DNA from: a bacterium | Lineage (GTDB): Bacteria; Bacillota; Clostridia; Christensenellales; DTU072 | DNA length: 64,000 nt | Assembly: GCA_963644945.1 (NCBI GenBank) | Contig: CAVIQK010000008.1 | Location: 879-64,878 of the forward strand | Direction of reading: 5' to 3' | Part shown: piece by piece, positions 1 to 64,000 of the stretch | Layout of the letters: the number at the start of each line of letters is the position of its first letter | How positions within the stretch are numbered: position 1 is the first letter of the stretch | Notes under the pieces: generated by a model | Seen by the model: the letters and a program-made list of their open reading frames with translations, nothing else | What the model was told of the DNA's origin: nothing | Database searches by the model: none | Program-made: the position numbers and the translations under genes

Positions 1-376
1 TCCCTTTTTCTAGGACGGCTTTTGCCGACTTGGAATAAGCAAGGGTGAGTCCTGATGCACCGAGTTTTATTCCGCCAAAATATCTCACTACCACGACGGC
101 TACTCCGTATAGAGATTTGTTTTTTATCGCCGTCAGTATGGGCATGCCCGAAGTGCCTTGCGGTTCGCCGTCGTCGGACACTTTTTGTTCGTTTTTGTCG
201 GGAACGGACACTATCGCATAAGGGTAGTGAGTGGCTTCTTTGTATCTCTTTTTGACTTCTTTTAGAAAATTAAGCCCCTCTTCTACGTCGGCAACGTTTT
301 TGGCTACCGCTATAAATTTGGAGCGTTTTTCTATGTAGAGGTCTTCGACTTCGCCGTCTAGGGTGATGTAGTCCAC
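1..376 (-). CDS. yigZ: IMPACT/YigZ (UPF0029) family protein, C-terminal part beyond window edge
   Basis: Not in the ORF track because it runs off the edge. Manual minus-strand translation from GTG at 376 gives [26 protein letters not shown]...THYPYAIV...SDDGEPQGTSGMPILTAI...VAVVVVRYFGGIKLGASGL. This matches the KSKFIA, DDGEP-GT-G-PIL and RYFGG-KLG blocks typical of YigZ proteins. The GTG overlaps the tyrS stop (TAGTG). Confidence 0.7.
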   Translation of the reverse strand, partial: MDYITLDGEVEDLYIEKRSKFIAVAKNVADVEEGLNFLKEVKKRYKEATHYPYAIVSVPDKNEQKVSDDGEPQGTSGMPILTAIKNKSLYGVAVVVVRYFGGIKLGASGLTLAYSKSAKAVLEKG

Positions 377-1581
377 TATGCTTCTACTTTTAATCTGACT
401 TTTTTGCCTTTTGCAAGCACAAAACCGTTGGCAATATCGCTGTCGGTAAGGGTTGCATCCCAACCTTTGACTTCGATATCGTTGATTTTGACTCCGCCAC
501 CGTCAATAAGACGTCTTGCTTCGCCTTTGGAGGGGGCAAGTTTTAGGGCAACCAAAAGATCTACTACCTTGGTGATACCTTCGGGGAGTTTTACGGAAGG
601 CATATCGTCGGAATTTCCGCCGAAAGCGCCTTTACTCTTTTTGAGGGCTTCTTCGGCATCTTGTTCGCCATGGACGATTTTGACTACTTCGTATGCAAGT
701 CTTTCTTTTGCGACGTTCATTCTTTCGTCTTGGTGTGCGGTCAACTCGTTGACTTCGTCCATAGGAACAAATGTCAGGAGTCTTAGGCATTTGTTGACGT
801 CTGCATCGTCAATGTTTCTGAAATATTGGAAAAGTTCGTAAGGAGAAGTCTTTTCTTTGTCAAGCCATACTGCTCCTTTTTGGGTTTTGCCCATCTTCTT
901 GCCTTCGGATGTGGTCAAGAGTTCGAAAGTCATGGCGTATGCGGGAGCGCCTTCTTTTCTTCTAATAAGGTCTTCGCCTGCCAAAATGTTGGACCATTGA
1001 TCGTCTCCGCCACATTCTAGGCAACAACCGTAATCTTGGTATAGACGTAAAAAGTCGTATGCTTGCATTAGCATGTAGTTGAATTCTAGAAAAGTTAGTC
1101 CCTTTTCCATACGTTGTTTGTAGCATTCTGCGGTAAGCATACGGTTGACAGAGAATAGTGAGCCTATTTCTCTTATGAAGTCTATGTAATTGAGATTGAG
1201 AAGCCAGTCGGCATTGTTGACCATAATGGCGGCATTGTCGCCTTCAAACGAGAAGAATCTCGACATTTGTTTTTTGAAGCAGTCGCAGTTGTGTTGGACT
1301 TGTTCTTTGGTCATAAAGGATCTCATGTCCGTTCTGCCGGAAGGATCTCCTACCATGCCCGTACCGCCACCTATAAGTACGATGGGACGGTGTCCGGCTC
1401 TTTGCATGTGTCCCATTGCCATCAATGCAAGATAGTGACCTACGTGCAAAGAATCTGCAGTGGGATCGAATCCGATGTAGAAAGATACACTTTCTTTGCC
1501 GAGTTTTTCGTAAAGTTCTTCTTCAAAAACCGTTTGTTTTATAAATCCTCTTTCTCTAAGGGTGTCCATTACGTTTTTCAT
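376..1581 (-). CDS. tyrS: tyrosine--tRNA ligase
   Basis: 401 aa. Class I HIGH motif (HVGHYLA), KMSKS-type motif (KMGKTQ), C-terminal S4-like domain. ATG preceded by AGGAGA. Confidence 0.95.
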
Positions 1582-1583
1582 AT

Positions 1584-2786
1584 TTATTTCTCCTCTTGTC
1601 CTTGTATTTCTTCTTTTAGTAGGTCGCCGAGTCTTTTGATACCCGAATCGATTTGTTCTAACGTCGCATTGGAATAATTGAGTCTAAATGTGTTTTTGTC
1701 GGGTTCGGTCGCAAAGAAAGATTCGCCTGCGACAAAAGCAACATTCCTTTTGACGGCTTTTAGTAAAAGTTTTGATGCGTCGATATATTCGGGAAGTACG
1801 CACCATATAAACAAACCGCCTTGAGGGTTGGTATATTTGACGGATGACGGAAAATATTTGCGAATGGCGGATATCATCGCATCCTTTTTCTCTTTGTAGA
1901 CGGGTTTTACTAGGGAAAGGGTTGTTTCCATGTAACCATGTCTTAAATATTCGTCCACGATGGCTTGGGAAAGCGAAGTCGTGTGAACGTCAACGGCTTG
2001 TTTGCCGATGGTCATTTTTCTGATAATTTTTTCGTCCGCAGCCACAAGTCCTACTCTTATTCCGGGGCCGAGTGTCTTGGAAAAAGATGTGTTGTAGATA
2101 ATGTTGCCGCATGTGTCAAACGACTTGATCGGGGGAAGATCCTCGCCTTCGAAACGGATCTTGGAATAGGGATCGTCTTCCAAAACTACCACACCGTATT
2201 TTGCCGTAATTTCGGCAATTTTCTTTCTTTTTTCGATGCTTATCGTCTTGCCGGTAGGGTTGGAAAATGTAGGGACGATATACAAAAGTTTTGGGAAGTT
2301 TTCGACAATTTTGTTTTCCAAATCGGTCAAATTTATGCCGTCGTCGTCCGAATCTACCGATACAAGTTTGGCTTCGTAGGTTTTGGCAATATGAATTGCG
2401 GCAAGGTATGTAGGTCTTTCGAAAAGTATGACGTCGCCTTTATTTATAAAGGCTTTCATGGTAAGGTCGATGCCTTGTTGGCCACCGCTTATTGCTAGGA
2501 CGTTTTCTTTTTTCAGTCCCCTTATTCCCATGTTTTCAAGATATGCAATTCCGCTTTCTAGAAAAGGCGCCCAACCTTCGGTCGCTCCGTATTGCAATAC
2601 GTCATAACCGGTTTTGCCGACGAGAATTTCGGAAGAAAGTTCTCTTACGATGTCGGTGGGGATACCTTCTTTTGCAGGAAGTCCTCCCGCAAACGAGATA
2701 ATTTCGGGGTTTTTCAAAAGTTTGAATATCTCCCTTATTGCATTGCCTTCGAGATTTTTGAGTCTATCGCTCCACTTGTATTCCAT
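1584..2786 (-). CDS. PLP-dependent aminotransferase, class I/II (2-aminoadipate/aromatic aminotransferase-like)
   Basis: 400 aa. SNPTG motif and PLP-lysine motif [13 protein letters not shown]. Stop lies 3 nt from the tyrS start, so the two are co-transcribed. Confidence 0.85.
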
Positions 2787-2931
2787 TGTGTACCTCTTGT
2801 AAATTATTAGTGCATATTATAGTACTTAAAATAAATGTTAGTCAATCAAAAAACCTAACTCTTGTCGGTTATATTTCTTGTATTTCGTTTTGAAGTTGCT
2901 AAAAACACGAGAATATGGTAAACTTTCCTTT

Positions 2932-4260
2932 ATGAAACAAAAATCGCTTTTCATCGCTATAATCGCAACTGTTTTGATAATCTCGGTGCTTACCGTCGTT
3001 TTCGGTATGGTCCATCTGTTGTCAAGCAATCGTGAAAGTCAAAAAGCATCCTTTGAACGCACAAATTTCGAGTATAGTAGCGATGTAAGGCTTGCTTTCG
3101 TAGGGGCATTTGACTTAATTGTAGGCGAAGGGGGGACTTCTACTATCCCCGATTTTGCGACTTTTAGGGATAGAATTTACAAGAGTTTGAGGGAAGCAAG
3201 AGTTTCGCAAACCGTAGTCGAAAAGGTCATTGCCGAAATAAAATGCACCGATTGGTCGGACGAGGGCGAAGCGGGACAATTCGTAAAAACCCTTGTTCAA
3301 CTTGAAAAAGACGAGGAAAACACGCTTGATTTGTTGGTAAATACTCAAAACGTAGAAAGTTCCCTTGACGGCTTTTTTGCCTTTTTGGAAAAGACGGGGG
3401 CGACTTCGGACGAAATGGGAAGATTCCTTTATAGATTTATTTTGAACGGGCAGTGCGACGAGGTCTTTTATAAGGTGGACGAAAATGACTTTGCGATTAT
3501 GACGGCAGGGACGGTTGCACTGCTAAATTCTTTCGATCAAGAAATATTTGGTTCGCTATCTAGTTCTAGGACCTTTTTAAGCGGACTTGTAACCCTTGGT
3601 TATGCTTACAAGAGAATAATAAAAAGTGTCGGGAAAAACGATGTAAAAACTCTTGTCGGACTGGATGTTTTGACTAAAACCGACGGGGATATGATAGACT
3701 CGTCAAAGAGAGCGGAATATCTAGAAAAGGCAACGTTCTTTACCGATAATTTTGGGGATATTTTCTCGGAAATCGCCGACCTTTTGACTCGTATGCCTTA
3801 TGAATTTTTTGAGGAATTGTACGATTATAATGCCTTGAAGAAAGGGGCTGTCCAAGACGATTATACACTTTTATTCGCATATAAACGGCTGTCGGACGAA
3901 ATCGTCAAAAGTTTTGATAACCTGTCTTCTAATAGGACAACGGACGAAACTGTTGACTTTTTGGCGAAGTTTTACGCATCCGCAAAATGCGCAATCGATA
4001 TTTTGTACGGCAACACCGATAGTTTTTTAGACGATTATACTAGCGGAAAAACGATGTTAAAAGATATTTTCGACAATGCAAAAGTTTTGAGCGATATTGA
4101 TGCAAAGACTCTTGACGATGTCAAAAATTTGGACGATAAAACAGTCGAAAAAGGACTGAAATCTGCTAAATATCTAGAAAATCTGGACTTCGATTTTTCG
4201 GCTACCCTCAATTATTTTATGTCGGGAATAACACTCGCATCTATTGCTTTTTGGATATAA
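2932..4260 (+). CDS. hypothetical membrane-anchored protein (N-terminal TM, large helical ectodomain, short C-terminal hydrophobic segment)
   Basis: The track ORF starts at TTG 2878. The first ATG at 2932 gives MKQKSLFIAIIATVLIISVLTVVFGM (signal anchor). No recognisable catalytic motif. The stop lies 10 nt before the ABC ATPase start. Confidence 0.55.
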   Translation: MKQKSLFIAIIATVLIISVLTVVFGMVHLLSSNRESQKASFERTNFEYSSDVRLAFVGAFDLIVGEGGTSTIPDFATFRDRIYKSLREARVSQTVVEKVIAEIKCTDWSDEGEAGQFVKTLVQLEKDEENTLDLLVNTQNVESSLDGFFAFLEKTGATSDEMGRFLYRFILNGQCDEVFYKVDENDFAIMTAGTVALLNSFDQEIFGSLSSSRTFLSGLVTLGYAYKRIIKSVGKNDVKTLVGLDVLTKTDGDMIDSSKRAEYLEKATFFTDNFGDIFSEIADLLTRMPYEFFEELYDYNALKKGAVQDDYTLLFAYKRLSDEIVKSFDNLSSNRTTDETVDFLAKFYASAKCAIDILYGNTDSFLDDYTSGKTMLKDIFDNAKVLSDIDAKTLDDVKNLDDKTVEKGLKSAKYLENLDFDFSATLNYFMSGITLASIAFWI

Positions 4261-4270
4261 AGGAGCGAAT

Positions 4271-4927
4271 ATGGCACTTTTGGAAATCAAAAACATTTAT
4301 AAAAATTACGGCAACACACCTGTTTTGCAAGGCATCAATTTGACTGTCGAACAAGGCGATTTTGTTTCTATTATCGGGGCATCCGGTAGCGGAAAATCGA
4401 CACTTCTAAATATCATCGGCGGAATGGATCTGCCCTCTTCCGGTGAAGTCATTTTTGACGGGGAAAACATAACTAAAAAGACCGAAAAAGAACTTGCCGT
4501 ATTAAGACGGACAAAACTTGGATTTATATTCCAATTTTTCAATTTGGCACCATATTTGACGGCAAAAGAAAACATTGAACTTCCTTTGGTTTTTTCGGGT
4601 GAAAAACTTAAAAATTATCAAGAAAACATCCAAAATCTTGCAAAAACACTAGGAATTGAGAATATTCTAGGTAAACTCCCCAAAGAACTTTCGGGCGGTG
4701 AACAGCAAAGAGTCGCCATTGCAAGGGGACTTATCTTCAATCCTTCTCTTATTCTTCTCGATGAGCCGACCGGAAACCTTGACAGCAAAAACGCATTGGA
4801 AATAATGAAGTTGCTAAAAAATATCAATCAAGAAACTCACACTACCATAATACAAGTCACGCACAGCATGGAAAATGCCGAATTCGGCAACAAGATTATT
4901 GAGATAAAAGACGGAATTATACAGTGA
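4271..4927 (+). CDS. ABC transporter ATP-binding protein, MacB/LolD-like
   Basis: Walker [10 protein letters not shown], signature [14 protein letters not shown], Walker [19 protein letters not shown] lies 7 nt upstream of ATG 4271; the upstream 4244 start in the track has no SD. Confidence 0.9.
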
Positions 4928-7380
4928 ATATACTTGTAAAAAATGTTCTACGGAGCATAAGTAAAAGTAAATTTTCTACGTTTTTGATTATTTTGACGAT
5001 TGTTCTCGTCACTATAATTTTCTTTTTGTCTGCATCAAGTTCGGACATTATTTACAGTGTCCTAAAATCCGAATATTCAAGAATCAATATTGATGCCGAT
5101 ATTTTGGTGGGATCCCAAGGCGGGGGCGAAATGTACTCGCAAAGTTTGATTGCATCAGGTATCGAAAATGACGAAAACGTGCAAAGTATTACTTATTTTT
5201 TGCGGTCTTCTACCGTACTTTCGGACAGAAACAATGAGGCTATATTTTTAGAGGCTACGGATCTCGAAACATTTTTTGAAAAAGATAAATCTTTTTCTTT
5301 GATTTCTTCCGCCCAGGTCAAGGGATATCCCGAAGCCGTTGTGTCGGAGGAATTTTTAGAAAAATATCAATATAATATAGGCGATACTTTGACGATTTTG
5401 TCGCCGATAAACATGGAGCCTTTAACCTTTTCTATCACAAAAGTCGTGACCAAAGAGGGCTTTTTCTCGTCAATGACTCTAGACACTGTGCTTGTCGATT
5501 TGTCTGCGGTGGGGAGTTCTACCCTTGTAAACAACACCCTTATTAAGTTGAAAGACGGTGTAGATAAGGACGAATATATCGAAAAAATCTCGACGATTCT
5601 TCCTTATATAAATGTGGGGAGCGCTCTTCCTGACGATATAATCGGGGAAATGGAAAAAGAAAGCAATACTCTCTATGTCGTTGCCCTTTTGTTCGTCGTA
5701 GTGTTGATGTCCATAATACTCTTCACGATGTACCTACTTTTGTCAAGGAAGAGAGTGGATGAAATTGTAGTGTTCAAATCGGTGGGGGCGACACCTTTTT
5801 ACTCTTCGCTCGTCATTATACTGGAAGCACTGATATATGGTATTGTCGGGGGCATTGTCGGTCTAATTTTTGGGAGAATTATTCTCGAAATATTGGAGTC
5901 GGTTTTCCTAACGGCAGGGACAATAAATTATCGTTTTTGGAAATATCTCGTGAGTTTTTTGGGATCCGTATTGTTGAGTATTGTGGCATCTCTCATTCCT
6001 GCAATAAGTAGCGGTAAAAAGACCATCAAAGATCTTCTTAAAGATACCGTCAAACATACGATATTCCCTAACAAATATCTTGCAATCGCACTCCTTATTG
6101 TAGTCGCTACACTTCTTCTTGCCACTCTACTTACCGAAGGGACGGTTTCTTTGGTCCTTGCGCTCGTGCTTGTACCTTTTGTAGTCGCATCGCTTTTCGT
6201 CTTGACTCCTTATGTACTCAAAGTATTTACAAAAATATTCTCACTATTTTCTAAAAAAGGTTTTTCGGGACTGTTTAGTAAAAATATGAATAGGCATCAC
6301 GCATCTTCGGTTTTGACAATGCTGGTCGCTTTGATCATAGGATTTAGTTTTCTTTTCTTCGAGTTGTTCGGTATCGTCGTATCGGGCATAACTCCGTATA
6401 GGTCAAGAATAGATGCGGATATTGTAGCCGTAGCAACTAAAAACGAGAGTTTGGACACAATGCTTGCCGAATTAAACGAAAAAGGTCAAGCCGTATATTA
6501 TAAAGAAACGTCGCTTTTTATCGATACCGGAACGACCACGCAAGAAGATGTTATTTCGTATATTGTAGGTTCTACGGACACGTTAAAACTGATGACTACG
6601 GGACTAAAAGGACAGACAATCGATGATTTTGCCACTACCGAAAACGGTATTGTACTAAACTACGATTTGGCTAAGTCGCTGAACATTGAAGTAGGGGACA
6701 ACATAACTCTCGGTTATACCGTAAAGACGTCACAAAATAAAACGATGTTTCCTCTTGCCACCCCTTTCAAAGTGGTAGGATTCGACTATACGGACAACAG
6801 TTATCCGAAGTGTCTATTTATAAAGATAGACGATGCTTTAGGCAAGATAAATATTCCGTCAACTTCTGTCCTTTTGGTGCATCAACTTTCGTATGACGAC
6901 ACAAACGATATTATGACAAAATACGGCGGATATGCAGTGAGTCGGGATACTTTCGTATATACCGGACAAAACCCCGACGGGCTTATCTCGGTAATATATG
7001 TCCTTGAAGGGGTGTTTTTGGCGGTAGCGGTGCTTGGACTTGTAAATCTCATATTTGTCGAACTGTTTGAACGGGACAACGAATTTTTTGCTTTCAAGTC
7101 GGCAGGATGCTCGTACCATGACTATTTGAAATTGTCCGTCCCCGAAAACATGCTTGTTTCTTTGTCGGGTATGACCATGGGACTTGTAATAACTACTGTT
7201 TTTTCGGCTTTGATCCCATCCCTATATACTCTTGTCGGCAAGCATCCTTATTATGCCGTATTGTCGCCTACGGTCTTTTTGGTGGCACTCATCGGAGGGA
7301 TCGGGTACTTGGCGATTGCAAGCCTAATAAGACTGTCCACGAAGAAGAGATTTTTACGTATTTCAAAGAACTCTTTTTAA
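4924..7380 (+). CDS. ABC transporter permease, FtsX/MacB-type with two permease modules
   Basis: 818 aa. N-terminal TM, then two clusters of TM helices each preceded by a large extracytoplasmic domain. The GTG start overlaps the ATPase stop (GTGA). Confidence 0.75.
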   Translation: MNILVKNVLRSISKSKFSTFLIILTIVLVTIIFFLSASSSDIIYSVLKSEYSRINIDADILVGSQGGGEMYSQSLIASGIENDENVQSITYFLRSSTVLSDRNNEAIFLEATDLETFFEKDKSFSLISSAQVKGYPEAVVSEEFLEKYQYNIGDTLTILSPINMEPLTFSITKVVTKEGFFSSMTLDTVLVDLSAVGSSTLVNNTLIKLKDGVDKDEYIEKISTILPYINVGSALPDDIIGEMEKESNTLYVVALLFVVVLMSIILFTMYLLLSRKRVDEIVVFKSVGATPFYSSLVIILEALIYGIVGGIVGLIFGRIILEILESVFLTAGTINYRFWKYLVSFLGSVLLSIVASLIPAISSGKKTIKDLLKDTVKHTIFPNKYLAIALLIVVATLLLATLLTEGTVSLVLALVLVPFVVASLFVLTPYVLKVFTKIFSLFSKKGFSGLFSKNMNRHHASSVLTMLVALIIGFSFLFFELFGIVVSGITPYRSRIDADIVAVATKNESLDTMLAELNEKGQAVYYKETSLFIDTGTTTQEDVISYIVGSTDTLKLMTTGLKGQTIDDFATTENGIVLNYDLAKSLNIEVGDNITLGYTVKTSQNKTMFPLATPFKVVGFDYTDNSYPKCLFIKIDDALGKINIPSTSVLLVHQLSYDDTNDIMTKYGGYAVSRDTFVYTGQNPDGLISVIYVLEGVFLAVAVLGLVNLIFVELFERDNEFFAFKSAGCSYHDYLKLSVPENMLVSLSGMTMGLVITTVFSALIPSLYTLVGKHPYYAVLSPTVFLVALIGGIGYLAIASLIRLSTKKRFLRISKNSF

Positions 7381-7479
7381 AAAAAGAGAAAAATGACCGT
7401 AGCAAAGTATTTTTAGGACTTTTTCTACAAAAATTTTTGGTAAATTTTAATAAATTTTTTTTGTTTTTTTGCAAAACGA

Positions 7480-7508
7480 TTGCAACCAATCTATATTTAT
7501 TGTAAAAT
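7480..7508 (+). promoter_or_regulatory. sigma-A type promoter for gap (-35 TTGCAA, 17 nt spacer, -10 TAAAAT)
   Basis: Hexamers read directly at 7480-7485 and 7503-7508. AGGAGG SD at 7534-7539 upstream of ATG 7550. Confidence 0.45.
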
Positions 7509-7549
7509 ATAGCCATAACATAAATATCAATTTAGGAGGATATATTTTT

Positions 7550-8605
7550 ATGGCAAAAAATGTTAGAGTTGCAATCAACGGTTTCGGCAGAATCGGCCGT
7601 CTCGCATTCAGACAAATGTTCGGTGCAGAAGGATTTGAAATCGTAGCAATCAACGACCTTACCAGCCCCAAAATGCTTGCTCATCTTTTGAAGTATGACA
7701 GCACACAAGGCAACTATTCTATCGATCACACCGTTTCTTACGGCGAAGCAGTCTTGAACGAAGACGGCTCTGTCAAAGAAGACGGATACATTGTTGTCGA
7801 CGGAAAGAAAATCATCATCTACGCAAAAGCAAAAGCACAAGAACTTCCTTGGAAAGCCCTTGATGTTGACGTCGTACTCGAATGTACCGGTTTCTACACC
7901 TCCAAAGCAAAAGCCCAAGCACATATCGACGCAGGCGCAAAGAAAGTCGTCATTTCTGCTCCCGCAGGCAACGACCTTCCCACAATCGTCTATAACGTCA
8001 ACCACACCACTCTTACCAAAGAGGACAACATCATCTCCGCTGCATCTTGTACGACCAACTGCCTCGCTCCTATGGCTAAGGCACTCAATGACCTCGCTCC
8101 TATCGAAGCAGGTATCATGACCACAGTACATGCTTACACCGGCGACCAAATGCCTCTTGACGGACCTCAAAGAAAGGGTGATCTTAGAAGATCCAGAGCC
8201 GCTGCTATCAACATCGTTCCTAACTCAACAGGTGCTGCAAAAGCAATCGGTCTTGTTATTCCTGAACTCGCAGGCAAACTTATCGGTTCTGCACAACGTG
8301 TTCCTACCCCTACCGGATCTACAACAATCCTTGTTGCAGTCGTAAAAGGACAAGTCACAAAAGAACAAATCAACGAAGCTATGAAAGCCGCTTCTAACGA
8401 ATCTTTCGGATACAACACCGACGAAATCGTTTCTTCCGATATCGTAGGATCCAGATTCGGCTCCATCTTTGATGCAACCCAAACAATGGTCATCAACATG
8501 GCAGACGGCAACAGCCAAGTTCAAGTCGTTTCTTGGTACGACAACGAAAACAGCTACACCAGCCAAATGGTCCGTACCATCAAATACTTCTCACACTTGC
8601 TCTAA
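7550..8605 (+). CDS. gap: type I glyceraldehyde-3-phosphate dehydrogenase
   Basis: [17 protein letters not shown] Rossmann N-terminus and active site SCTTNCLAP. The track ORF start at 7469 is an upstream extension; ATG 7550 has the SD. Confidence 0.95.
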
Positions 8606-8621
8606 TCTTAAAACTCAAAAT

Positions 8622-8650
8622 AAAAAGGAGTCCGATTGGACTCCTTTTTT
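8622..8650 (+). terminator. rho-independent terminator of gap
   Basis: GGAGTCC-GATT-GGACTCC stem-loop (8627-8644) followed by TTTTTT. Confidence 0.8.
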
Positions 8651-8660
8651 ATAGCAAACA

Positions 8661-8686
8661 AAAAAGAGACGTAATGTCTCTTTTTT
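8661..8686 (-). terminator. rho-independent terminator of the convergent PH-domain gene (palindromic, potentially bidirectional)
   Basis: AGAGAC-GTAAT-GTCTCT flanked by an A-run and a T-run. Confidence 0.7.
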
Positions 8687-8697
8687 AGAATCTACTC

Positions 8698-9249
8698 TTA
8701 TGCCTCTTTGGTTTTGCGGGCTTTTTCGATATATTCTTTTATTTTTTTGTAGTTTTCGTAAGGATTTTCGATTGAGTTAAATTTGAATGCGTTGCTACTG
8801 TCTTGACTGTTCAAGGGGCTTGATGTACTTCCAAAGCAGATAGTACCCGTATCTTTGATCATTTTGTCGATGATGCCTACCTTGACGTTGACGGCGCCTA
8901 TCATTGAAAGATCTAGGCATTTGTAGTCCGTACCGATTATGCCTGTCCTTATTATCAATCTTTTGTTGGTGCAAGCATAATATGTTTTTTGGCTATACAA
9001 AATGCTCAAAACTATTGACAATATCAATATGCCGGCAAAGACCGAACAACCAATTATTACCAATGTGGTGCCGATTTCTTTGGCGGCTTCGTCGTCTCCA
9101 AAGTAGGTGGCAACAAGTCCTATTGCCAAAAACATTGCAATAAATAGCGACATGGCGATTGCCGAGATAATCATTTTAACTTTGTTGGGGCGAAAAACCT
9201 CTATGACTTCTTCACCGTTTTCTAGTATAGGGGTAAACTTTTCTTCCAT
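8698..9249 (-). CDS. bacterial PH domain (bPH_2/YdbS-like) membrane protein
   Basis: 183 aa. Two TM helices followed by ...YYACTNKRLIIRTGIIGTDYKCLDLSMIGAVNVKVGIIDKM.., the typical YdbS-like layout. Confidence 0.6.
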   Translation of the reverse strand: MEEKFTPILENGEEVIEVFRPNKVKMIISAIAMSLFIAMFLAIGLVATYFGDDEAAKEIGTTLVIIGCSVFAGILILSIVLSILYSQKTYYACTNKRLIIRTGIIGTDYKCLDLSMIGAVNVKVGIIDKMIKDTGTICFGSTSSPLNSQDSSNAFKFNSIENPYENYKKIKEYIEKARKTKEA

Positions 9250-9261
9250 TGTTCTCTCCTT

Positions 9262-11025
9262 TTATTCTTTAATTATTTCATATCCGTAAGGTTTTAGCAT
9301 GCCTTTAGAATATGTTTTTTCTTGGTCGGTAGGGTTGACGTATAATGTTATACGATCTCTTTTGATCATCAATATATCGTGGTCGATTTTTATTTCGCAA
9401 GGCTTTTTGAACTCCTCTCGCATCGACTTGCGAATCATGCCTATAAAGCGATAATGTTCGAGAATTTCTTTGTCGAAAGCGTCTTTTATCGTGCATCTGT
9501 TGAGAGGATCTTCGAATCCTTGCATGCCCCTTTCGTCGCCGTAATAGACACTGGGGACTCCGGGGAGGAAATATTCGACGGCAGATGCCATCATAAGACG
9601 TCTTTTTGCCTTTTCGTATTGGTAGGGATCAAGCGTAAATTCTCTTTTTTCAAACTTGGATCGGTCGTCCATCCAATCGACGTCGGACAAAGCGGTAAGC
9701 GCTCTTTTGGTGTCGTGGGAATCTAGCATGGTCATGGACACGTCAAGCGAACACTTGGGGTAATTCTCCAAAATGTCGTCAATTGACTTTTTGAAGTCCC
9801 AAACATTGCCGTCTTTGGCAAGTTTTAGTATGGCATCTTTATAAGGATAGTTCATTACTCCGTCAAGTTGGTCACCGAGAAAATAGCGACGTTTTTCGGA
9901 ATAACTTTCTTTGGTCGATGCATCTTCCCAAACTTCGCCTAAAACCAAAGCATCTTTGTCTATCGATTTGACTTTTTTTCTTATTTTTTCGACAAAACCT
10001 GAACTCAACTCGTCCACGACGTCAAGTCGCCATCCTTTGATGCCGAATTTTAGCCATTTTTCTATGATTCCGTTGTCGCCTGCTATGAACTTTTGGAATT
10101 CTTCCGAGTTGCGTCTTACGGTAGGCACGCATGTGCATCCCCACCAACAATCGTAGGTGCCGTCGTCATTAAACGTGTACCAGTTTCTGTACGGACTGTC
10201 AACCGACTGTGCGGCTCCGAGTGAGTCGTAACGCCCAAACTCATTGAAATATACGGAGTCGGATCCGGTATGATTGAAAACACCGTCGAGCATAATAGAT
10301 ATGCCATGTTTTTCGGCTTGTTTTATGAGATTGGTAAAATCTTCTTCCGTACCTAAAACACTGTCTAGTTTTGTATAATCTCCGGTATCGTAACGGTGGT
10401 TGGAGTGAGAATCGAAAATTGGAGAGAGATATAACATTGACACACCGAGACTTTCTAGGTAAGAAAGTTTTTCGGTTATGCCCTTGAAATTGCCTCCGTA
10501 AATGTCGTTGGCTCTATACACTCCGTCGGGATCGACAAGAGTCGGGGGATCGTTCCATTCCTTTTTCACTCTATACGGGATATCGGGGATCTCGCCTACT
10601 CTATTGAATCTATCGACAAAAATGTGGTATATTATACCGCCTTTGATAAAATCGGGGGTAGAGTAGCCTTGTTTTACGACGGTTTGTTGCCACTCGGGGA
10701 GCCATTCTCCTACGATGCCTCGACCGAAGTCGTCTCTTCCTACATAGTAAGTAGTGTTTTTGGCATAAATTTCGAATCTATAAAAATAGACACCTTCTCT
10801 ACTAAACGTATAATTTGCAGTGAAGATGTCATATACTCCCTCGGCGGAAGTTTTTTTGAGTCTGACTTCTTTTATCTTGTCGGTAAAATAATCTCTATAA
10901 AAAAGGGATACCCCGTCGGCATGAATATTCTCTGCGACGGGGAATTTATAATTGATAGTTTGTCCTACCTCGACAGCACCGAAAGGTGCTTTATATTCGA
11001 GGTCTCGTGATGAAAACAATATCAT
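9262..11025 (-). CDS. GH13 alpha-amylase family hydrolase (neopullulanase/cyclomaltodextrinase-type), cytoplasmic
   Basis: GH13 conserved regions DGVFNHTG, GWRLDVVDE, EVWED and LDSHDT. No signal peptide. The start overlaps the glgP stop (TAATG). Confidence 0.85.
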   Translation of the reverse strand: MILFSSRDLEYKAPFGAVEVGQTINYKFPVAENIHADGVSLFYRDYFTDKIKEVRLKKTSAEGVYDIFTANYTFSREGVYFYRFEIYAKNTTYYVGRDDFGRGIVGEWLPEWQQTVVKQGYSTPDFIKGGIIYHIFVDRFNRVGEIPDIPYRVKKEWNDPPTLVDPDGVYRANDIYGGNFKGITEKLSYLESLGVSMLYLSPIFDSHSNHRYDTGDYTKLDSVLGTEEDFTNLIKQAEKHGISIMLDGVFNHTGSDSVYFNEFGRYDSLGAAQSVDSPYRNWYTFNDDGTYDCWWGCTCVPTVRRNSEEFQKFIAGDNGIIEKWLKFGIKGWRLDVVDELSSGFVEKIRKKVKSIDKDALVLGEVWEDASTKESYSEKRRYFLGDQLDGVMNYPYKDAILKLAKDGNVWDFKKSIDDILENYPKCSLDVSMTMLDSHDTKRALTALSDVDWMDDRSKFEKREFTLDPYQYEKAKRRLMMASAVEYFLPGVPSVYYGDERGMQGFEDPLNRCTIKDAFDKEILEHYRFIGMIRKSMREEFKKPCEIKIDHDILMIKRDRITLYVNPTDQEKTYSKGMLKPYGYEIIKE

Positions 11026-13451
11026 TATTTGACTTTTTTAAGTTCCCAAATTCTTTGTGCATATTCTTCTACCGATCTGTCGGCTGCGAAGAATCCTGCT
11101 TTGGCGGTGTTGACGATAGACATTCTGTTGAAACGGTATTTATCTCTATATGCTTTGTCTAGTTCGTTTTGCGCATCTACATAACTTGCAAAATCTTCTA
11201 GGCACATATAGGGATCGGCTACTCCGCCTCTGCCTATTGTCAAACTGTCGGCTACTTCGGAGAAACATACACCGTTGATTTCGCCTCTCAATTGGTCGAT
11301 TATACGGCGAATTCTTGCATCTTGCGAGTAGTGAATCGTGGGGTTGTATCCACGTCTCCAAAGTTCGTTGACTTCGGGTGTTCTCAAACCGAAAATAAAG
11401 ATATTTTCATCGCCGACTCTTTGGTGAATTTCCACGTTGGCTCCGTCTTCCGTACCCATTGTGACTGCACCGTTGATCATAAATTTCATGTTGCCCGTAC
11501 CCGATGCCTCTTTTCCTGCAATGGAAATTTGTTCGGACACTTCGCTTGCCGGCATGATGATTTCGGCAAGAGATACACGATAGTTTTCAAGGAACACGAC
11601 TTTGATTTTGTCTTTTATGGTCTTGTCGTTGTTGATTTGCTCTGAAAGCATGCAAATAAGTCTTATGACTTGTTTTGCCATGTAATAACTGGGCGCCGCT
11701 TTTGCTCCGAAAATGAATGTTCTAGGCACGATGTCGAGATCGGGATCGTCTTTTAGACGGTTGTATAGATCCATTATGTGTAGGACATTGAGGAGTTGAC
11801 GTTTATATTCGTGCAAACGTTTTACTTGGACGTCGAAAATCGAATCGGGGTTGATGTCTACACCGTTGGTCTTTTTGATATATTCGGCAAGGCGGACTTT
11901 GTTGTCCCTTTTGATTTTTGCCCATTTGTCGATAACTTCTTTGTTGTTTTGGTATTTGAGAAGTTTCTCAAGTTCGTCGGCATTGGTTTTCCAACCGGCA
12001 CCGATGAGTTCGGTTATGAGTTTTGAAAGTTCCGGATTGGCTTGTTCTAACCATCTTCTGTGGGTTATGCCGTTGGTGACGTTGGTGAACTTTTCGGGAT
12101 GAATATCGTGATAATCTTTGAACACGTCGTCGGTCAATATGTCGGAGTGAAGTTGGGAAACGCCGTTGACGGTGTGCGATGCGACAAGGCAAAGGTTCGC
12201 CATACGAATTTCTCCGTCAGATACCACTGCGTTTTTGGCGATTTTTTCCCATTGTCCCGGCCAGAAATTCCAAAGGTCTGCACAATATCTTCTGTTGATT
12301 TCGGAGACGATTTGGTCAATTCTCGGAAGAAGTGCTTGGAATAATTTTTGAGGCCATTTTTCAAGGGCTTCTTGCATGACGGTGTGGTTGGTATAAGAAA
12401 TCGTGCCTTTTACGATCTTCCATGCATCGTCCCATGCATAGCCGTAATCGTCAAGCAAAATACGCATGAGTTCGGGGATGCAAAGGGTGGGGTGAGTATC
12501 GTTGATGTGTATTGCAACATGCTCGGGAAGTGAATCAAGGCTCTTGTAGTCTTTGATATGTCTTTTTACAATGTGTTGCATTGATGCCGATACGAAGAAG
12601 TATTGTTGGCGAAGTCTGAGTGATTTGCCTTCGTAATGGTTGTCGGCAGGGTACAAAATCTTGGAGATGGCTTCTGCCATTGCTTTGGCTTCGACGGCTT
12701 TGAGATATTCGCCTTTTGAGAACAAGTTCATGTCGAGGGTGAGTTCTTGCGGAGGCTCTGCCGACCAAAGACGTAGGTTGTTGACGGCTTTTCCGCCATA
12801 ACCGGAAACGTTCATGTCATAAGGCACTGCTATGATCGGGCTATAATCTTTTTGGACAACGTGGAGTTTTCCGTCCACCCATTGTTCTTCGACGTGTCCG
12901 CCGAATTTGACTTCGAATTTGTCTTCTCCGGGGATAAGCCAAACCGATCCGCCGTCAAGCCATGTGTCGGGAAGTTCCATTTGCCATCCGTCAACTATTC
13001 TTTGTTTGAAAATACCGCAATCGTATCTTATCGAAAATCCGCCTGCTGCGTATCCTCTTGCGGTAAGGCTGTCTAGATATGCGGCTGCCAAACGACCTAG
13101 TCCGCCGTTGCCGAGACCTGCATCCGGTTCGATGTCGATGAGTTCGTCAATATCGAATCCCATTTCTTTGACGACATCTTTACATTCGTCAAAAAGTCCT
13201 ATGTTGAAAAGGTGGTTTTTGAGCGATCTCCCGAGAAGGAACTCCATCGACATGTAGTAGATCTTTTTGATGTGTTGCTTTTTGACTTTTGCCATAAACT
13301 CCGCACGATCGGATTGGAGCATATCTCTTACGACTAGGCACAAAGCATTGTACATCAACTTTTGGGTGGCATCTTCGTATCCGATGCCGTAGTTTTGTGC
13401 AAGTTTCTTTTCAATAAGTGATTTTAGTTCTGTCTTAGTAGGTTTTATCAT
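11025..13451 (-). CDS. glgP: glycogen/maltodextrin phosphorylase
   Basis: 808 aa. PLP-lysine motif EASGTGNMKFMINGA. GT35-length protein. Confidence 0.95.
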   Translation of the reverse strand: MIKPTKTELKSLIEKKLAQNYGIGYEDATQKLMYNALCLVVRDMLQSDRAEFMAKVKKQHIKKIYYMSMEFLLGRSLKNHLFNIGLFDECKDVVKEMGFDIDELIDIEPDAGLGNGGLGRLAAAYLDSLTARGYAAGGFSIRYDCGIFKQRIVDGWQMELPDTWLDGGSVWLIPGEDKFEVKFGGHVEEQWVDGKLHVVQKDYSPIIAVPYDMNVSGYGGKAVNNLRLWSAEPPQELTLDMNLFSKGEYLKAVEAKAMAEAISKILYPADNHYEGKSLRLRQQYFFVSASMQHIVKRHIKDYKSLDSLPEHVAIHINDTHPTLCIPELMRILLDDYGYAWDDAWKIVKGTISYTNHTVMQEALEKWPQKLFQALLPRIDQIVSEINRRYCADLWNFWPGQWEKIAKNAVVSDGEIRMANLCLVASHTVNGVSQLHSDILTDDVFKDYHDIHPEKFTNVTNGITHRRWLEQANPELSKLITELIGAGWKTNADELEKLLKYQNNKEVIDKWAKIKRDNKVRLAEYIKKTNGVDINPDSIFDVQVKRLHEYKRQLLNVLHIMDLYNRLKDDPDLDIVPRTFIFGAKAAPSYYMAKQVIRLICMLSEQINNDKTIKDKIKVVFLENYRVSLAEIIMPASEVSEQISIAGKEASGTGNMKFMINGAVTMGTEDGANVEIHQRVGDENIFIFGLRTPEVNELWRRGYNPTIHYSQDARIRRIIDQLRGEINGVCFSEVADSLTIGRGGVADPYMCLEDFASYVDAQNELDKAYRDKYRFNRMSIVNTAKAGFFAADRSVEEYAQRIWELKKVK

Positions 13452-13479
13452 TTATCTCTCCGTATTTATATAAATTTGT

Positions 13480-14901
13480 TTAATTGAATAACGATTTGTA
13501 AAGGTTGATATATTCTTTCGCCGATTGGTTCCAAGAATAATCTGCGGACATTGCATTGCTTCTGACTTTTGCCCATTCGGTCGGGTTGTAATAGACGGCA
13601 AGCGCACGATGGACGGCATCAAGCATGTCGTGTGCGTTGTAACTCTTGAAGGTAAAGCCCGTACCCGTTTTGGTGGTGGGGTTGTAGGGGATAACCGTAT
13701 CTTTGAGTCCGCCCGTTTCTCTTACGATGGGGACGTTGCCGTATCTCATTGCCATCAATTGCGAAAGTCCGCAAGGCTCGTATTTGGACGGCATCAAGAA
13801 CATGTCGCAACCCGAATAGATTTTGGATGCGATATCTTGTGAGAACGATATTATTGCCGATAGTTTATTGGGGAAACGATTTTGGAGTTCTCTAAAATCT
13901 TTCTCGTATTTCCAGTCGCCTGTTCCTAAAACTACCATTTGAATATCTTGATATAAAATGTCTTCGATGACGTTCATGACAAGGTCGATGCCTTTTTGCG
14001 ACGTAAGTCTTGTGACCATCGACAAAATGGGTTTGTCGACAACGGGAAGATTGAGAAGGCGTTGGAGTCCTTCTTTGCATGCTTTACGTTTTTCGACAGT
14101 TTTTAGGTCGTAATTTTCAAACAAGAATTTGTCGGTGGCAGGGTTGTATAGATCGGTGTCTATGCCGTTGACTATGCCATGAATTTTATATTTTCTTTGC
14201 GAAAGGATGCTTTCGAGTCCGTATGCATAATAAGGATGCATGATTTCTTCGGCATAGGTCCTAGAAACCGTCGTGACCGCATTGGCACACTCGATGCCAC
14301 CTTTTAGCATGTTGGCGTCGTTTTTGTATTCTACTAGGGATGCATGTCTTTCGGGAAGGCCGAAAACGTCACCTATTACGAATTTGTCCATCGCTCCTTG
14401 GAATTCGATGTTGTGGATAGTAAGGACGGTTTTGATATTTTCGTATCCTCTTATTTGACGATAGAAGCAATCAAGCATTACAGGAATAAGGGCTGTTTGC
14501 CAATCGTTGACGTGGATGACGTCGGGATAGAATCCCATAAGGGGCATTATTTCGAGGACGGCTCTTGAAAAGAATGCAAAACGCTCGCCGTCGTCAAAAT
14601 GACCGTATAACTCATTTCTTTTGAAATAATATTCGTTGTCGATGAAGAAGTATTTGACCGATCCCATTGACAAAGTAAAAAGTCCCGCATATTGTTTTCT
14701 CCAGCCTACCGGTACATATACGCTACCGATAAACTCCATAATAGAACGGAACTTTTCAGGAATGTTTTGATATAAAGGAAGCACGACGGCTACTTCCATA
14801 CCCTCTTTTTGTAGTGCTATAGGTAAGGCTCCTGCCACGTCTCCCAAACCGCCGGTCCTAATGAAGGGACCTGCTTCGCTTGTTGCAAACAAAATTTTCA
14901 T
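13480..14901 (-). CDS. glgA: glycogen synthase (GT5)
   Basis: N-terminal KILFATSEAGPFIRTGGLGDV (K-T-G-G-L type motif). 473 aa. GGAGG SD. Confidence 0.9.
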   Translation of the reverse strand: MKILFATSEAGPFIRTGGLGDVAGALPIALQKEGMEVAVVLPLYQNIPEKFRSIMEFIGSVYVPVGWRKQYAGLFTLSMGSVKYFFIDNEYYFKRNELYGHFDDGERFAFFSRAVLEIMPLMGFYPDVIHVNDWQTALIPVMLDCFYRQIRGYENIKTVLTIHNIEFQGAMDKFVIGDVFGLPERHASLVEYKNDANMLKGGIECANAVTTVSRTYAEEIMHPYYAYGLESILSQRKYKIHGIVNGIDTDLYNPATDKFLFENYDLKTVEKRKACKEGLQRLLNLPVVDKPILSMVTRLTSQKGIDLVMNVIEDILYQDIQMVVLGTGDWKYEKDFRELQNRFPNKLSAIISFSQDIASKIYSGCDMFLMPSKYEPCGLSQLMAMRYGNVPIVRETGGLKDTVIPYNPTTKTGTGFTFKSYNAHDMLDAVHRALAVYYNPTEWAKVRSNAMSADYSWNQSAKEYINLYKSLFN

Positions 14902-15043
14902 ATTGTCGTACCTCCGATATAAAAAGTTTTGAGTGGGTGTCGATTGTCAAGTTGACCGTAATTCGACATACTACCATTTGGAATTATACACCCAAAATAT
15001 ACCAAAATCAAGAGTTATAATATAAATATATTATACATTGAAT

Positions 15044-15070
15044 AAAAAAGTCGGCAAAACTTCGCCGACT
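15044..15070 (-). terminator. rho-independent terminator ending the GH5/acyltransferase operon
   Basis: The minus strand reads AGTCGGCGAAGTTTTGCCGACTTTTTT: GTCGGC/GCCGAC stem followed by a U-run. Confidence 0.7.
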
Positions 15071-15219
15071 GTACTAAATAATTGTATTTTTTTGTTGAAC
15101 TCGACTTTATTCGTGAATATCGAGTATATCGAGAATTTTCTTAAACGTGTCTTTCCTCATGTTATCTTTACTTATTATACCGAAGTTAAGGGAAAAAGTA
15201 AAGATTATGTGTTGGGGAA

Positions 15220-16500
15220 TTATATTTTGGTGAGTTCTAAAAGTTCGGTTTCAAAAATATCGAAAAACTTTTCGATGATTTCGACGTCCTCTTTTCCGCC
15301 TTTTATGGCTATCACGAAGGACGGTTTTTGTTCAAATGTCGTGGTGGAAAGTTGCATGAACGGTTTATATTTGACGGCTCCGGTCATGAAGGCATCTTTT
15401 AGAGTCGCACCGTTTAACGAATAGTCTTCCTTTTTTAGTATGCCGATGTTGGACATACCGATGAGAGGGTTGACGTAGCCGATAGAGATGGCGATTTCTG
15501 CGATGACTTGGGGGAAAACTTTGTACGCAAGTGAAAGTAAAGGTAGGCTGTATAAGCCTAAAAAACGGTCCCTTTTGGCTTCTTCTAGCGATTTTTTGAC
15601 TCTTTCTAGCGTTTCGAGAGAGGTTTCTCCTACTCCGTCAAGTTTTGACACCATAAAGCCGGTGTGATTGGTGATGCCTGTTGTCTCGCCACCGTCTTTT
15701 AGGTGCCGACGAAGGTCTATCATGCAAGGGATGGCGACGGTGTCTTCTTTGTTGTAGTTGCCTATTTCGTATAAGGCTCTAAAATATGCCGTCAAATACA
15801 TATCGTTGACGGTAGCGGAATGCTCTTTTCCTTTTTCTTTTAGTTTTGAAAAGGTGTTTTCGTCCACCACACGTCTGACTATCTTGATAGAATCTTGTTT
15901 TGATTTTTTCGCCCACGGGAATTTATGTTTGTCTTTTACGACCGACACGTTTTTGTATAGTCCGCCGGCTATTTTTTTGTCTTCGTCGCTCATGTGCGAA
16001 TATATCTCGGTATAAGATCTGTTGCCGTTTTTAATGTCAAATGTGGCGGGGGTGCCGTCTTGTAGAGCATTGTAGATCTCGAACAGTTTTTTGATGAGAT
16101 ATTTGGTGTCTCCGCCGTCTGCACACATGTGGTTGACCAACACGACAACCGCAAACTCGGTTTCGCCTTTTATGAGTCCTATTTTAATTTGGACGTTGGA
16201 CTTTTCGGAAACGGACTGACATGCAAAATTATTGGCATCTTCTTCTATATTTTTAGATTCCGATACTTCTAAAATCTCTCCGAGTTCATATTGCTTTACT
16301 ATCCAAAAAGGTGTAATCGGGCATGCCACAAAACGGCTATGTAGGACGGGAACTTTGGACACTAAAATATCTACGGACTTTTCGAAAAGCGTAGTATCTA
16401 CGGTGCCGTCAAAATAAAAAGTCGCATGTATAGTTTTGTCGTAATATCTTCTAAAAAGGTATTGGGCTTTGTCCCACATTTCGGCTTTTAGTAATTTCAT
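15220..16500 (-). CDS. condensation-domain-like acyltransferase (HxxxDG superfamily)
   Basis: About 426 aa, the size of a condensation domain. Motif VNHMCADGGD equals HxxxDG. ATG 16500 overlaps the upstream stop (ATGA) and is preceded by GGGGAG. The track start at 16551 would overlap the upstream gene. Confidence 0.5.
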   Translation of the reverse strand: MKLLKAEMWDKAQYLFRRYYDKTIHATFYFDGTVDTTLFEKSVDILVSKVPVLHSRFVACPITPFWIVKQYELGEILEVSESKNIEEDANNFACQSVSEKSNVQIKIGLIKGETEFAVVVLVNHMCADGGDTKYLIKKLFEIYNALQDGTPATFDIKNGNRSYTEIYSHMSDEDKKIAGGLYKNVSVVKDKHKFPWAKKSKQDSIKIVRRVVDENTFSKLKEKGKEHSATVNDMYLTAYFRALYEIGNYNKEDTVAIPCMIDLRRHLKDGGETTGITNHTGFMVSKLDGVGETSLETLERVKKSLEEAKRDRFLGLYSLPLLSLAYKVFPQVIAEIAISIGYVNPLIGMSNIGILKKEDYSLNGATLKDAFMTGAVKYKPFMQLSTTTFEQKPSFVIAIKGGKEDVEIIEKFFDIFETELLELTKI

Positions 16501-17189
16501 TTTTCTCCCCTTAACATTTCGCCCATTTCGTTGGCTCTCGTCTTGAACCACTCGGCTATTTCGTCGTCGGTTTTTCCTTCAAAATCGGTAAGATAATATG
16601 CCTTGTCGATGGCTACTTTGTTGTTCTCTTTGGCATAGTACATTGACACGATCGGAATGTCTTTTTTCATAGTCTTTTTATAAAGTTTTGCAAGCACTAC
16701 AAACCCTGAAAAATATTTGAGTAAAACATTGTGATATCCGCTAGACGAGTCTTCGGGGAAAATGAGAATGGACTTGCCGTCTTTGAGATATGCCATGCTC
16801 TTTTTCATCGTCCCCATGAGTCTAATATCTTTGTAGGTAGGGATGACTTGTATGCCTTTGTAAAAAGCACTCGTGATAGGGAGTGCAAAAATTGCCAAAA
16901 TCAAGGACACGAATTTACTGTGACCGAACTTGACTCTAAAATAGACGTTTTTGAGGTAGTCAAAACGTCCCTTTACGTTTAGGCACATTTCATAAGTCCC
17001 CCAAACGTATTTTTGTCTGGGGAGATATAACTCGTGTCTTGTGGGGCCTTTGGCTCCTACGTGGTTGGATATAAAAATTGCTTGTTCGGGGATTTCGTCT
17101 CCCAAATTGACGACTTCGGGAGCCTTGACAAACAATTTCATTATTTTCTTTACAAACTTAAAAAATGGTTTTCTGGTGGAATCTTGCAT
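16497..17189 (-). CDS. lysophospholipid acyltransferase (PlsC/LPLAT)-like protein, degenerate motif I
   Basis: 230 aa. SNHVGAKG resembles NHxxxxD with the Asp replaced. ILIFPEDSSSG resembles the FPEG block. Confidence 0.4.
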   Translation of the reverse strand: MQDSTRKPFFKFVKKIMKLFVKAPEVVNLGDEIPEQAIFISNHVGAKGPTRHELYLPRQKYVWGTYEMCLNVKGRFDYLKNVYFRVKFGHSKFVSLILAIFALPITSAFYKGIQVIPTYKDIRLMGTMKKSMAYLKDGKSILIFPEDSSSGYHNVLLKYFSGFVVLAKLYKKTMKKDIPIVSMYYAKENNKVAIDKAYYLTDFEGKTDDEIAEWFKTRANEMGEMLRGEK

Positions 17190-17190
17190 G

Positions 17191-18696
17191 TTAGAATTTT
17201 AGACTTATTTTCCTTTCTCCGTTGTTTGCCGTAATGTTTATAAACACTCTTTCGAACTTTTCTTCGATCTCGTAGGTGCCGTCAACTACTATCTCTTTTG
17301 GCATTTCTTTCATCGACAAGACGGTAGGCACGTTGGAAGAAACGATGTAGGTCATATCGAAAGTGCCGTTTTCTTTGTCGTACTCAAAAGATGTGATTTC
17401 GCCGGCTGTCGCTACGGGGTAGGGACGATCGGTAATGTCATAAACATTGGGTATAGAATATATTATATCTTTTGACGAAAAATAGCAATTACTCCACTGT
17501 CTTTTGTCAAGTTCTTCGGTGATGTGTTCGATATGTTTTAGCCATTCGTCACCGTTGAAACAGGTGCATCCCCACTCGCCTAAAATGACGGGGACGTTAA
17601 GGCGTGACTGCGAATTTTGGTGGCTGTCGAGCATGTAGTCAAGACGGGCATCGGATGCGTAATTGTAGTCGTCGGTATCTACCATAAAATCGTAAGCATG
17701 AGGGGCAAAACATTGATTGGGTTCTACCTTGTCTCCGTTGTTTGCGGGGCCTCCGAAATAAGGGATGCCGATGTTGCACCAATAACTGTTGGACACTACT
17801 ATTAAGCCTTGATCGGTCACTTCTCGCATGGCGGTGGTCATCTTATTGATAAAGGGATTGTGATACTCCAAATCAAATTTTTTCATGATTTTGCCGGCAC
17901 CCTTGGATGCTTTTTTCAGTGCATCGGGGGTGATGCAGTCGTAAGCCGTTTTGTTGTCGCCTTTGATAAAGGACGAGATGAGTTTTATTGTCCTAAATTT
18001 GGGATCGAAAAGGGCTTCTTTTATGACTCCGCCTAGCACTTTGCGAAAGACTTTTGTGCCGAGACTTCCGGGGAACGGCTCGTTCATAAAGTCAAAACCG
18101 AAGAAGTTTTCTTTGTCTTTAACCTTGTACAAAATCTCTTTTATCATGAGGGCATATCTGTCTTGTAGTCCCATGCCGTCAACTTCGCTGTTTTGCCAAA
18201 ACGCATCAAAACACTCGGCTACGGGTTTTCCGAAAAAGTAAGGTTCTGCCCAAATGCCAAAACGGGGAGATTTGTAGACTCTGCCCTTTTTCATTTTGCA
18301 CGCCCACGAAGGCGCTCCGTCGCCTATACCGTTGCCAAATCCCGAATATAGGTCTTGGTGAATATCGATAAAAATATAGATGCCGTAGCGAGCAGCCACG
18401 TCAAAAACGTCTGCGATGTTTTGGAGATATTCTTGGTTGTACTCGCCCATTTTCGGCTCGATTCCGTCCCATGTCACACCTAGACGCATGAGATTGAAGC
18501 CTTTTTTCGCAAGTGTCTTATAAAAATTGTCATCGGTAGGGAATCCGTATGTACGGGGCGCAGTCAAATCGGTCGCCTTGTTTCTTGATGTCCAATCGGT
18601 CAAATCGTTGTAACCTTTATCAATAAAATTGACGCCGTGAAAAATTCTTGTCCTTCCTAATTCATCGACAAATCGGGGGCCTTTTGCATAAAACAT
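17191..18696 (-). CDS. glycoside hydrolase family 5, endoglycoceramidase-like, no signal peptide
   Basis: GH5 acid/base FMNEP and nucleophile LGEWG. The IDIHQDLYS...GDGAPSWA block is reminiscent of endoglycoceramidase-type GH5. AAGGAG SD. Confidence 0.7.
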   Translation of the reverse strand: MFYAKGPRFVDELGRTRIFHGVNFIDKGYNDLTDWTSRNKATDLTAPRTYGFPTDDNFYKTLAKKGFNLMRLGVTWDGIEPKMGEYNQEYLQNIADVFDVAARYGIYIFIDIHQDLYSGFGNGIGDGAPSWACKMKKGRVYKSPRFGIWAEPYFFGKPVAECFDAFWQNSEVDGMGLQDRYALMIKEILYKVKDKENFFGFDFMNEPFPGSLGTKVFRKVLGGVIKEALFDPKFRTIKLISSFIKGDNKTAYDCITPDALKKASKGAGKIMKKFDLEYHNPFINKMTTAMREVTDQGLIVVSNSYWCNIGIPYFGGPANNGDKVEPNQCFAPHAYDFMVDTDDYNYASDARLDYMLDSHQNSQSRLNVPVILGEWGCTCFNGDEWLKHIEHITEELDKRQWSNCYFSSKDIIYSIPNVYDITDRPYPVATAGEITSFEYDKENGTFDMTYIVSSNVPTVLSMKEMPKEIVVDGTYEIEEKFERVFINITANNGERKISLKF

Positions 18697-18770
18697 AGTA
18701 AACAGTCTCCTTATTTTGTTATATATATATTATACAAAAAATTACATCTCAATTCAATAGTCAAAATTCC

Positions 18771-18796
18771 AAACAAAAACCGGTGTCTCCACCGGT
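18771..18796 (-). terminator. rho-independent terminator after the hybrid histidine kinase
   Basis: ACCGGTG-GAGA-CACCGGT on the minus strand, followed by TTTTTGTTT. Confidence 0.7.
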
Positions 18797-18822
18797 CTAT
18801 TGCTTTTTTGTGCTTTTGTTTA

Positions 18823-21420
18823 CTAGCGGCTCGACAATTCGTGCAGAACGTGCTCTAATGCCGTAATATCGAGCGGTTTTGCGATATGGGCATCCATGCC
18901 TGCATCAAGACACTCTTGAACGTCAGAGGTAAAAGCATTGGCGGTCATGGCTATTATGGGGATGGTTTTGCCCAAAGGATTGTCGCCCTTCCTTATTGCT
19001 TTGGTGGCATCGAGTCCGTTCATTATAGGCATTTGGATGTCGAGAAGAAGGGCATCGAAATCGCCTTCTTTGACAGTTGCGAAGGCTTTGACAAGTTCTT
19101 CGCCGTTGGGATATACCACACAACTTGCTCCTTGTAAGTTGAGAAGTGCCTCCAAAATCTCGGCATTGAGTTCGTTGTCTTCGGCACACAGGAAACGTTT
19201 TCCGCTGATTATCGAGTGGGTTTCTTTGTCAGGTTTTGCAATGTTTTTGTCGGAGCGGTCAATTGCGAAAATAAGGTTTTCGACAAAGAAGGGACGTGCG
19301 ATCAGTCCGTCAACTCCGCTTGACATGATCATGTCTTTGATTTGATCTTTGTGGACATAGTCGCAACAGAATATAAACTTGGCATTTTTAGATACCGTCC
19401 GCAAGGTTTCGATGGTCTTTACAAGAAGGTCTTTTTCGAGATAACCGGACAAAATAATCGTGTCGATTTGTTCTTCCCCGAGTATGTCTAAAGCCTTTTC
19501 GGTGCTATCTCCTACTACGAGTTGTACGGGGCTATATTTTAGAGCCGCTCGCACGTTTTTGGCAAGCTGCTCTTCGCTTGTCACTAAAAGCATCTTTTCG
19601 ATGCCTGTGACCTTAGGTGCATCGATGTCTATCGGTAGGGTGAGAGTGATGTCAAAACGAGTCCCTTTGTCCTTTTGGCTGTCCACTTCTATTTTCCCGC
19701 CCATAAGGTCTATGATATTTTTGGTGATGGACAGTCCGAGTCCCGTACCGCCTATTCTGTTGGTGACGGAATTTTCTTCTCTTTGGAAAGGCTCGAACAT
19801 GTGTCTTTGGAATTCTTCGCTCATGCCGTAACCGTTGTCAATAACAGAAGTTTTGATTGTGGCAAAACCATCTATATCGCAAGGAAGTTCTTTTAGTTCG
19901 AATTGAACAAGTCCGCCGTTAGGGGTATATTTGACGGCATTTGACAAGAGATTGAGGAAAACTTGTCTTAATCTGATACTGTCGCTTATTAGATATTCGT
20001 GAGATATTTCATAGACTCTTACCACGAATTGATGATTTTTGTCGTTGCATTGCGCTCTGATAATACTTTCGATTTGTCCGACTTGCTCGGCAAGTTTTAC
20101 AGGCTCCTCGTTGAGATGAACGTCGCCCGACTCTATTAGACTCATATCCAAAATATCGTTGATAAGTCCTAACATGTACTGACCGGAGTGCTGTAATTTT
20201 CCTATATAATAAGAGAGTTTTTCGGGGTTGTCCAACTCGTTGGACATCAAGTTGGCAACACCTAAAATGGCGTTCATCGGGGTGCGAATATCGTGCGACA
20301 TGTTGGCAAGGAATTGGCTCTTGGCTTTGGTCGCATATTTCGCCACTTCGAGGGCTTTTTCGGTTTCTTGCTGTTGAACTTTTAGTTGGTCGTTGGTGGT
20401 AGATAGTTCCTTTTCGTGTTCGGCATTGACTTTCAAAAGTTCGGTTGTCTTTTGCATACGAACAAGAATTACGGCAATCACTGTCGCCAAAATAATGAGG
20501 ATGCTACAAACGCCTGCGATTATTCCTAAAATCGAATAAACCATGGCGGTGGACGAGACGGCAACGTCGCTCGCCGATACGACAAGAAGTACGCCCCAGT
20601 CGTATGAGGGAAAACGGTTGTATACTATAAAATATTTTTCGCCATAGGCTTCTAGATTCGTACAGACGGTTGCTCCGTCGTAGGCGTCCCTCTTTAATTC
20701 TTCGACGGACAGATGGGTATCGGTGGCTTCTGTTTTGATAAAATTAAAAATGTTTTTTCCTTGATATGCCCATTTTTCGAGAGAGCCGTTTTCGAACAAG
20801 ATAAATCCGTCTTCGTCGATGACATAGGAAACGTTTTCATCGTTGAAGGTGGACGAACGAAAGAACTCTTGCATGTCGGTCATGGAACGGAGCAAAACTA
20901 CGTGTTCTATTTTGTGTCCGTCAACAAAAAGGTCGGTGTCCATTTTGGTGACAAATGCCATATAGTTTTCGTTGTCTGCCCAGTTGACAATAATAAAACT
21001 TTGTTGTAAAGGCTCGGTCGGATCAAGAGATGAATTGCCTACCCAAGATCCTTGCCTACCTTTGTCCGTAAAATAATAACCGTCTTCGTCTATCAGTCTA
21101 TATTTGATGACTTTGCCGAAAGGGGCAAGTTCGTCTTCATAATGATTGAGTAGTTCTACTGCTTCGTCTGACGTAAGAGTATGCATAGCATTGAGTTTTG
21201 ACTGCAATTTTTTGATAAAGTCCCATTGCAATTCGAGTTGGATATTGAGTCTTTCAAAAAGTTGGTCGGAAAGTTCGGTAAGTTGGGTTGCGGACTCTTC
21301 GTAAAGTTGGTTGTCGGTATATATGTAAAAAACACCGATAGCCGTCCCCAAGACGGCTATAAACAATGCTATAAGAAGTATGTATGTGATTCTTCTTTTT
21401 GTGGTCTTTTTATCTTTCAT
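18823..21420 (-). CDS. hybrid sensor histidine kinase/response regulator with large extracytoplasmic sensor domain
   Basis: Two TM helices flank an ectodomain of about 260 aa. H-box SHDIRTPMNAI, N-box LLSNAVKYTPNGG, G-boxes DNGYGM and GGTGLGLSI. A degenerate receiver-like domain is followed by a canonical receiver (LLLDIQMPIMNG...IIAMTANAF). Confidence 0.9.
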   Translation of the reverse strand: MKDKKTTKRRITYILLIALFIAVLGTAIGVFYIYTDNQLYEESATQLTELSDQLFERLNIQLELQWDFIKKLQSKLNAMHTLTSDEAVELLNHYEDELAPFGKVIKYRLIDEDGYYFTDKGRQGSWVGNSSLDPTEPLQQSFIIVNWADNENYMAFVTKMDTDLFVDGHKIEHVVLLRSMTDMQEFFRSSTFNDENVSYVIDEDGFILFENGSLEKWAYQGKNIFNFIKTEATDTHLSVEELKRDAYDGATVCTNLEAYGEKYFIVYNRFPSYDWGVLLVVSASDVAVSSTAMVYSILGIIAGVCSILIILATVIAVILVRMQKTTELLKVNAEHEKELSTTNDQLKVQQQETEKALEVAKYATKAKSQFLANMSHDIRTPMNAILGVANLMSNELDNPEKLSYYIGKLQHSGQYMLGLINDILDMSLIESGDVHLNEEPVKLAEQVGQIESIIRAQCNDKNHQFVVRVYEISHEYLISDSIRLRQVFLNLLSNAVKYTPNGGLVQFELKELPCDIDGFATIKTSVIDNGYGMSEEFQRHMFEPFQREENSVTNRIGGTGLGLSITKNIIDLMGGKIEVDSQKDKGTRFDITLTLPIDIDAPKVTGIEKMLLVTSEEQLAKNVRAALKYSPVQLVVGDSTEKALDILGEEQIDTIILSGYLEKDLLVKTIETLRTVSKNAKFIFCCDYVHKDQIKDMIMSSGVDGLIARPFFVENLIFAIDRSDKNIAKPDKETHSIISGKRFLCAEDNELNAEILEALLNLQGASCVVYPNGEELVKAFATVKEGDFDALLLDIQMPIMNGLDATKAIRKGDNPLGKTIPIIAMTANAFTSDVQECLDAGMDAHIAKPLDITALEHVLHELSSR

Positions 21421-23242
21421 GTGACTGAGATAATGATGATGATATTACAAGAGATTTATCAATGGTTTTTAGTGATATTGTATTTTTATTTTTGAGATAA
21501 GTCTTGGCTGCTTCTAGTCCGACGATGCCTGTGTCTATAAGTCCTATTGTGTCTCTTTCGGCTCGGTTGTGACCGACTAAAACTACCGTATATTCTTGGT
21601 TGTCGTCAAGATCTTTGCCGTCGGCTGTCATATAAACATAGGGGTAATAGTATCCCGTTTTGCGTGTATCGGTACCCTTATTTGCCATTTCTTTGATAAC
21701 GGCTCCGGTCTTTTTTACGGTGAATATATGTTCGGACCAACCTGTTGCAAGCCATATCGTGATATATTCTTCGGTAAGTTTTCCTTTCAAAATTTTGCCG
21801 TTGGTGCCGTAAGAATTTTCTAGATTCGGATGAATTTCGGGGTTGTAGACATTGTAGGAAACAAGGGCTGCATCGGCTCCCGTTGCATCCATAAATATTT
21901 GTCCCGTAAGGGTTGCCGCTTCGATGGTGTCAAACTCTTCGACCGCTTCGCCGAAGTAAGGCGTGCCGTTGTCTTTTAGGTAGCGTTTTTGGTCGTCAAG
22001 GGCTTTGAGAGTGGCTGTACCGCTAGTGCCTTCGGAACCTTTTATCCATTCGATTACGGTGTTGCCGAAAGGTTTTAGATAGTCGTCCCAGCCTACATAG
22101 ATCAAATCCATCGAGTGCCCCAAAGAGACGGCATCGTAGGCATCCTTATAATATTTTGCACTCTCGCCTATTTCGAAATTTTTGATCGAGCAAAGGTTAG
22201 ATGAAGTTGTGCCGACAATGGCGTTGTAGCCTTCTTGGGTGGACATCACTTCGAGAAAATGTAGGGCATCTTGTAGTTTTTGTTCGTTGCCCTTTTTGCC
22301 GAGTTCCTTGCTAAGACCGTATAATCTTCCGGGGGTGGTGATATAGGTGTTTTGTGTCCCGTCGGGAGATAAATAAGGCATAAGACCGTATTGGTCGCCT
22401 GTGCCGTCGTTGTTTTCGGTGTATCTCGTGACCGATCCTATCATAAATGCAGTGTTGCCTTCTTTGAATTTGGCTTCTAATTTGCTTGACGAAGTGCTGA
22501 TTCCTTCTTCATAAGAAAACATTCCAATGTCGAGCCATTCTTGAAAATAGGCAATACATTTTTTGAGATCTTCATTGTCCGATGCAAATGTATCGGAATT
22601 TACGTTTGAAAACATTTCTCGCCATTGTTTTCCTTCGGTGTTATTCATAAATATAGTGGAACTCACGTTGAAGAAGTAGTTGAATCCGGAGCCGGGGAGA
22701 TCTAAAAGCGTGACGGAAACGTTGATGCCTTTACTTTTTAGAGCGGGGACAGTTTCGTTTTTTAGTTGTTCAAAACTTGTAGGAACAGCGATATTGTTTT
22801 CGTTTAGCAATGTTTTGTTGTAGGTGATGCCCGTAATGGTATAGTCATACGGCAACAGATAGATAGCGCCGTCAACTAGATATTTTGACAGTCTTGCGGT
22901 GTTGTAACTAGACGTGACCGCATAATTGGTGAGGTCCAAAAGATTTTCCTTTTGATATTTTTCGTCCCATGCCTGAGTGGTGGAATAAATATCCGGCATA
23001 ACGCCCGTTTCTAATTGTTGTTTCATGTATGCGGACTGATTTCTGCCACGATATGCATCTATCTCGATGTCAAGTTCGGGATATTTTTCTTCGGCTAGTT
23101 CGATAACTTTCCTATAATCTCTCAATGCATTCATTATTGTGAGAGTTCTTGAAGTCTCTTCATTACACGAAGAAAGGGTTATTGCCAAAACGGCAACAAC
23201 TAGAATAAGGATAAATAGTGCTAGGGTTTTTGATTTTTTCAT
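21410..23242 (-). CDS. extracellular solute-binding lipoprotein (SBP family 1-like) with extra C-terminal domain
   Basis: ATG 23242 with a GGAGGA SD gives MKKSKTLALFILILVVAVLAITLSSC (lipobox LSSC). The track start at 23473 is an unsupported extension. The 3' end overlaps the kinase start by 11 nt. No ABC permease or ATPase lies nearby. Confidence 0.7.
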   Translation of the reverse strand: MKKSKTLALFILILVVAVLAITLSSCNEETSRTLTIMNALRDYRKVIELAEEKYPELDIEIDAYRGRNQSAYMKQQLETGVMPDIYSTTQAWDEKYQKENLLDLTNYAVTSSYNTARLSKYLVDGAIYLLPYDYTITGITYNKTLLNENNIAVPTSFEQLKNETVPALKSKGINVSVTLLDLPGSGFNYFFNVSSTIFMNNTEGKQWREMFSNVNSDTFASDNEDLKKCIAYFQEWLDIGMFSYEEGISTSSSKLEAKFKEGNTAFMIGSVTRYTENNDGTGDQYGLMPYLSPDGTQNTYITTPGRLYGLSKELGKKGNEQKLQDALHFLEVMSTQEGYNAIVGTTSSNLCSIKNFEIGESAKYYKDAYDAVSLGHSMDLIYVGWDDYLKPFGNTVIEWIKGSEGTSGTATLKALDDQKRYLKDNGTPYFGEAVEEFDTIEAATLTGQIFMDATGADAALVSYNVYNPEIHPNLENSYGTNGKILKGKLTEEYITIWLATGWSEHIFTVKKTGAVIKEMANKGTDTRKTGYYYPYVYMTADGKDLDDNQEYTVVLVGHNRAERDTIGLIDTGIVGLEAAKTYLKNKNTISLKTIDKSLVISSSLSQSHER

Positions 23243-23414
23243 GAAATGTCCTCCGTACTTGCCGATGCACGTAAAGGGTGTAGGTGGGATAACCATCGGC
23301 ACGGTTGTGCGGGGGAGGGGGGAGTCTAAAACGGCTCGTGCAAGTAAATATTTTATATCATTATAACATATTAGATAAATGATTTTCAATAGGGAAAAAT
23401 TTAGTACATTTTTA

Positions 23415-23452
23415 CAAAAAAAGCCTTGCAAGTATTTTGACCTGCAAGGCTT
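23415..23452 (-). terminator. rho-independent terminator after the 173-aa gene
   Basis: AAGCCTTGCA...TGCAAGGCTT stem followed by a T-run on the minus strand. Confidence 0.7.
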
Positions 23453-23516
23453 GTAATATAAATATTGTATCACATGTTTTACAAAAAATCAAATGTTTTT
23501 GTAAAAGTCAAAGCGA

Positions 23517-24038
23517 TTAGATGGCAAACGCATCGGCAAAACTTATCTTACCATGTCTAAAGAAACTGCTTATTTCTCCGAATATCGTGCGCTCGGTGTT
23601 GTTTTCCTTGGCAACGGGTATAAACTTTACATTCGTCTTTTCTGCAAGAGTCTTCAAACGGTTGTCGTTTTCTTCGGTCAAATTGCAAGGCTCTAAAATG
23701 CAAATTTGAGCGGTGGGGTATAGTCTTTTTATTTCGATTATAAGGGCTTGATAGTCGCTATAAAACGCATCGTCGATTGTTTCGCCGTCGCCGAAAGACA
23801 CCAAAATGTTGCTAGGATCAAGATTTTTTAGGCATTTTTCGACCAAACTTTTTGCTTGTTTTACTTTGAGTCCTTCAATGCTTCGGTTGTAAATCGCATA
23901 GTCGGTCACTCTCTTTTGCATCAACGTGTAAAAGGGGAAATCGTACAAATAGTCCGAGCCGAATACGACATTTTCGCCTTTGATCGCCATGTCGTTGAGA
24001 ACCTTGAATTTTTTTGCTTTTTCTTCAAATTTTTCCAT
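23517..24038 (-). CDS. hypothetical protein, SGNH/GDSL-hydrolase-like fold with non-canonical block I
   Basis: 173 aa. VVFGSDYL in place of GDSL, then NRSIEG, FGDGE and a C-terminal FFRHG. Assignment is weak. Confidence 0.3.
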   Translation of the reverse strand: MEKFEEKAKKFKVLNDMAIKGENVVFGSDYLYDFPFYTLMQKRVTDYAIYNRSIEGLKVKQAKSLVEKCLKNLDPSNILVSFGDGETIDDAFYSDYQALIIEIKRLYPTAQICILEPCNLTEENDNRLKTLAEKTNVKFIPVAKENNTERTIFGEISSFFRHGKISFADAFAI

Positions 24039-24041
24039 AAA

Positions 24042-24377
24042 TTAACACTCCGAAAGAACTTTTTGTTGGTTTTCTACTACTTGTTTTCTATCGCTACTTC
24101 CCTTGACTTCACGATTTTTGTTTATTATCCATATAATTAGATCGGCAATTACCATGACTAAATTGAAAATGTACAACCAAAAAACATAGGGAATCGAACC
24201 GCTAGATACGGCTATCGTGATTTTGCTGATTATTCCGCAGATATATCCTACTATTATTACCAACGTGAAAATTAGGCTTTTGCCTCCGGTCGATTTTGAC
24301 TTTATACTTTTGATGACCGAGATGGGCCACGAAATACCAAAACAAATCAACATGAATACTTCAAATAATTGTGTCAT
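24042..24377 (-). CDS. small 3-TM membrane protein, PQ-loop/SemiSWEET-like
   Basis: 111 aa with three TM helices. TM1 ends in WPISVIKSIKSKSTGGKS, resembling the PQ-loop motif. AAGGAG SD. Confidence 0.4.
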   Translation of the reverse strand: MTQLFEVFMLICFGISWPISVIKSIKSKSTGGKSLIFTLVIIVGYICGIISKITIAVSSGSIPYVFWLYIFNLVMVIADLIIWIINKNREVKGSSDRKQVVENQQKVLSEC

Positions 24378-24486
24378 AAAACTTTTTTCTCCTTTGTACG
24401 AAAGACATTATATGCTTGACAATTCATAATGTATAATATATATTTTTTATGCAATTCATAACTTTTGGGAATAGGTGAGGTCGATT

Positions 24487-25353
24487 ATGGAAATTACCAA
24501 CTTGCGTTATTTTTACGAAGCGGCAAAATGCGGTCATATCACAAAGGCGGCAGAAAACTTGCATATTGCACAACCGGCTCTTTCGAAGTCTATAAAAACT
24601 CTCGAGGAAGAACTCGGGGTGAAACTCTTTTATAAAGACGGACGGGGTGTAAAACTTACCGAATACGGAATATTTTTGAAAGATAAAATCGAGCCTATCA
24701 TTGACGAACTCGATGTTTTGCCGATGGCTATCAAAAATTTTACCGAACTCAACGAAAATACTATTTCGATCAACGTGCTGGCGGCATCTACTATTACGAC
24801 GGATATTATTATAAGGTTTAAGAAAATGTATCCTAATGTTATGTTTAAGATGACAAGAAACGAAACGGACACAACTGCGGACATTGAGATTTTGACCAAC
24901 GCCAAAAATTTTGACAATTTTGTCAGTGTGAAAAAACGAGCGATTATTGAGGAAAAAATCCATGTTGCGGTGCCTATAGACAGTCCGCTCGCAAAAAAAG
25001 AGGCTATCAACCTACTTGAACTCAAAGATTGCGAATTTATCGCACTATCGGGATCGAGGCGATTCCGTCCGCTTTGCGATGCTTATTGCGAACATGCGGG
25101 ATTCAAACCTCACGTGACTTTTGAAAGCGACTCTTTGATCGCCGTAAAGAATCTTATATCGGCAGGGGTGGGCGTCGCCTTTTGGCCGGAGTTTTCGTGG
25201 GGTAAGATAAACCACAAAAATATAAAACTCCTTGACATTGAAAATCCGCAAATGAAACGTGAGATAATTTTATATTTGACGAGTCACAAGAAGTCCAAAA
25301 TCAGCGAAAAATTCTTTGACTTTTTGATAGCGGAACTCAATAAAAAGAAATAA
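24487..25353 (+). CDS. LysR family transcriptional regulator
   Basis: N-terminal wHTH MEITNLRYFYEAAKCGHITKAAENLHIAQPALSKSIKTLEEELG and a C-terminal substrate-binding fold. Divergent from the 24042-24377 gene. Confidence 0.9.
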   Translation: MEITNLRYFYEAAKCGHITKAAENLHIAQPALSKSIKTLEEELGVKLFYKDGRGVKLTEYGIFLKDKIEPIIDELDVLPMAIKNFTELNENTISINVLAASTITTDIIIRFKKMYPNVMFKMTRNETDTTADIEILTNAKNFDNFVSVKKRAIIEEKIHVAVPIDSPLAKKEAINLLELKDCEFIALSGSRRFRPLCDAYCEHAGFKPHVTFESDSLIAVKNLISAGVGVAFWPEFSWGKINHKNIKLLDIENPQMKREIILYLTSHKKSKISEKFFDFLIAELNKKK

Positions 25354-25356
25354 ATT

Positions 25357-25381
25357 AAAAAAAGACAAGTTGCCTTGTCTT
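25357..25381 (-). terminator. rho-independent terminator of the rlmI-like gene
   Basis: AAGACAAG-GCAA-CTTGTCTT followed by TTTTTTT on the minus strand. Confidence 0.65.
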
Positions 25382-25409
25382 AGAAAATCTCGTGGAAAAA
25401 CGGGGTATT

Positions 25410-26576
25410 TTACATTATTTGCAACACGAAAAATTTTAGATACTGTGTTTCTTCTGCGCAAAGTAGGGATGGATGATCCGGGGCTTGAGATTTGATTTCG
25501 ACGGTGCGGACGATTTTTCCGCTTTCTTTTGCGGATTCGACAAGCATCTTTTCAAATAGCGGGAAAGTCATGTAGTGCGAACACGACGACGATATGAGAT
25601 AGCCACCGCTTTTTACCAATTTCATGCCTAAAATATTGATGTCTTTGTAGCCCCTATATGCGTCTTTTACTTCGCTTGCGCTCTTGCAAAATGCAGGGGG
25701 ATCGAGTATTACCAAGTCGAATTTTTCGCCGTCCGCTTTGTAGGTACGAAGGACCTCGAAAACGTCACCGCATTTGGTTGTTATGTTGGTTATGCCGTTG
25801 AGTCTGGCATTTTCTAAAACGTTGTCAAGGGCTAATTTAGAAATGTCCAAAGACACGACTTCGTCAGCGGACTGTGCAGCATTGACCGAAAAACCACCGC
25901 TGTTGCAAAAGCAGTCAAGGACTCTGCCTTTTGCATAACGCCTTGTTGCCAAACGATTTTCTTTTTGGTCGAGAAAGTAGCCTGTCTTTTGGCCGTTCTT
26001 TACGTCAACGGACATTTTCAAACCGTTTTCGGTGACAATTATTTTGTCGGGGACTTCTCCGTATATAACTCCGGTTTTTTCGGCAAGTCCTTCTTTTACT
26101 CTTACTTGAACGTCGCTACGTTCGTATATGCCTTTTGGGTTGAAAATTTTTACAAGGCAATTTATGACCTTTTCTTTTTGACGGTCTATTCCTAGCGACA
26201 AAAATTGACATACCAAATAGTCGGCATATTTATCTATAATCAGTGCGGGGAGGTTGTCGGCTTCGGCAAAAACTACTCTGTAACAGGAATCGTAGCCTAG
26301 TGCTTGACGGCTCTCGGTGGCAGTGTTTATACGGTCAAAATACAGGTTTTCGTCGTCGGTTTCGTTTTCATTCCTAATAAAAATACGCACAAGAATCTTG
26401 GACAAGTGGTTGATATACCCTTTGCCGATGAATCTGCCGTCATGGGTAAGGACGGTGGCAAGTGTTCCGTTTTTGTCTTTGCCTTCGATTTTTGCAACTT
26501 CGTTGGCGTACACCCAACTATGACCTTGCAATACACGTTTTTCTTCGCCTTTTTTGAGATATACCGTATATGGCAT
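25410..26576 (-). CDS. rlmI: class I SAM-dependent rRNA (cytosine-C5) methyltransferase, RlmI-like (PUA + MTase)
   Basis: MPYTVYLKKGEEKRVLQGHSWVY PUA-type N-terminus. SAM motif VLDCFCNSGGFS and motif IV LVILDPPAF. Start moved to ATG 26576. Confidence 0.8.
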   Translation of the reverse strand: MPYTVYLKKGEEKRVLQGHSWVYANEVAKIEGKDKNGTLATVLTHDGRFIGKGYINHLSKILVRIFIRNENETDDENLYFDRINTATESRQALGYDSCYRVVFAEADNLPALIIDKYADYLVCQFLSLGIDRQKEKVINCLVKIFNPKGIYERSDVQVRVKEGLAEKTGVIYGEVPDKIIVTENGLKMSVDVKNGQKTGYFLDQKENRLATRRYAKGRVLDCFCNSGGFSVNAAQSADEVVSLDISKLALDNVLENARLNGITNITTKCGDVFEVLRTYKADGEKFDLVILDPPAFCKSASEVKDAYRGYKDINILGMKLVKSGGYLISSSCSHYMTFPLFEKMLVESAKESGKIVRTVEIKSQAPDHPSLLCAEETQYLKFFVLQIM

Positions 26577-26685
26577 AACACACCTCTTGATATTGATGTG
26601 AAAATTATAGTTTTTACGGCACGAAAAGTCAATCGTCAAAGGGGCGGACAACATATTAAAAATTTTGAAAACACGTCAAATTCGC

Positions 26686-26714
26686 TTACAAACAAATTTT
26701 GTTTGTGCTATCAT
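26686..26714 (+). promoter_or_regulatory. extended -10 promoter upstream of the MATE gene (-35 TTACAA, 17 nt, TGc TATCAT)
   Basis: Hexamers at 26686-26691 and 26709-26714. TG at 26706-26707. Confidence 0.5.
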
Positions 26715-26745
26715 ATTGAAAACAAAATAAATATCGTAAGCGAAG

Positions 26746-26804
26746 ATCGTGTTGCATTGTGCGTAAATCCGGATTGTAGTGATTTACCTGCGACACGATT
26801 TTTT
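26746..26804 (+). terminator. leader-embedded two-tier hairpin plus U-run (candidate attenuator) in the MATE 5' UTR
   Basis: Outer stem ATCGTGTTGC/GCGACACGAT (10 bp, one G-U pair). Inner stem GTAAATC/GATTTAC. Followed by TTTTTT, 18 nt before the ATG at 26823. Confidence 0.55.
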
Positions 26805-26822
26805 ATTGCAAAAAGGAAGTTT

Positions 26823-28241
26823 ATGAGTCAAGAAAATCAAAACAAAATGGCAATTATGCCGGTCAAAAAACTTATTTGGACAATGGGACTTCCCATGATT
26901 GTGTCAATGGTGCTTCAAGCACTTTACAATGTCGTGGACAGCATATTCGTCGCCAACATCGAAGGAGTCGGCGCTATCGCAAACCAAGCCTTGACACTGG
27001 CTTTTCCGGTGCAAATCATGATGATCGCTGTGGGTGTCGGTACGGGAATCGGCATCAATGCATGTCTTTCTAAAAGCCTTGGGGAGCGTGACTCCGAAAG
27101 AGTAAGTCGCACTGCCGGCAACGGTATTTTCATTGCATTTATTTTGTATGCGGTCTTTCTACTGTTCGGTTTGGTTTTGTCAAAATGGTTCATTTCGCTA
27201 TTCTCAAAAGACGAAATCGTCGTCGAAATGGGATCTACTTATCTCAAAATATGTTGTTGTTTTTCGCTCGGATCAATAGGCTATACGGTGTATGAAAGAT
27301 TTTTGCAAGCGACCGGAAAAACTATGTATTCGACTATATCGCAAATTGCCGGAGCAGTCACAAATATTGTCCTTGATTATGTCTTTATTTTCCCGTTGGA
27401 TCTTGGTGTCGCCGGTGCTGCGTGGGCGACCATTATCGGGCAATTCGTATCCCTATTCATTGCAATGGGGTTCCATTACTTCAAAAATAAAGAAATCAAC
27501 GGTCATCCAAAATATATTAGACCGTCTTGGAAAATTATTAAAAATATCTACCAAATCGGCATAGCGGCGGCGATTATGCAAGCGCTCCTTTCTGTCATGA
27601 TGGCGGGCATGAACGCAATACTTTCTACTGCCGATGCCAACACGACAATTCTGGTCGGGGCATTCGGGATCTATTACAAGATTCAACAAATTGCTTTGTT
27701 CTCGGCATTTGGTTTGTCCAACACTATCATAAGCACTCTTTCCTTTAACTACGGCATGCAAGATAAGGAAAGAGTAAAAGCCGTAATTAAGAACGGAATA
27801 ATCGACACTCTCATTGTCACACTCCTAATTTTTGCATTGTTCGAGGGTATCGCCAATCCGCTTGCAAGGTTGTTCGCACTTTCGGAATCGTCATCTTCGG
27901 AACTAATCGCCGTATGCGAAAGAGCGACGAGAATCGGAGCGGCAAGTTTTGTATTTATGGGCTTTACCGTAGCGGTGCAAGGTGTCTTGCAAGCATTCGG
28001 TTATGCACTCAAACCGCTTATTTTGTCTTTGTTGCGACTGGTCGTCTTTTTGTTCCCGATGGCTTACGTCTTTACCTTGATTGACGGGGTTTGCGACAAT
28101 GTTTGGTGGACCTTCCTTATTGCCGAAGTGCTTACGGATATCGTGTCCGCAATTTTCCTTGTGGGGGCAATTAAAAAGAAAGTCTATCCTATACAAGACA
28201 AGTTGGACCAAGACCACGAAGAATCGTTGGCTATTGACTAA
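26823..28241 (+). CDS. MATE family efflux transporter
   Basis: 472 aa, about 12 TM helices. N-terminus ...PVKKLIWTMGLPMIVSMVLQALYNVVDSIFV is typical of MATE/NorM. AAGGAAG SD. The track start at 26304 is antisense to rlmI and rejected. Confidence 0.9.
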   Translation: MSQENQNKMAIMPVKKLIWTMGLPMIVSMVLQALYNVVDSIFVANIEGVGAIANQALTLAFPVQIMMIAVGVGTGIGINACLSKSLGERDSERVSRTAGNGIFIAFILYAVFLLFGLVLSKWFISLFSKDEIVVEMGSTYLKICCCFSLGSIGYTVYERFLQATGKTMYSTISQIAGAVTNIVLDYVFIFPLDLGVAGAAWATIIGQFVSLFIAMGFHYFKNKEINGHPKYIRPSWKIIKNIYQIGIAAAIMQALLSVMMAGMNAILSTADANTTILVGAFGIYYKIQQIALFSAFGLSNTIISTLSFNYGMQDKERVKAVIKNGIIDTLIVTLLIFALFEGIANPLARLFALSESSSSELIAVCERATRIGAASFVFMGFTVAVQGVLQAFGYALKPLILSLLRLVVFLFPMAYVFTLIDGVCDNVWWTFLIAEVLTDIVSAIFLVGAIKKKVYPIQDKLDQDHEESLAID

Positions 28242-28305
28242 TTTTTCAAAAAAGACGATAATAAATATATAGATTGCGAGCAAATTGGCTCGAAAGGAGA
28301 GTTTT

Positions 28306-28926
28306 ATGAACACGATTATCACAATATCAAGGCAATACGGCAGTGGCGGTAGATTCGTCGGAAAACTGCTCGCAGAAGAACTCAATATTCCTTTTTATGA
28401 CAAAGAAATTATCTCTATGGCGGCAGAAAACTCGGGGTTTGCGCAAGAGTTTATCAAAGAAAACGAACAAAAAATGAAAGGTTTATCTACTCTTTCTTTT
28501 ACTCCGGGGATGCTGAGCGGAAACTTTGCATATAATTTTGAAAATATCGAATCTAAAATTTATGCGGCGGAAGCGGAGGCTATCGTCAAAATCGCAAATG
28601 AAGGGGCGTGCGTGATCGTAGGACGTTGCGCCGACTATATACTGAAAGATAAGTGTAAATGCCTAAATGTTTTTATACATGCGGATATGCCGTCTAGAAT
28701 CGAAAGAGTCATCAATGTTTTTCAACGTACGGATAACCAAAAGAAAGCCGAAAAACTTATCAAAGAAAACGATCGGTTGAGAGCAAGGCACTACCGCTTT
28801 TATACGGACGGCGAGTGGGGAGATGTCAACAACTATCACATCACTCTCAATACTTCGGTCCTGAGTGTCGAAGATTGCGCCAAAATTTTGAAAGAAGCCT
28901 ATCTAAAACTCGATCAACAAGATTAA
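28306..28926 (+). CDS. cytidylate kinase-like family protein (P-loop NTPase)
   Basis: MNTIITISRQYGSGGR N-terminus is characteristic of the cytidylate-kinase-like family. AAGGAGAG SD. Confidence 0.7.
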   Translation: MNTIITISRQYGSGGRFVGKLLAEELNIPFYDKEIISMAAENSGFAQEFIKENEQKMKGLSTLSFTPGMLSGNFAYNFENIESKIYAAEAEAIVKIANEGACVIVGRCADYILKDKCKCLNVFIHADMPSRIERVINVFQRTDNQKKAEKLIKENDRLRARHYRFYTDGEWGDVNNYHITLNTSVLSVEDCAKILKEAYLKLDQQD

Positions 28927-28958
28927 AAAATCAATTCCGCATCAATTTTAATAAAAAA

Positions 28959-28994
28959 AACGAACCCAAGATTTCCTTAGGTTCGTTTTATTTT
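28959..28994 (+). terminator. rho-independent terminator (A-run/T-run flanked, also downstream of tRNA-Val on the other strand)
   Basis: AACGAACC...GGTTCGTT stem followed by TTATTTT. Confidence 0.65.
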
Positions 28995-28997
28995 AGA

Positions 28998-29073
28998 TGG
29001 TGGAGACAATTGGACTCGAACCAATGACATCTACCTTGTAAGGGTAGCGCTCTCCCAGCTGAGCTATGCCTCC
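28998..29073 (-). tRNA. tRNA-Val (anticodon UAC), CCA encoded
   Basis: The reverse complement folds as a cloverleaf: GGAGGCA TA GCTC AGCTGGGA GAGC G CTACC CTTACAA GGTAG ATGTC ATTGG TTCGAGT CCAAT TGTCTCC A CCA. 76 nt. Anticodon TAC at positions 34-36. Confidence 0.95.
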
Positions 29074-29091
29074 AAACTAAATTGCTAGATT

Positions 29092-29120
29092 ATTATATAT
29101 GCAAATATCAAATAAATCAA
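29092..29120 (-). promoter_or_regulatory. promoter for tRNA-Val (-35 TTGATT, 17 nt, -10 TATAAT)
   Basis: Read on the minus strand. The -10 hexamer lies about 19 nt upstream of the mature 5' end. Confidence 0.55.
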
Positions 29121-29162
29121 GTGTTTTTATTTATCTCGGCAAAATTTCTAAAATTTGAGGGT

Positions 29163-30095
29163 TTAGTCAAAATCAAACAATGCGGTGGACATATATCTGT
29201 CTCCGCTGTCGGGGAAAACGACGACTATGGTTTTGCCTTTGTTTTCTTCTTTTTTGGCTTCCTCTATTGCACCGACTAGCGCAGCGCCCGACGATATGCC
29301 GACCAAAACGCCTTCGGTGGATGCCACCTTTTTTGCCATGTTGATTGCATCAAGGTCATCTACTGCTATTATTTCGTCCACTACATTTAGGTCAAGGACT
29401 TTGGGGACAAACCCTGCGCCTATGCCTTGAATTCCATGACGTCCCGAAACGCCCTTAGAGAGTACGGGGGAAGACGAAGGCTCTACCGCCACCGCTTTTA
29501 AAGTAGGATTTTTTTCTTTTAGGTATTTTGCAGTCCCCGTAATAGTTCCGCCTGTGCCTACACCTGCTACCAAAATATCAACCGAACCTTCCGTATCTCT
29601 ATATATTTCCGGACCGGTTGTTTTGTAGTGTGCTTCGGCATTGGAGAGATTGTCGAATTGGGAAAGCACGACTCCGCCTAGACTCTTTTCGAGTTCTTTG
29701 GCTTTTTCTATGGCTCCGCTCATGCCCCTAGATCCGTCCGTAAGTACGATTTCCGCTCCGTAGGCTCTTATTAAATTTCGACGTTCTACGGACATGGTTT
29801 CGGGCATAACTATGATGACTCGGTACCCTTTTCCCACTCCTACGGATGCCAAACCTATACCTGTGTTGCCGGAGGTGGGTTCTATAATCGCATCGCCTTT
29901 TTTCAAAAGTCCTCGTTTTTCTGCATCCTCGATCATGTTGACGGCTATACGATCTTTGCATGATCCCGTCGTATTGAAATATTCTAGTTTTGCTAAAATT
30001 TTGGCATTGAGATTCTCTGCCTTTTCGATATTTACAAGTTCGAGTAAAGGCGTATTGCCGACAAGTTCTGTTGCGCTGCGATAGATTTTTGTCAT
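29163..30095 (-). CDS. cysK: cysteine synthase A (O-acetylserine sulfhydrylase)
   Basis: PLP-lysine motif TGSCKDR. GNTGIGLA and GTGGTITG loops. 310 aa. Confidence 0.9.
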   Translation of the reverse strand: MTKIYRSATELVGNTPLLELVNIEKAENLNAKILAKLEYFNTTGSCKDRIAVNMIEDAEKRGLLKKGDAIIEPTSGNTGIGLASVGVGKGYRVIIVMPETMSVERRNLIRAYGAEIVLTDGSRGMSGAIEKAKELEKSLGGVVLSQFDNLSNAEAHYKTTGPEIYRDTEGSVDILVAGVGTGGTITGTAKYLKEKNPTLKAVAVEPSSSPVLSKGVSGRHGIQGIGAGFVPKVLDLNVVDEIIAVDDLDAINMAKKVASTEGVLVGISSGAALVGAIEEAKKEENKGKTIVVVFPDSGDRYMSTALFDFD

Positions 30096-30305
30096 AAAAC
30101 TTACCTCTTATAGGGATACTTTTATTATAATGGTTTTGTACGAATTGTAAATTCTTTGTCGGGTTTATTTATGTTTTTAATGTATGATTATCTTATATCT
30201 ATAATTCAAATTTGTAAAATTATATAAGTTCATTGTTAAAAATATATTTACAATATCGTTTTCTTATGCTAAAATGTGAATAATAATCTTATTTTAAGGA
30301 GCATT

Positions 30306-31697
30306 ATGGCTACTCAATCTCTCGACCCTGACCCCGATAGTATCATTTTGTCAGCGGTTTTCATCTTTTTCCTAGTGTTGTTTTCGGGATTTTTCTCGGC
30401 AACCGAAACGGCGTTTACTTCGTTAAACAAAACCAAACTAAAACTCAAAGCACAAAGCGGTAGCAAGCCTGCACAAAACGCACTTGACCTTGCCGGCAAT
30501 TTTGACAGTCTGCTTTCTACGATTTTGGTAGGAAACAACATTGTCAATATCACAATGTCGGTGTTGTTCAACAATATTTTTGAACAAGTCATCTCAAATG
30601 CGGCGGTAAGCGGTATCGTGTCGGTAGCGGTTTCTACGGTTATTGTCCTTACCTTTGGCGAAATCACACCTAAAATGATAGCCAAAGAAAATTCCGAAAC
30701 GCTCGCTATGGTGTTCGGCTACCCGATAAAGGCAATAAAAATTATTCTCACCCCTATCACTATCATATTTGCCGGACTCAAATGGGTGCTTAGAAAAATC
30801 TTCAAACAGAAAAAAGAGGACGTTATCACCGAAGAAGAATTGCTTTCTATGGTCGACGAAGCGCAAGAAGGCGGATCGCTCGGTGAAGAAGAACGTGATC
30901 TTATTTCGGGTGCAATAGAATTTACCGATGCCGAAGTCGGTGACATCTTCGTGCCTCGTATCAACATAATTTCTATTCCTATCGACATGCCGATGGAAAA
31001 GATTAAGTCGATGTTTTTGGAATATAACTTCTCTCGTATGCCGGTATATAAAGGCACAATCGACGGAATTGTCGGTATGATTCACAACATTGACTTTTTC
31101 ACAGCGCTTGAAAAGGGCGAAAAAAGTATCAAAAATTATATCAACCCCGTTGCGATTGCGACCGAACACATGAAGATTTCTATTCTTCTCAAAAACATGC
31201 AACAGCAACACGTCCACATGGCAGTAGTCGTGGACGAATATGGCGGAACGCTCGGCATCGTCACACTCGAAGATATTTTGGAAGAACTTGTCGGCGAGAT
31301 TTGGGACGAACATGACGAAGTCGTCAACTACTTCAACAAATTGACCGACACGTCTTATATGGTAGATGCAAGAGTCGAACTTGACAAATTCTTTGAGTTC
31401 TTCGGCATTGACTCGTCCGAAACCGAAAAGTTTGACAGCCAAACCGTAAGCGGTTGGATCATGGAAAAGATCGGTGATATTCCCAAAAAGCAACAGACTT
31501 TTGATTTTGAGAATCTAACTATCACCGTAGAAAGACTGACGGCTCGTCGCATTGTGTCCGTAAAAGTCGTGGTCAACCCCATCGAACAAGAGGATGACGA
31601 CGAGGACAAACCTAAGAAACATAGGTGGTTCGGAAATACGGAAGAAAATGAGGAAGATAAAGGAAGCGAAACGGAGCAAACTTCTTCCGAAAACTAA
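30306..31697 (+). CDS. CNNM/CorC-family hemolysin-like protein (DUF21 TM domain + CBS pair + CorC_HlyC), acidic C-terminal tail
   Basis: AAGGAG SD before ATG 30306; the track GTG at 30276 has none. The N-terminal 4-TM DUF21 contains [16 protein letters not shown] starts the CBS pair. The C-terminal transporter-associated domain ends in an E/D-rich tail. Confidence 0.85.
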
Positions 31698-31710
31698 CAA
31701 TCAAATCAAC

Positions 31711-31740
31711 AAAAAAGCCCGATATACGGGCTTTTTTATT
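31711..31740. terminator. bidirectional rho-independent terminator between convergent genes
   Basis: AAAAAAGCCCG-ATATA-CGGGCTTTTTT. Confidence 0.8.
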
Positions 31741-31750
31741 TTGGATAATT

Positions 31751-33640
31751 TTATTTTTCTGTGGGCTTTTTGGCTAGTTTATCATACTGCAAACGATACA
31801 ATTCGTAGTATCTGCCTTTCTTTTTAAGCAACTGATTGTGAGTGCCTTCTTCTACTATTTCGCCGTCGTGAATCAATATGATTTTGTCGGAGTGCTGAAT
31901 GGTAGAAAGTCTATGAGCGACAATAAGCATTGTCCCTCTTTTCATGAGTTTTTCAAGAGATTCTTGTATCAAAACTTCGGTTTCCGTATCGATATTGGCG
32001 GTCGCTTCGTCCAAAATCATAACTTCGGGGCGATGAATTACGGTGCGGGCAAAAGAGATGAGTTGGCGTTCTCCTGCCGAGAAGTTGTTGCCACGCTCTC
32101 TTACTTCTTCGTCTAGGCCTTTGTCGAGTTTGTTTATCAATTTGTCGGCATTGACATATTTGCACGCTTCCATTATTTCTTCGTCGGTGTAGTCGTCTCT
32201 TAGTACGATATTGCTCCTGATCGTACCCGAAAACAAAAAGACGTCTTGGAGCATTTGTCCGAAGTGCTTTCTTAGGGACGAAAGTTTGATTTTACGAACA
32301 TCTATGCCGTCAACCAAAATTTGACCTTTTTGGATGTCGTAATTGCGGGTAATAAGCGAAAGTATGGTAGATTTTCCCGATCCGGTTTGTCCTACGAACG
32401 CAACCGTTTCACCGGCGTTTACTTTGAAGGAAACGTCTTTTAGTACCCACTCGCCTTCTACATAGTAAAACCACACATTTTTGAATTCGATGTCGCCTTT
32501 TATTTCGTCAAGTTCGATGGCATCGTCTGCATCTAAAATCTCGGGTTGAACGTCATAGACGGAGAAGACTTTTTCTGCCGACGCAAATGCCGATTGCAAG
32601 AAATTGAATTGTTCGGCAAGCCATTGGACGGGACCGAAAAACTTTTCTATAAACATATAGAATGCGACGACTGTTCCGCCTGTAATCGCCGTTCCTAGTA
32701 CAGAGCCTCCGTCGATGTAGCCGGCGGTGCCTGCGAAGAATATACAAATTACCGTACAAATGTAGAGCATATACACCATAGGTCTATATACCGAAAAGAC
32801 AAAAATTCTATCTCTTCTTGCTTTGTATATTGCATTGTTCTTTTCGTCGAACTCTTGCATTTTACGTTGTTGACGATTGAAAATTTGTACGATTTTCATG
32901 CCAGACAAGTTTTCCGACAAGAATGTATTTAGGGCTGTGGTGCCGTTTTTTACCTTTCTATGCGCCATTCTTGCGAACTTTCTAAATACTAGCGTCATAA
33001 AGACGATGAACGGCATAAAGCATAGGACTATCAATGCCATAACATAATTGATGCAAAACATTGCAATGGTCACACCTATCATGATAAAACTGTTTTTGAG
33101 AAGATCGACTATGACGTTGGTGAACATTGTCGAGAGTGCATCGATATCGTTGGTCACTCTTGTGACAAGGGTGCCGTTGTGCAGTGTATTGATTTGGTTG
33201 TGAGAAAAACTTTCTATATGAAGAAACAACTCTTTTCTCATATCGGAAATTATTTTTTGTCCGGTTTTTTGTAAAACGATCGCCTCAAAATAGGATGCAA
33301 CCATCGACACGACCAAGACTGTCGCATAAATGCCGACTCTTATAAATAGGGACGACAATTGAAAATCTGTCTTGACAAGTTCTTCGACATCGGACACCAA
33401 AACGGGCGAGATTATGCTATAAACAACCGACAACGCCATCAAAACAAAAGCAAGTACAAAACTCTTCCAATAGGGTTTTGCGTATCCCAAAAGTCGCTTT
33501 ATGAGTACCGAATCTTTCATTTTTCGGTCATATTCGTTTTCGACGGTTTTGTCTTTGAACACTAGGAAAACGAAGAGCAGTACGCTTAGAGACACTCCGA
33601 CAATAGCGCCGATAATGATTATAGGTAGATACTTATTCAT
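31751..33640 (-). CDS. ABC exporter, fused permease/ATPase (type I exporter half-transporter)
   Basis: Six-TM domain followed by Walker A GQTGSGKST, signature FSAGERQLISFAR and Walker B MILDEATANID. Overlaps the upstream partner by 8 nt. Confidence 0.9.
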   Translation of the reverse strand: MNKYLPIIIIGAIVGVSLSVLLFVFLVFKDKTVENEYDRKMKDSVLIKRLLGYAKPYWKSFVLAFVLMALSVVYSIISPVLVSDVEELVKTDFQLSSLFIRVGIYATVLVVSMVASYFEAIVLQKTGQKIISDMRKELFLHIESFSHNQINTLHNGTLVTRVTNDIDALSTMFTNVIVDLLKNSFIMIGVTIAMFCINYVMALIVLCFMPFIVFMTLVFRKFARMAHRKVKNGTTALNTFLSENLSGMKIVQIFNRQQRKMQEFDEKNNAIYKARRDRIFVFSVYRPMVYMLYICTVICIFFAGTAGYIDGGSVLGTAITGGTVVAFYMFIEKFFGPVQWLAEQFNFLQSAFASAEKVFSVYDVQPEILDADDAIELDEIKGDIEFKNVWFYYVEGEWVLKDVSFKVNAGETVAFVGQTGSGKSTILSLITRNYDIQKGQILVDGIDVRKIKLSSLRKHFGQMLQDVFLFSGTIRSNIVLRDDYTDEEIMEACKYVNADKLINKLDKGLDEEVRERGNNFSAGERQLISFARTVIHRPEVMILDEATANIDTETEVLIQESLEKLMKRGTMLIVAHRLSTIQHSDKIILIHDGEIVEEGTHNQLLKKKGRYYELYRLQYDKLAKKPTEK

Positions 33641-35417
33641 GATTCTCGCCCTCCTTTTCGTCGTCGAGTTTTTGGAGTTCGACCATCAACTTATATTCGG
33701 GGACGTTGTCGTATAGCCATTGATGAGTGCCTACCCCCAAGACTTTGCCGTCGTCAAGAAGTATGATTTTGTCCATATCTTTGACCGTAAGGACTCTATG
33801 CGAAACAAGTATTGTCGTGCGACCGTCTCTTATCTTTTTGATGCTGTCTAAAATAATTCTTTCGGTCCTTGTATCGACGGCGGACACAGAGTCGTCTAAA
33901 ATCATTATAGGGGCTTCTTTCATGAAGGCTCGGGCTATCGATATACGTTGTTTTTGTCCACCTGAAACCGTCACGCCTCTTTCTCCTAGCATCGTTTCGT
34001 ATCCGTCGGTAAATTCGCAAATATCATCATCGACGTCGGACAGTTTTGCATATTTTTTGATTTTGTCCATATCTTTTTCGTCAACGGCAAAGGCTATGTT
34101 TTCGGCAATGGTGTCGCCAAACAAAAAGTTGTCTTGCGGAACGTAAGCAAAATTGTCTCTGAGGGACTTGATCGTAATATCGTTGACGTCTTTGTCGTCG
34201 ACAAAAATCGTGCCTCTAGGGACATTGTAGGTCCTGAGAAGTAGTTCCGAAATCGTAGATTTGCCCGATCCTGTTTTGCCTACTATGCCGACATTTTCGC
34301 CTGCTTCTATTGTAAAACTGACGTTTTTAAGGGCATCGTAAGTTGAGTCCGGATAGCGGAAAGTAAGGTCTTTAAATTGGATTTTGCCTTGTACGTTTTC
34401 GATATCTTTGGCACTTTCATCATCGACAACATCGGTTTTTTCTTCAAAAAATTTCGATACTCTTTTCAAGGATGCTTTGCCTCTCGATCTCATGCCGATG
34501 AGTTCGGAAATGGACAAAATCGGCCATATAATTGCATTGAAGTAGCCTAGGAACTCGATGAGTTGTCCTGCATTGAAAGTCTTTTCGTACACGAGATAAC
34601 CGCCGTAGCCCAAGACGATACAGACGACCGAATCGATGAAAAGCGATATCGATACATTGAGAAGTGTCGAAATTTTGGTGTATTGAACATTTATTTTTTC
34701 GTTTTCGACGTTGAGTTTTTTGAAGGCATTGAGTTCTTTGACTTCTTTTACGAAGGCTTTTATTACGGCAAATCCCGAAAAACTTTCCTGCGCAAAATCG
34801 GATATTCTGGAAAAAGCCTCTTGCCTTTCGTCCCATTTTTTGGATAAATACCAACCGACAATCGTGCTTGCAAGGAGCATGAAGACCATGGGAATTAGCG
34901 AAAGAAGGGTTAGTTTCCAGTCCATCACTGCCATTTTGTATATGGAAAGGCCGCCAAGGAATAAGGCATCCATAAACATCATTACGCCCCAACCGAAGCA
35001 GTCTTGCAAGGTTTCGAGATCGTTGGTAAAATAGGACATCATGTTGCCTACTTTGTTCCTTTGGTAGAAGTTGGCCGACAAATCTTTACATTTGTCAAAC
35101 ATTTCGTGTCTTATAGACTTTTCGACCTTTGCGGATGCACCTAGGAAACAAAGTCGCCACGTAAATCTTCCGGTTATCATTACGGCAACGACAACGAGAA
35201 GGGGAACGAAAACGTGTTTTAAGGCGATATCCCAATTGAAAACTTCGGCTACACCGTCTATTTCGACGAATCCGTAATTGAGGCCGTTGACGACAATGCG
35301 GTAAGCCTCGGGGACTTTCATCTGAAAATAATCTACGGCAACCAAAGCAATTGTCCCAAGAAACAATATCGGGAAAAATTTTAGATAATATTTGTTGATA
35401 TACTTTCCAAAAATCAT
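33633..35417 (-). CDS. ABC exporter, fused permease/ATPase (heterodimer partner)
   Basis: Walker A GKTGSGKST, signature VSGGQKQRISIAR, Walker B MILDDSVSAVD. The start is uncertain: ATG 35417 (chosen) or GTG 35438. Neither has a clear SD. Confidence 0.85.
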   Translation of the reverse strand: MIFGKYINKYYLKFFPILFLGTIALVAVDYFQMKVPEAYRIVVNGLNYGFVEIDGVAEVFNWDIALKHVFVPLLVVVAVMITGRFTWRLCFLGASAKVEKSIRHEMFDKCKDLSANFYQRNKVGNMMSYFTNDLETLQDCFGWGVMMFMDALFLGGLSIYKMAVMDWKLTLLSLIPMVFMLLASTIVGWYLSKKWDERQEAFSRISDFAQESFSGFAVIKAFVKEVKELNAFKKLNVENEKINVQYTKISTLLNVSISLFIDSVVCIVLGYGGYLVYEKTFNAGQLIEFLGYFNAIIWPILSISELIGMRSRGKASLKRVSKFFEEKTDVVDDESAKDIENVQGKIQFKDLTFRYPDSTYDALKNVSFTIEAGENVGIVGKTGSGKSTISELLLRTYNVPRGTIFVDDKDVNDITIKSLRDNFAYVPQDNFLFGDTIAENIAFAVDEKDMDKIKKYAKLSDVDDDICEFTDGYETMLGERGVTVSGGQKQRISIARAFMKEAPIMILDDSVSAVDTRTERIILDSIKKIRDGRTTILVSHRVLTVKDMDKIILLDDGKVLGVGTHQWLYDNVPEYKLMVELQKLDDEKEGENHE

Positions 35418-35466
35418 AATTTCACATATAAACGCCACTAGATTGTTCTAGAGGCGTTTTCCGTTT

Positions 35467-35868
35467 TTATTTTATTGATATATATACAATGTATAAGATT
35501 ACCGCAATGAGAATGAAGACAGATCCTACGATTACCAAGTGCCTTACGGAGATTTTCTTTGCGTGTTTTCTTTTTCTATAATCGTAGAAATTCTCTTTTT
35601 GCGGAGTGCTGTCCTTTTTTATGTTTCTAAAACCGAACAGTCCGTGTAATCCGTAAGTAAGTCCGTCAACGACTCCCTCGTTGTAAGAGACAATCAGTCC
35701 GCCGATGCCGGCAAAGACCACTCCTACTACGAAAAATCCGTCCATCAGTTTTGCGAGAATTCTCGTCGTCGATCCACCGTCAAAGAGTCCTGTAAATATC
35801 CAAATTAAAAAGCAACAGAGGACGGCAACAAGGATGGTTATCAAATATTTTAAGAGTTTATTTTTCAC
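35467..35868 (-). CDS. DUF3899-like small membrane protein
   Basis: 133 aa, 3-4 TM helices, LMDGFFVVGVVFAGIGGL...GLTYG pattern. The GTG start overlaps the oppF end by 11 nt. Confidence 0.45.
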   Translation of the reverse strand: MKNKLLKYLITILVAVLCCFLIWIFTGLFDGGSTTRILAKLMDGFFVVGVVFAGIGGLIVSYNEGVVDGLTYGLHGLFGFRNIKKDSTPQKENFYDYRKRKHAKKISVRHLVIVGSVFILIAVILYIVYISIK

Positions 35869-37117
35869 TATTCAAAATCTCTTGATATTTGGCAAATTCC
35901 GCATCGTTGCATTTTACGAAATGCCCTGGGGAAACCTCTCTAAAACTCGGTTTATCTACACTGTAATCGTGTTCTGCAAGAGGATTATAAGTGATTCTCT
36001 TACGGTTTTTCTCGTAAATCGGATCGGGCAAAGGTATTGCCGACAAAAGGGATCTTGTGTACGGGTGCAAAGGATTTTTGAACAACTCGTCACTCGATGC
36101 CATTTCGACCATGTTGCCGAAATACATTACGCCGATTCTGTCACTGAAATATTTAACTACCGACAAGTCGTGGGCAATAAACAAAATCGTGAGGCCTAAT
36201 TTGTCTCTCAAATCGTTGAGAAGGTTGATAACTTGGGCTTGAATCGAAACGTCAAGAGCAGAGACAGGTTCGTCGGCAATGATCAATTCGGGGTTCATGA
36301 CGACCGATCTGGCGACACCTATACGTTGTCTTTGTCCGCCTGAAAATTCATGGGGATATCTGCCGGCATGTTCTCTTACAAGACCTACCATTTCTAGCAC
36401 TTCATATACCTTTTCGTCGATATATTTTTTGTCTTTTATGCCTTTTATGATAAGACCTTCGGCTATTATGTCTCTTACCGTCATACGAGGATCAAGAGAT
36501 GCAATAGGATCTTGGAATATCATTTGCATTTGCGTGACGAATTTTTCTTTCGATGCAATTCTTACGGCATTTTTCTTTTCTTTTAGAAGTGCTGCCTTTT
36601 CTTCTTCGCTAGACGCATTGTTGATTTTTTCGGCATACTCGGCTTTGACTTCTTCGACTCTCACTTTTGCATGCTTTTTGTCGCAATGTTTGTGATCGTC
36701 TTTTGCAGAACGCATTGCCTTTCTTTGCTCGACAATGGCTTTTATTTTCTTCTCGGTTATGGCGAGAATTTTGGACTTCTTCTCTTCATCGCTTAGAGTT
36801 TCGTCCTCTTTGATGGCTTTTATTTCGGCTTTTGCCGTCAAACGCTCGTTTTTGATTGCGTCTTTATACCACTTGGAACCTGCGGCAATACGTTGACCTT
36901 TGAAATAGATTTCTCCGCCCGTAATGTCGTAAAGTTTGATAATGGAACGTCCTGTCGTGGTCTTTCCGCAACCGGACTCGCCGACCAAACCAAAGACTTC
37001 GCCCTTTTTTATGTCAAAACTTACGTCGTCAACGGCTTTCAAGACGCCGTTTCCCATTTTGAAATATTGGCAAAGGTGTTCTACTTTTAGTAAGACTTCA
37101 TTATTATTGTTGTCCAT
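35858..37117 (-). CDS. oppF: oligopeptide ABC transporter ATP-binding protein with ~110-aa Lys/Glu-rich insertion
   Basis: Walker A GESGCGKTT, Q-loop MIFQDPIASLDP, signature FSGGQRQRIGVAR, Walker B IIADEPVSALD, C-terminal oligopeptide-type extension. The insertion lies between Walker A and the Q-loop. Confidence 0.85.
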   Translation of the reverse strand: MDNNNNEVLLKVEHLCQYFKMGNGVLKAVDDVSFDIKKGEVFGLVGESGCGKTTTGRSIIKLYDITGGEIYFKGQRIAAGSKWYKDAIKNERLTAKAEIKAIKEDETLSDEEKKSKILAITEKKIKAIVEQRKAMRSAKDDHKHCDKKHAKVRVEEVKAEYAEKINNASSEEEKAALLKEKKNAVRIASKEKFVTQMQMIFQDPIASLDPRMTVRDIIAEGLIIKGIKDKKYIDEKVYEVLEMVGLVREHAGRYPHEFSGGQRQRIGVARSVVMNPELIIADEPVSALDVSIQAQVINLLNDLRDKLGLTILFIAHDLSVVKYFSDRIGVMYFGNMVEMASSDELFKNPLHPYTRSLLSAIPLPDPIYEKNRKRITYNPLAEHDYSVDKPSFREVSPGHFVKCNDAEFAKYQEILNSEK

Positions 37118-39254
37118 TTCCTACACCTCCGTTGTTTCTCATTCTTTCGATTCTGTCGGTGACGATTTTCGGCGGATCCACTTTGGGCGCATTGGGGTGC
37201 AATAGCCATGTTGCCGCACTATGGGTTTCGGATATTTTGAACATAGGCGGTTCTTCCTCAAAGTCGATTTTCAAAGCATACTTGTTTCTTGCCGCAAACG
37301 CATCGCCTTTCGGGGGATAAATCATATTGGGAGGAGTCCCCGGAATGGCTTCCAACTTCTCGTTGGTGTCAAGGTCCGGCATACTGGACAAAAGCGCCCA
37401 TGTATAGGGGTGTGCGGGCGAATAGAATATGTCTTCGGCAGTACCCGTTTCGACGATTTTTCCTGCATACATAACGGCAATTTTGTCTGCCATGTTGGCA
37501 ACGACACCGAGGTCGTGCGTGATGAATATAATCGACAGATTTCTTTCCTTTTTCAATCTGTTGATAAGTTCGAGAATTTGTGCCTGAATTGTGACGTCGA
37601 GAGCGGTTGTAGGCTCGTCGCAAATCAAAATATCGGGGTTGGCTGCAAGGGCTATTGCGATAACTATACGTTGGCGCATACCGCCGGAAAACTCGAACGG
37701 ATATTGTTTATAACGCTTTTGCGGTTCGGGGATACCGACTTCTTCCATAAGTTTTATGGCTTTGGCTTTTGCCATTTGCGGGGTAACCCTATACACGACT
37801 TCGGAAGCCTTTTCTTTGAGGAAATCGACAATTTCCAAAGTTCTTGCTCTGTGATCCAAATCGGTGATCTTTATCGCCTCTTGGTAGTGGTCGATGAGAT
37901 CTATGATGATTTTGGCGACTTGCTCTCTTGCAAATTCGGGATCAACTACGTCCGCAGGTACGATTTTCCAGTCGGGAGTTTTGCCTTTTGCAGCAAGTTT
38001 TTCGACCTTTCTTGACTGTTTTGCGAATCTCTTGGTTTCTTTTTCGTTCTTTTTAAGACGTTCAAAATAGCCGTTGATCGCACTCTTCATGCTAGATGCG
38101 AACACGTAGGCTTGACTGTCTTTTATGAGTGTCAAACGGTCTATTGAGTTTTCTACGGCATCGATCATAACTTTTGCCGACTTGACTGCTTCTTGTTTGG
38201 TGAATTCCTTTTGGAAAATCGGCAAATTCTCTTGCAAAACGGTTATTGCAGTTTCTTTGTTTTTGAGTGATTCGTTGTAGGAGTATTCTACACCTTTTGC
38301 GGCACGATCGATGAACGGCTCCATGAACTCGTTGGCGAGTTTTTCGTGAGTCATCTCGTTGAGTTCCGCAACACTCATTTCGGGGATATTGGGATCAACA
38401 TAGGTGAGATAGTAGCCTAGACCGAAGAAGTTGGGTTCTTCTAGTGCTACCGCCTCTTGTAAAAACGATTGTAGTGCGGTAAGAGGCTCGACTAGTGCGG
38501 TAAAACTCTTTTCCGCTTTTACCTTCTTTTGAGCATTGACAACGCCCGCTATTAGGCTAGAAAGTGTTGCTGAATCTCTTACTACGAATCTGTCAACGGT
38601 GCCTTTTGCATCTGCCAAAATTTTGGCAACTTGTTGTGTCCCGTTGGTAACACCGTTCTTTTCGATCTCGAAAAGCAACTCTTTGATGCCGTCAAGGGCG
38701 CCGTTGGCTGCTGCAAAAGCCTTGTTGTACTTGGCTTCGAGTTCGATATGTTTGTACTCGAATTTGTCGAATTTTTCGACAAGTTCTTTGTTGTGTGCTT
38801 TGGTTTCTTCACCGTAGGCTAGGTCCATACCTCTGCATAAAAGCGCCATTGTCGTGTTGAATATGTTGCGGCTGCTCTTTCTTTTTGCCTTGTTTTTGAG
38901 AAGCATGGCTTCGGTAAGTTGCTTGCCTATACGCATGATAGGGTTGAGGCTCGACATAGGATCTTGGAAGATCATGGCTATTTTGTCGCCTCTGATTTGG
39001 TGGAATTGCTCCTCGTCGATTTTGAGGAGGTCCATGCCGTCATAGATAATTTTTCCGCTTTCGATTATTGCGTTGTTGGCAGAAATACCGATAATTGCTT
39101 TGTTGGTGACCGATTTTCCGCTACCCGATTCGCCGACGATGGCGAGGGTTTCGCCCTTGTATAGGTCAAAACTTATGTTCCTGACCGCTTGAACTTTACC
39201 CGCATCGGTACGGAAGGATATCCTTAGGTCTTTTACTTCTAACTTCTTTTCCAT
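37104..39254 (-). CDS. oppD: oligopeptide ABC transporter ATP-binding protein with ~365-aa insertion
   Basis: ATG 39254 with a GGAGGA SD. Walker [11 protein letters not shown]-loop [14 protein letters not shown], then about 365 aa of non-ABC sequence, then [33 protein letters not shown] and Walker [12 protein letters not shown]. Confidence 0.85.
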
Positions 39255-39258
39255 AATA

Positions 39259-40824
39259 CTAATCCTCCGAGCCTCTGAGTGACGGGTTGAACGCATCTCT
39301 TAGACCGTTGCCGAACAAGTTGAAACTGAGCATCATAAGTGCAAGGAACAGCGACGGGAAGATTGCAACGAACGGTGCAAGTACCATATCTCTTTGTCCT
39401 GCGGCGATCATTGTACCGACACTGGTAATATTACCCGATTCCAAATTGATAATGCCTAAGTATGAAAGGTTGGTTTCGGAATAAATCATCGACGGTATAA
39501 CTAGTGCACAACTTGTGACAAGCGTACCTATTGCGTTGGGGAATATGTGCTTGAACATAATTCTCTTGTCGGATGCGCCGAGCGTTCGGGCAACAAGGAC
39601 ATATTCTTGATTTTTGAACCTATAAAACTGCATTCTCGTGGTAGATGCCATACCTATCCACCCCGTCATAAAGAAGGAGATAAACAGTACCACCATTTGG
39701 CTTGACGTCCCCATGTGCAGTTTTAGGAGCGTAATTACAATTACCGTCGGGACTGATCCCAAAATATCGGTAAATCTTTCCATAAATAAGTCTATTCTTC
39801 CGCCAAAATATCCGGCAATAGATCCCCAAATAGCACCTATTACCAAGTTGACGGTTGCAACGGCTATAGCAAACAAGAAGGAAAATCTTGCACCGGACGA
39901 AAGACATGTGAAGATGTCTTTTCCAAAAGAGGTTGTGCCGAACAAGAAATAAGGCTCGGTGATGCCGTCTTTTAAGACTTGAGTGTGGTAATAACAATAA
40001 TATTCGTAATATTCTGCTCTTACTTCGACACCGCCAGATACGATTCTTCCATATACATAGTAAGAACGAACACCGTTGACAAGTGTGCCGTTTTCTCCTT
40101 CGATTCTCAAAGAGTTGTATTCGGCAGCGGTTGCAGATTTTTTCGAATTGACGGAATATGACCAATAACAAGGTACAATCTTACCGTTGACGAGGTCGGC
40201 TCTTGTTTTGCCTTTGACTCTCTTTGTCTTGTAATAAATGTTGGCATTTTCTCTATCGGGAGATTGCTCCGGTCTATTAGAGAGACGGACTACCGGATAG
40301 AGAACTTGTCTTCCGGTTTCGTTTTGGTATCTTTGGATATCGTTGAACTCTTCGGTTGTGATAATCTTATAGTTGCCAAAACCTACTCCGGTATAAGTAT
40401 TATATTCGTAAGTATAAATTCCGTCTTCATCTATGGTAGGCTCGCCTTTGATAACATTTTTGCCCGTTTCTTCTTGGATGGCGAGATCTTCTAGGTATCC
40501 GGCAACACCGGTTTCTTTGGTCTTGTATCCGTCCCATCCTAAAAACGAGAACAATTTGCTCTTAGGCTCTATTGCAGAGTATGTCGAATCGTAATACGAA
40601 ACGCTATATTGAGTACAAAACGGTCCTATAATTGCGAACAAAAGAAGTATCAAAATTACGATACCGCCGACAACCGCACCTTTGTTTTTACAAAATCTAC
40701 GAAATGCACCTTGGAAATAACTTTCGGGCTTTGTGTCGAATTTAGTATCATGCGATAGATCGGTTCTTTGGGCGAATTCGAATTTTTCTGCCGGTATATC
40801 GGCAATATTCTTAATATTTTCCAT
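39259..40824 (-). CDS. oppC: oligopeptide ABC transporter permease with enlarged extracytoplasmic loop
   Basis: 521 aa. N-terminal TM, a loop of about 230 aa, then the BPD-type permease core (...LVARTLGASDKRIMFKHIFPN...). Confidence 0.85.
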   Translation of the reverse strand: MENIKNIADIPAEKFEFAQRTDLSHDTKFDTKPESYFQGAFRRFCKNKGAVVGGIVILILLLFAIIGPFCTQYSVSYYDSTYSAIEPKSKLFSFLGWDGYKTKETGVAGYLEDLAIQEETGKNVIKGEPTIDEDGIYTYEYNTYTGVGFGNYKIITTEEFNDIQRYQNETGRQVLYPVVRLSNRPEQSPDRENANIYYKTKRVKGKTRADLVNGKIVPCYWSYSVNSKKSATAAEYNSLRIEGENGTLVNGVRSYYVYGRIVSGGVEVRAEYYEYYCYYHTQVLKDGITEPYFLFGTTSFGKDIFTCLSSGARFSFLFAIAVATVNLVIGAIWGSIAGYFGGRIDLFMERFTDILGSVPTVIVITLLKLHMGTSSQMVVLFISFFMTGWIGMASTTRMQFYRFKNQEYVLVARTLGASDKRIMFKHIFPNAIGTLVTSCALVIPSMIYSETNLSYLGIINLESGNITSVGTMIAAGQRDMVLAPFVAIFPSLFLALMMLSFNLFGNGLRDAFNPSLRGSED

Positions 40825-40825
40825 A

Positions 40826-41833
40826 TTACTTCGCCCCCATTCTTATTCTCGGATCGATGAATCCGTAACTTATATCGACAACGATTCCTGCAAGTAAGCC
40901 TACAAGGGTATAGAAACCCGATAGAAGCATAAAGAAATCGTAGTCTTGGAAATTGATAGAGTTTAGGTAAAGTCTGCCGACACCGGGGATAGAGAACATT
41001 TGCTCAATGATAAGAGAGCCGGAAAGGACTGAGATAAACTCCGACAAAATCATCGGGAATATAGGCACCATTGCATTGCGGAGTGCGTGTCTAATTGTTG
41101 CTTGACCTCTGGTAAGTCCTTTGGTACGAGCAAGTAGCATAAAGTCAGACGTCAAAACTTCGGTGAGTTCTGCTCTAGTATAACGAGCATATCCCGCAAT
41201 CGAGCCTAGACACAACGAAAATACCGCAGGAAGCATGCTTCTAAACATGTCCCAAGAGAAATAATCGTAACCGGAATTCATGGTGATCGGGAACCATCTC
41301 AATTTGAAGCAAAACACGTACTGTATTATGAGTCCCATTACGATAGACGGGACGGAAATAAAGAGAATTACTCCAATATTGATAAGTTGGTCTTGCCATT
41401 TATTCTTTTTCAAAGCGGCAAGGATACCGAGTGCCAAACCAATTGGTACACCGATAATTGTCGAATAAATATTTATTAAAATCGTCGGAGGGAGTTTTTC
41501 AAGAAAAACATCCCAAACCGGCTGATTGATATATTCGCCGTAAGTGGTTGCTCTACCAAAGTCGCCTTCGGTAAAGATACGTTCGAGATAATAACCGAGT
41601 TGTTGAAAAACAGGTACGGTATCATAAGTATAAACACCGTTGGCACCTTTTTCGATGTTGGTTATCCAACCTCTTGCCTCGAACTTTTTATATGTAATCA
41701 TCGGATCCTCGTTGGGACCGACGGTGATAATAGGCGGTAGAAGTTTTATAAGGACAAAACACATTATCATAATTATGGCGAATGTGAATATTAAAAGTCC
41801 CAACCGCTTTAACACGTACTTTAACATATACAT
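40826..41833 (-). CDS. oppB: oligopeptide ABC transporter permease
   Basis: 335 aa. The N-terminus MLKYVLKRLGLLIFTF and the EAA-type loop LLARTKGLTRGQATIRHALRNAM are typical of OppB/DppB. Confidence 0.9.
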   Translation of the reverse strand: MYMLKYVLKRLGLLIFTFAIIMIMCFVLIKLLPPIITVGPNEDPMITYKKFEARGWITNIEKGANGVYTYDTVPVFQQLGYYLERIFTEGDFGRATTYGEYINQPVWDVFLEKLPPTILINIYSTIIGVPIGLALGILAALKKNKWQDQLINIGVILFISVPSIVMGLIIQYVFCFKLRWFPITMNSGYDYFSWDMFRSMLPAVFSLCLGSIAGYARYTRAELTEVLTSDFMLLARTKGLTRGQATIRHALRNAMVPIFPMILSEFISVLSGSLIIEQMFSIPGVGRLYLNSINFQDYDFFMLLSGFYTLVGLLAGIVVDISYGFIDPRIRMGAK

Positions 41834-41956
41834 AATGAGATATACTCCTCTGTAACTAAAATCTTTAGTAGTGCCTAAATCGAATAACTAAATAAACCAA
41901 GTGACACTCAAATGTCATTGTTCGCAGTGGGGCGAACTCCCTTAAAAAAATGTGTC

Positions 41957-42040
41957 AAAATCGGCTTTATCGGTCCATAAGGCCATAAAGCCGATTTTGA
42001 TAGTCGTTTGTTTTGCTGTGGCGAGATTACCTCGCCACAG
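41957..42040 (-). promoter_or_regulatory. two strong stem-loops in the oppA-oppB intergenic region (partial terminator / mRNA stabiliser)
   Basis: Hairpin 1 at 42016-42040 is CTGTGGCGAG-ATTAC-CTCGCCACAG on the plus strand (10 bp, no U-run). Hairpin 2 at 41957-41998 is AAAATCGGCTTTAT...ATAAAGCCGATTTT (14 bp). Confidence 0.55.
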
Positions 42041-42063
42041 TTTGATTGTCGATACAATGTTGC

Positions 42064-44622
42064 TTATTCGGCTTTCTTGTATTCGGATGTGAGATCGTTT
42101 TGGTGTGCTGATACATATTGAGCCCACTCTGCATCGTCGTAGTTGACATTCATGTATCTGATTCCGCCAAATCCCATAAAGGTGTTGTATTCATCACTGA
42201 ATTGAGAGAACTTAGGACTTAAGAGCGATCCGTTGGATCCACCGATAAGCATTATGGAGTATGCTTTGGTGATGACTTGCTCTTCGAGAGCAGCAAGGAT
42301 CTCAAGTCTTACTTCTGCAGGTACTTTGCCTGCATCAAAGTTGTATTTATATTCAGCACCCTTAGATTCTGCTAAACCGTTGAGGCAGAAGTACCAGTTG
42401 TCAAGGCCCATTGTGATGGTCTGACCGGCGCCTTCATAATCTCCTGCGGGGAGTGTCAATGTCAATTTGACAGCAGAAGTATCCCAGTAGGTGTGATAGT
42501 TGAGGGAGTCACCGGGATCGACAAATCCTCCTACGATGCTGAACGGGTTGAAGGGGTTGCCGGAGAATCCGTAACCAAAACCTATTTGAGTTGCACCCGA
42601 TCTAAATGCTTCTGCCCATTGGCTACCTGCAGAGGCGTCAAAGACAAGTTCAATTTTGCCTTCGAGTCCGGTACCCTCACAAAGAGTATCAAGGACACCT
42701 TGCAAATATTCCACTCTGGCTCTTTGTCTTGCATTGTCCACCGAAGAACCATATACGATGGTGATTTTTTTGGTTGCATCATATCCGTATTTTTCTGCAT
42801 TGGTTGTCAATTCGGTATATGCTTGTTTGACAAGTTCTTTGGCTTTGGTGGGGTTGTATCCGGTCAATGCTTCATAAGCATCTTCGAGATCTGCTCCGTT
42901 GATTTCTGCACCGTTGGACCATGTTCCGTCGGCACTCTTTGTGAAACCGTAAGCACGAAGAAGTCCTTCTTTTGCTTGGGTGGTGTAACGATATATTCCA
43001 CCGTTTTCTACGTCATAGAAATATTGTGTATTCATCAGACCGTAGCAAGGAATTGCGGTACCCGGCCAAACCTTTTCAACGACATCTTGTCTGTTGAGTG
43101 AAAGCGAGAAGGCTTGTCTAAATTCGTCGATAGCAAGAATTCCGTTGTTGTTTTTGCTCTTCTTCAAAGTATTGAGGTCACCGAAGAGTTGCATTCCGTA
43201 AGTACCGGTATCAGGTGTATATGTGAGGTACTTGGAATATTTGTAATCATTGAAGTGATCGGTGTCAAGTGCGACGTCATCGGTTTCGCCTGCGAGGAAC
43301 TTGAGCCATTGTGTTGATGTTTCTGCCACACATTCGCATGAGATTGCGGTGACATTGTATTGGTTGGCGTACATATTGAGGCCATATCCGTACCAGTTTT
43401 CATTTTTGGTGAGTTTATAAGATTTACCGCTTTGGAAACTGGAAAGTTTGTAAGGTCCCCAACTTGCAGTGTTTTCTTGTAAAGTGTTGTATGTTGTGGT
43501 CCAGAGGGTAGATCCTGCGGAAGGAGCAACTTTACACGCTTCATATAGAGATTTCTTTACGAGCGGGAGACTTGACATATAGTATGCGGCAAGGTAAGAA
43601 AGGCTGCCGTCTTCTTTCAAGAATTCGAAAGATTTGTCCATACATACTACGATAGAGTAATCTCCGTCTTGATACATACCGACTTTGTCCCAAGTGGTAC
43701 CATACGCTTCGTTGGCAACCTTGATTCCGAGCCAACTTGCATAAGAGGCGCCGACTTCGACATAATCGGCATACCCACCTACACCGGGAGCGAAATAGTA
43801 ATCCCATAATTCTTTTCCGGAGAAAGAGTCTACTGCTGCACCTGCTGCCCAAGCATCTGCGGTATCATAGACGGTTTCGTCGTTTATCGATACCCATTGG
43901 CTTATTTCGTTGCCGTCTTTATCTACGTAACCGGAAGCATTATAGAATTCATAAGCATCAATGTAGATGTCAGCGCCGGCTTCTACGGCTGCGGCGTTGG
44001 ATTCATAACCATTGGCTTCAATCGTCGTATAGACACTTTCTGTCGTTGAATAGAAATAGTCATAAGAACCTTTGATCATCAAAGTGTCATAGAACGTATT
44101 GGCTCTGTAGTTGAGGAACAAAGGATTGAGTTGTTCTTGCATAGAGTAGACGAAATCTGCTGCTGTGATAGCGGTGCCGTCATCCCATTTGAGGTCTTTT
44201 CTCAAAGTGATCTTCCAAGCATAACCGCCTTCCTTTTTTTGCTCCTCTGTGTAGCCCCATTTAGCGTCAACTTTAGAAGTGACGTCTTCCAATTCGGTGG
44301 CTGCGGAATAGTTGGTGGTATAACTTCCTTCTACAATCGCTTCGGTGTTGATTGTACCGTCTTTATTGTATTTGCCACCTTTCTTCTCGTCAAACTCATA
44401 GTCATACTCAAAGAACGATGATGCCAAATAACTCATTATTTGTGTATCATTGTTGTCTTGATACGTGAGTTCGTTCCAGTTGCTAGGCATTACAGCGGTA
44501 GTTGTGTTGTAAGTACCTTTCTTCAATCCTGCGTCCGGAATCGAACTGTCGCAAGCGGCAGTGGCTATAGCAGTAAGAAGAAGCACAACTATTACGAATA
44601 ATGCAATTAGTTTCTTTTTCAT
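42064..44622 (-). CDS. oppA: oligopeptide-binding lipoprotein (SBP family 5), unusually large
   Basis: ATG 44622 with a GGAGGT SD gives MKKKLIALFVIVVLLLTAIATAAC (lipobox-like). 852 aa versus about 540 aa for typical OppA. First gene of the opp operon. Confidence 0.75.
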   Translation of the reverse strand: MKKKLIALFVIVVLLLTAIATAACDSSIPDAGLKKGTYNTTTAVMPSNWNELTYQDNNDTQIMSYLASSFFEYDYEFDEKKGGKYNKDGTINTEAIVEGSYTTNYSAATELEDVTSKVDAKWGYTEEQKKEGGYAWKITLRKDLKWDDGTAITAADFVYSMQEQLNPLFLNYRANTFYDTLMIKGSYDYFYSTTESVYTTIEANGYESNAAAVEAGADIYIDAYEFYNASGYVDKDGNEISQWVSINDETVYDTADAWAAGAAVDSFSGKELWDYYFAPGVGGYADYVEVGASYASWLGIKVANEAYGTTWDKVGMYQDGDYSIVVCMDKSFEFLKEDGSLSYLAAYYMSSLPLVKKSLYEACKVAPSAGSTLWTTTYNTLQENTASWGPYKLSSFQSGKSYKLTKNENWYGYGLNMYANQYNVTAISCECVAETSTQWLKFLAGETDDVALDTDHFNDYKYSKYLTYTPDTGTYGMQLFGDLNTLKKSKNNNGILAIDEFRQAFSLSLNRQDVVEKVWPGTAIPCYGLMNTQYFYDVENGGIYRYTTQAKEGLLRAYGFTKSADGTWSNGAEINGADLEDAYEALTGYNPTKAKELVKQAYTELTTNAEKYGYDATKKITIVYGSSVDNARQRARVEYLQGVLDTLCEGTGLEGKIELVFDASAGSQWAEAFRSGATQIGFGYGFSGNPFNPFSIVGGFVDPGDSLNYHTYWDTSAVKLTLTLPAGDYEGAGQTITMGLDNWYFCLNGLAESKGAEYKYNFDAGKVPAEVRLEILAALEEQVITKAYSIMLIGGSNGSLLSPKFSQFSDEYNTFMGFGGIRYMNVNYDDAEWAQYVSAHQNDLTSEYKKAE

Positions 44623-44834
44623 AAATCTTACCTCCAAGTAAATTTTTATAGGTTTTCTATAATTTGGTATATAATACAACTTTGTCAACTTTGATGTAAA
44701 GCGATTTTAAGTTAATTTTAATATTTTTTTTCATACCATGCTTTTTTTATCGTCAAAACAGTGATTATTGTGTTCAAAAAGGCGCTTTGTATTAAAAAAA
44801 GTAATATGAATAAATTTTGTATATGATATTTTTA

Positions 44835-44878
44835 TATAAAAATCCCCGACAGCATAGCGATGAGCATACGTGTCGGGG
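44835..44878 (-). terminator. rho-independent terminator after the 1698-aa gene
   Basis: CCCCGACA (44844-44851) pairs with TGTCGGGG (44871-44878) around a 19-nt loop, followed on the minus strand by ATTTTTATAT. Confidence 0.6.
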
Positions 44879-44912
44879 AATAAAATCTATTATTTAACTA
44901 CGATTTTTGTTT

Positions 44913-47900
44913 TTACTTTCTGGATGCGTTGTTTTCGAGTTGGCGTTTTTCGGCTTTGACATCCTCTTTTTCCTTTTTCTTCGCCTCGGTTTTCTTGTGG
45001 TCGGCTTCGGGGACGGAGATTCTTTCCATCGAATCGTCAAGGTCACTGGACATCGATCTGTCTAGGTCGCTTGATAATGACGATGATCTGCTAAGGTCGG
45101 TTTCGGTATCTTTCTTGACGGTAAAGATCTTGTCGATGCCGTCTTTTAGAGGTTGGAAATCGGGGTTATCTCTTCTTCCTGCCATTTCGTTGAACTGACG
45201 CTCATTGAGACCGGTCTTTTCTTTGGCGACTGCTTTGAATCTTGCGATAGCATTCTTTTCGGTCCTATATTTGCCGAGATAGTTGAAGAATTTTGACCAA
45301 TTGCTTCTCTTTTGGTTGTACATGTGCATTGCACGATATGTTTGTGCGATTCTCATTTGCGCTTCTTCGGTCGTAGCATCACCCGAATTGAGTTGGGCGG
45401 TGGCGTTTTCTATCATTGAACGGAAGTCGTTGTAACCGAGTCCCGATTTCCATTGATCCGATGTGAAGTCAAAGGACGGGGAATTGGCTTGCATTTGGCG
45501 AAGTGCCTTTTCTTCTTCGGTCTTGGGAACATGTTTTTCGACAAAGGAGTTTCTCATGGCTTTCAACTCCGCTTGCGACATGCAACCGTGGAAGGGGCTT
45601 GAGGGATAACCGACAACACGCAAAGCATTTCTCATGATGGTGTCGAGGGTTTCTTCGGAGCCGACCATTTGTTCTACGGTGATCGTGGTGCCGTTCTTTG
45701 CGCACTCTTTATTGATTGAATGTAATATATCCGTATATAGATCAATAAATAGCATTCTGTATTGTTTTTCGAACACTAATTTGTTGACACGTTCGCCGGT
45801 TTTGTCGGTGTTGTCGAACATGAAATCACGTACAACGTCGTCAAGTTCTTTTCTGTCGATCTTTACGCCATACTTATATGCAAGTCTTTCGTTGGGGCTC
45901 ATTTCGTCGTCTTCGTATTCGTAAGGCTCGCTTTCAAAATATTTCTCGACATATTCGGTTTCGCCACTTTCTACACTCATTCCGCCAAAATAAACTTGGA
46001 GAGTGTCGAGTTCGCCTCTGGTTGCCAAAGAGTAGGATGAACCGGGGTTGCGAGAAGGCATAGAATATTTGCCGTTCTTGTATGTCCTGAAATCAATGGC
46101 TTTGGCATTGTCGAGGGCTATTTCGAATTCCTTGCGGTCAACATCTTCCATAGCATCTCCGTCAAATACGAAGTCATTATATACAGGGTGTCCGTCTTCG
46201 GATGCATCTAGGCTGTGTTCGGGCTCGATAAAATCTTCCTTTTCTGACATGCCCATAGGCTTGACGTCGGTATTTATGATTTCTTCGACTTTCTTTACTT
46301 GTTGTTTTTTGACTTGCGGATCTCTTTCCTTTTCGAGTCCTTTTTCGATTTCAAAGACGTTGTTCATTTGGTTGACGAACGCTTCGATATCTTCGTCGAT
46401 AGGTGTGGCGATACCTGATTTCTTGTCGATTTCTTCTTCGGATACCGCACCGATTTCGATTGCCGCTTGTTTTAGGTCTTTTGCGAACTTATACATTTCT
46501 TCTCTAAGTTCTTCGACATCTATTCTAAATAGAGGATTTTCTATCAAGTTTCTAGCCAAAACATTGACACGATCGTAGAACTCTATAAGGGATGCGGTCG
46601 CAACGAGTTTGCCTTCTTCGGTAAGATTGCCGAATTCGTCCTTGTATTTTTCTGCGCCTCTTACGCATTCGAGGTTTTTGTATTGTTCCATCGGGACGTT
46701 CTTCCAACGGGAGAATGTGAATTCTATGTTGCCGATGGTTGTGCCGATTTGGTTTTCGGTCATCTTGGCAAAGAAGCCGTCATAGTGACGAGTTTCCCAA
46801 GTGGGAACACCGATTTTAATCGTGTTGACCATTTGCTCGGTGCTCATTGCTCCGTAATTGTCGACTTCCTTTTCTTCATGGCCGTAGAGTTTTAGTGCGC
46901 CTTTCATGCATCTTTCTACCATGCCGGTTGCATAAGCGAAAGGAACTTTATCTTTATAATGGTTGGTTGCGGCGGTGCCTTTCAAACCGTCCATTGCGGT
47001 GGCAAAGATCTCTTTCCAAAGAGCATTGTAGGCTTTTTTGTCAATTCTCTTTTGTGAGAATACCGCTTCAAACTTGTCAAATAGTTCGTTGGCGCTAATA
47101 TCGCATTTTGTGAAGGATACGATTTCGCCGAGTTGTTGACGGATGACGTTGGCTCTATTCAACTTGAATAGTTTTGTTTGTTCGGCTTTGTCTCTTTCGG
47201 CTCTTGCATTGTCGTCAAGGTCAAATACTTCGGTGTCGAAAACATCGCCTAGACCGAAGAAGTCTTGTTCTTCTGTCGCCGATTCTTGATAATATTTGTC
47301 GGTTTCTGCCTTTCTTTCCTTGGCTGCCGCTGCTGCAAGGTCTGCTTGATATTGACGGACACTTTCGTCACAAGCCGCTTGAATATTTGTTCTTACTGCA
47401 TCTAGACGTGCAACGGGGTTGTCGTAGTATGCGGAGAGTTTTCTTATATATTCGGGATCGTCGGTTGCGTTGCCTTGTGAGACGTCTATTGTGTCGAGGG
47501 CTACACTAAGTTGTCCGTTGTCGCCTTTTGTTATGTGAGCGAATTGGACTACACCAGTTTGGTTGATAAGAGCATGCAAGAGTTCTTTTGCCGCAGTATA
47601 TTGGCTATATTTTTTGCCGTTGGCGGTGATTTTGTCGTATATGGATACTCCGTCCACGAACACAAGGCGCATGGTGTCTTCGAAACTTGAATTTTCAAAG
47701 TGATAACTTCTCAAAATGTAAGAATCTTGGTAATCGGGAGAATATATCGTATTGATGAGTCCGAGAGTTAGATAATCGGATTCGTCGGTAAATTTGGGAT
47801 CGTTCATCGCAACGCCTTTTAGTGCCAAAGCGCTTGCAGGAAGGTCTACTTTTAATGTAGAAACACTGTCGATCTCTTGTTGGGTTTTGGATTTTTCTCT

Positions 47901-50009
47901 CTTGAAGTTGACATATTTTTGAGCAATATCTCTATAACTCTTTTTGCCTACTTCGCCCTTGTACTCTTCGAGGTCGTCGAGAAGTTCGTCTTCACCTTTT
48001 TCTTTATCGTTTCTTGTTCTGCTTATTGCGAGTTTGTCGGCATAATATCCGCTACCCATTGTTATGCCCATCATGTCTTCGAGAGCGCCCATGAATTCTG
48101 TCGAAGTGACGAAATAGTGTGCTTCGAAGGTCGAGAATTTTAGTCTATCGGCAGGGGTGGGGTAACGTTGTTCGAAATACCATTTGTTTTCGTTGAGTTT
48201 GACGGTCATTGTTTGTTGGAATCTCGAATAAGCCAACGCTCTGACAAGGTCTTCGACCGTTTCTAATTTTTGCGGAGGGGTGTAGGACTCCAAGAAATCA
48301 TAGATTTTGTCAAGATAAATCTTTATTGCATCGTGATCGTCCTCGGAAAAAGCCTTGATCATCTTCTCGTTTTCTTGTGTGAATTCTTTTTCGTCCAAAT
48401 TCTTGTCGCCCATTTTGAGAGTGCCGGCAAGTTTTAGGAGTACCGCCATATCCATAAGATCTCTTGCGTCAAAGGTAGTGTTTTTGACATTTAGGGTACC
48501 GGAATTTACAACTCTTGTTTTGGTATTTTCATAACTTTTTCTGGCTTGGTCAATGGTGAAGAATGCCATGTTTAGATTTTTCTTTTCAAATGTAAATGCA
48601 AACTTCGGCAAAGTTCTTCTTCTGATCTCTTTGGGATCGCCTTCTACGGGAAGTCCCATCTCCAAACGTTTTTCGTTAAGTTTTTTGTTTTGTTCGTCAA
48701 GTGCTTCGGTCTTGTAGCGCTCAATGAGAGATTCTTGTGTCCTTCTCTTGGCTGCTTCAAGCATTTCGGTCAAATATTTTTGTTGGGTTGCAAACAACAC
48801 TCTTCTTGCATCTTGATCGTTTTCGAGATTGGAGATTTTCTCGACATATTCGGCTTTGTCGTTGCCGTTTCTTACATCGACAACGTCCATTTTATATTCA
48901 AATCTGCCGTCTATTTCGGCTACTTGAACAAAGGATACGACACCTGTTTGGTTGGCAAGGGCATCCAAAATAATGGCGGGACCTTCTACAGGGCTGTTTT
49001 TGTCTTTCATCAAATCATAGACGCTTACTCCGTCAATGAATACAAGACGATAAGTGTTGCCCTTTTCGCCTGCCATATATTTAGAAAGTAATCCGCCACC
49101 GGTTTGGGTTGCGCCTTGTATAAGTTGGATACCGCATTCGGCTTCGGAGAGCATACTGCCTGCTTTGCGAGATACATCTCCCGACAAAGTCTTGTTGACG
49201 ATGCCGTCCAAAATTTGTTTGGGATCGAGGTCTGTTCCTTTCAAATTGTTTATCCATTCGGGGACAACCATTTTCTTGACGGATGCTTCGCCTTTTTCGG
49301 AAATGGCTTCTAGATCGATAGCATCGAGCAATGCTCCGGCAAGGGCTAGTTGCATGCCGACGCCTTCTCTGGTCGCTTCGATGCCCTCGGCACCCTTTTC
49401 TCTAACAAATTTGTCCATTTCGGTACCGTTGTCCAAAACATCGACAGAATTGGTATCCATAGTCAAGAGATAATCGTTGAGCGGATATGTGTCGGACATG
49501 GAGTGCAACATGACTTTGATTTCCATCGATTGGAGTTTCATGAGTCCGTCGAGTCCTTGATAACGGCTTCTGACATATTCCGGATATTCTCTGAGTTTTG
49601 TGACTGCCAAAGATTGTTGCGCACGATGAACTAGTCTTGTTCTGATAGATTCGTCAACGGTGTTGACATTTTCTACCGGTTGGTAATTTTCGGCAAATCT
49701 TGTCCAACGATCGAGATAATCGAAGATCTTTTCTCTGTCGTCTTCGGCAAATGCTTTGTATACTTCTCCTACAGTCCTTGCGAATTCTTCATCGGATAGT
49801 TCTCCGCCGCCGGTTCCGTCGAATTTATGTTCGTATCTCAAAAATAATGTAAGGTCAGCCAAATCTCTTATGTCGAGATGTCTGTCTTTTATTATTTGCT
49901 CTTCGGCTTTGTATTGTTGTTTTACTTCGTTAAAAAGAGCCGATGTCGCGCTGATTTTTCTTGCGGCATCCATGACCGCTTCTTTTTCCATAGTTACAAC
50001 GAATTTCAT
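44913..50009 (-). CDS. 1698-aa orphan protein, highly charged, no signal peptide/TM, internal tandem duplication
   Basis: Uninterrupted ORF with an AAGGAG SD. No P-loop, HExxH or DEAD-type motif seen by eye. Modules at aa 45-410 and 513-875 are paralogous. Ser/Asp-rich then Lys/Glu-rich C-terminus. Confidence 0.8.
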   Translation of the reverse strand: MKFVVTMEKEAVMDAARKISATSALFNEVKQQYKAEEQIIKDRHLDIRDLADLTLFLRYEHKFDGTGGGELSDEEFARTVGEVYKAFAEDDREKIFDYLDRWTRFAENYQPVENVNTVDESIRTRLVHRAQQSLAVTKLREYPEYVRSRYQGLDGLMKLQSMEIKVMLHSMSDTYPLNDYLLTMDTNSVDVLDNGTEMDKFVREKGAEGIEATREGVGMQLALAGALLDAIDLEAISEKGEASVKKMVVPEWINNLKGTDLDPKQILDGIVNKTLSGDVSRKAGSMLSEAECGIQLIQGATQTGGGLLSKYMAGEKGNTYRLVFIDGVSVYDLMKDKNSPVEGPAIILDALANQTGVVSFVQVAEIDGRFEYKMDVVDVRNGNDKAEYVEKISNLENDQDARRVLFATQQKYLTEMLEAAKRRTQESLIERYKTEALDEQNKKLNEKRLEMGLPVEGDPKEIRRRTLPKFAFTFEKKNLNMAFFTIDQARKSYENTKTRVVNSGTLNVKNTTFDARDLMDMAVLLKLAGTLKMGDKNLDEKEFTQENEKMIKAFSEDDHDAIKIYLDKIYDFLESYTPPQKLETVEDLVRALAYSRFQQTMTVKLNENKWYFEQRYPTPADRLKFSTFEAHYFVTSTEFMGALEDMMGITMGSGYYADKLAISRTRNDKEKGEDELLDDLEEYKGEVGKKSYRDIAQKYVNFKREKSKTQQEIDSVSTLKVDLPASALALKGVAMNDPKFTDESDYLTLGLINTIYSPDYQDSYILRSYHFENSSFEDTMRLVFVDGVSIYDKITANGKKYSQYTAAKELLHALINQTGVVQFAHITKGDNGQLSVALDTIDVSQGNATDDPEYIRKLSAYYDNPVARLDAVRTNIQAACDESVRQYQADLAAAAAKERKAETDKYYQESATEEQDFFGLGDVFDTEVFDLDDNARAERDKAEQTKLFKLNRANVIRQQLGEIVSFTKCDISANELFDKFEAVFSQKRIDKKAYNALWKEIFATAMDGLKGTAATNHYKDKVPFAYATGMVERCMKGALKLYGHEEKEVDNYGAMSTEQMVNTIKIGVPTWETRHYDGFFAKMTENQIGTTIGNIEFTFSRWKNVPMEQYKNLECVRGAEKYKDEFGNLTEEGKLVATASLIEFYDRVNVLARNLIENPLFRIDVEELREEMYKFAKDLKQAAIEIGAVSEEEIDKKSGIATPIDEDIEAFVNQMNNVFEIEKGLEKERDPQVKKQQVKKVEEIINTDVKPMGMSEKEDFIEPEHSLDASEDGHPVYNDFVFDGDAMEDVDRKEFEIALDNAKAIDFRTYKNGKYSMPSRNPGSSYSLATRGELDTLQVYFGGMSVESGETEYVEKYFESEPYEYEDDEMSPNERLAYKYGVKIDRKELDDVVRDFMFDNTDKTGERVNKLVFEKQYRMLFIDLYTDILHSINKECAKNGTTITVEQMVGSEETLDTIMRNALRVVGYPSSPFHGCMSQAELKAMRNSFVEKHVPKTEEEKALRQMQANSPSFDFTSDQWKSGLGYNDFRSMIENATAQLNSGDATTEEAQMRIAQTYRAMHMYNQKRSNWSKFFNYLGKYRTEKNAIARFKAVAKEKTGLNERQFNEMAGRRDNPDFQPLKDGIDKIFTVKKDTETDLSRSSSLSSDLDRSMSSDLDDSMERISVPEADHKKTEAKKKEKEDVKAEKRQLENNASRK
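47385..49877 (-). repeat. protein-level tandem duplication (two ~365-aa modules) inside the 1698-aa ORF
   Basis: Matching pairs: DIRDLADL/DARDLMDM, AFAEDDREKIFDYLD/AFSEDDHDAIKIYLD, YRLVFIDGVSVYD/MRLVFVDGVSIYD, ALANQTGVVSF/ALINQTGVVQF. All sit at a constant offset of about 460-468 aa. Confidence 0.8.
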
Positions 50010-50098
50010 GATTTTTTCTCCTTGTTTATTGATTTTGGGTGTTGTAAGTTTTTTCTATTTATTAAGACACGTTTCTTTTTCAAAAAGGTGCCAAAATT

Positions 50099-50284
50099 TT
50101 ATTTTTTCAAATTTACCGTTCTTTCTCTCTCTTTCTTTGGCTCCGAACTTTTTATGCTAGATTTATGCGATGCTTCGGGAACGGAAAATTTTTCTCTGTC
50201 GTCCATATCTAAAATTTTGCCCATGACAATTTCGAATCGATTGTCTATGTCTAGCGAATTGATGGCATTTTCTAAACTATTCAT
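50099..50284 (-). CDS. 61-aa protein, paralog of the C-terminal tail of the 1698-aa protein
   Basis: AGGAGGA SD 8 nt upstream. The ATG overlaps the sigma-factor stop by 8 nt. ...DMDDREKFSVPEASHK plus a K/E tail matches ...DLDDSMERISVPEADHK plus a K/E tail. Confidence 0.6.
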   Translation of the reverse strand: MNSLENAINSLDIDNRFEIVMGKILDMDDREKFSVPEASHKSSIKSSEPKKERERTVNLKK

Positions 50285-50798
50285 CGTAAAATCCTCCTAG
50301 TTGAGATTTTAGTTTTTTGACAAGTCTTCTATACTTGCTCTTTACGGTGTTTACCGACGAGCCTTCTTTTTCGGCAATTTCCGCAAGCGAATATCCTTCT
50401 AATATATGTTTTGATAAAAGTTCGAATTCTTCTGCGCTTGTGAGTTTTTTTATTTCGGCTATAATCTCACTGCCTTCGTCAAAACAATATGTTCCGCAAA
50501 TATTTTCGTCAAGTTCTTCGGTGGGTTTTCGGTCTCTCAGTCTATTGAGTGCCAAATTCCTTGCAGATCTCGTCAAATAATATTTTATGTTTTTTATGTC
50601 CGTCGTCCCTAGTCTGTTGTAAAAATTCACAAAGACGTCATCGGAGATTTCGTCCGTATCGCTTTTGTCCCCTAGATACCTATAAGCACAAAACCATACG
50701 AGTTTGAAGTATGTGTCGTATATTTCTCTGAATAAGGACAGTTTTGCTTCTTGCGTCCCGTTTTTTGTAAAGTTTTCAACAGTCGCTTCGAGTGTCAT
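50277..50798 (-). CDS. ECF-type sigma-70 family RNA polymerase sigma factor
   Basis: 173 aa. Region 2 (DDVFVNFY...YLTRSARNLALNRLR) and region 4 HTH (EGYSLAEIAEKEGSSVNTVKSKYRRLVKKLK). Starts 2 nt after the VirB4 stop. Confidence 0.85.
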   Translation of the reverse strand: MTLEATVENFTKNGTQEAKLSLFREIYDTYFKLVWFCAYRYLGDKSDTDEISDDVFVNFYNRLGTTDIKNIKYYLTRSARNLALNRLRDRKPTEELDENICGTYCFDEGSEIIAEIKKLTSAEEFELLSKHILEGYSLAEIAEKEGSSVNTVKSKYRRLVKKLKSQLGGFYDE

Positions 50799-50800
50799 TT

Positions 50801-53434
50801 TTATTCAAAGAGTCCTCTCATCTTGTCGGACGAAACTATCGAGATATTTGTCCTTGACTGCGGTCCGGTGATAATGAAGGCGTGACCTCTTTCGTTGTTG
50901 ACGATTTGGTCTTGTTCGACGGCATTGATTTTGCCGGCTTTTTCGTATAGCGTGCAAAGGTCGTCCATGTCGTTGGGGGACAACGAGAATATGAAGGAAT
51001 ATTGACATGCGTTGATTACCGCAGTGGACTTCCTTATTATATCTTGACTGCCGACGAAGTCTTTTATGTTTTGCGTAATAACGATTTGCATACCGTTGTA
51101 TTTTCTTATACGTTTTGCAAGTTGGAACATAAAGTCGAGTGCTACGGGGTATTTAGGATCGATGAACACGTGCGCTTCGTCTATCGCTACGATGATCTTT
51201 CTGTTGGTCTTGTATTTCAAATTGAAATCACGATTTTTGATAATCTCGTTGTCTAACCATCTTAGGACCAAAAGCATTTGTGCGTTGGCGATTGCTTGGT
51301 TGTGGTTGGACAAAAGCGCTCTAAAATTGAACACCGTAAAGTTCTCTTTTATGGATAGTGAGGACTTGCCGTTCCACAGCATTGCATCTCTGCCGTCACC
51401 GCTAAACTTTGCGATAAAGTTTTTCAATATACGTAAGTTTTCTATATCGTAATTTATAGTGGCGGTTTCGAGTCTTTTACAAATCAAATTATATAGGTCG
51501 TCAAATATAGGATAATCTTCGGCATGTAAAGAAGCAAGTTCGGTACGGGAATTTATGCCCTTTTCCATATACATTTCAACAATGAGGTTGTTGAGATATT
51601 CTAGAGATTGGGGATCGATGCCTGACAAGATTTCTCTAAAAAATTGTTCCAAAAATTGCAAATGTACACCGAAGTTGTTGGCACCTTCGCTGTTTTCGTC
51701 GGATTCTAGCGACGTGATAATATGGAAGGGGTTGATTCGTCCTTCGGTCGCCGTACCTACGTCTATCATCTTTCCGCCTAAGTTTTTGGCGAGAGTTCCG
51801 TATTCGTCTTCAGGATCAAGCACGAAAATTTTGCTGTTTTCTACAGCGAGTTGCGTGAGCATTGTTTTGGTAGCGAAAGATTTTCCCGATCCGGATCTTC
51901 CCATAATAACCATATTGGAATTGACTCTTTCGTTGTTACGTTTGAAAAAGTCAACTATTACGGGGAAGCCTTTGCTTTCTCCTAAAAGCACGCCTTCGTC
52001 ATCCATGACGGACGACAACACGAAAGGAAAACATGCGGCAATCGTGGAGGAGTGTATGGCTCTTACATATTCGGGCATGGCATCGTATGCGGACAAGTTG
52101 GACGACACGACGGCTTGATGCTGTTTGCAGAAATTGTCCGAGATTTCAAAACCCTCTTCGGATGTTATTCTACGGATACGTTTCTTGGCGCTCTTGCTGG
52201 TCTCTCCGTTGGCATATACGGTAAAATGTATCGTTGCTTTGAAAAGTGTTTCATTGTCGTTTTGGAGCATCTGCAAGAGATTGACCAAAGTTTTAATATG
52301 TGTTTGTTTGTCAATAATCGAACTTGCCTTATACGATTGTTCGCTTTGGCTCATGAGTTCTTGGAGAGATCTGTCTATCATCCTTACGGCTTTGCCTTTT
52401 TCGTAAGGTTCTAGATTCATGACGACTTTGACACCCTCCATATTGAATATTTTATATCCCCATGCGTTCAAAACGGATACGGGATAATTGCTTACGGTGT
52501 AATTGTAGGTTTCGACTCCGTCGATATATGTCTTGGTCGTGGTAAATTGAACGTCTTTAGGCATTATCCAATTCAAACGTTCTTCTTCTTGAATTACGTC
52601 TAAATCGTTTTCTTCGACTTGATCGGTATATTGATATTTTAGGAACAAACAAAGTTCTTTGTCCCCGAGTATTCTGGAAGTCATCCCACCGTCTAAAAAT
52701 GTGGTTACGGCACTCCCTAAAATCTCGTTTATGACATTTTTGTCGGGATCATATACGACCAAGTAATAGAAAGGTCTGTAAATCTTGTTTTTGTCGTCAA
52801 GATTGTCATAAATTCTTATACGGTCGTTTATTATATTGATACGAGCATTCAATTCTTGTTCGGTTATCGCACCCGTTTCATAAATTCTTTTTAGAATTTC
52901 TTGTTTTTCGTTTTCAAGTTCGACATATTTTGAAAAGTCTAATTTTCTGTCGATTTTGACAAGGCTTGCCTTGCTCTTGCCGGCAATACTTCTGATAACT
53001 TTGCCAAAACATTTGTCGATTATTTGGTCTTGTCTAAACCCCGACAACAGTCTAAACTCTCTCGGATCTATTTCGAGTACGCCTGCATAGTAATCGCCAT
53101 ACACGATAAATCCGTCTTTGACGTCTTTGAATGCGATAAAATTGGATATATCCGTCGATGCACTCTTGTAGTCTGCCGAATATTTTTTGACCGAAAACAA
53201 ATATTTGACGAAATGCACGAAAAACATATAAAATCTTCCGCCGTTGTAGGGTATAAACAAACCTACCACCAAGCAAAGCAAAACGACCATCAAAAAGTAT
53301 TTTGCCACACCTATATTGGATAGGAACAAAAGCACTTCTAGAATCACGCCTACGAGTGCGATTATTATGTCCGTAATGGATATGTTTTTGAAAAATTCGA
53401 CTTTAACCTTGGCGGTTTTCGGAATTATTCTCAT
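50801..53434 (-). CDS. VirB4/TraE-type conjugal transfer ATPase with N-terminal membrane (VirB3-like) segment
   Basis: 877 aa. Two N-terminal TM helices. Walker A MGRSGSGKSF, Walker B IVAIDEAHVF, ...QIVITQNIKDF. AAGGAG SD. Confidence 0.85.
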   Translation of the reverse strand: MRIIPKTAKVKVEFFKNISITDIIIALVGVILEVLLFLSNIGVAKYFLMVVLLCLVVGLFIPYNGGRFYMFFVHFVKYLFSVKKYSADYKSASTDISNFIAFKDVKDGFIVYGDYYAGVLEIDPREFRLLSGFRQDQIIDKCFGKVIRSIAGKSKASLVKIDRKLDFSKYVELENEKQEILKRIYETGAITEQELNARINIINDRIRIYDNLDDKNKIYRPFYYLVVYDPDKNVINEILGSAVTTFLDGGMTSRILGDKELCLFLKYQYTDQVEENDLDVIQEEERLNWIMPKDVQFTTTKTYIDGVETYNYTVSNYPVSVLNAWGYKIFNMEGVKVVMNLEPYEKGKAVRMIDRSLQELMSQSEQSYKASSIIDKQTHIKTLVNLLQMLQNDNETLFKATIHFTVYANGETSKSAKKRIRRITSEEGFEISDNFCKQHQAVVSSNLSAYDAMPEYVRAIHSSTIAACFPFVLSSVMDDEGVLLGESKGFPVIVDFFKRNNERVNSNMVIMGRSGSGKSFATKTMLTQLAVENSKIFVLDPEDEYGTLAKNLGGKMIDVGTATEGRINPFHIITSLESDENSEGANNFGVHLQFLEQFFREILSGIDPQSLEYLNNLIVEMYMEKGINSRTELASLHAEDYPIFDDLYNLICKRLETATINYDIENLRILKNFIAKFSGDGRDAMLWNGKSSLSIKENFTVFNFRALLSNHNQAIANAQMLLVLRWLDNEIIKNRDFNLKYKTNRKIIVAIDEAHVFIDPKYPVALDFMFQLAKRIRKYNGMQIVITQNIKDFVGSQDIIRKSTAVINACQYSFIFSLSPNDMDDLCTLYEKAGKINAVEQDQIVNNERGHAFIITGPQSRTNISIVSSDKMRGLFE

Positions 53435-53460
53435 ATTGGCTCCTTTCTTGCCTTTACTTG

Positions 53461-54840
53461 TTAGTTGTTGAGGTCCTCGCCCTCTTTCTTGTTGGTAATA
53501 TTATTGTTCATTGCATTTAGCACTGCATTTTCTCGGTTGGAATTCAAGTTGTCGGGCGTCTTATTGTTGTTGTCGTTAGGGGCATCGTTGTTGTCGCCGT
53601 TGTTTTTGATAATGTTGGCGATTTCTCCGTCCTTTTTGCCGGCATCTCCTATATCGTTGTGGTTGGCATTGTCGCCGTCACCGTCCATGTTTCCGCCGTC
53701 TATAGAATTCCTGTCGCCCGTCGTGCCGTCTTTTCCGCCACCGTAATGGCTACCAAAGAGTTTGTTGCCGATTTTGTCTTCGACACCACGATTGAGGGCG
53801 TTGCCCATTCTCGATGCGCCCCAAGTGAAGGGTTTTGCGGCTACTCCGGCTACGGTTTTCAATGCTCCGCCGAGAGCATTTCCTGCAAAAGCACTGTCTC
53901 TTAGTTCGTTGCTTCCGCCACCGCTTGACACGAGGTTTCCTACAAGTGCCATCGCTTTCTTCATGGTTAGCGATCCGCCTATTATAAACAATATTTTACA
54001 TAGGTTGTTCAAGAAATTGGAATCGAAAAATTGTAAAGACGATTTGACGACAAGTAGCACGATAAGGCAATAAATGTTGACTGCGAGAATGGTCCCGAAT
54101 CCTACGAAAAATTTGGTAAGCATTTGCTCACGCCAAAGTTTGAAATGGGCTCCGTCGTCAAGTACCGACGTCGCTACGGGGAAGGGGGACACGATATACA
54201 AAATAACTATAGAAATTGCTCTATCGACAAATACGAGTAGTGACCATGCAATATTCCAAAGTATGACAGCACATGCAATCCACGATGCAACGTAGTCAAA
54301 ACTTTCTATATTCATATAACTGCGCACGACTTGAGTGTCCATATAACTAAGCGTGCCGTCCAAGAATTGTTGTGCATCGTTTTCGTTCACCCAAGCACCG
54401 TCCGAAAATGCGGTGAATAAGAATGATCCTATGCTACTGCCACCGCTCAATGTCGCTTGATAAAGTGCTTGCATAAAGACGTTGGACACCCAAATGCTTA
54501 CGAGCATAATTGCGGGTATAAACAAGAACGTCAACACGCTTTTTAGCGATTTCACACACACTTGTGCAGGGGTTAGGTCGGGCTTTTCTTTGGCGAGAAG
54601 TTTTATAATTGCAAGTATTGTAAAGAATACTAATACGATTAGTCCTAAAATTGCGGCAACCATGAAAGCGTTGCTCACTTCGGTGCTTCTCAGTAAGTAT
54701 GTCAAAAAGTCCGTTGACTTGCCGTCAACGACAATATCTTCGATACCGCACAATTTATTGGCGCATGACATAAGTCCGTCAATAATGCGGAGCAATGATT
54801 TTGTTATACTATACAAAAAATCCCAAAACCAATCAAACAT
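53461..54840 (-). CDS. VirB6/TrbL-like polytopic membrane protein with Asn/Asp/Gly-rich C-terminal tail
   Basis: 459 aa, about 6 TM helices. Sits immediately upstream of VirB4, as in Gram-positive and Mycoplasma ICE T4SS loci. Low-complexity tail of about 95 aa. Confidence 0.55.
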   Translation of the reverse strand: MFDWFWDFLYSITKSLLRIIDGLMSCANKLCGIEDIVVDGKSTDFLTYLLRSTEVSNAFMVAAILGLIVLVFFTILAIIKLLAKEKPDLTPAQVCVKSLKSVLTFLFIPAIMLVSIWVSNVFMQALYQATLSGGSSIGSFLFTAFSDGAWVNENDAQQFLDGTLSYMDTQVVRSYMNIESFDYVASWIACAVILWNIAWSLLVFVDRAISIVILYIVSPFPVATSVLDDGAHFKLWREQMLTKFFVGFGTILAVNIYCLIVLLVVKSSLQFFDSNFLNNLCKILFIIGGSLTMKKAMALVGNLVSSGGGSNELRDSAFAGNALGGALKTVAGVAAKPFTWGASRMGNALNRGVEDKIGNKLFGSHYGGGKDGTTGDRNSIDGGNMDGDGDNANHNDIGDAGKKDGEIANIIKNNGDNNDAPNDNNNKTPDNLNSNRENAVLNAMNNNITNKKEGEDLNN

Positions 54841-54852
54841 ATTCTTACCTTT

Positions 54853-55563
54853 CTACTTAATACAAATCAGCATTGCCGTAAAGCACATTTCGATTTTTTC
54901 GTCGCCTTTTTCAATTCCCTCTTGATCGTTGTACGTGACACAGTTGTTGTTTATCTTGAAGAGTAAACACTTGTCCTTTTCGAGAACAACCGACGATGCC
55001 GAATTGGTGCCGTCCGTCCACTGTTTGAGGGTAAACGAGGTCCAATTTCCTGCTTTTACGGAAACGGTGATCGAGCCTATTTTGTTTTCGCTTTTCGGCT
55101 CGTCAAAAGATTTTAACCTTTTCTTTTCTTCACCGGTATCTTCGTCGGTATAAGTTTCGAAGTCGGTGTCCGTCCCCGTTGCTATCGAAGACGGCATGTC
55201 ACTTACGATATACGCTTCGATATTCAGTCTTGCATCGCTTTTTGAACATAGATATATTGCGAACTCTCTTATTTCGACATTTTCGCCCGCAAATACTCCC
55301 ATATATTTGTAAGCATTGCTTTTTGTGGGGCAGACGAAATCGTCTTTTCTAAAATTGTTGAGAGCATTGTCGTTGTAGAGGTCTGTAATCGGCATGGACA
55401 CCACCGTCAAATCGTTGTTGACAAATTTGACGCTAGGGAACTTTTTGCCGTAGTCGGCCTCATCTTCTATGTTCAAGTCGGGCATACAACCGAATAACAA
55501 TACGGAAATTGCTATAAGGCAGATAAAACTTAAAAGTCTTTTTCCCGTCTTACGCTCCGACAT
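54853..55563 (-). CDS. T4SS-associated lipoprotein
   Basis: ATG 55563 gives MSERKTGKRLLSFICLIAISVLLFGC (lipobox LFGC). The track start at 55614 is TTG inside the upstream gene. The mature part looks rich in beta-strand. Confidence 0.65.
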   Translation of the reverse strand: MSERKTGKRLLSFICLIAISVLLFGCMPDLNIEDEADYGKKFPSVKFVNNDLTVVSMPITDLYNDNALNNFRKDDFVCPTKSNAYKYMGVFAGENVEIREFAIYLCSKSDARLNIEAYIVSDMPSSIATGTDTDFETYTDEDTGEEKKRLKSFDEPKSENKIGSITVSVKAGNWTSFTLKQWTDGTNSASSVVLEKDKCLLFKINNNCVTYNDQEGIEKGDEKIEMCFTAMLICIK

Positions 55564-55858
55564 AAGTAGGCCACCATTTCTCAAATACGGTGAGACCGAC
55601 TTGCAACATTGCAAGCAATACGAATATCAAAACAAATCCGATGATAGCATTTTTAAGTGCTTTTTTGGCTTTGTCGTGATCTTGAGGTTCTTCGGCTTTG
55701 GCATATTTTACACCAAGCAAGATGCAGTAAATTGCACCGATAGAACCGACAACACCCAACAAAACGGGGACCAATACATCGCATACGTCGAGTATCGGTT
55801 TTACGATTTTTTCGAGATCGCCTTGAGACATCCCTGTTGCTAAAAGATTGTAAATCAT
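55550..55858 (-). CDS. small 2-TM pilin-like (VirB2/TrbC-like) protein
   Basis: 102 aa. Two hydrophobic helices (VLVPVLLGVVGSIGAIYCILLGV and AIIGFVLIFVLLAMLQVGL) are joined by a charged loop. AGGAGA SD. Confidence 0.45.
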   Translation of the reverse strand: MIYNLLATGMSQGDLEKIVKPILDVCDVLVPVLLGVVGSIGAIYCILLGVKYAKAEEPQDHDKAKKALKNAIIGFVLIFVLLAMLQVGLTVFEKWWPTYVGA

Positions 55859-55895
55859 TTTTCTATCTCCTATATAATATGATTTCTTTTTTATT

Positions 55896-58800
55896 TTACT
55901 CTATTCTAGAACGTTTTCTAAACAACAATCCTAGGAAAAGCCCTATTGAGATCGCAACCACTACGCCTATTATGAGTACGGTCGTTGCGATGTTGGCGGT
56001 ATATACTCTTGTGAATTCTACTTCACTTTGTCCGCCCGCCTCGTTGACTACTACTATTTTATAATTACCTTTTTCGGTAATCTCCGGAACATCCGACACT
56101 GTGAGCGCTTCGATCGTGTTGACTAATTCGCCGTCTTTATAAATATATATCGTGTCGCCTGCTTTGTATCCGGATATTTTTACGTTCTTGTTGGTCGATT
56201 CGCCTTCGGCTACACCTTCAAGTGTAATTGTAGGCACTGATTTGTCGATTGTCACCGAAAATGCGGTTGTTTTTCCCGTAACGGGTGACATCATAACGAT
56301 TTTATATTCACCGTTTTCGTCTAGTGCTATATATTTGCAACCGTCTTTTTCTTCGACAAACTCGATGTAATCTACTTCGCCACCGCCTGCATTGAAAGTG
56401 GCTTCGGTGATTTCATAGCCGTAAGGTGCCGTATATTCGAACGAAACAAGCGCATGTGTCACAATGTAGAACGAGAAGTAATCTTTGTTCCCGCATTCGT
56501 CTTGTAGCACGACTTCCCACTTGCCGTTGCCGGTAAACGAGGTTAGATCATAGTCTAACATCTCTTTGCCGTCATGATATACTGCACAATAAGACACAGA
56601 ATCGCCGTTTAAGGGTGCAAAGTAAACGACGGACATGTTGGTTATTTCGCCGTTGACAAGTTTTTGGTCAACGCTACCCGTATAGAAACAGTAGTCTGCG
56701 ACGCTATCTCTTCTTACCGAATAGTTGAGCGTGTTGCCTGCTTTGTCGCTTACCGAAATGACATAACTTCCGTCTCTCATATATTTTTCGCCACTCTTAT
56801 ATGCCCCTATCTCTTGGTTGTTGATAGATATTACTGCGGACAAATTGGCGGAGAAAGTAATCGATACGGGATCTTTGGTCACTCCGGAATTGACTTTCAT
56901 GTTGTCAACACCTATTTCTATCGTGGTGCGATACAACACACACGAAAACTTGTACGAAAAACCGTATTCGTCGGTATATTCTATATTATACTCATATTTA
57001 CCGCTGTCAAAGGTTCCGGGGAAACTGAGTGTATAAGGAATATCTTTGGTTTCGGAATTGACTTTGAACAGATATTTCTTTGCTTTGGTTTCAAAAGATA
57101 TGGTCTTGTTGCTCCAAATACTATTATCGACAAGCGGAGAGTCTAGCGAATAAGCCGTCTTTTTGAGATCTCTTGTTTCTCTCGATACGGAAAGCGTCGT
57201 ATGAGATGAATAATTGACGGTTTTTGCGACCTTGTTGCCGTAAATATCTCTAAATACTATTTCATATACTCCGTCACCGTCTGCACCGACTTTGTAATCG
57301 CTAGCGAACGAAACTTTTGTTTCGGATGAATTGTCATATATTACGGTCAACTTTTCGCCATAGGCTACCGTTATATACTCGACACTCGCTCCTTTCAATG
57401 TATTTTCGACAAAAGACACTTGGGTATTGGTATATCCCTCGTCTTTTCGCAAAGCCTTTTCGTTGAAGCCCGTAAGCCATCCGTCGGAATATTTGATAGA
57501 TTTATTCTTGATATGAATATTTCTTGTGACTACGTTGCCACAGTCATCCGTCAAAGTGACGACATATTCGCCGTCGCCTCCTACGGAGATTTGGGTATAT
57601 GTATCCGTTGTTTTTACGGTGTAAGACTTGTATGCGGAGCCGTTTTTGGTGACCGCCACCGTTACATTTTTATAGACGATAAGCGACACAGAACTATTGG
57701 AATAGAAATCGCCCTCGTATGTAGTGGAATAAGACTTGGTGCTTCCGTCGGTATAAGTGATTTCGCCGACTGTCGCAATACCTACGCTGTACAGCACTCT
57801 TGTTTCGGAGTAGTTGCCGTACTTGTTGTAAACATGGAACACATAGAAGCCTTCGCCCAGTCTTCCGCACTCGTAAGTGCCACCCAGAGCGACATCTTCA
57901 AATTCTGCTTGTTCAAAACTTATAGGCGAATAATTCACAAGTACGGTTGTCACTTCGGCTTCTAAAGTCAAAGGACAAATCTCGTTTATATTCAAAATAT
58001 CGGTTAGTCTTACGTCAACACCGTCTTTTTGGTAAGTTAGATACGAACATTCGTCCGACAATACGATTTTGGAATATTTGGTATCTATCGCAGAGGAGGA
58101 ACTGACTCTCAAAGCAATTTCCATTTTGTTGACTTTGCCTTGAACTGCATCTTTTAGTACGGCACCGACATAGACTATGCCGTTTCTAGCATAAGTTCTG
58201 ATGTAACCGCCGTCGGTTTCGCCTATTGTGATGTATGTTGTCGGCAAAACACCCAAATCGACTTCTTCTTCAGCCGTTTTGAGTTCGCCACTTTCGTCTA
58301 TTACAACCTTGTAGATTGTACGAATCAAATTGGATCCGTCGGTAGTCAACTTGAAATATTCTCCGTCCACGACGAAAGCAAACGTTCCGGCACCTTCTAC
58401 CGTAGCAACAGCATATTCGTGACCGTATTTTGTACTGCTTTTTTCGAATTCGAGTTCTTCGACGTCGTCAATAATCATCCTTGTAAAATCGGACTTTCCT
58501 ATTGAGAACGAGAAGGATGTTTGATTGCCGATAAGGTCGGTGGCGGTTATTTGGTAAGTGCCTTCGGTACTCAACTGAATGCTTGACACTTTGTCCCCTA
58601 AATACTCCGTAGTTTTGCCGTTTATCGTACAAGTCCACTTGTATATTCCGGAAAGGTCACCTACCCCTATATTTACGATACCGCCGTTGACGGTTTCGCC
58701 CGAAGCAATTGTTTCGGTCACTATATCGGTAAGTTCGCAACTCACGTCGTCAAGGTTGATAACATCGCCCGATTTTGCGGTGTCTTTGATCTTTTGGAGA

Positions 58801-61800
58801 TATCTTGCAAGGGCATCTTCGTCCTCGTCTGCATACCAATATTTTGTTCTACTTGTAGTAGCCGAAATTGTAGGCGCATAAGTATCGCTTTGTCCCGTAA
58901 AGGTCACGAAAAGATCGGGATAATCTTCGTAATAAATCTTTACTTGCCACGAAGAATCACCGCTCATAACGACTTCGTTGTATGTGCCGGTATGTCTTAG
59001 GGTGCTTGTCCCCAAAACCATTTCGTAAGCATAACCTTCGCCCGTAGGATAACGGAAACTTACTTGTCCCGCTGTCGTTATCAGGTAGTTGGTCGAGCCG
59101 ATTTTTTCTTTTATAAAGCCTACTTGCGTGCCGGCGGTTTCGTCATACTTAATCGGGGTGCCGTCCTTTACGTAGTACCAATCTACTTTAGGAACTTCTC
59201 TTACAAGAGTAGTTCTTTCTTCATAGACGTTGCCGAATAAGTCTTCTATATAGAATCTATATTCGCCTGCATCTTTTAGGGTGATTGCGTTTTTCTTGAG
59301 CGACGAAACATTGCTTACGATAAGAACGTCGTCAAGATATATTTCAAAACGATAAATATCGTCTTGCGAATATTTGCACTCGAATCTTACGTATTTGTTC
59401 TTTTCGTTGGTGAATGAACATGCCGAACTAAGATCTTCGGTGCTTATTCTTACGTTTAGGCTGTAATTGTTGCCGGAGCGGTCATATACTCTTACTATGT
59501 ATCTTCCTTCTCCGAGGCTTATTCCGCTTGCTTCGCTTACAAGATATGCACCTTGGTATTTTTCGCCCGACGTAAACACTGCAATATAGGCATATTCGTC
59601 CTCGTCAGTCAAGGTGTCGAAAGTGAAAGATTTTACGTTGAGCGATTGGCTACGGTCGGCAAAATCTTTGGTTATGGTTATTTCGTTGTTATCATATATA
59701 ACTTTAAGTTCCGGAGCAGTGTTGTCGATATATACGCTATATTCTCTTACGCCGTCTTCGCCTCTCTCTATAATGTCATATATGCCGGTACCTTTGATGA
59801 GGTCTTTTAGATAAAATTCTCCGTCAAGAGTCAATTTTTCGTATGTCGTCCCCGTCACGTGTTCTTTATAGTAGATCGTCGTATAGTCGGATGCCGTCAA
59901 TTTTTGTACGGCTATAGGATAAGAGATGTTTTCTTCTACGTGATAAGGTGAATAAATGCCCGAATCTCCGCCGAACGAAACGGGGGAAGTGAAGAAGTAG
60001 CCCGTCATGGTTTTGTCCGCAGTTTCCGATTGCGAACGAATCCTTGAAGCATCGAGTGTCGGCACTCCTCTACTGTCGAGTCCGCCGTCACTGGTCAAAT
60101 ATGTATATGAGCCTTTATCGACGATTTTGTCAACAACGGTGATAATAGCCGTCCTTAACGATGACGACAATGCGGCAGTGTTGATTTGGGTTTCTTGACT
60201 GTTGCTGTAAAAATAATAGTTCCAATAGGTAGAATCGCTTACTTGATCCCACGATTTAGATTTATATCTTATCCATGTTTGTCCGATAGCGGCAGTGCCT
60301 TCGCCTTCGGCTTTTTTGTAGTTGGATGCAATGGTGCCGTTCAGGACATCCACAACCGACTGCGTGTCAACGTAAAGAAGGGACAAGTCTTGCATTTCCA
60401 TATAGTAGCAATAGTCATAAGCCCTTTCTCTTGACGAGAACATGAGAGTAAGATTTTTTGACTTGTTATAACTTGTCGATTCTGCCGTACTGTTGGACGA
60501 TGCGTAGTAATACGAAACGTCTTTGAGTTCATATACTTTGTTGACGATAAGGGGGCTTCCCGTAGTCGATTGATAGCAAGAAACGTTGTCGTTGTCGCCT
60601 TTTAGATAGAAGGTATAGACTTCGGACTTCTTGCCGTCACCGGAGATTCTGATAGAATAATTGCCACCGCTAGCACTCTTATATTTGAGAGTAAGGACTT
60701 TTTTCGTAGTAGAGCCTTCCGCTACATCGGAAATCGTACTATCAAAATAATTGCTTATGTTTGCGGTTATGTTTTCGCTACCTCTATATAGATAATCGAC
60801 TTGTGGCTCCGATGTAGAACCTTGTAGCGAAAAAGTGAGTTCGAATCCGCTTGCCAAATATGTATTGTCATAAGAATGGTCTGTTTCGTTGATCACAGTC
60901 ATATCGCTGACGTTTATCGTGTCATAAATCGAATATTTTGTACCCGAAATGCCCATATTGATGTTGCAATGGTCGGATGTATCGAATAAATAGGCGTCGT
61001 CTAAAACATATTCGTCTTGATTGGATGCTCCGTCGTAGGTCACAAAACTGAAATAGAATTTCATGCTTTCGGCATCGGATAGTCCTAAAAGATCTTTGCC
61101 GGATACGGTCATTGTGCCGGTTGAAGTATTGGAAGCGTCATCATAAGTAAACGATGCTATTTCGTTGGTCGTAGGCGATACTTTGTTTTGAGTGTAGATG
61201 GTTTTGCGAGAATATCCTAGCATGCCCACTTGTCTATAATACATCTCTACGGACGTGAGATCCGTAGCATTCCCTTCTACTGTGATGGTTAGATCTCTTG
61301 TCGAAACCGCCGCATTGACGTCGCCAAAAGATATGCTCTTGATGTTTATCGGGGTATTGTCAAAATTGAGAGGTGTAGAAACATGTCCCAAAACTTCTTT
61401 GCCGTAAGCAGAGACTGCTTTGTAGTAAAGATAATATGTTCCGTCCATCTTGTCGCCTATTACATTGACTTCGGACGGATTGACGGTTTCGCAACCTACA
61501 TAACTTGTCGGTTGATATTCGTCGGCATTTCCTACTATATCGGTAGATTTTACCCATGTATAATAGAGTTTTGAACCGACTCCTTCCATGTTGGATACGG
61601 TGATTTTTACCGAGTGAGATTTGGATGTCAAATGTTCGTTGCTAACAATCTTGGTAGTGACTGCGGGATCTCTCAAATCAATGTCCGTAGAATAGGTAAT
61701 TCCTTGGAATTCTCCCATGTTTACGGCATTGTTGCTACAATTAAAATTGTATGCATAGTCATAAAGACCGGTAGCGAATTGCGAACTAAAAGTATCGTAA

Positions 61801-63302
61801 TTTCTAAATCTAATACTTGTTATCTTGGTACGTGTATAATCGAACTCGTTTTCATAGTCTTTGAGATTGCACTCAAAATACAGCGTATCGGTACCCTCTC
61901 CGCCTACATATTTGAAGTCGAGGGGCATTTTTCCGCTGTCATTGGCATAACCCGTTATGGTCAAGTTTTTGGCGGTGTCGTTGGTCAAGAAGTGAACAGG
62001 CTCCGAGAATCTGACCGAAAATCTCAAAACTTTGTTGTCGGTCGAAGCGATCTCGTCAAATGACGTACTCTTCAAGGTGGGGGCATTGTTGTCGTATAGT
62101 TCGCTGTCTATTCTGAGTCCTGCAAAAACCATGTCCCAACTGGAATCTCTTGCTATTCTCAAATTGAATGTTTCGGAATTGTTTTTGTATATCTTGCCCG
62201 TAACCGACGGGAAATTGAAATATTGTTTTGAGTAGTAAGAATAGGCATGTTTATACATGGGATCTTGCGTATTATAGACGGTGTATCCCTTGTGATTGTT
62301 GAGCCAACTTCTCGCTGCGTTGGTGAGATTGTATCTATATTCGGAATTATTGTTTTGGGCATAACCCGTTTCGCCGAACAAAATCGGTACACCGCTACAT
62401 TTAGGATCGTAATATTCGGAATAGAAAACTTCGTTCCCGCTACTATCGGAAATGGTCAATTTTGCGGGAGTATCGACTGTACACCAACCACTTTCGGAAA
62501 TGGTCGCAGATCCGCCGTAATAGACGTCTGCCCAGTCTTGTTTGTGGTACTTGATATAGTAATCGTTGGAAATGAATCTTGAAAAAGTTTGGTTTAGAGT
62601 GGTGTCTTCATCTACGTAAATCGCAATATAGCGTGTAGGTGTTTGGTAATAGACATTGCCTCTTTCTATCCAAATAGACGCAAAACTGTTGCCGTAGAGA
62701 TAATCGTCGAAATATAAGCCGTTTTTCCCTTCTATTTTTGAAAATGCATAGTCATATTCGGTAAGCACTCTGCAATCAAAGATTTGTGAGCCTTGTTCGG
62801 TCGCGTTGAAGTCGTTTTTGACGACGTAGTCGCAACCGCTGTCCGTCACGATATTGCATAGGACTATTTCGAAAACTCTCGTTGTTCCGTAAGTCTTTTC
62901 GCCTTCTACGAGGTTGGTGGCATCCGTTTGGTAGGTTTGTACGCTAAAATATTGCGTGGCGCCTTTGGTTGCCGACGTGGTGATTTTGTAGTCTTTAGAT
63001 TGAGATGTATAGTCGCCCTTTTCGGAAATTGCACTTTTATCCCTTGTGGTCAACGTAAAACTTATGCCGTCGTTTTTCTTGGTTACGGCGACTCCTACGG
63101 TAATTTTGCCGGCAGAGTCCGGAATAAGATTGCCGTTGTCGTCTTTGTCGTTGGAGGAAAAGAACACAATATTCATTGTGGTTTCGTCGGTTGCGACAAG
63201 TGTCGATGCCTCCGCCACCGTATCTATATTTAGAAACGGAACGACGCAAAAGGCAAGCGCCAAGACTAAGATAATCGTTATTCTAAAAACTTTCTTTTTC
63301 AT
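55896..63302 (-). CDS. 2468-aa surface protein: signal peptide, multi-domain ectodomain with >=11 Ig-like repeats, C-terminal TM anchor
   Basis: N-terminus MKKKVFRITIILVLALAFCVVPFLNIDTVAEA. C-terminus ...NIATTVLIIGVVVAISIGLFLGLLFRKRSRIE. No LPXTG. Recurrent G-x-Y-x-hydrophobic-x-hydrophobic-x-D-x-x-G-N strand signature. Confidence 0.85.
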   Translation of the reverse strand: MKKKVFRITIILVLALAFCVVPFLNIDTVAEASTLVATDETTMNIVFFSSNDKDDNGNLIPDSAGKITVGVAVTKKNDGISFTLTTRDKSAISEKGDYTSQSKDYKITTSATKGATQYFSVQTYQTDATNLVEGEKTYGTTRVFEIVLCNIVTDSGCDYVVKNDFNATEQGSQIFDCRVLTEYDYAFSKIEGKNGLYFDDYLYGNSFASIWIERGNVYYQTPTRYIAIYVDEDTTLNQTFSRFISNDYYIKYHKQDWADVYYGGSATISESGWCTVDTPAKLTISDSSGNEVFYSEYYDPKCSGVPILFGETGYAQNNNSEYRYNLTNAARSWLNNHKGYTVYNTQDPMYKHAYSYYSKQYFNFPSVTGKIYKNNSETFNLRIARDSSWDMVFAGLRIDSELYDNNAPTLKSTSFDEIASTDNKVLRFSVRFSEPVHFLTNDTAKNLTITGYANDSGKMPLDFKYVGGEGTDTLYFECNLKDYENEFDYTRTKITSIRFRNYDTFSSQFATGLYDYAYNFNCSNNAVNMGEFQGITYSTDIDLRDPAVTTKIVSNEHLTSKSHSVKITVSNMEGVGSKLYYTWVKSTDIVGNADEYQPTSYVGCETVNPSEVNVIGDKMDGTYYLYYKAVSAYGKEVLGHVSTPLNFDNTPINIKSISFGDVNAAVSTRDLTITVEGNATDLTSVEMYYRQVGMLGYSRKTIYTQNKVSPTTNEIASFTYDDASNTSTGTMTVSGKDLLGLSDAESMKFYFSFVTYDGASNQDEYVLDDAYLFDTSDHCNINMGISGTKYSIYDTINVSDMTVINETDHSYDNTYLASGFELTFSLQGSTSEPQVDYLYRGSENITANISNYFDSTISDVAEGSTTKKVLTLKYKSASGGNYSIRISGDGKKSEVYTFYLKGDNDNVSCYQSTTGSPLIVNKVYELKDVSYYYASSNSTAESTSYNKSKNLTLMFSSRERAYDYCYYMEMQDLSLLYVDTQSVVDVLNGTIASNYKKAEGEGTAAIGQTWIRYKSKSWDQVSDSTYWNYYFYSNSQETQINTAALSSSLRTAIITVVDKIVDKGSYTYLTSDGGLDSRGVPTLDASRIRSQSETADKTMTGYFFTSPVSFGGDSGIYSPYHVEENISYPIAVQKLTASDYTTIYYKEHVTGTTYEKLTLDGEFYLKDLIKGTGIYDIIERGEDGVREYSVYIDNTAPELKVIYDNNEITITKDFADRSQSLNVKSFTFDTLTDEDEYAYIAVFTSGEKYQGAYLVSEASGISLGEGRYIVRVYDRSGNNYSLNVRISTEDLSSACSFTNEKNKYVRFECKYSQDDIYRFEIYLDDVLIVSNVSSLKKNAITLKDAGEYRFYIEDLFGNVYEERTTLVREVPKVDWYYVKDGTPIKYDETAGTQVGFIKEKIGSTNYLITTAGQVSFRYPTGEGYAYEMVLGTSTLRHTGTYNEVVMSGDSSWQVKIYYEDYPDLFVTFTGQSDTYAPTISATTSRTKYWYADEDEDALARYLQKIKDTAKSGDVINLDDVSCELTDIVTETIASGETVNGGIVNIGVGDLSGIYKWTCTINGKTTEYLGDKVSSIQLSTEGTYQITATDLIGNQTSFSFSIGKSDFTRMIIDDVEELEFEKSSTKYGHEYAVATVEGAGTFAFVVDGEYFKLTTDGSNLIRTIYKVVIDESGELKTAEEEVDLGVLPTTYITIGETDGGYIRTYARNGIVYVGAVLKDAVQGKVNKMEIALRVSSSSAIDTKYSKIVLSDECSYLTYQKDGVDVRLTDILNINEICPLTLEAEVTTVLVNYSPISFEQAEFEDVALGGTYECGRLGEGFYVFHVYNKYGNYSETRVLYSVGIATVGEITYTDGSTKSYSTTYEGDFYSNSSVSLIVYKNVTVAVTKNGSAYKSYTVKTTDTYTQISVGGDGEYVVTLTDDCGNVVTRNIHIKNKSIKYSDGWLTGFNEKALRKDEGYTNTQVSFVENTLKGASVEYITVAYGEKLTVIYDNSSETKVSFASDYKVGADGDGVYEIVFRDIYGNKVAKTVNYSSHTTLSVSRETRDLKKTAYSLDSPLVDNSIWSNKTISFETKAKKYLFKVNSETKDIPYTLSFPGTFDSGKYEYNIEYTDEYGFSYKFSCVLYRTTIEIGVDNMKVNSGVTKDPVSITFSANLSAVISINNQEIGAYKSGEKYMRDGSYVISVSDKAGNTLNYSVRRDSVADYCFYTGSVDQKLVNGEITNMSVVYFAPLNGDSVSYCAVYHDGKEMLDYDLTSFTGNGKWEVVLQDECGNKDYFSFYIVTHALVSFEYTAPYGYEITEATFNAGGGEVDYIEFVEEKDGCKYIALDENGEYKIVMMSPVTGKTTAFSVTIDKSVPTITLEGVAEGESTNKNVKISGYKAGDTIYIYKDGELVNTIEALTVSDVPEITEKGNYKIVVVNEAGGQSEVEFTRVYTANIATTVLIIGVVVAISIGLFLGLLFRKRSRIE
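55950..59520 (-). repeat. array of diverged Ig-like/beta-sandwich modules within the 2468-aa ORF
   Basis: Module-end signatures: GRYIVRVYDRSGNNY, GEYRFYIEDLFGNVY, GTYQITATDLIGNQT, GFYVFHVYNKYGNYS, GEYVVTLTDDCGNVV, GVYEIVFRDIYGNKV, GKYEYNIEYTDEYGF, GSYVISVSDKAGNTL, GKWEVVLQDECGNKD, GEYKIVMMSPVTGKT, GNYKIVVVNEAGGQS. Confidence 0.7.
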
Positions 63303-63317
63303 CTATGTTATAGTCCT

Positions 63318-64000
63318 TCAAGACATACTCTCAAGTCTTGCAAAAATTTCACTTTCGGTGAGTTCTTTGTGTGCTTCTCTAAACTTTACGAATCTTTCAA
63401 AGAGTCTGGTTTCTTCTGCGAGTTTTTCTTTCTCTTCGTCTTCTTCGGTTGTGGGTTTTGTATTGCTTCCCATCTTCATGGTAGCACCCGTATTTTGATT
63501 GTCGTCTTCACTCGACAACACGAGATCGTTGCGTTTTTCCGCATCAAAATATATGGCATGCTCGTCAAAGAATCTTTCGCTGAGAAAATCGGTGTTCATT
63601 GTGCCGGTCTTGTATAGCGGGACCTTAAAACTCGGGGTGAAATAACTTTTTAGCGGATAGTTGCCGAACGTGACGATGATGGAGTGTCCTATGTCCGAGC
63701 CATGATTGAGTCTTTGGAGTTCGGACGGATAAATAAGAGGTCTTACTTGTGTTTGGGTAGAAACATTTACCGATTTATCCATATCCGTTCCGCTTGTCGA
63801 ACGAGTGACGACCGTAATATTTCCGCATAGTTCGGAAAATTCTTTACATGTCCCCATGTCGTTAGATCCTATAAACATTTTGATTCCGCAGTTGCCTTTG
63901 ATTATATCGGCGACTTTATCGCCATAGACGTTGTTTAGTTGCGAATATGATTGCACGATCATATTGAACCAAATCTTACGGCTTCTTCCGACGGTAATCA
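63318..64000 (-). CDS. VirD4/TraG-type type IV coupling protein, C-terminal part (N-terminus beyond window)
   Basis: The frame stays open to the window edge (...ITVGRSRKIWFNMIVQSYSQLNNVYGDKVADIIKGNCGIKMFIGSNDMGTCKEFSELCG). This is the conserved QS-SQL-YG...NC... block of T4CPs. Acidic C-terminal tail. Confidence 0.75.
   Translation of the reverse strand, partial: ITVGRSRKIWFNMIVQSYSQLNNVYGDKVADIIKGNCGIKMFIGSNDMGTCKEFSELCGNITVVTRSTSGTDMDKSVNVSTQTQVRPLIYPSELQRLNHGSDIGHSIIVTFGNYPLKSYFTPSFKVPLYKTGTMNTDFLSERFFDEHAIYFDAEKRNDLVLSSEDDNQNTGATMKMGSNTKPTTEEDEEKEKLAEETRLFERFVKFREAHKELTESEIFARLESMS

Follow-up and report, generated by a model that had tools for sequence, protein, structure and literature searches.

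A peptide motif shared by a small sigma-coupled protein and a giant protein, together with conserved candidate promoters, suggests a circuit that links gene expression with a type IV secretion system in uncultured gut bacteria

The closest described systems each share some features with the locus analyzed here. In the FlgM/sigma-28 pair, a small, largely disordered protein accompanies an alternative sigma factor whose targets are late secretion substrates; the machine is the flagellar type III system, the export signal of FlgM is N-terminal, and we know of no motif common to FlgM and the late substrates. In the PaLoc of Clostridioides, TcdR, a dedicated small alternative sigma factor of group 5, is encoded beside giant toxin genes that it drives, with a negative regulator, the membrane-associated TcdC, in the same locus; toxin release is holin-like. 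Substrates of type IV secretion systems (T4SS) can carry C-terminal signals, which reside in the last 30-50 residues, within a disordered, charged tail that is read by the coupling protein; the known signals, such as the Arg-rich tails of VirB/D4 substrates and the Dot/Icm E-block, are compositional. For the monoderm T4SS of the Mycoplasma ICE (MICE) type, neither a protein substrate nor a signal has been defined to our knowledge, and we are aware of no evidence that this machinery secretes proteins. The ICEA determinants listed in PMC6030558 include no sigma factor. In Bordetella, the ECF sigma factor BtrS controls secretion genes, and its antagonist BtrA (BspR) is itself a substrate, the secretion of which requires a CesT-family type III chaperone and feeds back on transcription, as described in PMC10732220. 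No T4SS equivalent of such a secreted anti-sigma checkpoint was found in the literature searched.

The whole stretch of DNA analyzed here, 64 kb long (hereafter, the window), encodes on the minus strand the distal part of a T4SS operon, with the gene order coupling protein, giant surface protein, pilin, lipoprotein, membrane protein, VirB4, sigma factor, small protein and giant soluble protein (Table 1); the small and giant genes lie at the distal end, in agreement with the original prediction. Judging from family matches, the machine is a Mycoplasma-ICE-type T4SS. The membrane protein and the pilin match Mbov_0396 and Mbov_0395, the VirB4 comes close to Mbov_0397, and the coupling protein is encoded upstream, as in the T4SS module of MICE (CDS5, CDS15, CDS16, CDS17). 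The membrane protein scores 157 bits against the MMCAP2_0566 family (cutoff 90) and 113 bits against the Mbov_0396 family (cutoff 70), and the VirB4 scores 583.4 bits against the NCBIfam model VirB4_plasma (Mbov_0397 family), just below the cutoff of 590. The coupling protein contains the Pfam domains TraG-D_C (72 bits), T4SS-DNA_transf and TrwB_AAD_bind; the complete gene, which encodes 784 aa where the same contig is covered elsewhere, was found in L023/L024 (our locus numbers are used throughout). A 557-aa gene is located upstream of it. The 2468-aa surface protein shows 46-56% identity among the loci that include it.

Unlike MICE, the locus encodes a sigma factor along with the small and giant protein families, employs genetic code 11 and adjoins housekeeping genes, and neither a DDE transposase nor a relaxase was seen in the ~30 kb examined. 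No protease or chaperone gene was detected in the conserved cluster by Pfam, NCBIfam or locus comparison. The downstream context is constant within this species and differs between species. The T4SS may be purely conjugative. The hairpin behind the giant gene was missed by the terminator scan, probably owing to a loop longer than 8 nt.

Table 1. Features of the T4SS locus, in window coordinates.
Feature	Position	Strand	Remarks
Hairpin CCCCGACA...TGTCGGGG followed by ATTTTTAT	44836..44878	-	likely intrinsic terminator ending the operon; read from the sequence
Giant soluble acidic protein, 1698 aa	44913..50009	-	putative sigma-controlled T4SS cargo
Motif ERISVPEADHK in the disordered C-terminal linker of the giant protein	44994..45026	-	begins 37 residues from the stop; a Lys/Glu-rich helix comes next
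Candidate promoter GCACC-N16-GTGTCT(TAAT)	50065..50091	-	between the small and giant genes; would drive the giant gene
Small soluble protein, 61 aa	50099..50284	-	translationally coupled to the sigma gene; two-helix N-terminus and disordered, basic, motif-bearing tail
Motif EKFSVPEASHK in the small protein	50162..50194	-	begins 31 residues from the stop
ECF-type sigma-70 family sigma factor, 173 aa	50277..50798	-	sigma2 and sigma4 only; Pfam, NCBIfam
VirB4-type ATPase, 877 aa, with fused N-terminal membrane segment	50801..53434	-	Pfam P-loop_TraG, DUF87
Polytopic mating-channel membrane protein, 459 aa	53461..54840	-	NCBIfam; four TM-like segments
Putative lipoprotein	54853..55563	-	236 aa in public assemblies; one N-terminal hydrophobic segment; no family match
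Pilin-like T4SS protein, 102 aa	55550..55858	-	two TM segments; Mbov_0395, 52.1 bits (cutoff 40); PF18895 T4SS_pilin
Surface protein, 2468 aa	55896..63302	-	N-terminal signal peptide, C-terminal TM anchor; BiPBP_C match; first gene after the coupling protein
Second candidate promoter, GCACC-N16-GTGTCT	56592..56618	-	inside the gene for the 2468-aa protein, at the codons for FAPLNGDSVSY; 240 codons separate it from the stop
T4SS coupling protein (VirD4/TraG type), C-terminal part	63318..64000	-	gene extends past the window edge

The original prediction was that the 61-aa ORF is a free-standing copy of the C-terminal tail of the 1698-aa protein. Re-reading of the sequence recovered both ORFs as described, the small one containing ...LDMDDREKFSVPEASHKSS...NLKK and the giant one ending in ...DLDDSMERISVPEADHKKTEAKKKEKEDVKAEKRQLENNASRK, with (E)(R/K)-I/F-S-V-P-E-A-x-H-K in common. 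The sharing of this motif is real and exceeds chance. Across the six reading frames of the window, the string SVPEA is found two times only, once in each ORF; the Smith-Waterman score is 65, compared with a mean of 37.8 (sd 4.9) for shuffled sequences, none of 1000 of which scored as high; and the profiles of the two families align with hhalign probability of 95.6% (E = 1.2e-8). The alignment includes 18 columns, so that the homology extends over only ~18 residues rather than over the whole tail. Likewise, SVPEA-x-HK is invariant inside this window, but among relatives, the core is I-x-V-x-E-A, and the acidic, D-rich stretch preceding the motif, a peculiarity of this genome, where both proteins have it, is not a feature of the families.

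The motif is retained, in the form I-x-V/I-x-E-A and at a fixed position, in all 24 members of the small family (22 clusters and 2 distant members), and its core in each of the 11 tails of giant orthologues and paralogues examined. The consensus for both families is (E)(R/K)-I-(S/T)-V-x-E-A-x-H-(K/R), where the proline is replaced by S, N, E or I in relatives, and the H/K pair is frequent but not universal. V35, E37 and A38 are invariant among 22 small proteins, as are I1664, V1666, E1668 and A1669 among five giant orthologues; in neither tail is any other part as conserved as this motif. Thus, the suggestion that the shared peptide represents a functional module held up: orthologous loci keep the motif, and relatives keep the small ORF under constraint at the protein level. 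The residue following E-A differs systematically, being S or A in small proteins and D or N in giants, which raises the possibility that the two proteins have different partners or differ in binding affinity. Synonymous positions vary across loci in all codons of the motif, indicating that selection acts on the protein; a DNA-level element in place of a peptide motif is thereby ruled out. In a permutation test, the flanks of the motif in the small and giant proteins of the same genome were no more alike than those from different genomes (p = 0.74-0.90), and no co-variation or gene conversion between the two was seen.

The motif is located in the tail predicted by AlphaFold2 (AF2) to be disordered in both proteins, 31 residues from the stop in the small proteins and 36-46 residues in the giants. 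In this genome, the tails are basic (pI 9.5-9.9); those of the L009 and L003 giants are not. Two of the giant tails, L003/L006 and L009, lack the richness in Lys, and the motif of L003 is degenerate. In position, that is, in the last ~50 residues of a disordered, charged tail, the motif resembles the C-terminal T4SS signals; unlike these, it has a sharply defined core ~30-45 residues from the end, and the machine is monoderm. Portability among substrates was not observed: scores of the motif matrix (PSSM) of 18.9-34.7 were obtained for small and giant proteins only, with background maxima of 13.0 for the window together with 8 loci, and of 15.7 for 80 more distant T4SS loci (1.05 Mb). In the window and the 8 loci, regular expression and PSSM searches found no third carrier among the coupling protein, VirB4, the giant surface protein and others; the PSSM search found none in the 1.05 Mb, where unrelated proteins encoded after VirB4 in the 80 loci also lack the motif.

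The sigma factor consists of sigma2 and sigma4 alone, the domain composition of ECF (group 4) sigma factors, and its 173 aa fall within their size range (about 170-200 aa), with both Sigma70_r2 (39.5 bits) and Sigma70_r4_2 (31.5 bits) exceeding the Pfam cutoffs and TIGR02937 sigma70-ECF scoring 60.4 bits (NCBIfam cutoff 42.9). A candidate promoter dependent on this sigma factor, GCACC-N16-GTGTCT, has two exact matches in the window, with none expected from 100 shuffles. The intergenic block containing the first is conserved in 9/9 sigma-bearing loci, and L010 and L013 likewise have the element 5' of their giant paralogues. The second copy, embedded in the surface protein gene, lies upstream of the pilin, VirB4, sigma and small genes and might be an autoregulatory promoter, such as is usual among the promoters of ECF sigma factors, which have conserved -35 and -10 elements; it occupies an identical codon position in 7 loci, and its synonymous sites (TTT GCA CCy ... 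GTG TCT TAT) are invariant in the 6 loci tabulated. In L009, which lacks both the sigma factor and the small protein, both copies are absent, and the embedded site reads FTSLNNDIVEI. At L027, a distant locus, the sigma gene and the downstream gene are each directly preceded by the element; the sigma-small pair there is followed by the gene for a J-domain protein, in which we found no convincing motif, only a weak look-alike, HHIAVEEPQS, under the 12-bit PSSM reporting threshold. Among the roles originally proposed for the shared peptide, that of the small protein as a regulator or decoy is strengthened by the conserved promoter before the giant gene and its loss together with the sigma factor and the small protein in L009; the promoter evidence is also compatible with a translocation or docking signal.

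As originally read from the sequence, the small ORF is preceded by the Shine-Dalgarno sequence AGGAGGA, and its start overlaps the sigma stop by 8 nt (50277-50284). In all loci, GGAGG is conserved 7-9 nt 5' of the small ATG, and the beginning of the small ORF either overlaps the end of the sigma gene or adjoins it, with a gap of a few nucleotides in some relatives; in the loci compared, the two genes are jointly present or jointly absent. The 24 members of the family are 59-65 aa long. The AF2 model (mean pLDDT 64) consists of helices 3-10 and 13-29, with no secondary structure in residues 30-61; the protein has no TM segment, and the pI is 4.1 for the N-terminal half and 9.9 for the C-terminal half. 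The N-terminal helical segment is conserved equally with the motif. The small protein is probably a partner of the sigma factor, most likely an anti-sigma, as suggested by the location of its gene directly 3' of, and coupled to, the sigma gene, and by its resemblance to secreted anti-sigma factors in being short, soluble and largely disordered. The two short predicted helices do not make up an anti-sigma fold (ASD class I/II), the Pfam and NCBIfam searches yielded no match, including to anti-sigma domains and FlgM, and the protein contains no zinc-binding HxxxCxxC or other Cys-His pattern.

The giant protein lacks a signal peptide, TM segments and known domains, as judged from Pfam, NCBIfam and a TM scan, and contains an internal duplication. 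For its 409 C-terminal residues, AF2 predicted an all-alpha C-terminal domain (pTM 0.67), with pLDDT of 26-45 around the motif, and no significant fold match was found in the PDB (best E = 0.18, TM < 0.2). Across related loci, the giant orthologues are only 34-38% identical, compared with 81-85% for VirB4; paralogues occur in one genome; and, in relatives, the slot after VirB4 is filled with unrelated large soluble proteins. Because of these features, namely, the lack of a signal peptide, TM segments and domains, the fast divergence relative to VirB4, the paralogy and the variable slot, the giant resembles a cargo, and we infer that it is a T4SS cargo under the control of the sigma factor.

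The small and giant families are orphans of one narrow lineage. With the small protein as the query, a word-indexed search returned the query alone, and a profile search 22 clusters; an exhaustive HMMER search of 1.84 billion proteins yielded 6 representative clusters, all from the small family and none longer or annotated, and a metagenome scan with the family profile produced no match. No homologues of the giant were found outside this lineage. A 112-aa ORF coupled to an OmpR-like regulator in L030/L047 has a tail resembling that of the small protein (hmmsearch E = 0.006, hhalign probability 37%), a weak lead.

Together, the shared motif and the candidate promoters suggest an undescribed circuit that ties gene expression to a T4SS in uncultured gut bacteria. 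In the model we favor, with a probability that we put at slightly below 40%, a small anti-sigma factor mimics the motif of the cargo, so that secretion competence frees the sigma factor and the cargo is switched on. The sigma factor would transcribe the giant gene(s) and, by autoregulation, the T4SS genes, and the small protein, its cognate partner, would most likely act as an anti-sigma that grips it via the conserved N-terminal helices. A component of the T4SS, with the coupling protein as the likeliest candidate, would recognize the shared motif as a signal for docking or export. Once competent, the machine would use the site that accepts the tail of the giant to export or sequester the small protein as well, and removal of the small protein would release the sigma factor and turn on the cargo. 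Secretion capacity would set sigma activity, following the logic of FlgM/sigma-28 and BtrA/BtrS. The stronger claim, that this is the first secretion-coupled sigma/anti-sigma checkpoint on a T4SS, with the small protein exported or captured by the coupling protein via the I-x-V-x-E-A peptide that it shares with the giant, appears doubtful; if true, it would also yield the first sharply defined linear translocation motif of a monoderm T4SS and show that such a machine delivers proteins. The J-domain protein of L027, in which no convincing motif was found, the flanks that do not co-vary, and the absence of an anti-sigma or FlgM signature count against the model, as do the systematic difference at the residue after E-A, the giant tails that are not rich in Lys, the degenerate motif of L003, a possibly purely conjugative role of the T4SS, and the assignment of the promoters by comparison of loci.

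The parallels with the described systems are partial. As with FlgM, a small, largely disordered protein is encoded beside an alternative sigma factor, the targets of which would be late secretion substrates, and, in the model, the machine that takes the substrates also exports or captures the regulator; the differences are a type IV machine instead of the flagellar one, a C-terminal rather than N-terminal candidate signal and the lack of sequence homology. As with BtrS, an ECF sigma factor seems to control secretion genes; export of the regulator is a proposal here, and the Bordetella machine is the T3SS of a diderm bacterium. The dedicated sigma factor adjoining the gene for a very large protein, with a candidate negative regulator in the locus, is reminiscent of TcdR, but in the PaLoc, there is neither a motif shared by the regulator and the toxins nor release through a T4SS.

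It is unlikely, in our assessment, that the motif is instead an anti-sigma peptide that binds the sigma factor, such that the unsecreted giant shuts off its own promoter and no secretion signal is involved. This scheme accommodates the organization of the sigma factor, the small protein and the sigma-type promoter before the giant gene as one module, the high conservation of the motif in both tails, and the fate of the H-K/R extension, which is best kept in the operon giants, weaker in the two promoter-bearing paralogues and lost in the promoter-less L003/L006. However, the L009 operon, devoid of the sigma factor, the small protein and the sigma-type promoter, still encodes a giant with an intact ISVPEADH, which argues that the motif of the giant serves the giant itself and not sigma binding; moreover, the equally conserved N-terminal helices of the small protein are the more usual kind of sigma-binding element. 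We consider it quite unlikely that the motif is a shared degron, chaperone-binding site or processing site controlling stability or maturation, which a protease, adaptor or chaperone would read; regulated proteolysis of the anti-sigma would then accompany the turnover or processing of the giant. ECF anti-sigma factors are most often inactivated by regulated proteolysis, the motif is short, linear and close to the C-terminus in disordered tails, and its constant distance from the end of the small protein suits a positional site. Against this possibility stand the lack of a protease or chaperone gene in the conserved cluster; the absence of likeness to known degrons or sorting signals, with neither a hydrophobic anchor nor an ssrA-like terminus; and the confinement of the motif to this lineage, compared to the universality of housekeeping proteases.

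Distinctly unlikely, we believe, is a scenario in which the small protein assists the sigma factor, as a positive co-factor or stabilizer, or is an unrelated product of the operon, and the motif is a relic derived from the 3' end of the giant gene and kept for differing reasons in the two families. This scenario is consistent with the absence of an anti-sigma domain signature, the lack of co-variation of the flanks and the family-specific residue after E-A, and has a precedent in Mollicutes, where, as described in PMC6105099, the small proteins RrlA and RrlB are required by the alternative sigma factor sigma-20 of Mycoplasma genitalium. Nevertheless, the invariant core is identical although the rest of both tails has diverged to noise, a pattern difficult to account for unless the two share a binding partner. 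As for a chance resemblance or a spurious ORF, the pairwise match is indeed short (8 of 9 residues; single-pair BLASTP E = 0.005), but the probability of such an origin is negligible given the shuffling and profile-profile results, the recurrence of the motif, encoded with variable synonymous sites, in 24 small proteins and 11 giants, and the constant length of ~61 aa and conserved Shine-Dalgarno sequence of the small ORF; the comparative data rule it out.

The locus bears on how monoderm T4SS choose their protein substrates and on how expression is coupled to the activity of the machine. It combines one ECF sigma factor, two conserved candidate promoters, a 61-aa partner and an 11-residue motif that is also present in the apparent target of the sigma factor, and what is new would be a variant of a known regulatory logic, secretion-linked sigma control, implemented on a type IV system. 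If the favored model is correct, the motif would be a recognition peptide for the Mycoplasma-ICE-type T4SS, and such machines in uncultured human-gut bacteria would deliver very large, fast-evolving proteins. Even if the model fails, the module comprising the sigma factor, the promoters and the putative cargo would still be a new regulon on a conjugation-type machine.

The two ORFs that share a C-terminal peptide, one encoding a 61-aa protein directly downstream of an ECF-type sigma factor gene and the other a giant 1698-aa protein, were confirmed as described in the original prediction, both in sequence and at the 5' end of the small ORF, where an AGGAGGA ribosome-binding site precedes a start that overlaps the sigma factor stop by 8 nt. 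In the six reading frames of the window, SVPEA occurs only twice, once in each of these ORFs. The local alignment of the two proteins (DMDD-REKFSVPEASHK / DLDDSMERISVPEADHK) scored 65, compared to a mean of 37.8 (sd 4.9) in shuffled controls, of which 0 of 1000 reached this value; BLASTP of the single pair gave E = 0.005, and a profile-profile comparison of the two families yielded a probability of 95.6% (E = 1.2e-8) over 18 columns. When the motif was cast as a position-specific matrix, scores of 18.9-34.7 were reached by small and giant proteins only; the background did not exceed 13.0 in the window and eight loci, or 15.7 in T4SS loci of greater distance (1.05 Mb in all). With such scores, a chance resemblance of the motif is exceedingly improbable.

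The motif is also conserved in the orthologous loci. The core is kept in 11 of 11 giant tails (ERISVPEADH, EQITVPEADH, EQIVVSEADH, ERISVNEADH, I/TRISVEEADH, EKISVPEADH, IKFTVEEANH, EKITAPEANE and EKISVIEAEN), and V35, E37 and A38 are invariant in 22 sequences of the small family. Two details of the original prediction have to be corrected: SVPEA-x-HK is not invariant, with P, H and K all varying among relatives, and the D-rich stretch assigned to both proteins is peculiar to this genome. In every small protein scanned, the motif occupies one and the same alignment column and begins 31 residues ahead of the stop; in the giants, this distance is 36-46 residues. The motif codons vary at synonymous sites between loci, so that selection acts on the peptide rather than on the DNA. 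The flanks of the motif in small and giant proteins from the same genome are no more alike than those from different genomes.

In the related loci, the small ORF is found wherever the sigma factor gene is, always 61-62 aa long and with a conserved GGAGG 7-9 nt 5' of the ATG. A profile search for this family retrieved 22 clusters (59-62 aa); when 1.84 billion representatives were searched exhaustively with HMMER, just two distant members (P0028 and P0029) were gained, and no protein that was longer or annotated. The residues invariant in 22 sequences (M1, I8, L11, N15, R16, K23, V35, E37, A38) fall into two conserved modules, one being the motif and the other a helical segment at the N-terminus. 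The small protein is soluble; its N-terminal half is acidic (pI 4.1) and its C-terminal half is basic (pI 9.9). The AF2 model built from 22 sequences contains helices at residues 3-10 and 13-29, whereas residues 30-61, including the motif, are predicted to lack secondary structure. In two metagenome loci (L047 8120-9246, L030 8841-9179), VirB4 is followed by an unrelated 857-aa protein and, 3' of it, by a 112-aa ORF. The last 33 residues of this ORF (TRESIIVSEAMED...LKE) have a weak likeness to the small protein tail (E = 0.006, hhalign probability 37%), and its stop codon shares an ATGA with the start codon of a 263-aa OmpR-like regulator. A tail of the small type may therefore pair with another kind of transcription factor, too, though the statistics are weak.

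The giant has four database orthologues with 34-36% identity, and a scan of species-representative genomes identified 13 loci. I1664, V1666, E1668 and A1669 are invariant in 5 orthologues, the rest of the tail being unalignable. No signal peptide, TM segment, or Pfam or NCBIfam domain was detected in the 1698 residues. The C-terminal 409 residues are modeled as an all-alpha domain (pTM 0.67), with no significant fold match in PDB, followed by a low-confidence linker (pLDDT 26-45) that holds the motif and then by a Lys/Glu helix. The disorder predicted around the motif in both proteins, in agreement with the original suggestion of disordered tails, indicates that, in these models, it is a short linear motif of disordered C-terminal tails. 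The giant also contains an internal duplication (residues ~17-400 and ~510-870), in which the stretch 513-868 can be aligned with the orthologues' N-terminal region at 26-31% identity.

The gene order surface giant, pilin-like protein, lipoprotein, TM protein, VirB4, sigma factor, small protein, giant is kept in at least nine loci, some of the compared loci covering only a part of the cluster. Identity to the proteins of the window is 81-85% for VirB4 (full length), 58-68% for the sigma factor, 43-61% for the small protein, and 34-38% for the giant. The T4CP gene, which encodes 784 aa in full, runs off the end of the window, and the machine is a T4SS: VirB4 scores 583 bits (cutoff 590) against the NCBIfam "Mbov_0397 family ICE ATPase", the TM protein matches MMCAP2_0566/Mbov_0396, and a 102-aa protein matches the Mbov_0395 pilin-like family. 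All these are families of Mycoplasma ICEs, the ICEA module being described in PMC6030558. The window is chromosomal (tyrS, GAPDH, glycogen genes, opp operon); the cluster adjoins the opp operon in every case within this species, and its downstream context differs between species. This operon encodes components of unusual length (OppA, 874 aa; OppC, 521 aa; OppD, 730 aa), and the ABC domain of OppD is split. Insertions of this kind, which we take to be a trait associated with Mollicutes-like lineages, fit the matches to T4SS of the Mycoplasma ICE type. The MAGs with a near-identical cluster (L004-L016; VirB4 81-85% identical to that of the window) bear names such as Parasutterella, Coriobacteriaceae, Butyrivibrio, Ruminococcus and Eubacterium, labels that contradict one another and are probably erroneous for the bins in question.

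The giant is a soluble orphan that evolves about five times faster than VirB4, is duplicated within genomes, and is replaced by unrelated proteins in relatives; by these traits, it behaves like a putative cargo. In a distant relative (L027 5565-7915; also L028), the same T4SS, a sigma factor and a 65-aa small protein are followed by a 494-aa DnaJ J-domain protein in place of the giant, with a type II-A Cas9 locus thereafter. Varied, mostly soluble proteins of about 240-3155 aa follow VirB4 in 80 metagenome loci (L029-L108; VirB4 identity 44-67%), none of which contains the sigma, small or giant genes. In the closest group (VirB4 59-67%), the proteins in the slot are soluble, unrelated and 490-3155 aa long; most have a charged tail of low complexity, and in some of those with 2900-3155 aa the tail shows another repeated pattern, for example GERVSIDIDEE or GERIVIDLDDD. 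The region after VirB4 looks like a variable cargo slot.

Alignment of the intergenic region between the small and giant genes revealed a conserved block, TTTTGCACC(C)-N-GTGTCTTAAT, in every locus with the sigma factor. GCACC-N16-GTGTCT has two matches in the window, with none expected by chance.

Coordinates of the candidate promoters and associated features in the window
Feature	Position	Strand	Location
Candidate promoter GCACC-N16-GTGTCT	50065-50091	-	small-to-giant intergenic region, before the giant
Candidate promoter GCACC-N16-GTGTCT, second copy	56592-56618	-	inside the 2468-aa surface-protein gene, 240 codons before the stop
GCACC-N17-GTGTCT match	41065-41092	+	inside an opp permease gene, opposite strand
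ECF-type sigma factor gene	50277-50798	-	directly before the small ORF
Small ORF (61 aa)	50099-50284	-	
Giant ORF (1698 aa)	44913-50009	-	
opp operon	35858-44688	-	

Seven loci have the embedded copy at an identical position, and the codons of its hexamers (TTT GCA CCy ... GTG TCT TAT; six loci tabulated) are invariant at synonymous sites whereas the neighbouring codons vary. Lying upstream of the pilin, VirB4, sigma and small genes, it looks like an autoregulatory element and is probably an internal sigma-dependent promoter for these genes. In L027, the element occurs twice, immediately upstream of the sigma factor gene and upstream of the gene for the J-domain protein, and it is also present at giant paralogues outside the operon (in L010, from the same MAG as L007, and in L013). 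In the relative L009, VirB4 is directly followed by the giant, the sigma and small genes are absent, and both promoter copies are missing: an AT-rich stretch with a consensus TATAAT makes up the intergenic region, and FTSLNNDIVEI is encoded at the embedded site. From this distribution, we infer that the sigma factor transcribes the giant gene(s) and its own operon. The N17 match differs from the two conserved copies in spacing and orientation and is probably due to chance. The giant paralogue of L010 has a (GCAAAA)n microsatellite (~9660-9720) between its sigma-type promoter and its start codon; this could be a phase-variable 5' UTR.

Given that the small protein is made together with the sigma factor and the giant is the likely target of the latter, the same peptide would link regulator and output. 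The giant of L009 keeps the motif without the sigma factor and the small protein, which suggests that the primary role of the motif belongs to the giant, as a putative docking or export site imitated by the small protein. The most economical model, to which we assign a probability of about 0.4, is a secretion-coupled switch. The small protein would hold the sigma factor through its N-terminal helices, a T4SS receptor, probably T4CP, would take its tail as it takes that of the giant, and export or sequestration of the small protein would free the sigma factor. The logic is the same as in FlgM/sigma-28 and in BtrA/BtrS (PMC10732220), here applied to a T4SS, for which no precedent was found in literature searches.

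Several observations speak against this model. The small protein bears no signature of an anti-sigma factor or of FlgM, E-A is systematically followed by S/A in the small proteins but by D/N in the giants, the small and giant flanks do not co-vary, the L027 cargo has no clear motif, and protein secretion by T4SS of the Mycoplasma ICE type is unproven. Alternatively, the motif might be a sigma-binding peptide, allowing feedback by the product, which we consider unlikely; slightly less probable is a shared degron, chaperone site or processing site. Ranking behind both is the possibility that the small protein is a positive co-factor of the sigma factor and the motif a relic, for which RrlA/RrlB and sigma-20, as described in PMC6105099, offer a comparison.

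Both families are orphans without annotation, restricted to a narrow set of MAGs from the human gut, and the sigma-promoter-cargo module with its shared motif appears to be undescribed, although its logic, an ECF sigma factor with a co-transcribed partner, possibly a secreted anti-sigma factor, is already known in kind. If the secretion-coupled model is true, a checkpoint of this kind would be described for a T4SS for the first time, and a linear recognition motif would be defined for a monoderm T4SS.

What the first reader, a model, noticed from the sequence alone, without database searches (positions are those of the whole stretch)
47385..49877. Giant cytoplasmic orphan built from a tandemly duplicated ~365-aa module
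Residues about 45-410 and about 513-875 of the 1698-aa protein align block for block at a constant offset of 460-468 aa:
- DIRDLADL / DARDLMDM
- AFAEDDREKIFDYLD / AFSEDDHDAIKIYLD
- YRLVFIDGVSVYD / MRLVFVDGVSIYD
- ALANQTGVVSF / ALINQTGVVQF
- a trailing D..A/VR block

The copies are old: identity is low outside the anchor blocks, and the DNA is diverged. Both copies have therefore been kept under selection.

I could find no P-loop, metalloprotease, nuclease or helicase signature by eye. There is no signal peptide and no TM helix. The remaining roughly 820 C-terminal residues are unique.

The gene sits last in a T4SS operon. That position fits the large polyvalent or cargo proteins of conjugative elements, but this domain content is not one I recognise.
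Basis: seen in the sequence. Interest (0 to 1): 0.68.

Follow-up and report, generated by a model that had tools for sequence, protein, structure and literature searches.

The report
Twice-duplicated giant T4SS-linked protein
A 1,698-residue soluble protein with no recognisable fold, built by two ancient internal duplications, is the last gene of a Mycoplasma-ICE-like type IV secretion gene block in gut Firmicutes; it is probably a cargo of that machine, and protein-secreting type IV systems are almost unknown in Gram-positive bacteria.

Summary
Residues 6-427 and 473-890 of the 1,698-aa ORF (44913-50009, minus strand) are homologous (HHalign probability 100%, E=4.7e-41). All 19 family members collected carry both copies. 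Within-species dN/dS is 0.02-0.09.

New findings:
- A second, older duplication is probable (aa 956-1199 vs 1369-1611, P=1e-4).
- The module is also found as single-copy 450-650-aa proteins elsewhere.
- Its AlphaFold model is confident (pLDDT 86) but matches nothing in PDB or BFVD. Pfam, NCBIfam, PHROGs and PADLOC give no hit.
- The gene ends a conserved block: VirD4, 2,468-aa adhesin, pilin, lipoprotein, VirB6-like, VirB4, ECF sigma, 61-aa protein, giant. The VirB4 and VirB6-like genes are of the Mycoplasma-ICE type.
- The giant has its own ECF-like promoter motif and its own terminator.
- The same promoter motif precedes unlinked paralogs in other genomes.
- A C-terminal motif (ERISVPEADH) is shared only with the 61-aa protein that follows the sigma gene.

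Best reading (about 40%): a sigma-controlled substrate of the T4SS, recognised through its tail. The biochemical function of the module remains unknown. No relaxase or integrase was seen.

The parts
44913..50009 (-). Giant ORF, 1,698 aa. Soluble and acidic (net charge -68), with no TM helix or signal peptide.
   Evidence: family alignment
48729..49994 (-). Module copy 1 (aa 6-427). It has a helical sub-domain (about aa 9-231) and an alpha/beta sub-domain (about aa 240-397).
   Evidence: HHalign. AF2 model pLDDT 86.2, pTM 0.83. No fold match.
48594..48728 (-). Inter-module connector (aa 428-472). It is part of a long predicted helix (aa 399-450) followed by a short low-confidence linker.
47340..48593 (-). 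Module copy 2 (aa 473-890), homologous to copy 1.
46413..47144 (-). Helical middle domain H1 (aa 956-1199). It is present only in long-form family members and is probably a diverged copy of the C-terminal domain core.
   Evidence: AF2 model
45177..45905 (-). Core of the C-terminal helical domain H2 (aa 1369-1611). It is present in all family members.
44997..45026 (-). Tail motif E-R-I-S-V-P-E-A-D-H (aa 1662-1671), lying in a disordered charged tail 37 residues from the C-terminus.
   Evidence: I1664, V1666, E1668 and A1669 are invariant. The motif is exclusive to giant tails and the 61-aa protein. The tail has pLDDT below 50.
50063..50091 (-). ECF-type promoter-like motif GCACC-N16-GTGTCTTA, located between the 61-aa gene and the giant's start codon.
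   Evidence: 2 matches in the window, 0 expected by chance
44836..44879 (-). Intrinsic-terminator-like hairpin followed by a U-run, 34 nt after the giant's stop codon.
   Evidence: dG -22 kcal/mol, z -5.6
50099..50284 (-). 61-aa protein. Its start overlaps the stop of the sigma gene. It carries EKFSVPEASH exactly 31 residues from its C-terminus and is a candidate anti-sigma factor and/or co-substrate.
   Evidence: no Pfam hit
50277..50798 (-). ECF-type sigma-70 family factor, 173 aa.
   Evidence: TIGR02937, 60.4 bits against a cut-off of 42.9
50801..53434 (-). VirB4-like ATPase, 877 aa, with two N-terminal hydrophobic segments.
   Evidence: (NF045975 Mbov_0397 family, 583.4 bits against a cut-off of 590)
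53461..54840 (-). VirB6-like polytopic membrane protein, 459 aa.
   Evidence: (NF045848, 157 bits against a cut-off of 90; NF045889, 113 bits against 70)
54853..55614 (-). Lipoprotein-like protein with the lipobox LLFGC.
55550..55858 (-). VirB2-like T4SS pilin, 102 aa.
   Evidence: PF18895
56590..56618 (-). Second copy of the ECF-type promoter-like motif. It lies inside the 3' end of the adhesin gene, about 730 nt upstream of the pilin gene.
55896..63302 (-). 2,468-aa surface protein with an N-terminal signal-like segment and a C-terminal TM anchor.
63318..63962 (-). C-terminal part of the VirD4-type coupling protein. The gene runs off the window; it is 784 aa in same-species contigs.

Best explanation
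The giant is a sigma-controlled cargo (substrate) of the adjacent minimised monoderm type IV secretion system.

**Shown**
- It is a soluble 190-kDa protein with the layout module, module, helical domain, helical domain, disordered tail.
- It is the last, separately transcribed unit of the block VirD4, adhesin, pilin, lipoprotein, VirB6-like, VirB4, ECF sigma, 61-aa protein.
- A conserved promoter-like motif (TTTGCACC-N16/17-GTGTCTTA) sits in front of three things: the giant, the pilin-to-sigma genes, and unlinked giant paralogs in other genomes.
- A 10-residue motif about 35-45 residues from the C-terminus is shared only with the 61-aa protein.

**Inferred**
- The block's ECF sigma drives these promoters.
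- The tail motif is the signal by which the VirD4 coupling protein recruits the giant, and also the 61-aa protein, for export.
- Outside the producer or inside a contacted cell, the two old paralogous modules bind or act on a target through their conserved polar patch (D-x-R-D, Y-L-D, R-x-x-Q, K, F-x-D-G, N-x-T-G).

The biochemical activity of the module is unknown.
For: 1. **Linkage.** The same gene order holds in 10 of 14 species-level loci and in all same-species assemblies. What lies downstream of the giant differs between genomes: Opp, TetR/MCRA, or MscS.
2. **Regulation.** The promoter-like motif occurs upstream of the giant and inside the 3' end of the adhesin gene in every sigma-bearing locus, with invariant hexamers and a variable spacer. 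It also occurs upstream of the unlinked paralogs in L010 and L013. Only 2 stray hits were found in 1.21 Mb, and none is expected in the window.
3. **Tail motif.** All 26 matches among 1.12 million six-frame residues lie in giant tails (34-46 aa from the end) or in the 61-aa protein (always 31 aa from the end). The motif is absent from 39 of 40 remote module relatives, so it goes with the T4SS block and not with the module.
4. **Effector-like genetics.**
   - Paralogs are scattered away from the T4SS in a MAG that also has the linked copy (L007 and L010).
   - Long and short architectures occupy the same slot.
   - Divergence matches that of the surface proteins: giant 41-47% mean identity, adhesin 51.5%, lipoprotein 49.8%, against VirB4 85.7%.
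   - Within-species dN/dS is still 0.02-0.09.
5. **Location.** The protein is cytoplasmic and soluble, with a disordered C-terminus.
6. **Not obviously conjugative.** No relaxase, integrase or transposase was found in the flanks examined.
Against: - There is no direct evidence of export.
- No effector-type enzymatic domain is recognisable.
- The T4SS machinery is closest to that of Mycoplasma ICEs, which are conjugative, and canonical relaxases are not known there either. Absence of a relaxase therefore does not prove a protein-secretion role.
- Single-module relatives sit in ordinary chromosomal contexts with no T4SS within 10 kb.
- Two family members (L003/L006 and L009) lack the promoter motif.
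- I could not examine the region upstream of VirD4 in this species beyond a 557-aa MBG_3 protein.
- The promoter assignment rests on motif conservation only.
Confidence: 0.4

Rival explanations
1. The giant is a cytoplasmic accessory or DNA-processing component of a conjugative element of the Mycoplasma-ICE type. It could, for example, be the missing relaxosome or escort protein, or an anti-restriction DNA-mimic-like protein sent along with DNA.
For: - The VirB4 and VirB6-like proteins match NCBIfam Mycoplasma-ICE models.
- Mycoplasma ICEs carry essential proteins of unknown function around CDS17-CDS19 (PMC6030558).
- The block sits at different chromosomal places in different genomes.
- The unlinked paralog in L010 lies next to an SSB gene.
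- The protein is strongly acidic.
- Several Tyr and Asp residues are invariant in both modules.
Against: - No HUH, Rep_trans, primase, helicase, nuclease or methylase signature is found by Pfam, NCBIfam or PHROGs.
- There is no structural match to any DNA enzyme.
- No integrase or DDE transposase lies in the examined flanks.
- Mycoplasma CDS19 is described as a membrane protein, whereas the giant has no TM segment.
- Net charge of -68 argues against DNA binding.
- It evolves far faster than the machinery.
Confidence: 0.2
2. The module family has a general cytoplasmic role unrelated to secretion, such as a scaffold or an enzyme. The giant is then a fused, duplicated version that merely sits next to the T4SS block.
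For: - Single-module relatives lie among housekeeping genes (L32, acetate kinase, SASP) or among unrelated unknown genes, with no T4SS within 10 kb.
- The family member in L003/L006 lies among housekeeping genes.
- Purifying selection is strong.
Against: - The position at the end of the T4SS block is conserved across species, while everything downstream changes.
- The promoter motif is shared with the T4SS genes and with unlinked paralogs.
- The tail motif is shared with the sigma-coupled 61-aa protein.
Confidence: 0.2
3. The giant is a regulator. The shared motif is a sigma-binding element, so the 61-aa protein and the giant both sequester or sense the ECF sigma, and the giant provides feedback on T4SS expression.
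For: - The 61-aa gene is translationally coupled to the sigma gene, the usual place for an anti-sigma factor.
- The motif is found only in these two proteins.
- Related T4SS blocks carry other sigma-regulatory parts, for example a STAS protein after VirB4 in L037.
Against: - A 190-kDa, four-domain, fast-diverging protein is unlike known anti-sigma factors.
- The locus in L009 keeps the giant and its tail motif but has no sigma gene or 61-aa gene beside it.
- No anti-sigma domain is detected in the 61-aa protein.
Confidence: 0.1

Closest known systems
Conjugation module of Mycoplasma integrative conjugative elements (ICEA/MICE: CDS5 VirD4, CDS16 VirB6-like, CDS17 VirB4, CDS14 lipoprotein, CDS19)
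   Same: - The VirB4 scores 583 bits on the Mbov_0397-family model.
- The 459-aa membrane protein passes the MMCAP2_0566 and Mbov_0396 family models.
- Both are minimal sets with a surface lipoprotein and no obvious VirB1 or VirB8.
- A large gene of unknown function follows VirB4, and in ICEA the corresponding CDS19 is essential for transfer (PMC6030558; PMC12857230).
   Different: - The VirB4 falls just under the curated cut-off (590 bits).
- No DDE transposase (CDS22) or other recombinase was seen.
- An ECF sigma, a 61-aa partner and a VirB2-like pilin are present.
- The giant has no TM segment and matches no NCBIfam Mycoplasma-ICE model.
- The host is a sporulating-Firmicutes-like gut bacterium using the standard genetic code. 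This is inferred from the window's genes and from SipL and SASP in related loci.
T4SS effectors recruited by C-terminal signals (Xanthomonas X-Tfe/XVIPCD, Legionella E-block, Bartonella BID plus a charged tail). This comparison rests on my own knowledge.
   Same: - Soluble proteins, sometimes encoded far from the machine, that share a conserved C-terminal element.
- A charged, disordered C-terminus.
- Faster evolution than the machinery.
   Different: - Those systems are in diderm bacteria.
- The motif here is only about 10 residues long and lies 31-46 residues from the end.
- The effector domains here are unknown, and no immunity-like partner gene is seen.
Streptococcus suis 89K island T4SS secreting SspA-1
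   Same: It is a Gram-positive T4SS proposed to export a protein rather than DNA (PMC12857230).
   Different: - SspA-1 is a subtilisin-like protease released to the medium.
- The 89K system has VirB1 and VirB8.
- There is no sigma/small-protein pair, and the cargo is unrelated.
FlgM/sigma-28 (flagellar) and ExsE (T3SS) secretion-coupled regulation. This comparison rests on my own knowledge.
   Same: A small protein encoded with a dedicated transcription factor could be exported by the machine it regulates. Here the 61-aa protein carries the same C-terminal motif as the putative cargo.
   Different: This is purely inferred here. No such circuit is known for any T4SS, and the 61-aa protein matches no anti-sigma family.
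Polyvalent proteins of conjugative elements and phages (Iyer, Burroughs, Anand, de Souza & Aravind 2017). This comparison rests on my own knowledge.
   Same: A very large multi-domain soluble protein encoded next to a T4SS.
   Different: None of the hallmark domains (ArdC, methylases, SNF2/DEAD helicases, primases, peptidases, lytic transglycosylases) is detectable.

Membership tests
Internally duplicated (tandem-module) protein | Significant self-similarity at a constant offset, conserved in relatives | tested here: met
   BLASTP E=7e-15 and 2e-13. HHalign E=4.7e-41. Both copies are present in all 19 family members.
T4SS substrate / effector | Genetic and regulatory linkage to a T4SS | tested here: met
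   Synteny holds in 10 of 14 loci. A promoter-like motif is shared with the T4SS genes and with unlinked paralogs.
T4SS substrate / effector | C-terminal translocation signal recognised by the coupling protein | tested here: inconclusive
   A conserved, family-specific tail motif lies in a disordered tail and is shared with the 61-aa protein. Binding to VirD4 was not tested.
T4SS substrate / effector | T4SS-dependent export or translocation demonstrated | not testable with these tools
   This needs an experiment.
Mycoplasma ICE (MICE) backbone | VirB4 of the Mbov_0397 (CDS17) family | tested here: inconclusive
   NF045975 scores 583.4 bits against a curated cut-off of 590.
Mycoplasma ICE (MICE) backbone | CDS16-type polytopic membrane protein | tested here: met
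   NF045848 scores 157 bits (cut-off 90). NF045889 scores 113 bits (cut-off 70).
Mycoplasma ICE (MICE) backbone | DDE transposase (CDS22) and evidence of excision | tested here: not met
   No transposase or integrase was found among the Pfam hits for ORFs flanking the block, in the window or in L009, L012, L026 and L037. The left flank in this species was seen only up to the gene before VirD4.
Mycoplasma ICE CDS19-like protein | Membrane protein of the conjugative channel module; sequence similarity | tested here: not met
   The giant has no TM segment and no NCBIfam hit. CDS19 is grouped with the TM proteins in PMC6030558. I had no CDS19 sequence for a direct comparison.
Conjugative relaxase | HUH, Rep_trans, TcpM or other MOB-family domain | tested here: not met
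   No Pfam, NCBIfam or PHROGs hit and no fold match.
Polyvalent proteins of mobile elements | Fusion of known DNA-modifying, anti-restriction, helicase or peptidase domains | tested here: not met
   No Pfam families hit the giant.
Anti-phage defence protein | Match to a known defence family | tested here: not met
   PADLOC gave no hits for the giant, the sigma factor, the 61-aa protein or remote relatives.
ECF sigma factor (the neighbouring 173-aa protein) | Sigma-70 regions 2 and 4 only; ECF family model | tested here: met
   PF04542 and PF08281. TIGR02937 scores 60.4 bits against a cut-off of 42.9.
Anti-sigma factor (the 61-aa protein) | Recognisable anti-sigma domain; binding to the sigma factor | tested here: inconclusive
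   Its position and translational coupling fit. No Pfam anti-sigma domain is detected. Binding was not testable.

The most novel reading that the evidence does not exclude
This block may be a chromosomal, non-conjugative Gram-positive T4SS dedicated to protein export. The giant family would be its cargo, addressed by the ISVxEA(D/S)H tail. The 61-aa protein would be a secreted anti-sigma factor carrying the same address, so that an assembled, active machine exports its own repressor and switches on cargo synthesis. That would be a FlgM-like checkpoint, which has never been described for a T4SS.
Probability: 0.12. Interest if true: 0.85.

Novelty: new variant of a known kind. Interest (0 to 1): 0.6.

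Why it matters
A recent review calls it a long-standing question whether Gram-positive T4SSs have evolved into dedicated protein translocators. It cites a single example, S. suis 89K (PMC12857230).

This locus gives concrete handles on that question:
- a candidate cargo family;
- a candidate 10-residue address, shared by two proteins;
- a candidate dedicated sigma factor with a defined promoter motif that also marks unlinked paralogs.

Independently of the T4SS question, the ~420-residue module is an undescribed domain family. Its predicted fold is confident yet has no match in PDB or BFVD. The module has been duplicated in tandem at least twice independently.

Tried and rejected
- **Family libraries on the giant.** Pfam, NCBIfam and PADLOC gave no hits; PHROGs gave one non-significant hit (phrog_16675, E=0.0074).
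- **PDB sequence search.** Profiles of the module, the C-terminal half and the single-module family found nothing.
- **Foldseek.** The module model gave a best E of 1.2 against PDB and 0.31 against BFVD. The aa 936-1698 model (pLDDT 63.7) matched only designed helical repeats at E of 0.05 or worse, which I treat as noise.
- **tblastn against 72,556 plasmids and 50,697 phages.** The giant was searched against both collections; two remote relatives (P0019, P0016) against the plasmids only. No match.
- **Last large homolog search, using a C-terminal-domain profile.** It returned nothing, not even the family itself, so it is uninformative.
- **Rfam on the block.** Nothing.
- **Kinase-like reading of 'D-x-R-D-L ... 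F-x-D-G'.** Rejected. The spacing (about 278 residues) and the mostly helical fold do not fit.
- **Polymorphic-toxin reading.** Rejected. The C-terminal domain is among the better-conserved parts of the protein (about 46% mean identity), no more variable than the modules, and no conserved small downstream (immunity-like) gene exists; a terminator follows, then unrelated genes.
- **Homology of the modules to the middle or C-terminal domains.** Rejected (HHalign probability of 1.3% or less).
- **Tail motif in remote single-module relatives.** Absent (1 of 40).
- **Module relatives near related VirD4 genes.** None within 10 kb in 62 metagenome loci. In relatives with compact blocks the giant does not follow VirB4.
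- **Organism identity.** It could not be settled. The MAG titles (Parasutterella, Coriobacteriaceae, Butyrivibrio and others) are mutually inconsistent for near-identical T4SS genes.
Full report
**1. The observation**

The finding lies inside one ORF, 44913..50009 on the minus strand. It encodes 1,698 aa and starts at an ATG preceded by AAGGAGA. The stated coordinates correspond to aa 45-875.

BLASTP of aa 1-470 against the rest of the protein gives two collinear segments. The first aligns aa 40-170 with 508-636 (E=7e-15). The second aligns aa 318-402 with 778-868 (E=2e-13).

With 12-sequence alignments of each copy, HHalign gives probability 100%, E=4.7e-41 over 396 columns, aa 6-427 against 473-890. 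The N-terminal helical half and the C-terminal alpha/beta half of the module each align on their own, at E=7e-29 and 3e-26.

At the DNA level only two short traces remain at the module offset: 35 nt at 74% and 32 nt at 81%.

**2. Age and selection**

I collected 19 distinct family members from the protein searches and from GTDB representative genomes. All carry both copies.

In a neighbour-joining tree of modules, the M1 copies and the M2 copies form two sister clades, and single-module relatives lie outside. This points to one duplication at the base of the family. A 955-aa remote relative (P0017) appears to have duplicated its module independently. Long branches make this tree only indicative.

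Against five assemblies of the same species, the giant gene has dN/dS of 0.02-0.09. That is similar to VirB4 (0-0.03) and the adhesin (0.06-0.08). The protein, including both copies, is under purifying selection now.

**3. Anatomy**

- **Modules.** AlphaFold2 on a 10-row alignment of module copies gives a confident model of aa 1-470 (pLDDT 86.2, pTM 0.83). It shows a helical sub-domain (about aa 9-231), a small alpha/beta sub-domain (about aa 240-397), and then a ~50-residue helix leading to the second module.
- **Invariant residues.** These residues are invariant in both copies of five proteins: D46, R48, D49, E75, D91, Y98-L99-D100, R129, Q132, K138, Y145, F324, D326-G327, D332, N353, G356, D378 and K391.
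- **C-terminal half.** The model of aa 936-1698 is all-helical with moderate confidence (pLDDT 63.7). It has long disordered stretches at roughly aa 1199-1290 and aa 1311-1351, and in the last ~60 residues.
- **Solubility.** No hydrophobic segment reaches TM level (best KD-19 window 1.35). Net charge is -68.

**4. A second duplication**

They are unrelated to the modules (HHalign probability of 1.3% or less).

However, aa 956-1199 align collinearly with aa 1369-1611 at P=1e-4, probability 57%, over 224 columns. The matching motifs are Y..LW..W against Y..LF.DLY, MVER.MKGALKLYGH..FGGMT against LLDKMM..AK.VGYP..NGG.T, and WK and GK..A.

Family members come in two architectures. The long form (1,630-1,770 aa) has both helical domains. 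The short form (1,358-1,418 aa) lacks the first. The long form therefore reads module, module, helical, helical, tail. I rate this second duplication as probable, not proven.

**5. What the module is related to**

Pfam, NCBIfam and PADLOC give nothing for the giant, and PHROGs only one non-significant hit. PDB sequence profiles find nothing. Foldseek finds no match for the confident module model in PDB (best E=1.2) or BFVD (best E=0.31).

An exhaustive HMMER search of 1.84 billion cluster representatives with the module profile found 10 two-module family members and 20 remote relatives (E from 4e-17 to 1e-3). Most remote relatives are 450-650-aa proteins that match the whole module once, and they have no Pfam domain. 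A further word-based search added about 20 more of these.

Their contexts show no T4SS within 10 kb. One sits among L32, acetate kinase and SASP genes. One sits beside two S-layer-type giant surface proteins. One sits in a run of unknown genes.

The module is therefore an undescribed domain family that is wider than the giant. The giant is not an orphan.

**6. The neighbourhood**

Upstream on the same strand lie, in order:
- a VirD4-type coupling protein (cut by the window edge; 784 aa in same-species contigs);
- a 2,468-aa surface protein;
- a PF18895 VirB2-like pilin;
- a lipoprotein;
- a 459-aa polytopic membrane protein;
- an 877-aa VirB4;
- a 173-aa ECF-type sigma factor;
- a 61-aa protein whose start overlaps the sigma stop codon;
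- the giant.

NCBIfam places the VirB4 at 583.4 bits on the Mycoplasma-ICE 'Mbov_0397' model (cut-off 590). The membrane protein scores above the cut-offs of the MMCAP2_0566 and Mbov_0396 families. The machinery is thus of the minimal Mycoplasma-ICE type described in PMC6030558 and PMC12857230.

The host is not a mycoplasma. The window carries TyrRS, GAPDH, glycogen genes, a hybrid histidine kinase and Opp genes read in the standard code.

The gene order is conserved in 10 of 14 species-level loci. What follows the giant differs: Opp here, TetR/MCRA in L012, and MscS with a thiamine transporter in L009. The giant is therefore the last gene of the conserved block.

I saw no relaxase, integrase or transposase in the window, downstream of the giant in two other genomes, or upstream of VirD4 in two related metagenome loci. 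Those upstream regions carry an MBG_3 surface protein, a two-component system and SipL.

**7. Own transcription unit, shared promoter motif**

Between the 61-aa gene and the giant lies TTTTGGCACC-N16-GTGTCTTA (50063-50091, minus strand). In the other species this is TTTGCACC-N16/17-GTGTCTTA, with invariant end elements and a variable spacer.

A regex scan of the window plus 87 loci (1.21 Mb) found the motif at these places:
- before the giant in every locus that has the sigma gene;
- at a second conserved place inside the 3' end of the adhesin gene (56590-56618), about 730 nt before the pilin gene;
- before the unlinked family members in L010 and L013.

Only two other, apparently random, hits appeared. 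In the window the stricter pattern matches only these two sites, with none in 100 shuffles.

A hairpin of -22 kcal/mol (z -5.6) followed by a U-run lies 34 nt after the stop codon.

The inference is that the giant is a separate transcription unit driven by the block's ECF sigma, and that unlinked paralogs belong to the same regulon. This rests on motif conservation only.

**8. A motif shared with the 61-aa protein**

The giant's disordered tail carries E-R-I-S-V-P-E-A-D-H (aa 1662-1671), with I, V, E and A invariant in the family. The 61-aa protein carries E-K-F-S-V-P-E-A-S-H.

A degenerate pattern for this motif matched 26 times in 1.12 million residues of six-frame ORFs. Every match was either in a giant tail (34-46 residues from the end) or in the 61-aa protein (always 31 residues from the end).

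The motif is absent from 39 of 40 remote module relatives. It therefore belongs with the T4SS block, not with the module. The 61-aa protein has no Pfam match.

**9. Evolutionary tempo**

Mean pairwise amino-acid identity across eight species-level loci:

| Protein | Mean identity |
|---|---|
| VirB4 | 85.7% |
| VirB6-like | 77.8% |
| Sigma factor | 74.1% |
| 61-aa protein | 58.7% |
| Adhesin | 51.5% |
| Lipoprotein | 49.8% |
| Giant M1 | 47.5% |
| Giant M2 | 41.1% |
| Giant C-terminal domain | 45.9% |

The predicted-cytoplasmic giant thus diverges like the surface-exposed parts of the system.

One pair of loci (L012 and L016) is 62-88% identical in DNA across the T4SS genes. It then switches to ~100% identity about 70 nt into the giant ORF and stays there to the contig end. 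This is either a recent allele exchange or an assembly chimera; I cannot tell which.

**10. Interpretation**

The best-supported reading (about 0.4) is that the giant is a sigma-controlled substrate of the T4SS, recognised through its tail. This reading accounts for:
- the conserved terminal position in the block;
- the shared promoter motif, including at unlinked paralogs;
- the block-specific C-terminal motif in a disordered tail;
- the scattered paralogs and the alternative architectures;
- divergence like that of the surface proteins despite purifying selection.

What the modules do after export is unknown. Their conserved polar residues suggest a binding or catalytic site present in both copies.

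The rivals are:
- a cytoplasmic DNA-transfer accessory of an ICE-like element (0.2);
- a general cytoplasmic protein merely adjacent to the block (0.2);
- a regulator that binds the sigma factor (0.1).

The most novel reading not excluded is a FlgM-like circuit in which the 61-aa protein is a secreted anti-sigma factor sharing the cargo's address (0.12).

**11. Novelty**

The duplicated module is a new domain family with no detectable structural relative in the libraries at hand. The gene's likely role, T4SS cargo, is a known kind of thing. The setting is not described: a Gram-positive, Mycoplasma-ICE-like machinery with a dedicated ECF sigma and a shared tail motif. The 2025 review notes only one Gram-positive protein-exporting T4SS. 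I file this as a new variant of a known kind, with interest 0.6.

Noticed in passing
window 50099-50284 (-) and 44997-45026 (-): A conserved 61-aa protein is translationally coupled to the ECF sigma gene. It shares the motif [ER][RK]-[IF]-[ST]-V-P-E-A-[DSA]-H with the giant's tail. The motif lies at a fixed 31 residues from the small protein's C-terminus and occurs nowhere else in 1.12 million residues scanned.
   Followed up: yes
window 50063-50091 (-), 56590-56618 (-); L010 9626-9652; L013 7994-8020: An ECF-type promoter-like motif, TTTGCACC-N16/17-GTGTCTTA, occurs before the giant, inside the 3' end of the adhesin gene, and before unlinked giant paralogs in other genomes.
   Followed up: yes
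L012 vs L016, from about 70 nt into the giant ORF (L012 ~10070) to the L016 contig end: DNA identity jumps from 62-88% across the T4SS genes to ~100% inside the giant gene. This is either a recent exchange of the giant allele between species or a metagenome assembly chimera.
   Followed up: partly
L017, L001/L007, L004, L008, L003/L006 (contig ends): In many assemblies the contig ends within about 0.1-0.9 kb after the giant gene. This suggests strain-variable sequence or a repeat at the block boundary.
   Followed up: no
window 35858-44688 (-): The Opp-type ABC transporter proteins are unusually long: OppA-like 874 aa, OppC-like 521 aa, and an ATPase of 730 aa whose ABC domain is split by a large insertion.
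   Followed up: no
window 55896-63302 (-): A 2,468-aa surface protein has a signal-like N-terminus and a C-terminal TM anchor. Only a weak BiPBP_C hit was found. It evolves fast (about 50% identity between species) inside the otherwise conserved T4SS block.
   Followed up: partly
loci L004-L016 (record titles): MAGs carrying T4SS genes 81-95% identical in VirB4 are titled Parasutterella, Coriobacteriaceae, Butyrivibrio, Ruminococcus, Eubacterium and Christensenella. Either the bins are mislabelled or the block is mobile across phyla.
   Followed up: no
L010 17-9944; L013 3599-6238: The unlinked paralogs sit in mobile-looking contexts. L010 has a 2,278-aa orphan protein and an SSB gene. L013 has a C5 DNA methylase plus a MutH-like endonuclease.
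   Followed up: partly
L037 6817-7296 and 19766-20065; L032, L034, L039: In more distant T4SS blocks of this type (VirB4 about 48% identical), the sigma gene lies about 3 kb upstream of VirD4. In L037 a STAS (anti-anti-sigma-like) protein follows VirB4. No giant relative was detected in the up to ~3 kb of sequence available downstream of VirB4 in these blocks.
   Followed up: partly
P0015 (3,425 aa) and P0017/P0018: Other proteins are built from several module copies: at least 3 partial matches in P0015, and an independent tandem pair in P0017.
   Followed up: partly
window 50801-53434 (-): The VirB4 has two N-terminal hydrophobic segments, as in VirB3-VirB4 fusions.
   Followed up: no
window 15220-16551 (-): A stand-alone NRPS condensation-domain protein (443 aa) lies next to a GH5 cellulase and a hybrid histidine kinase.
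   Followed up: no
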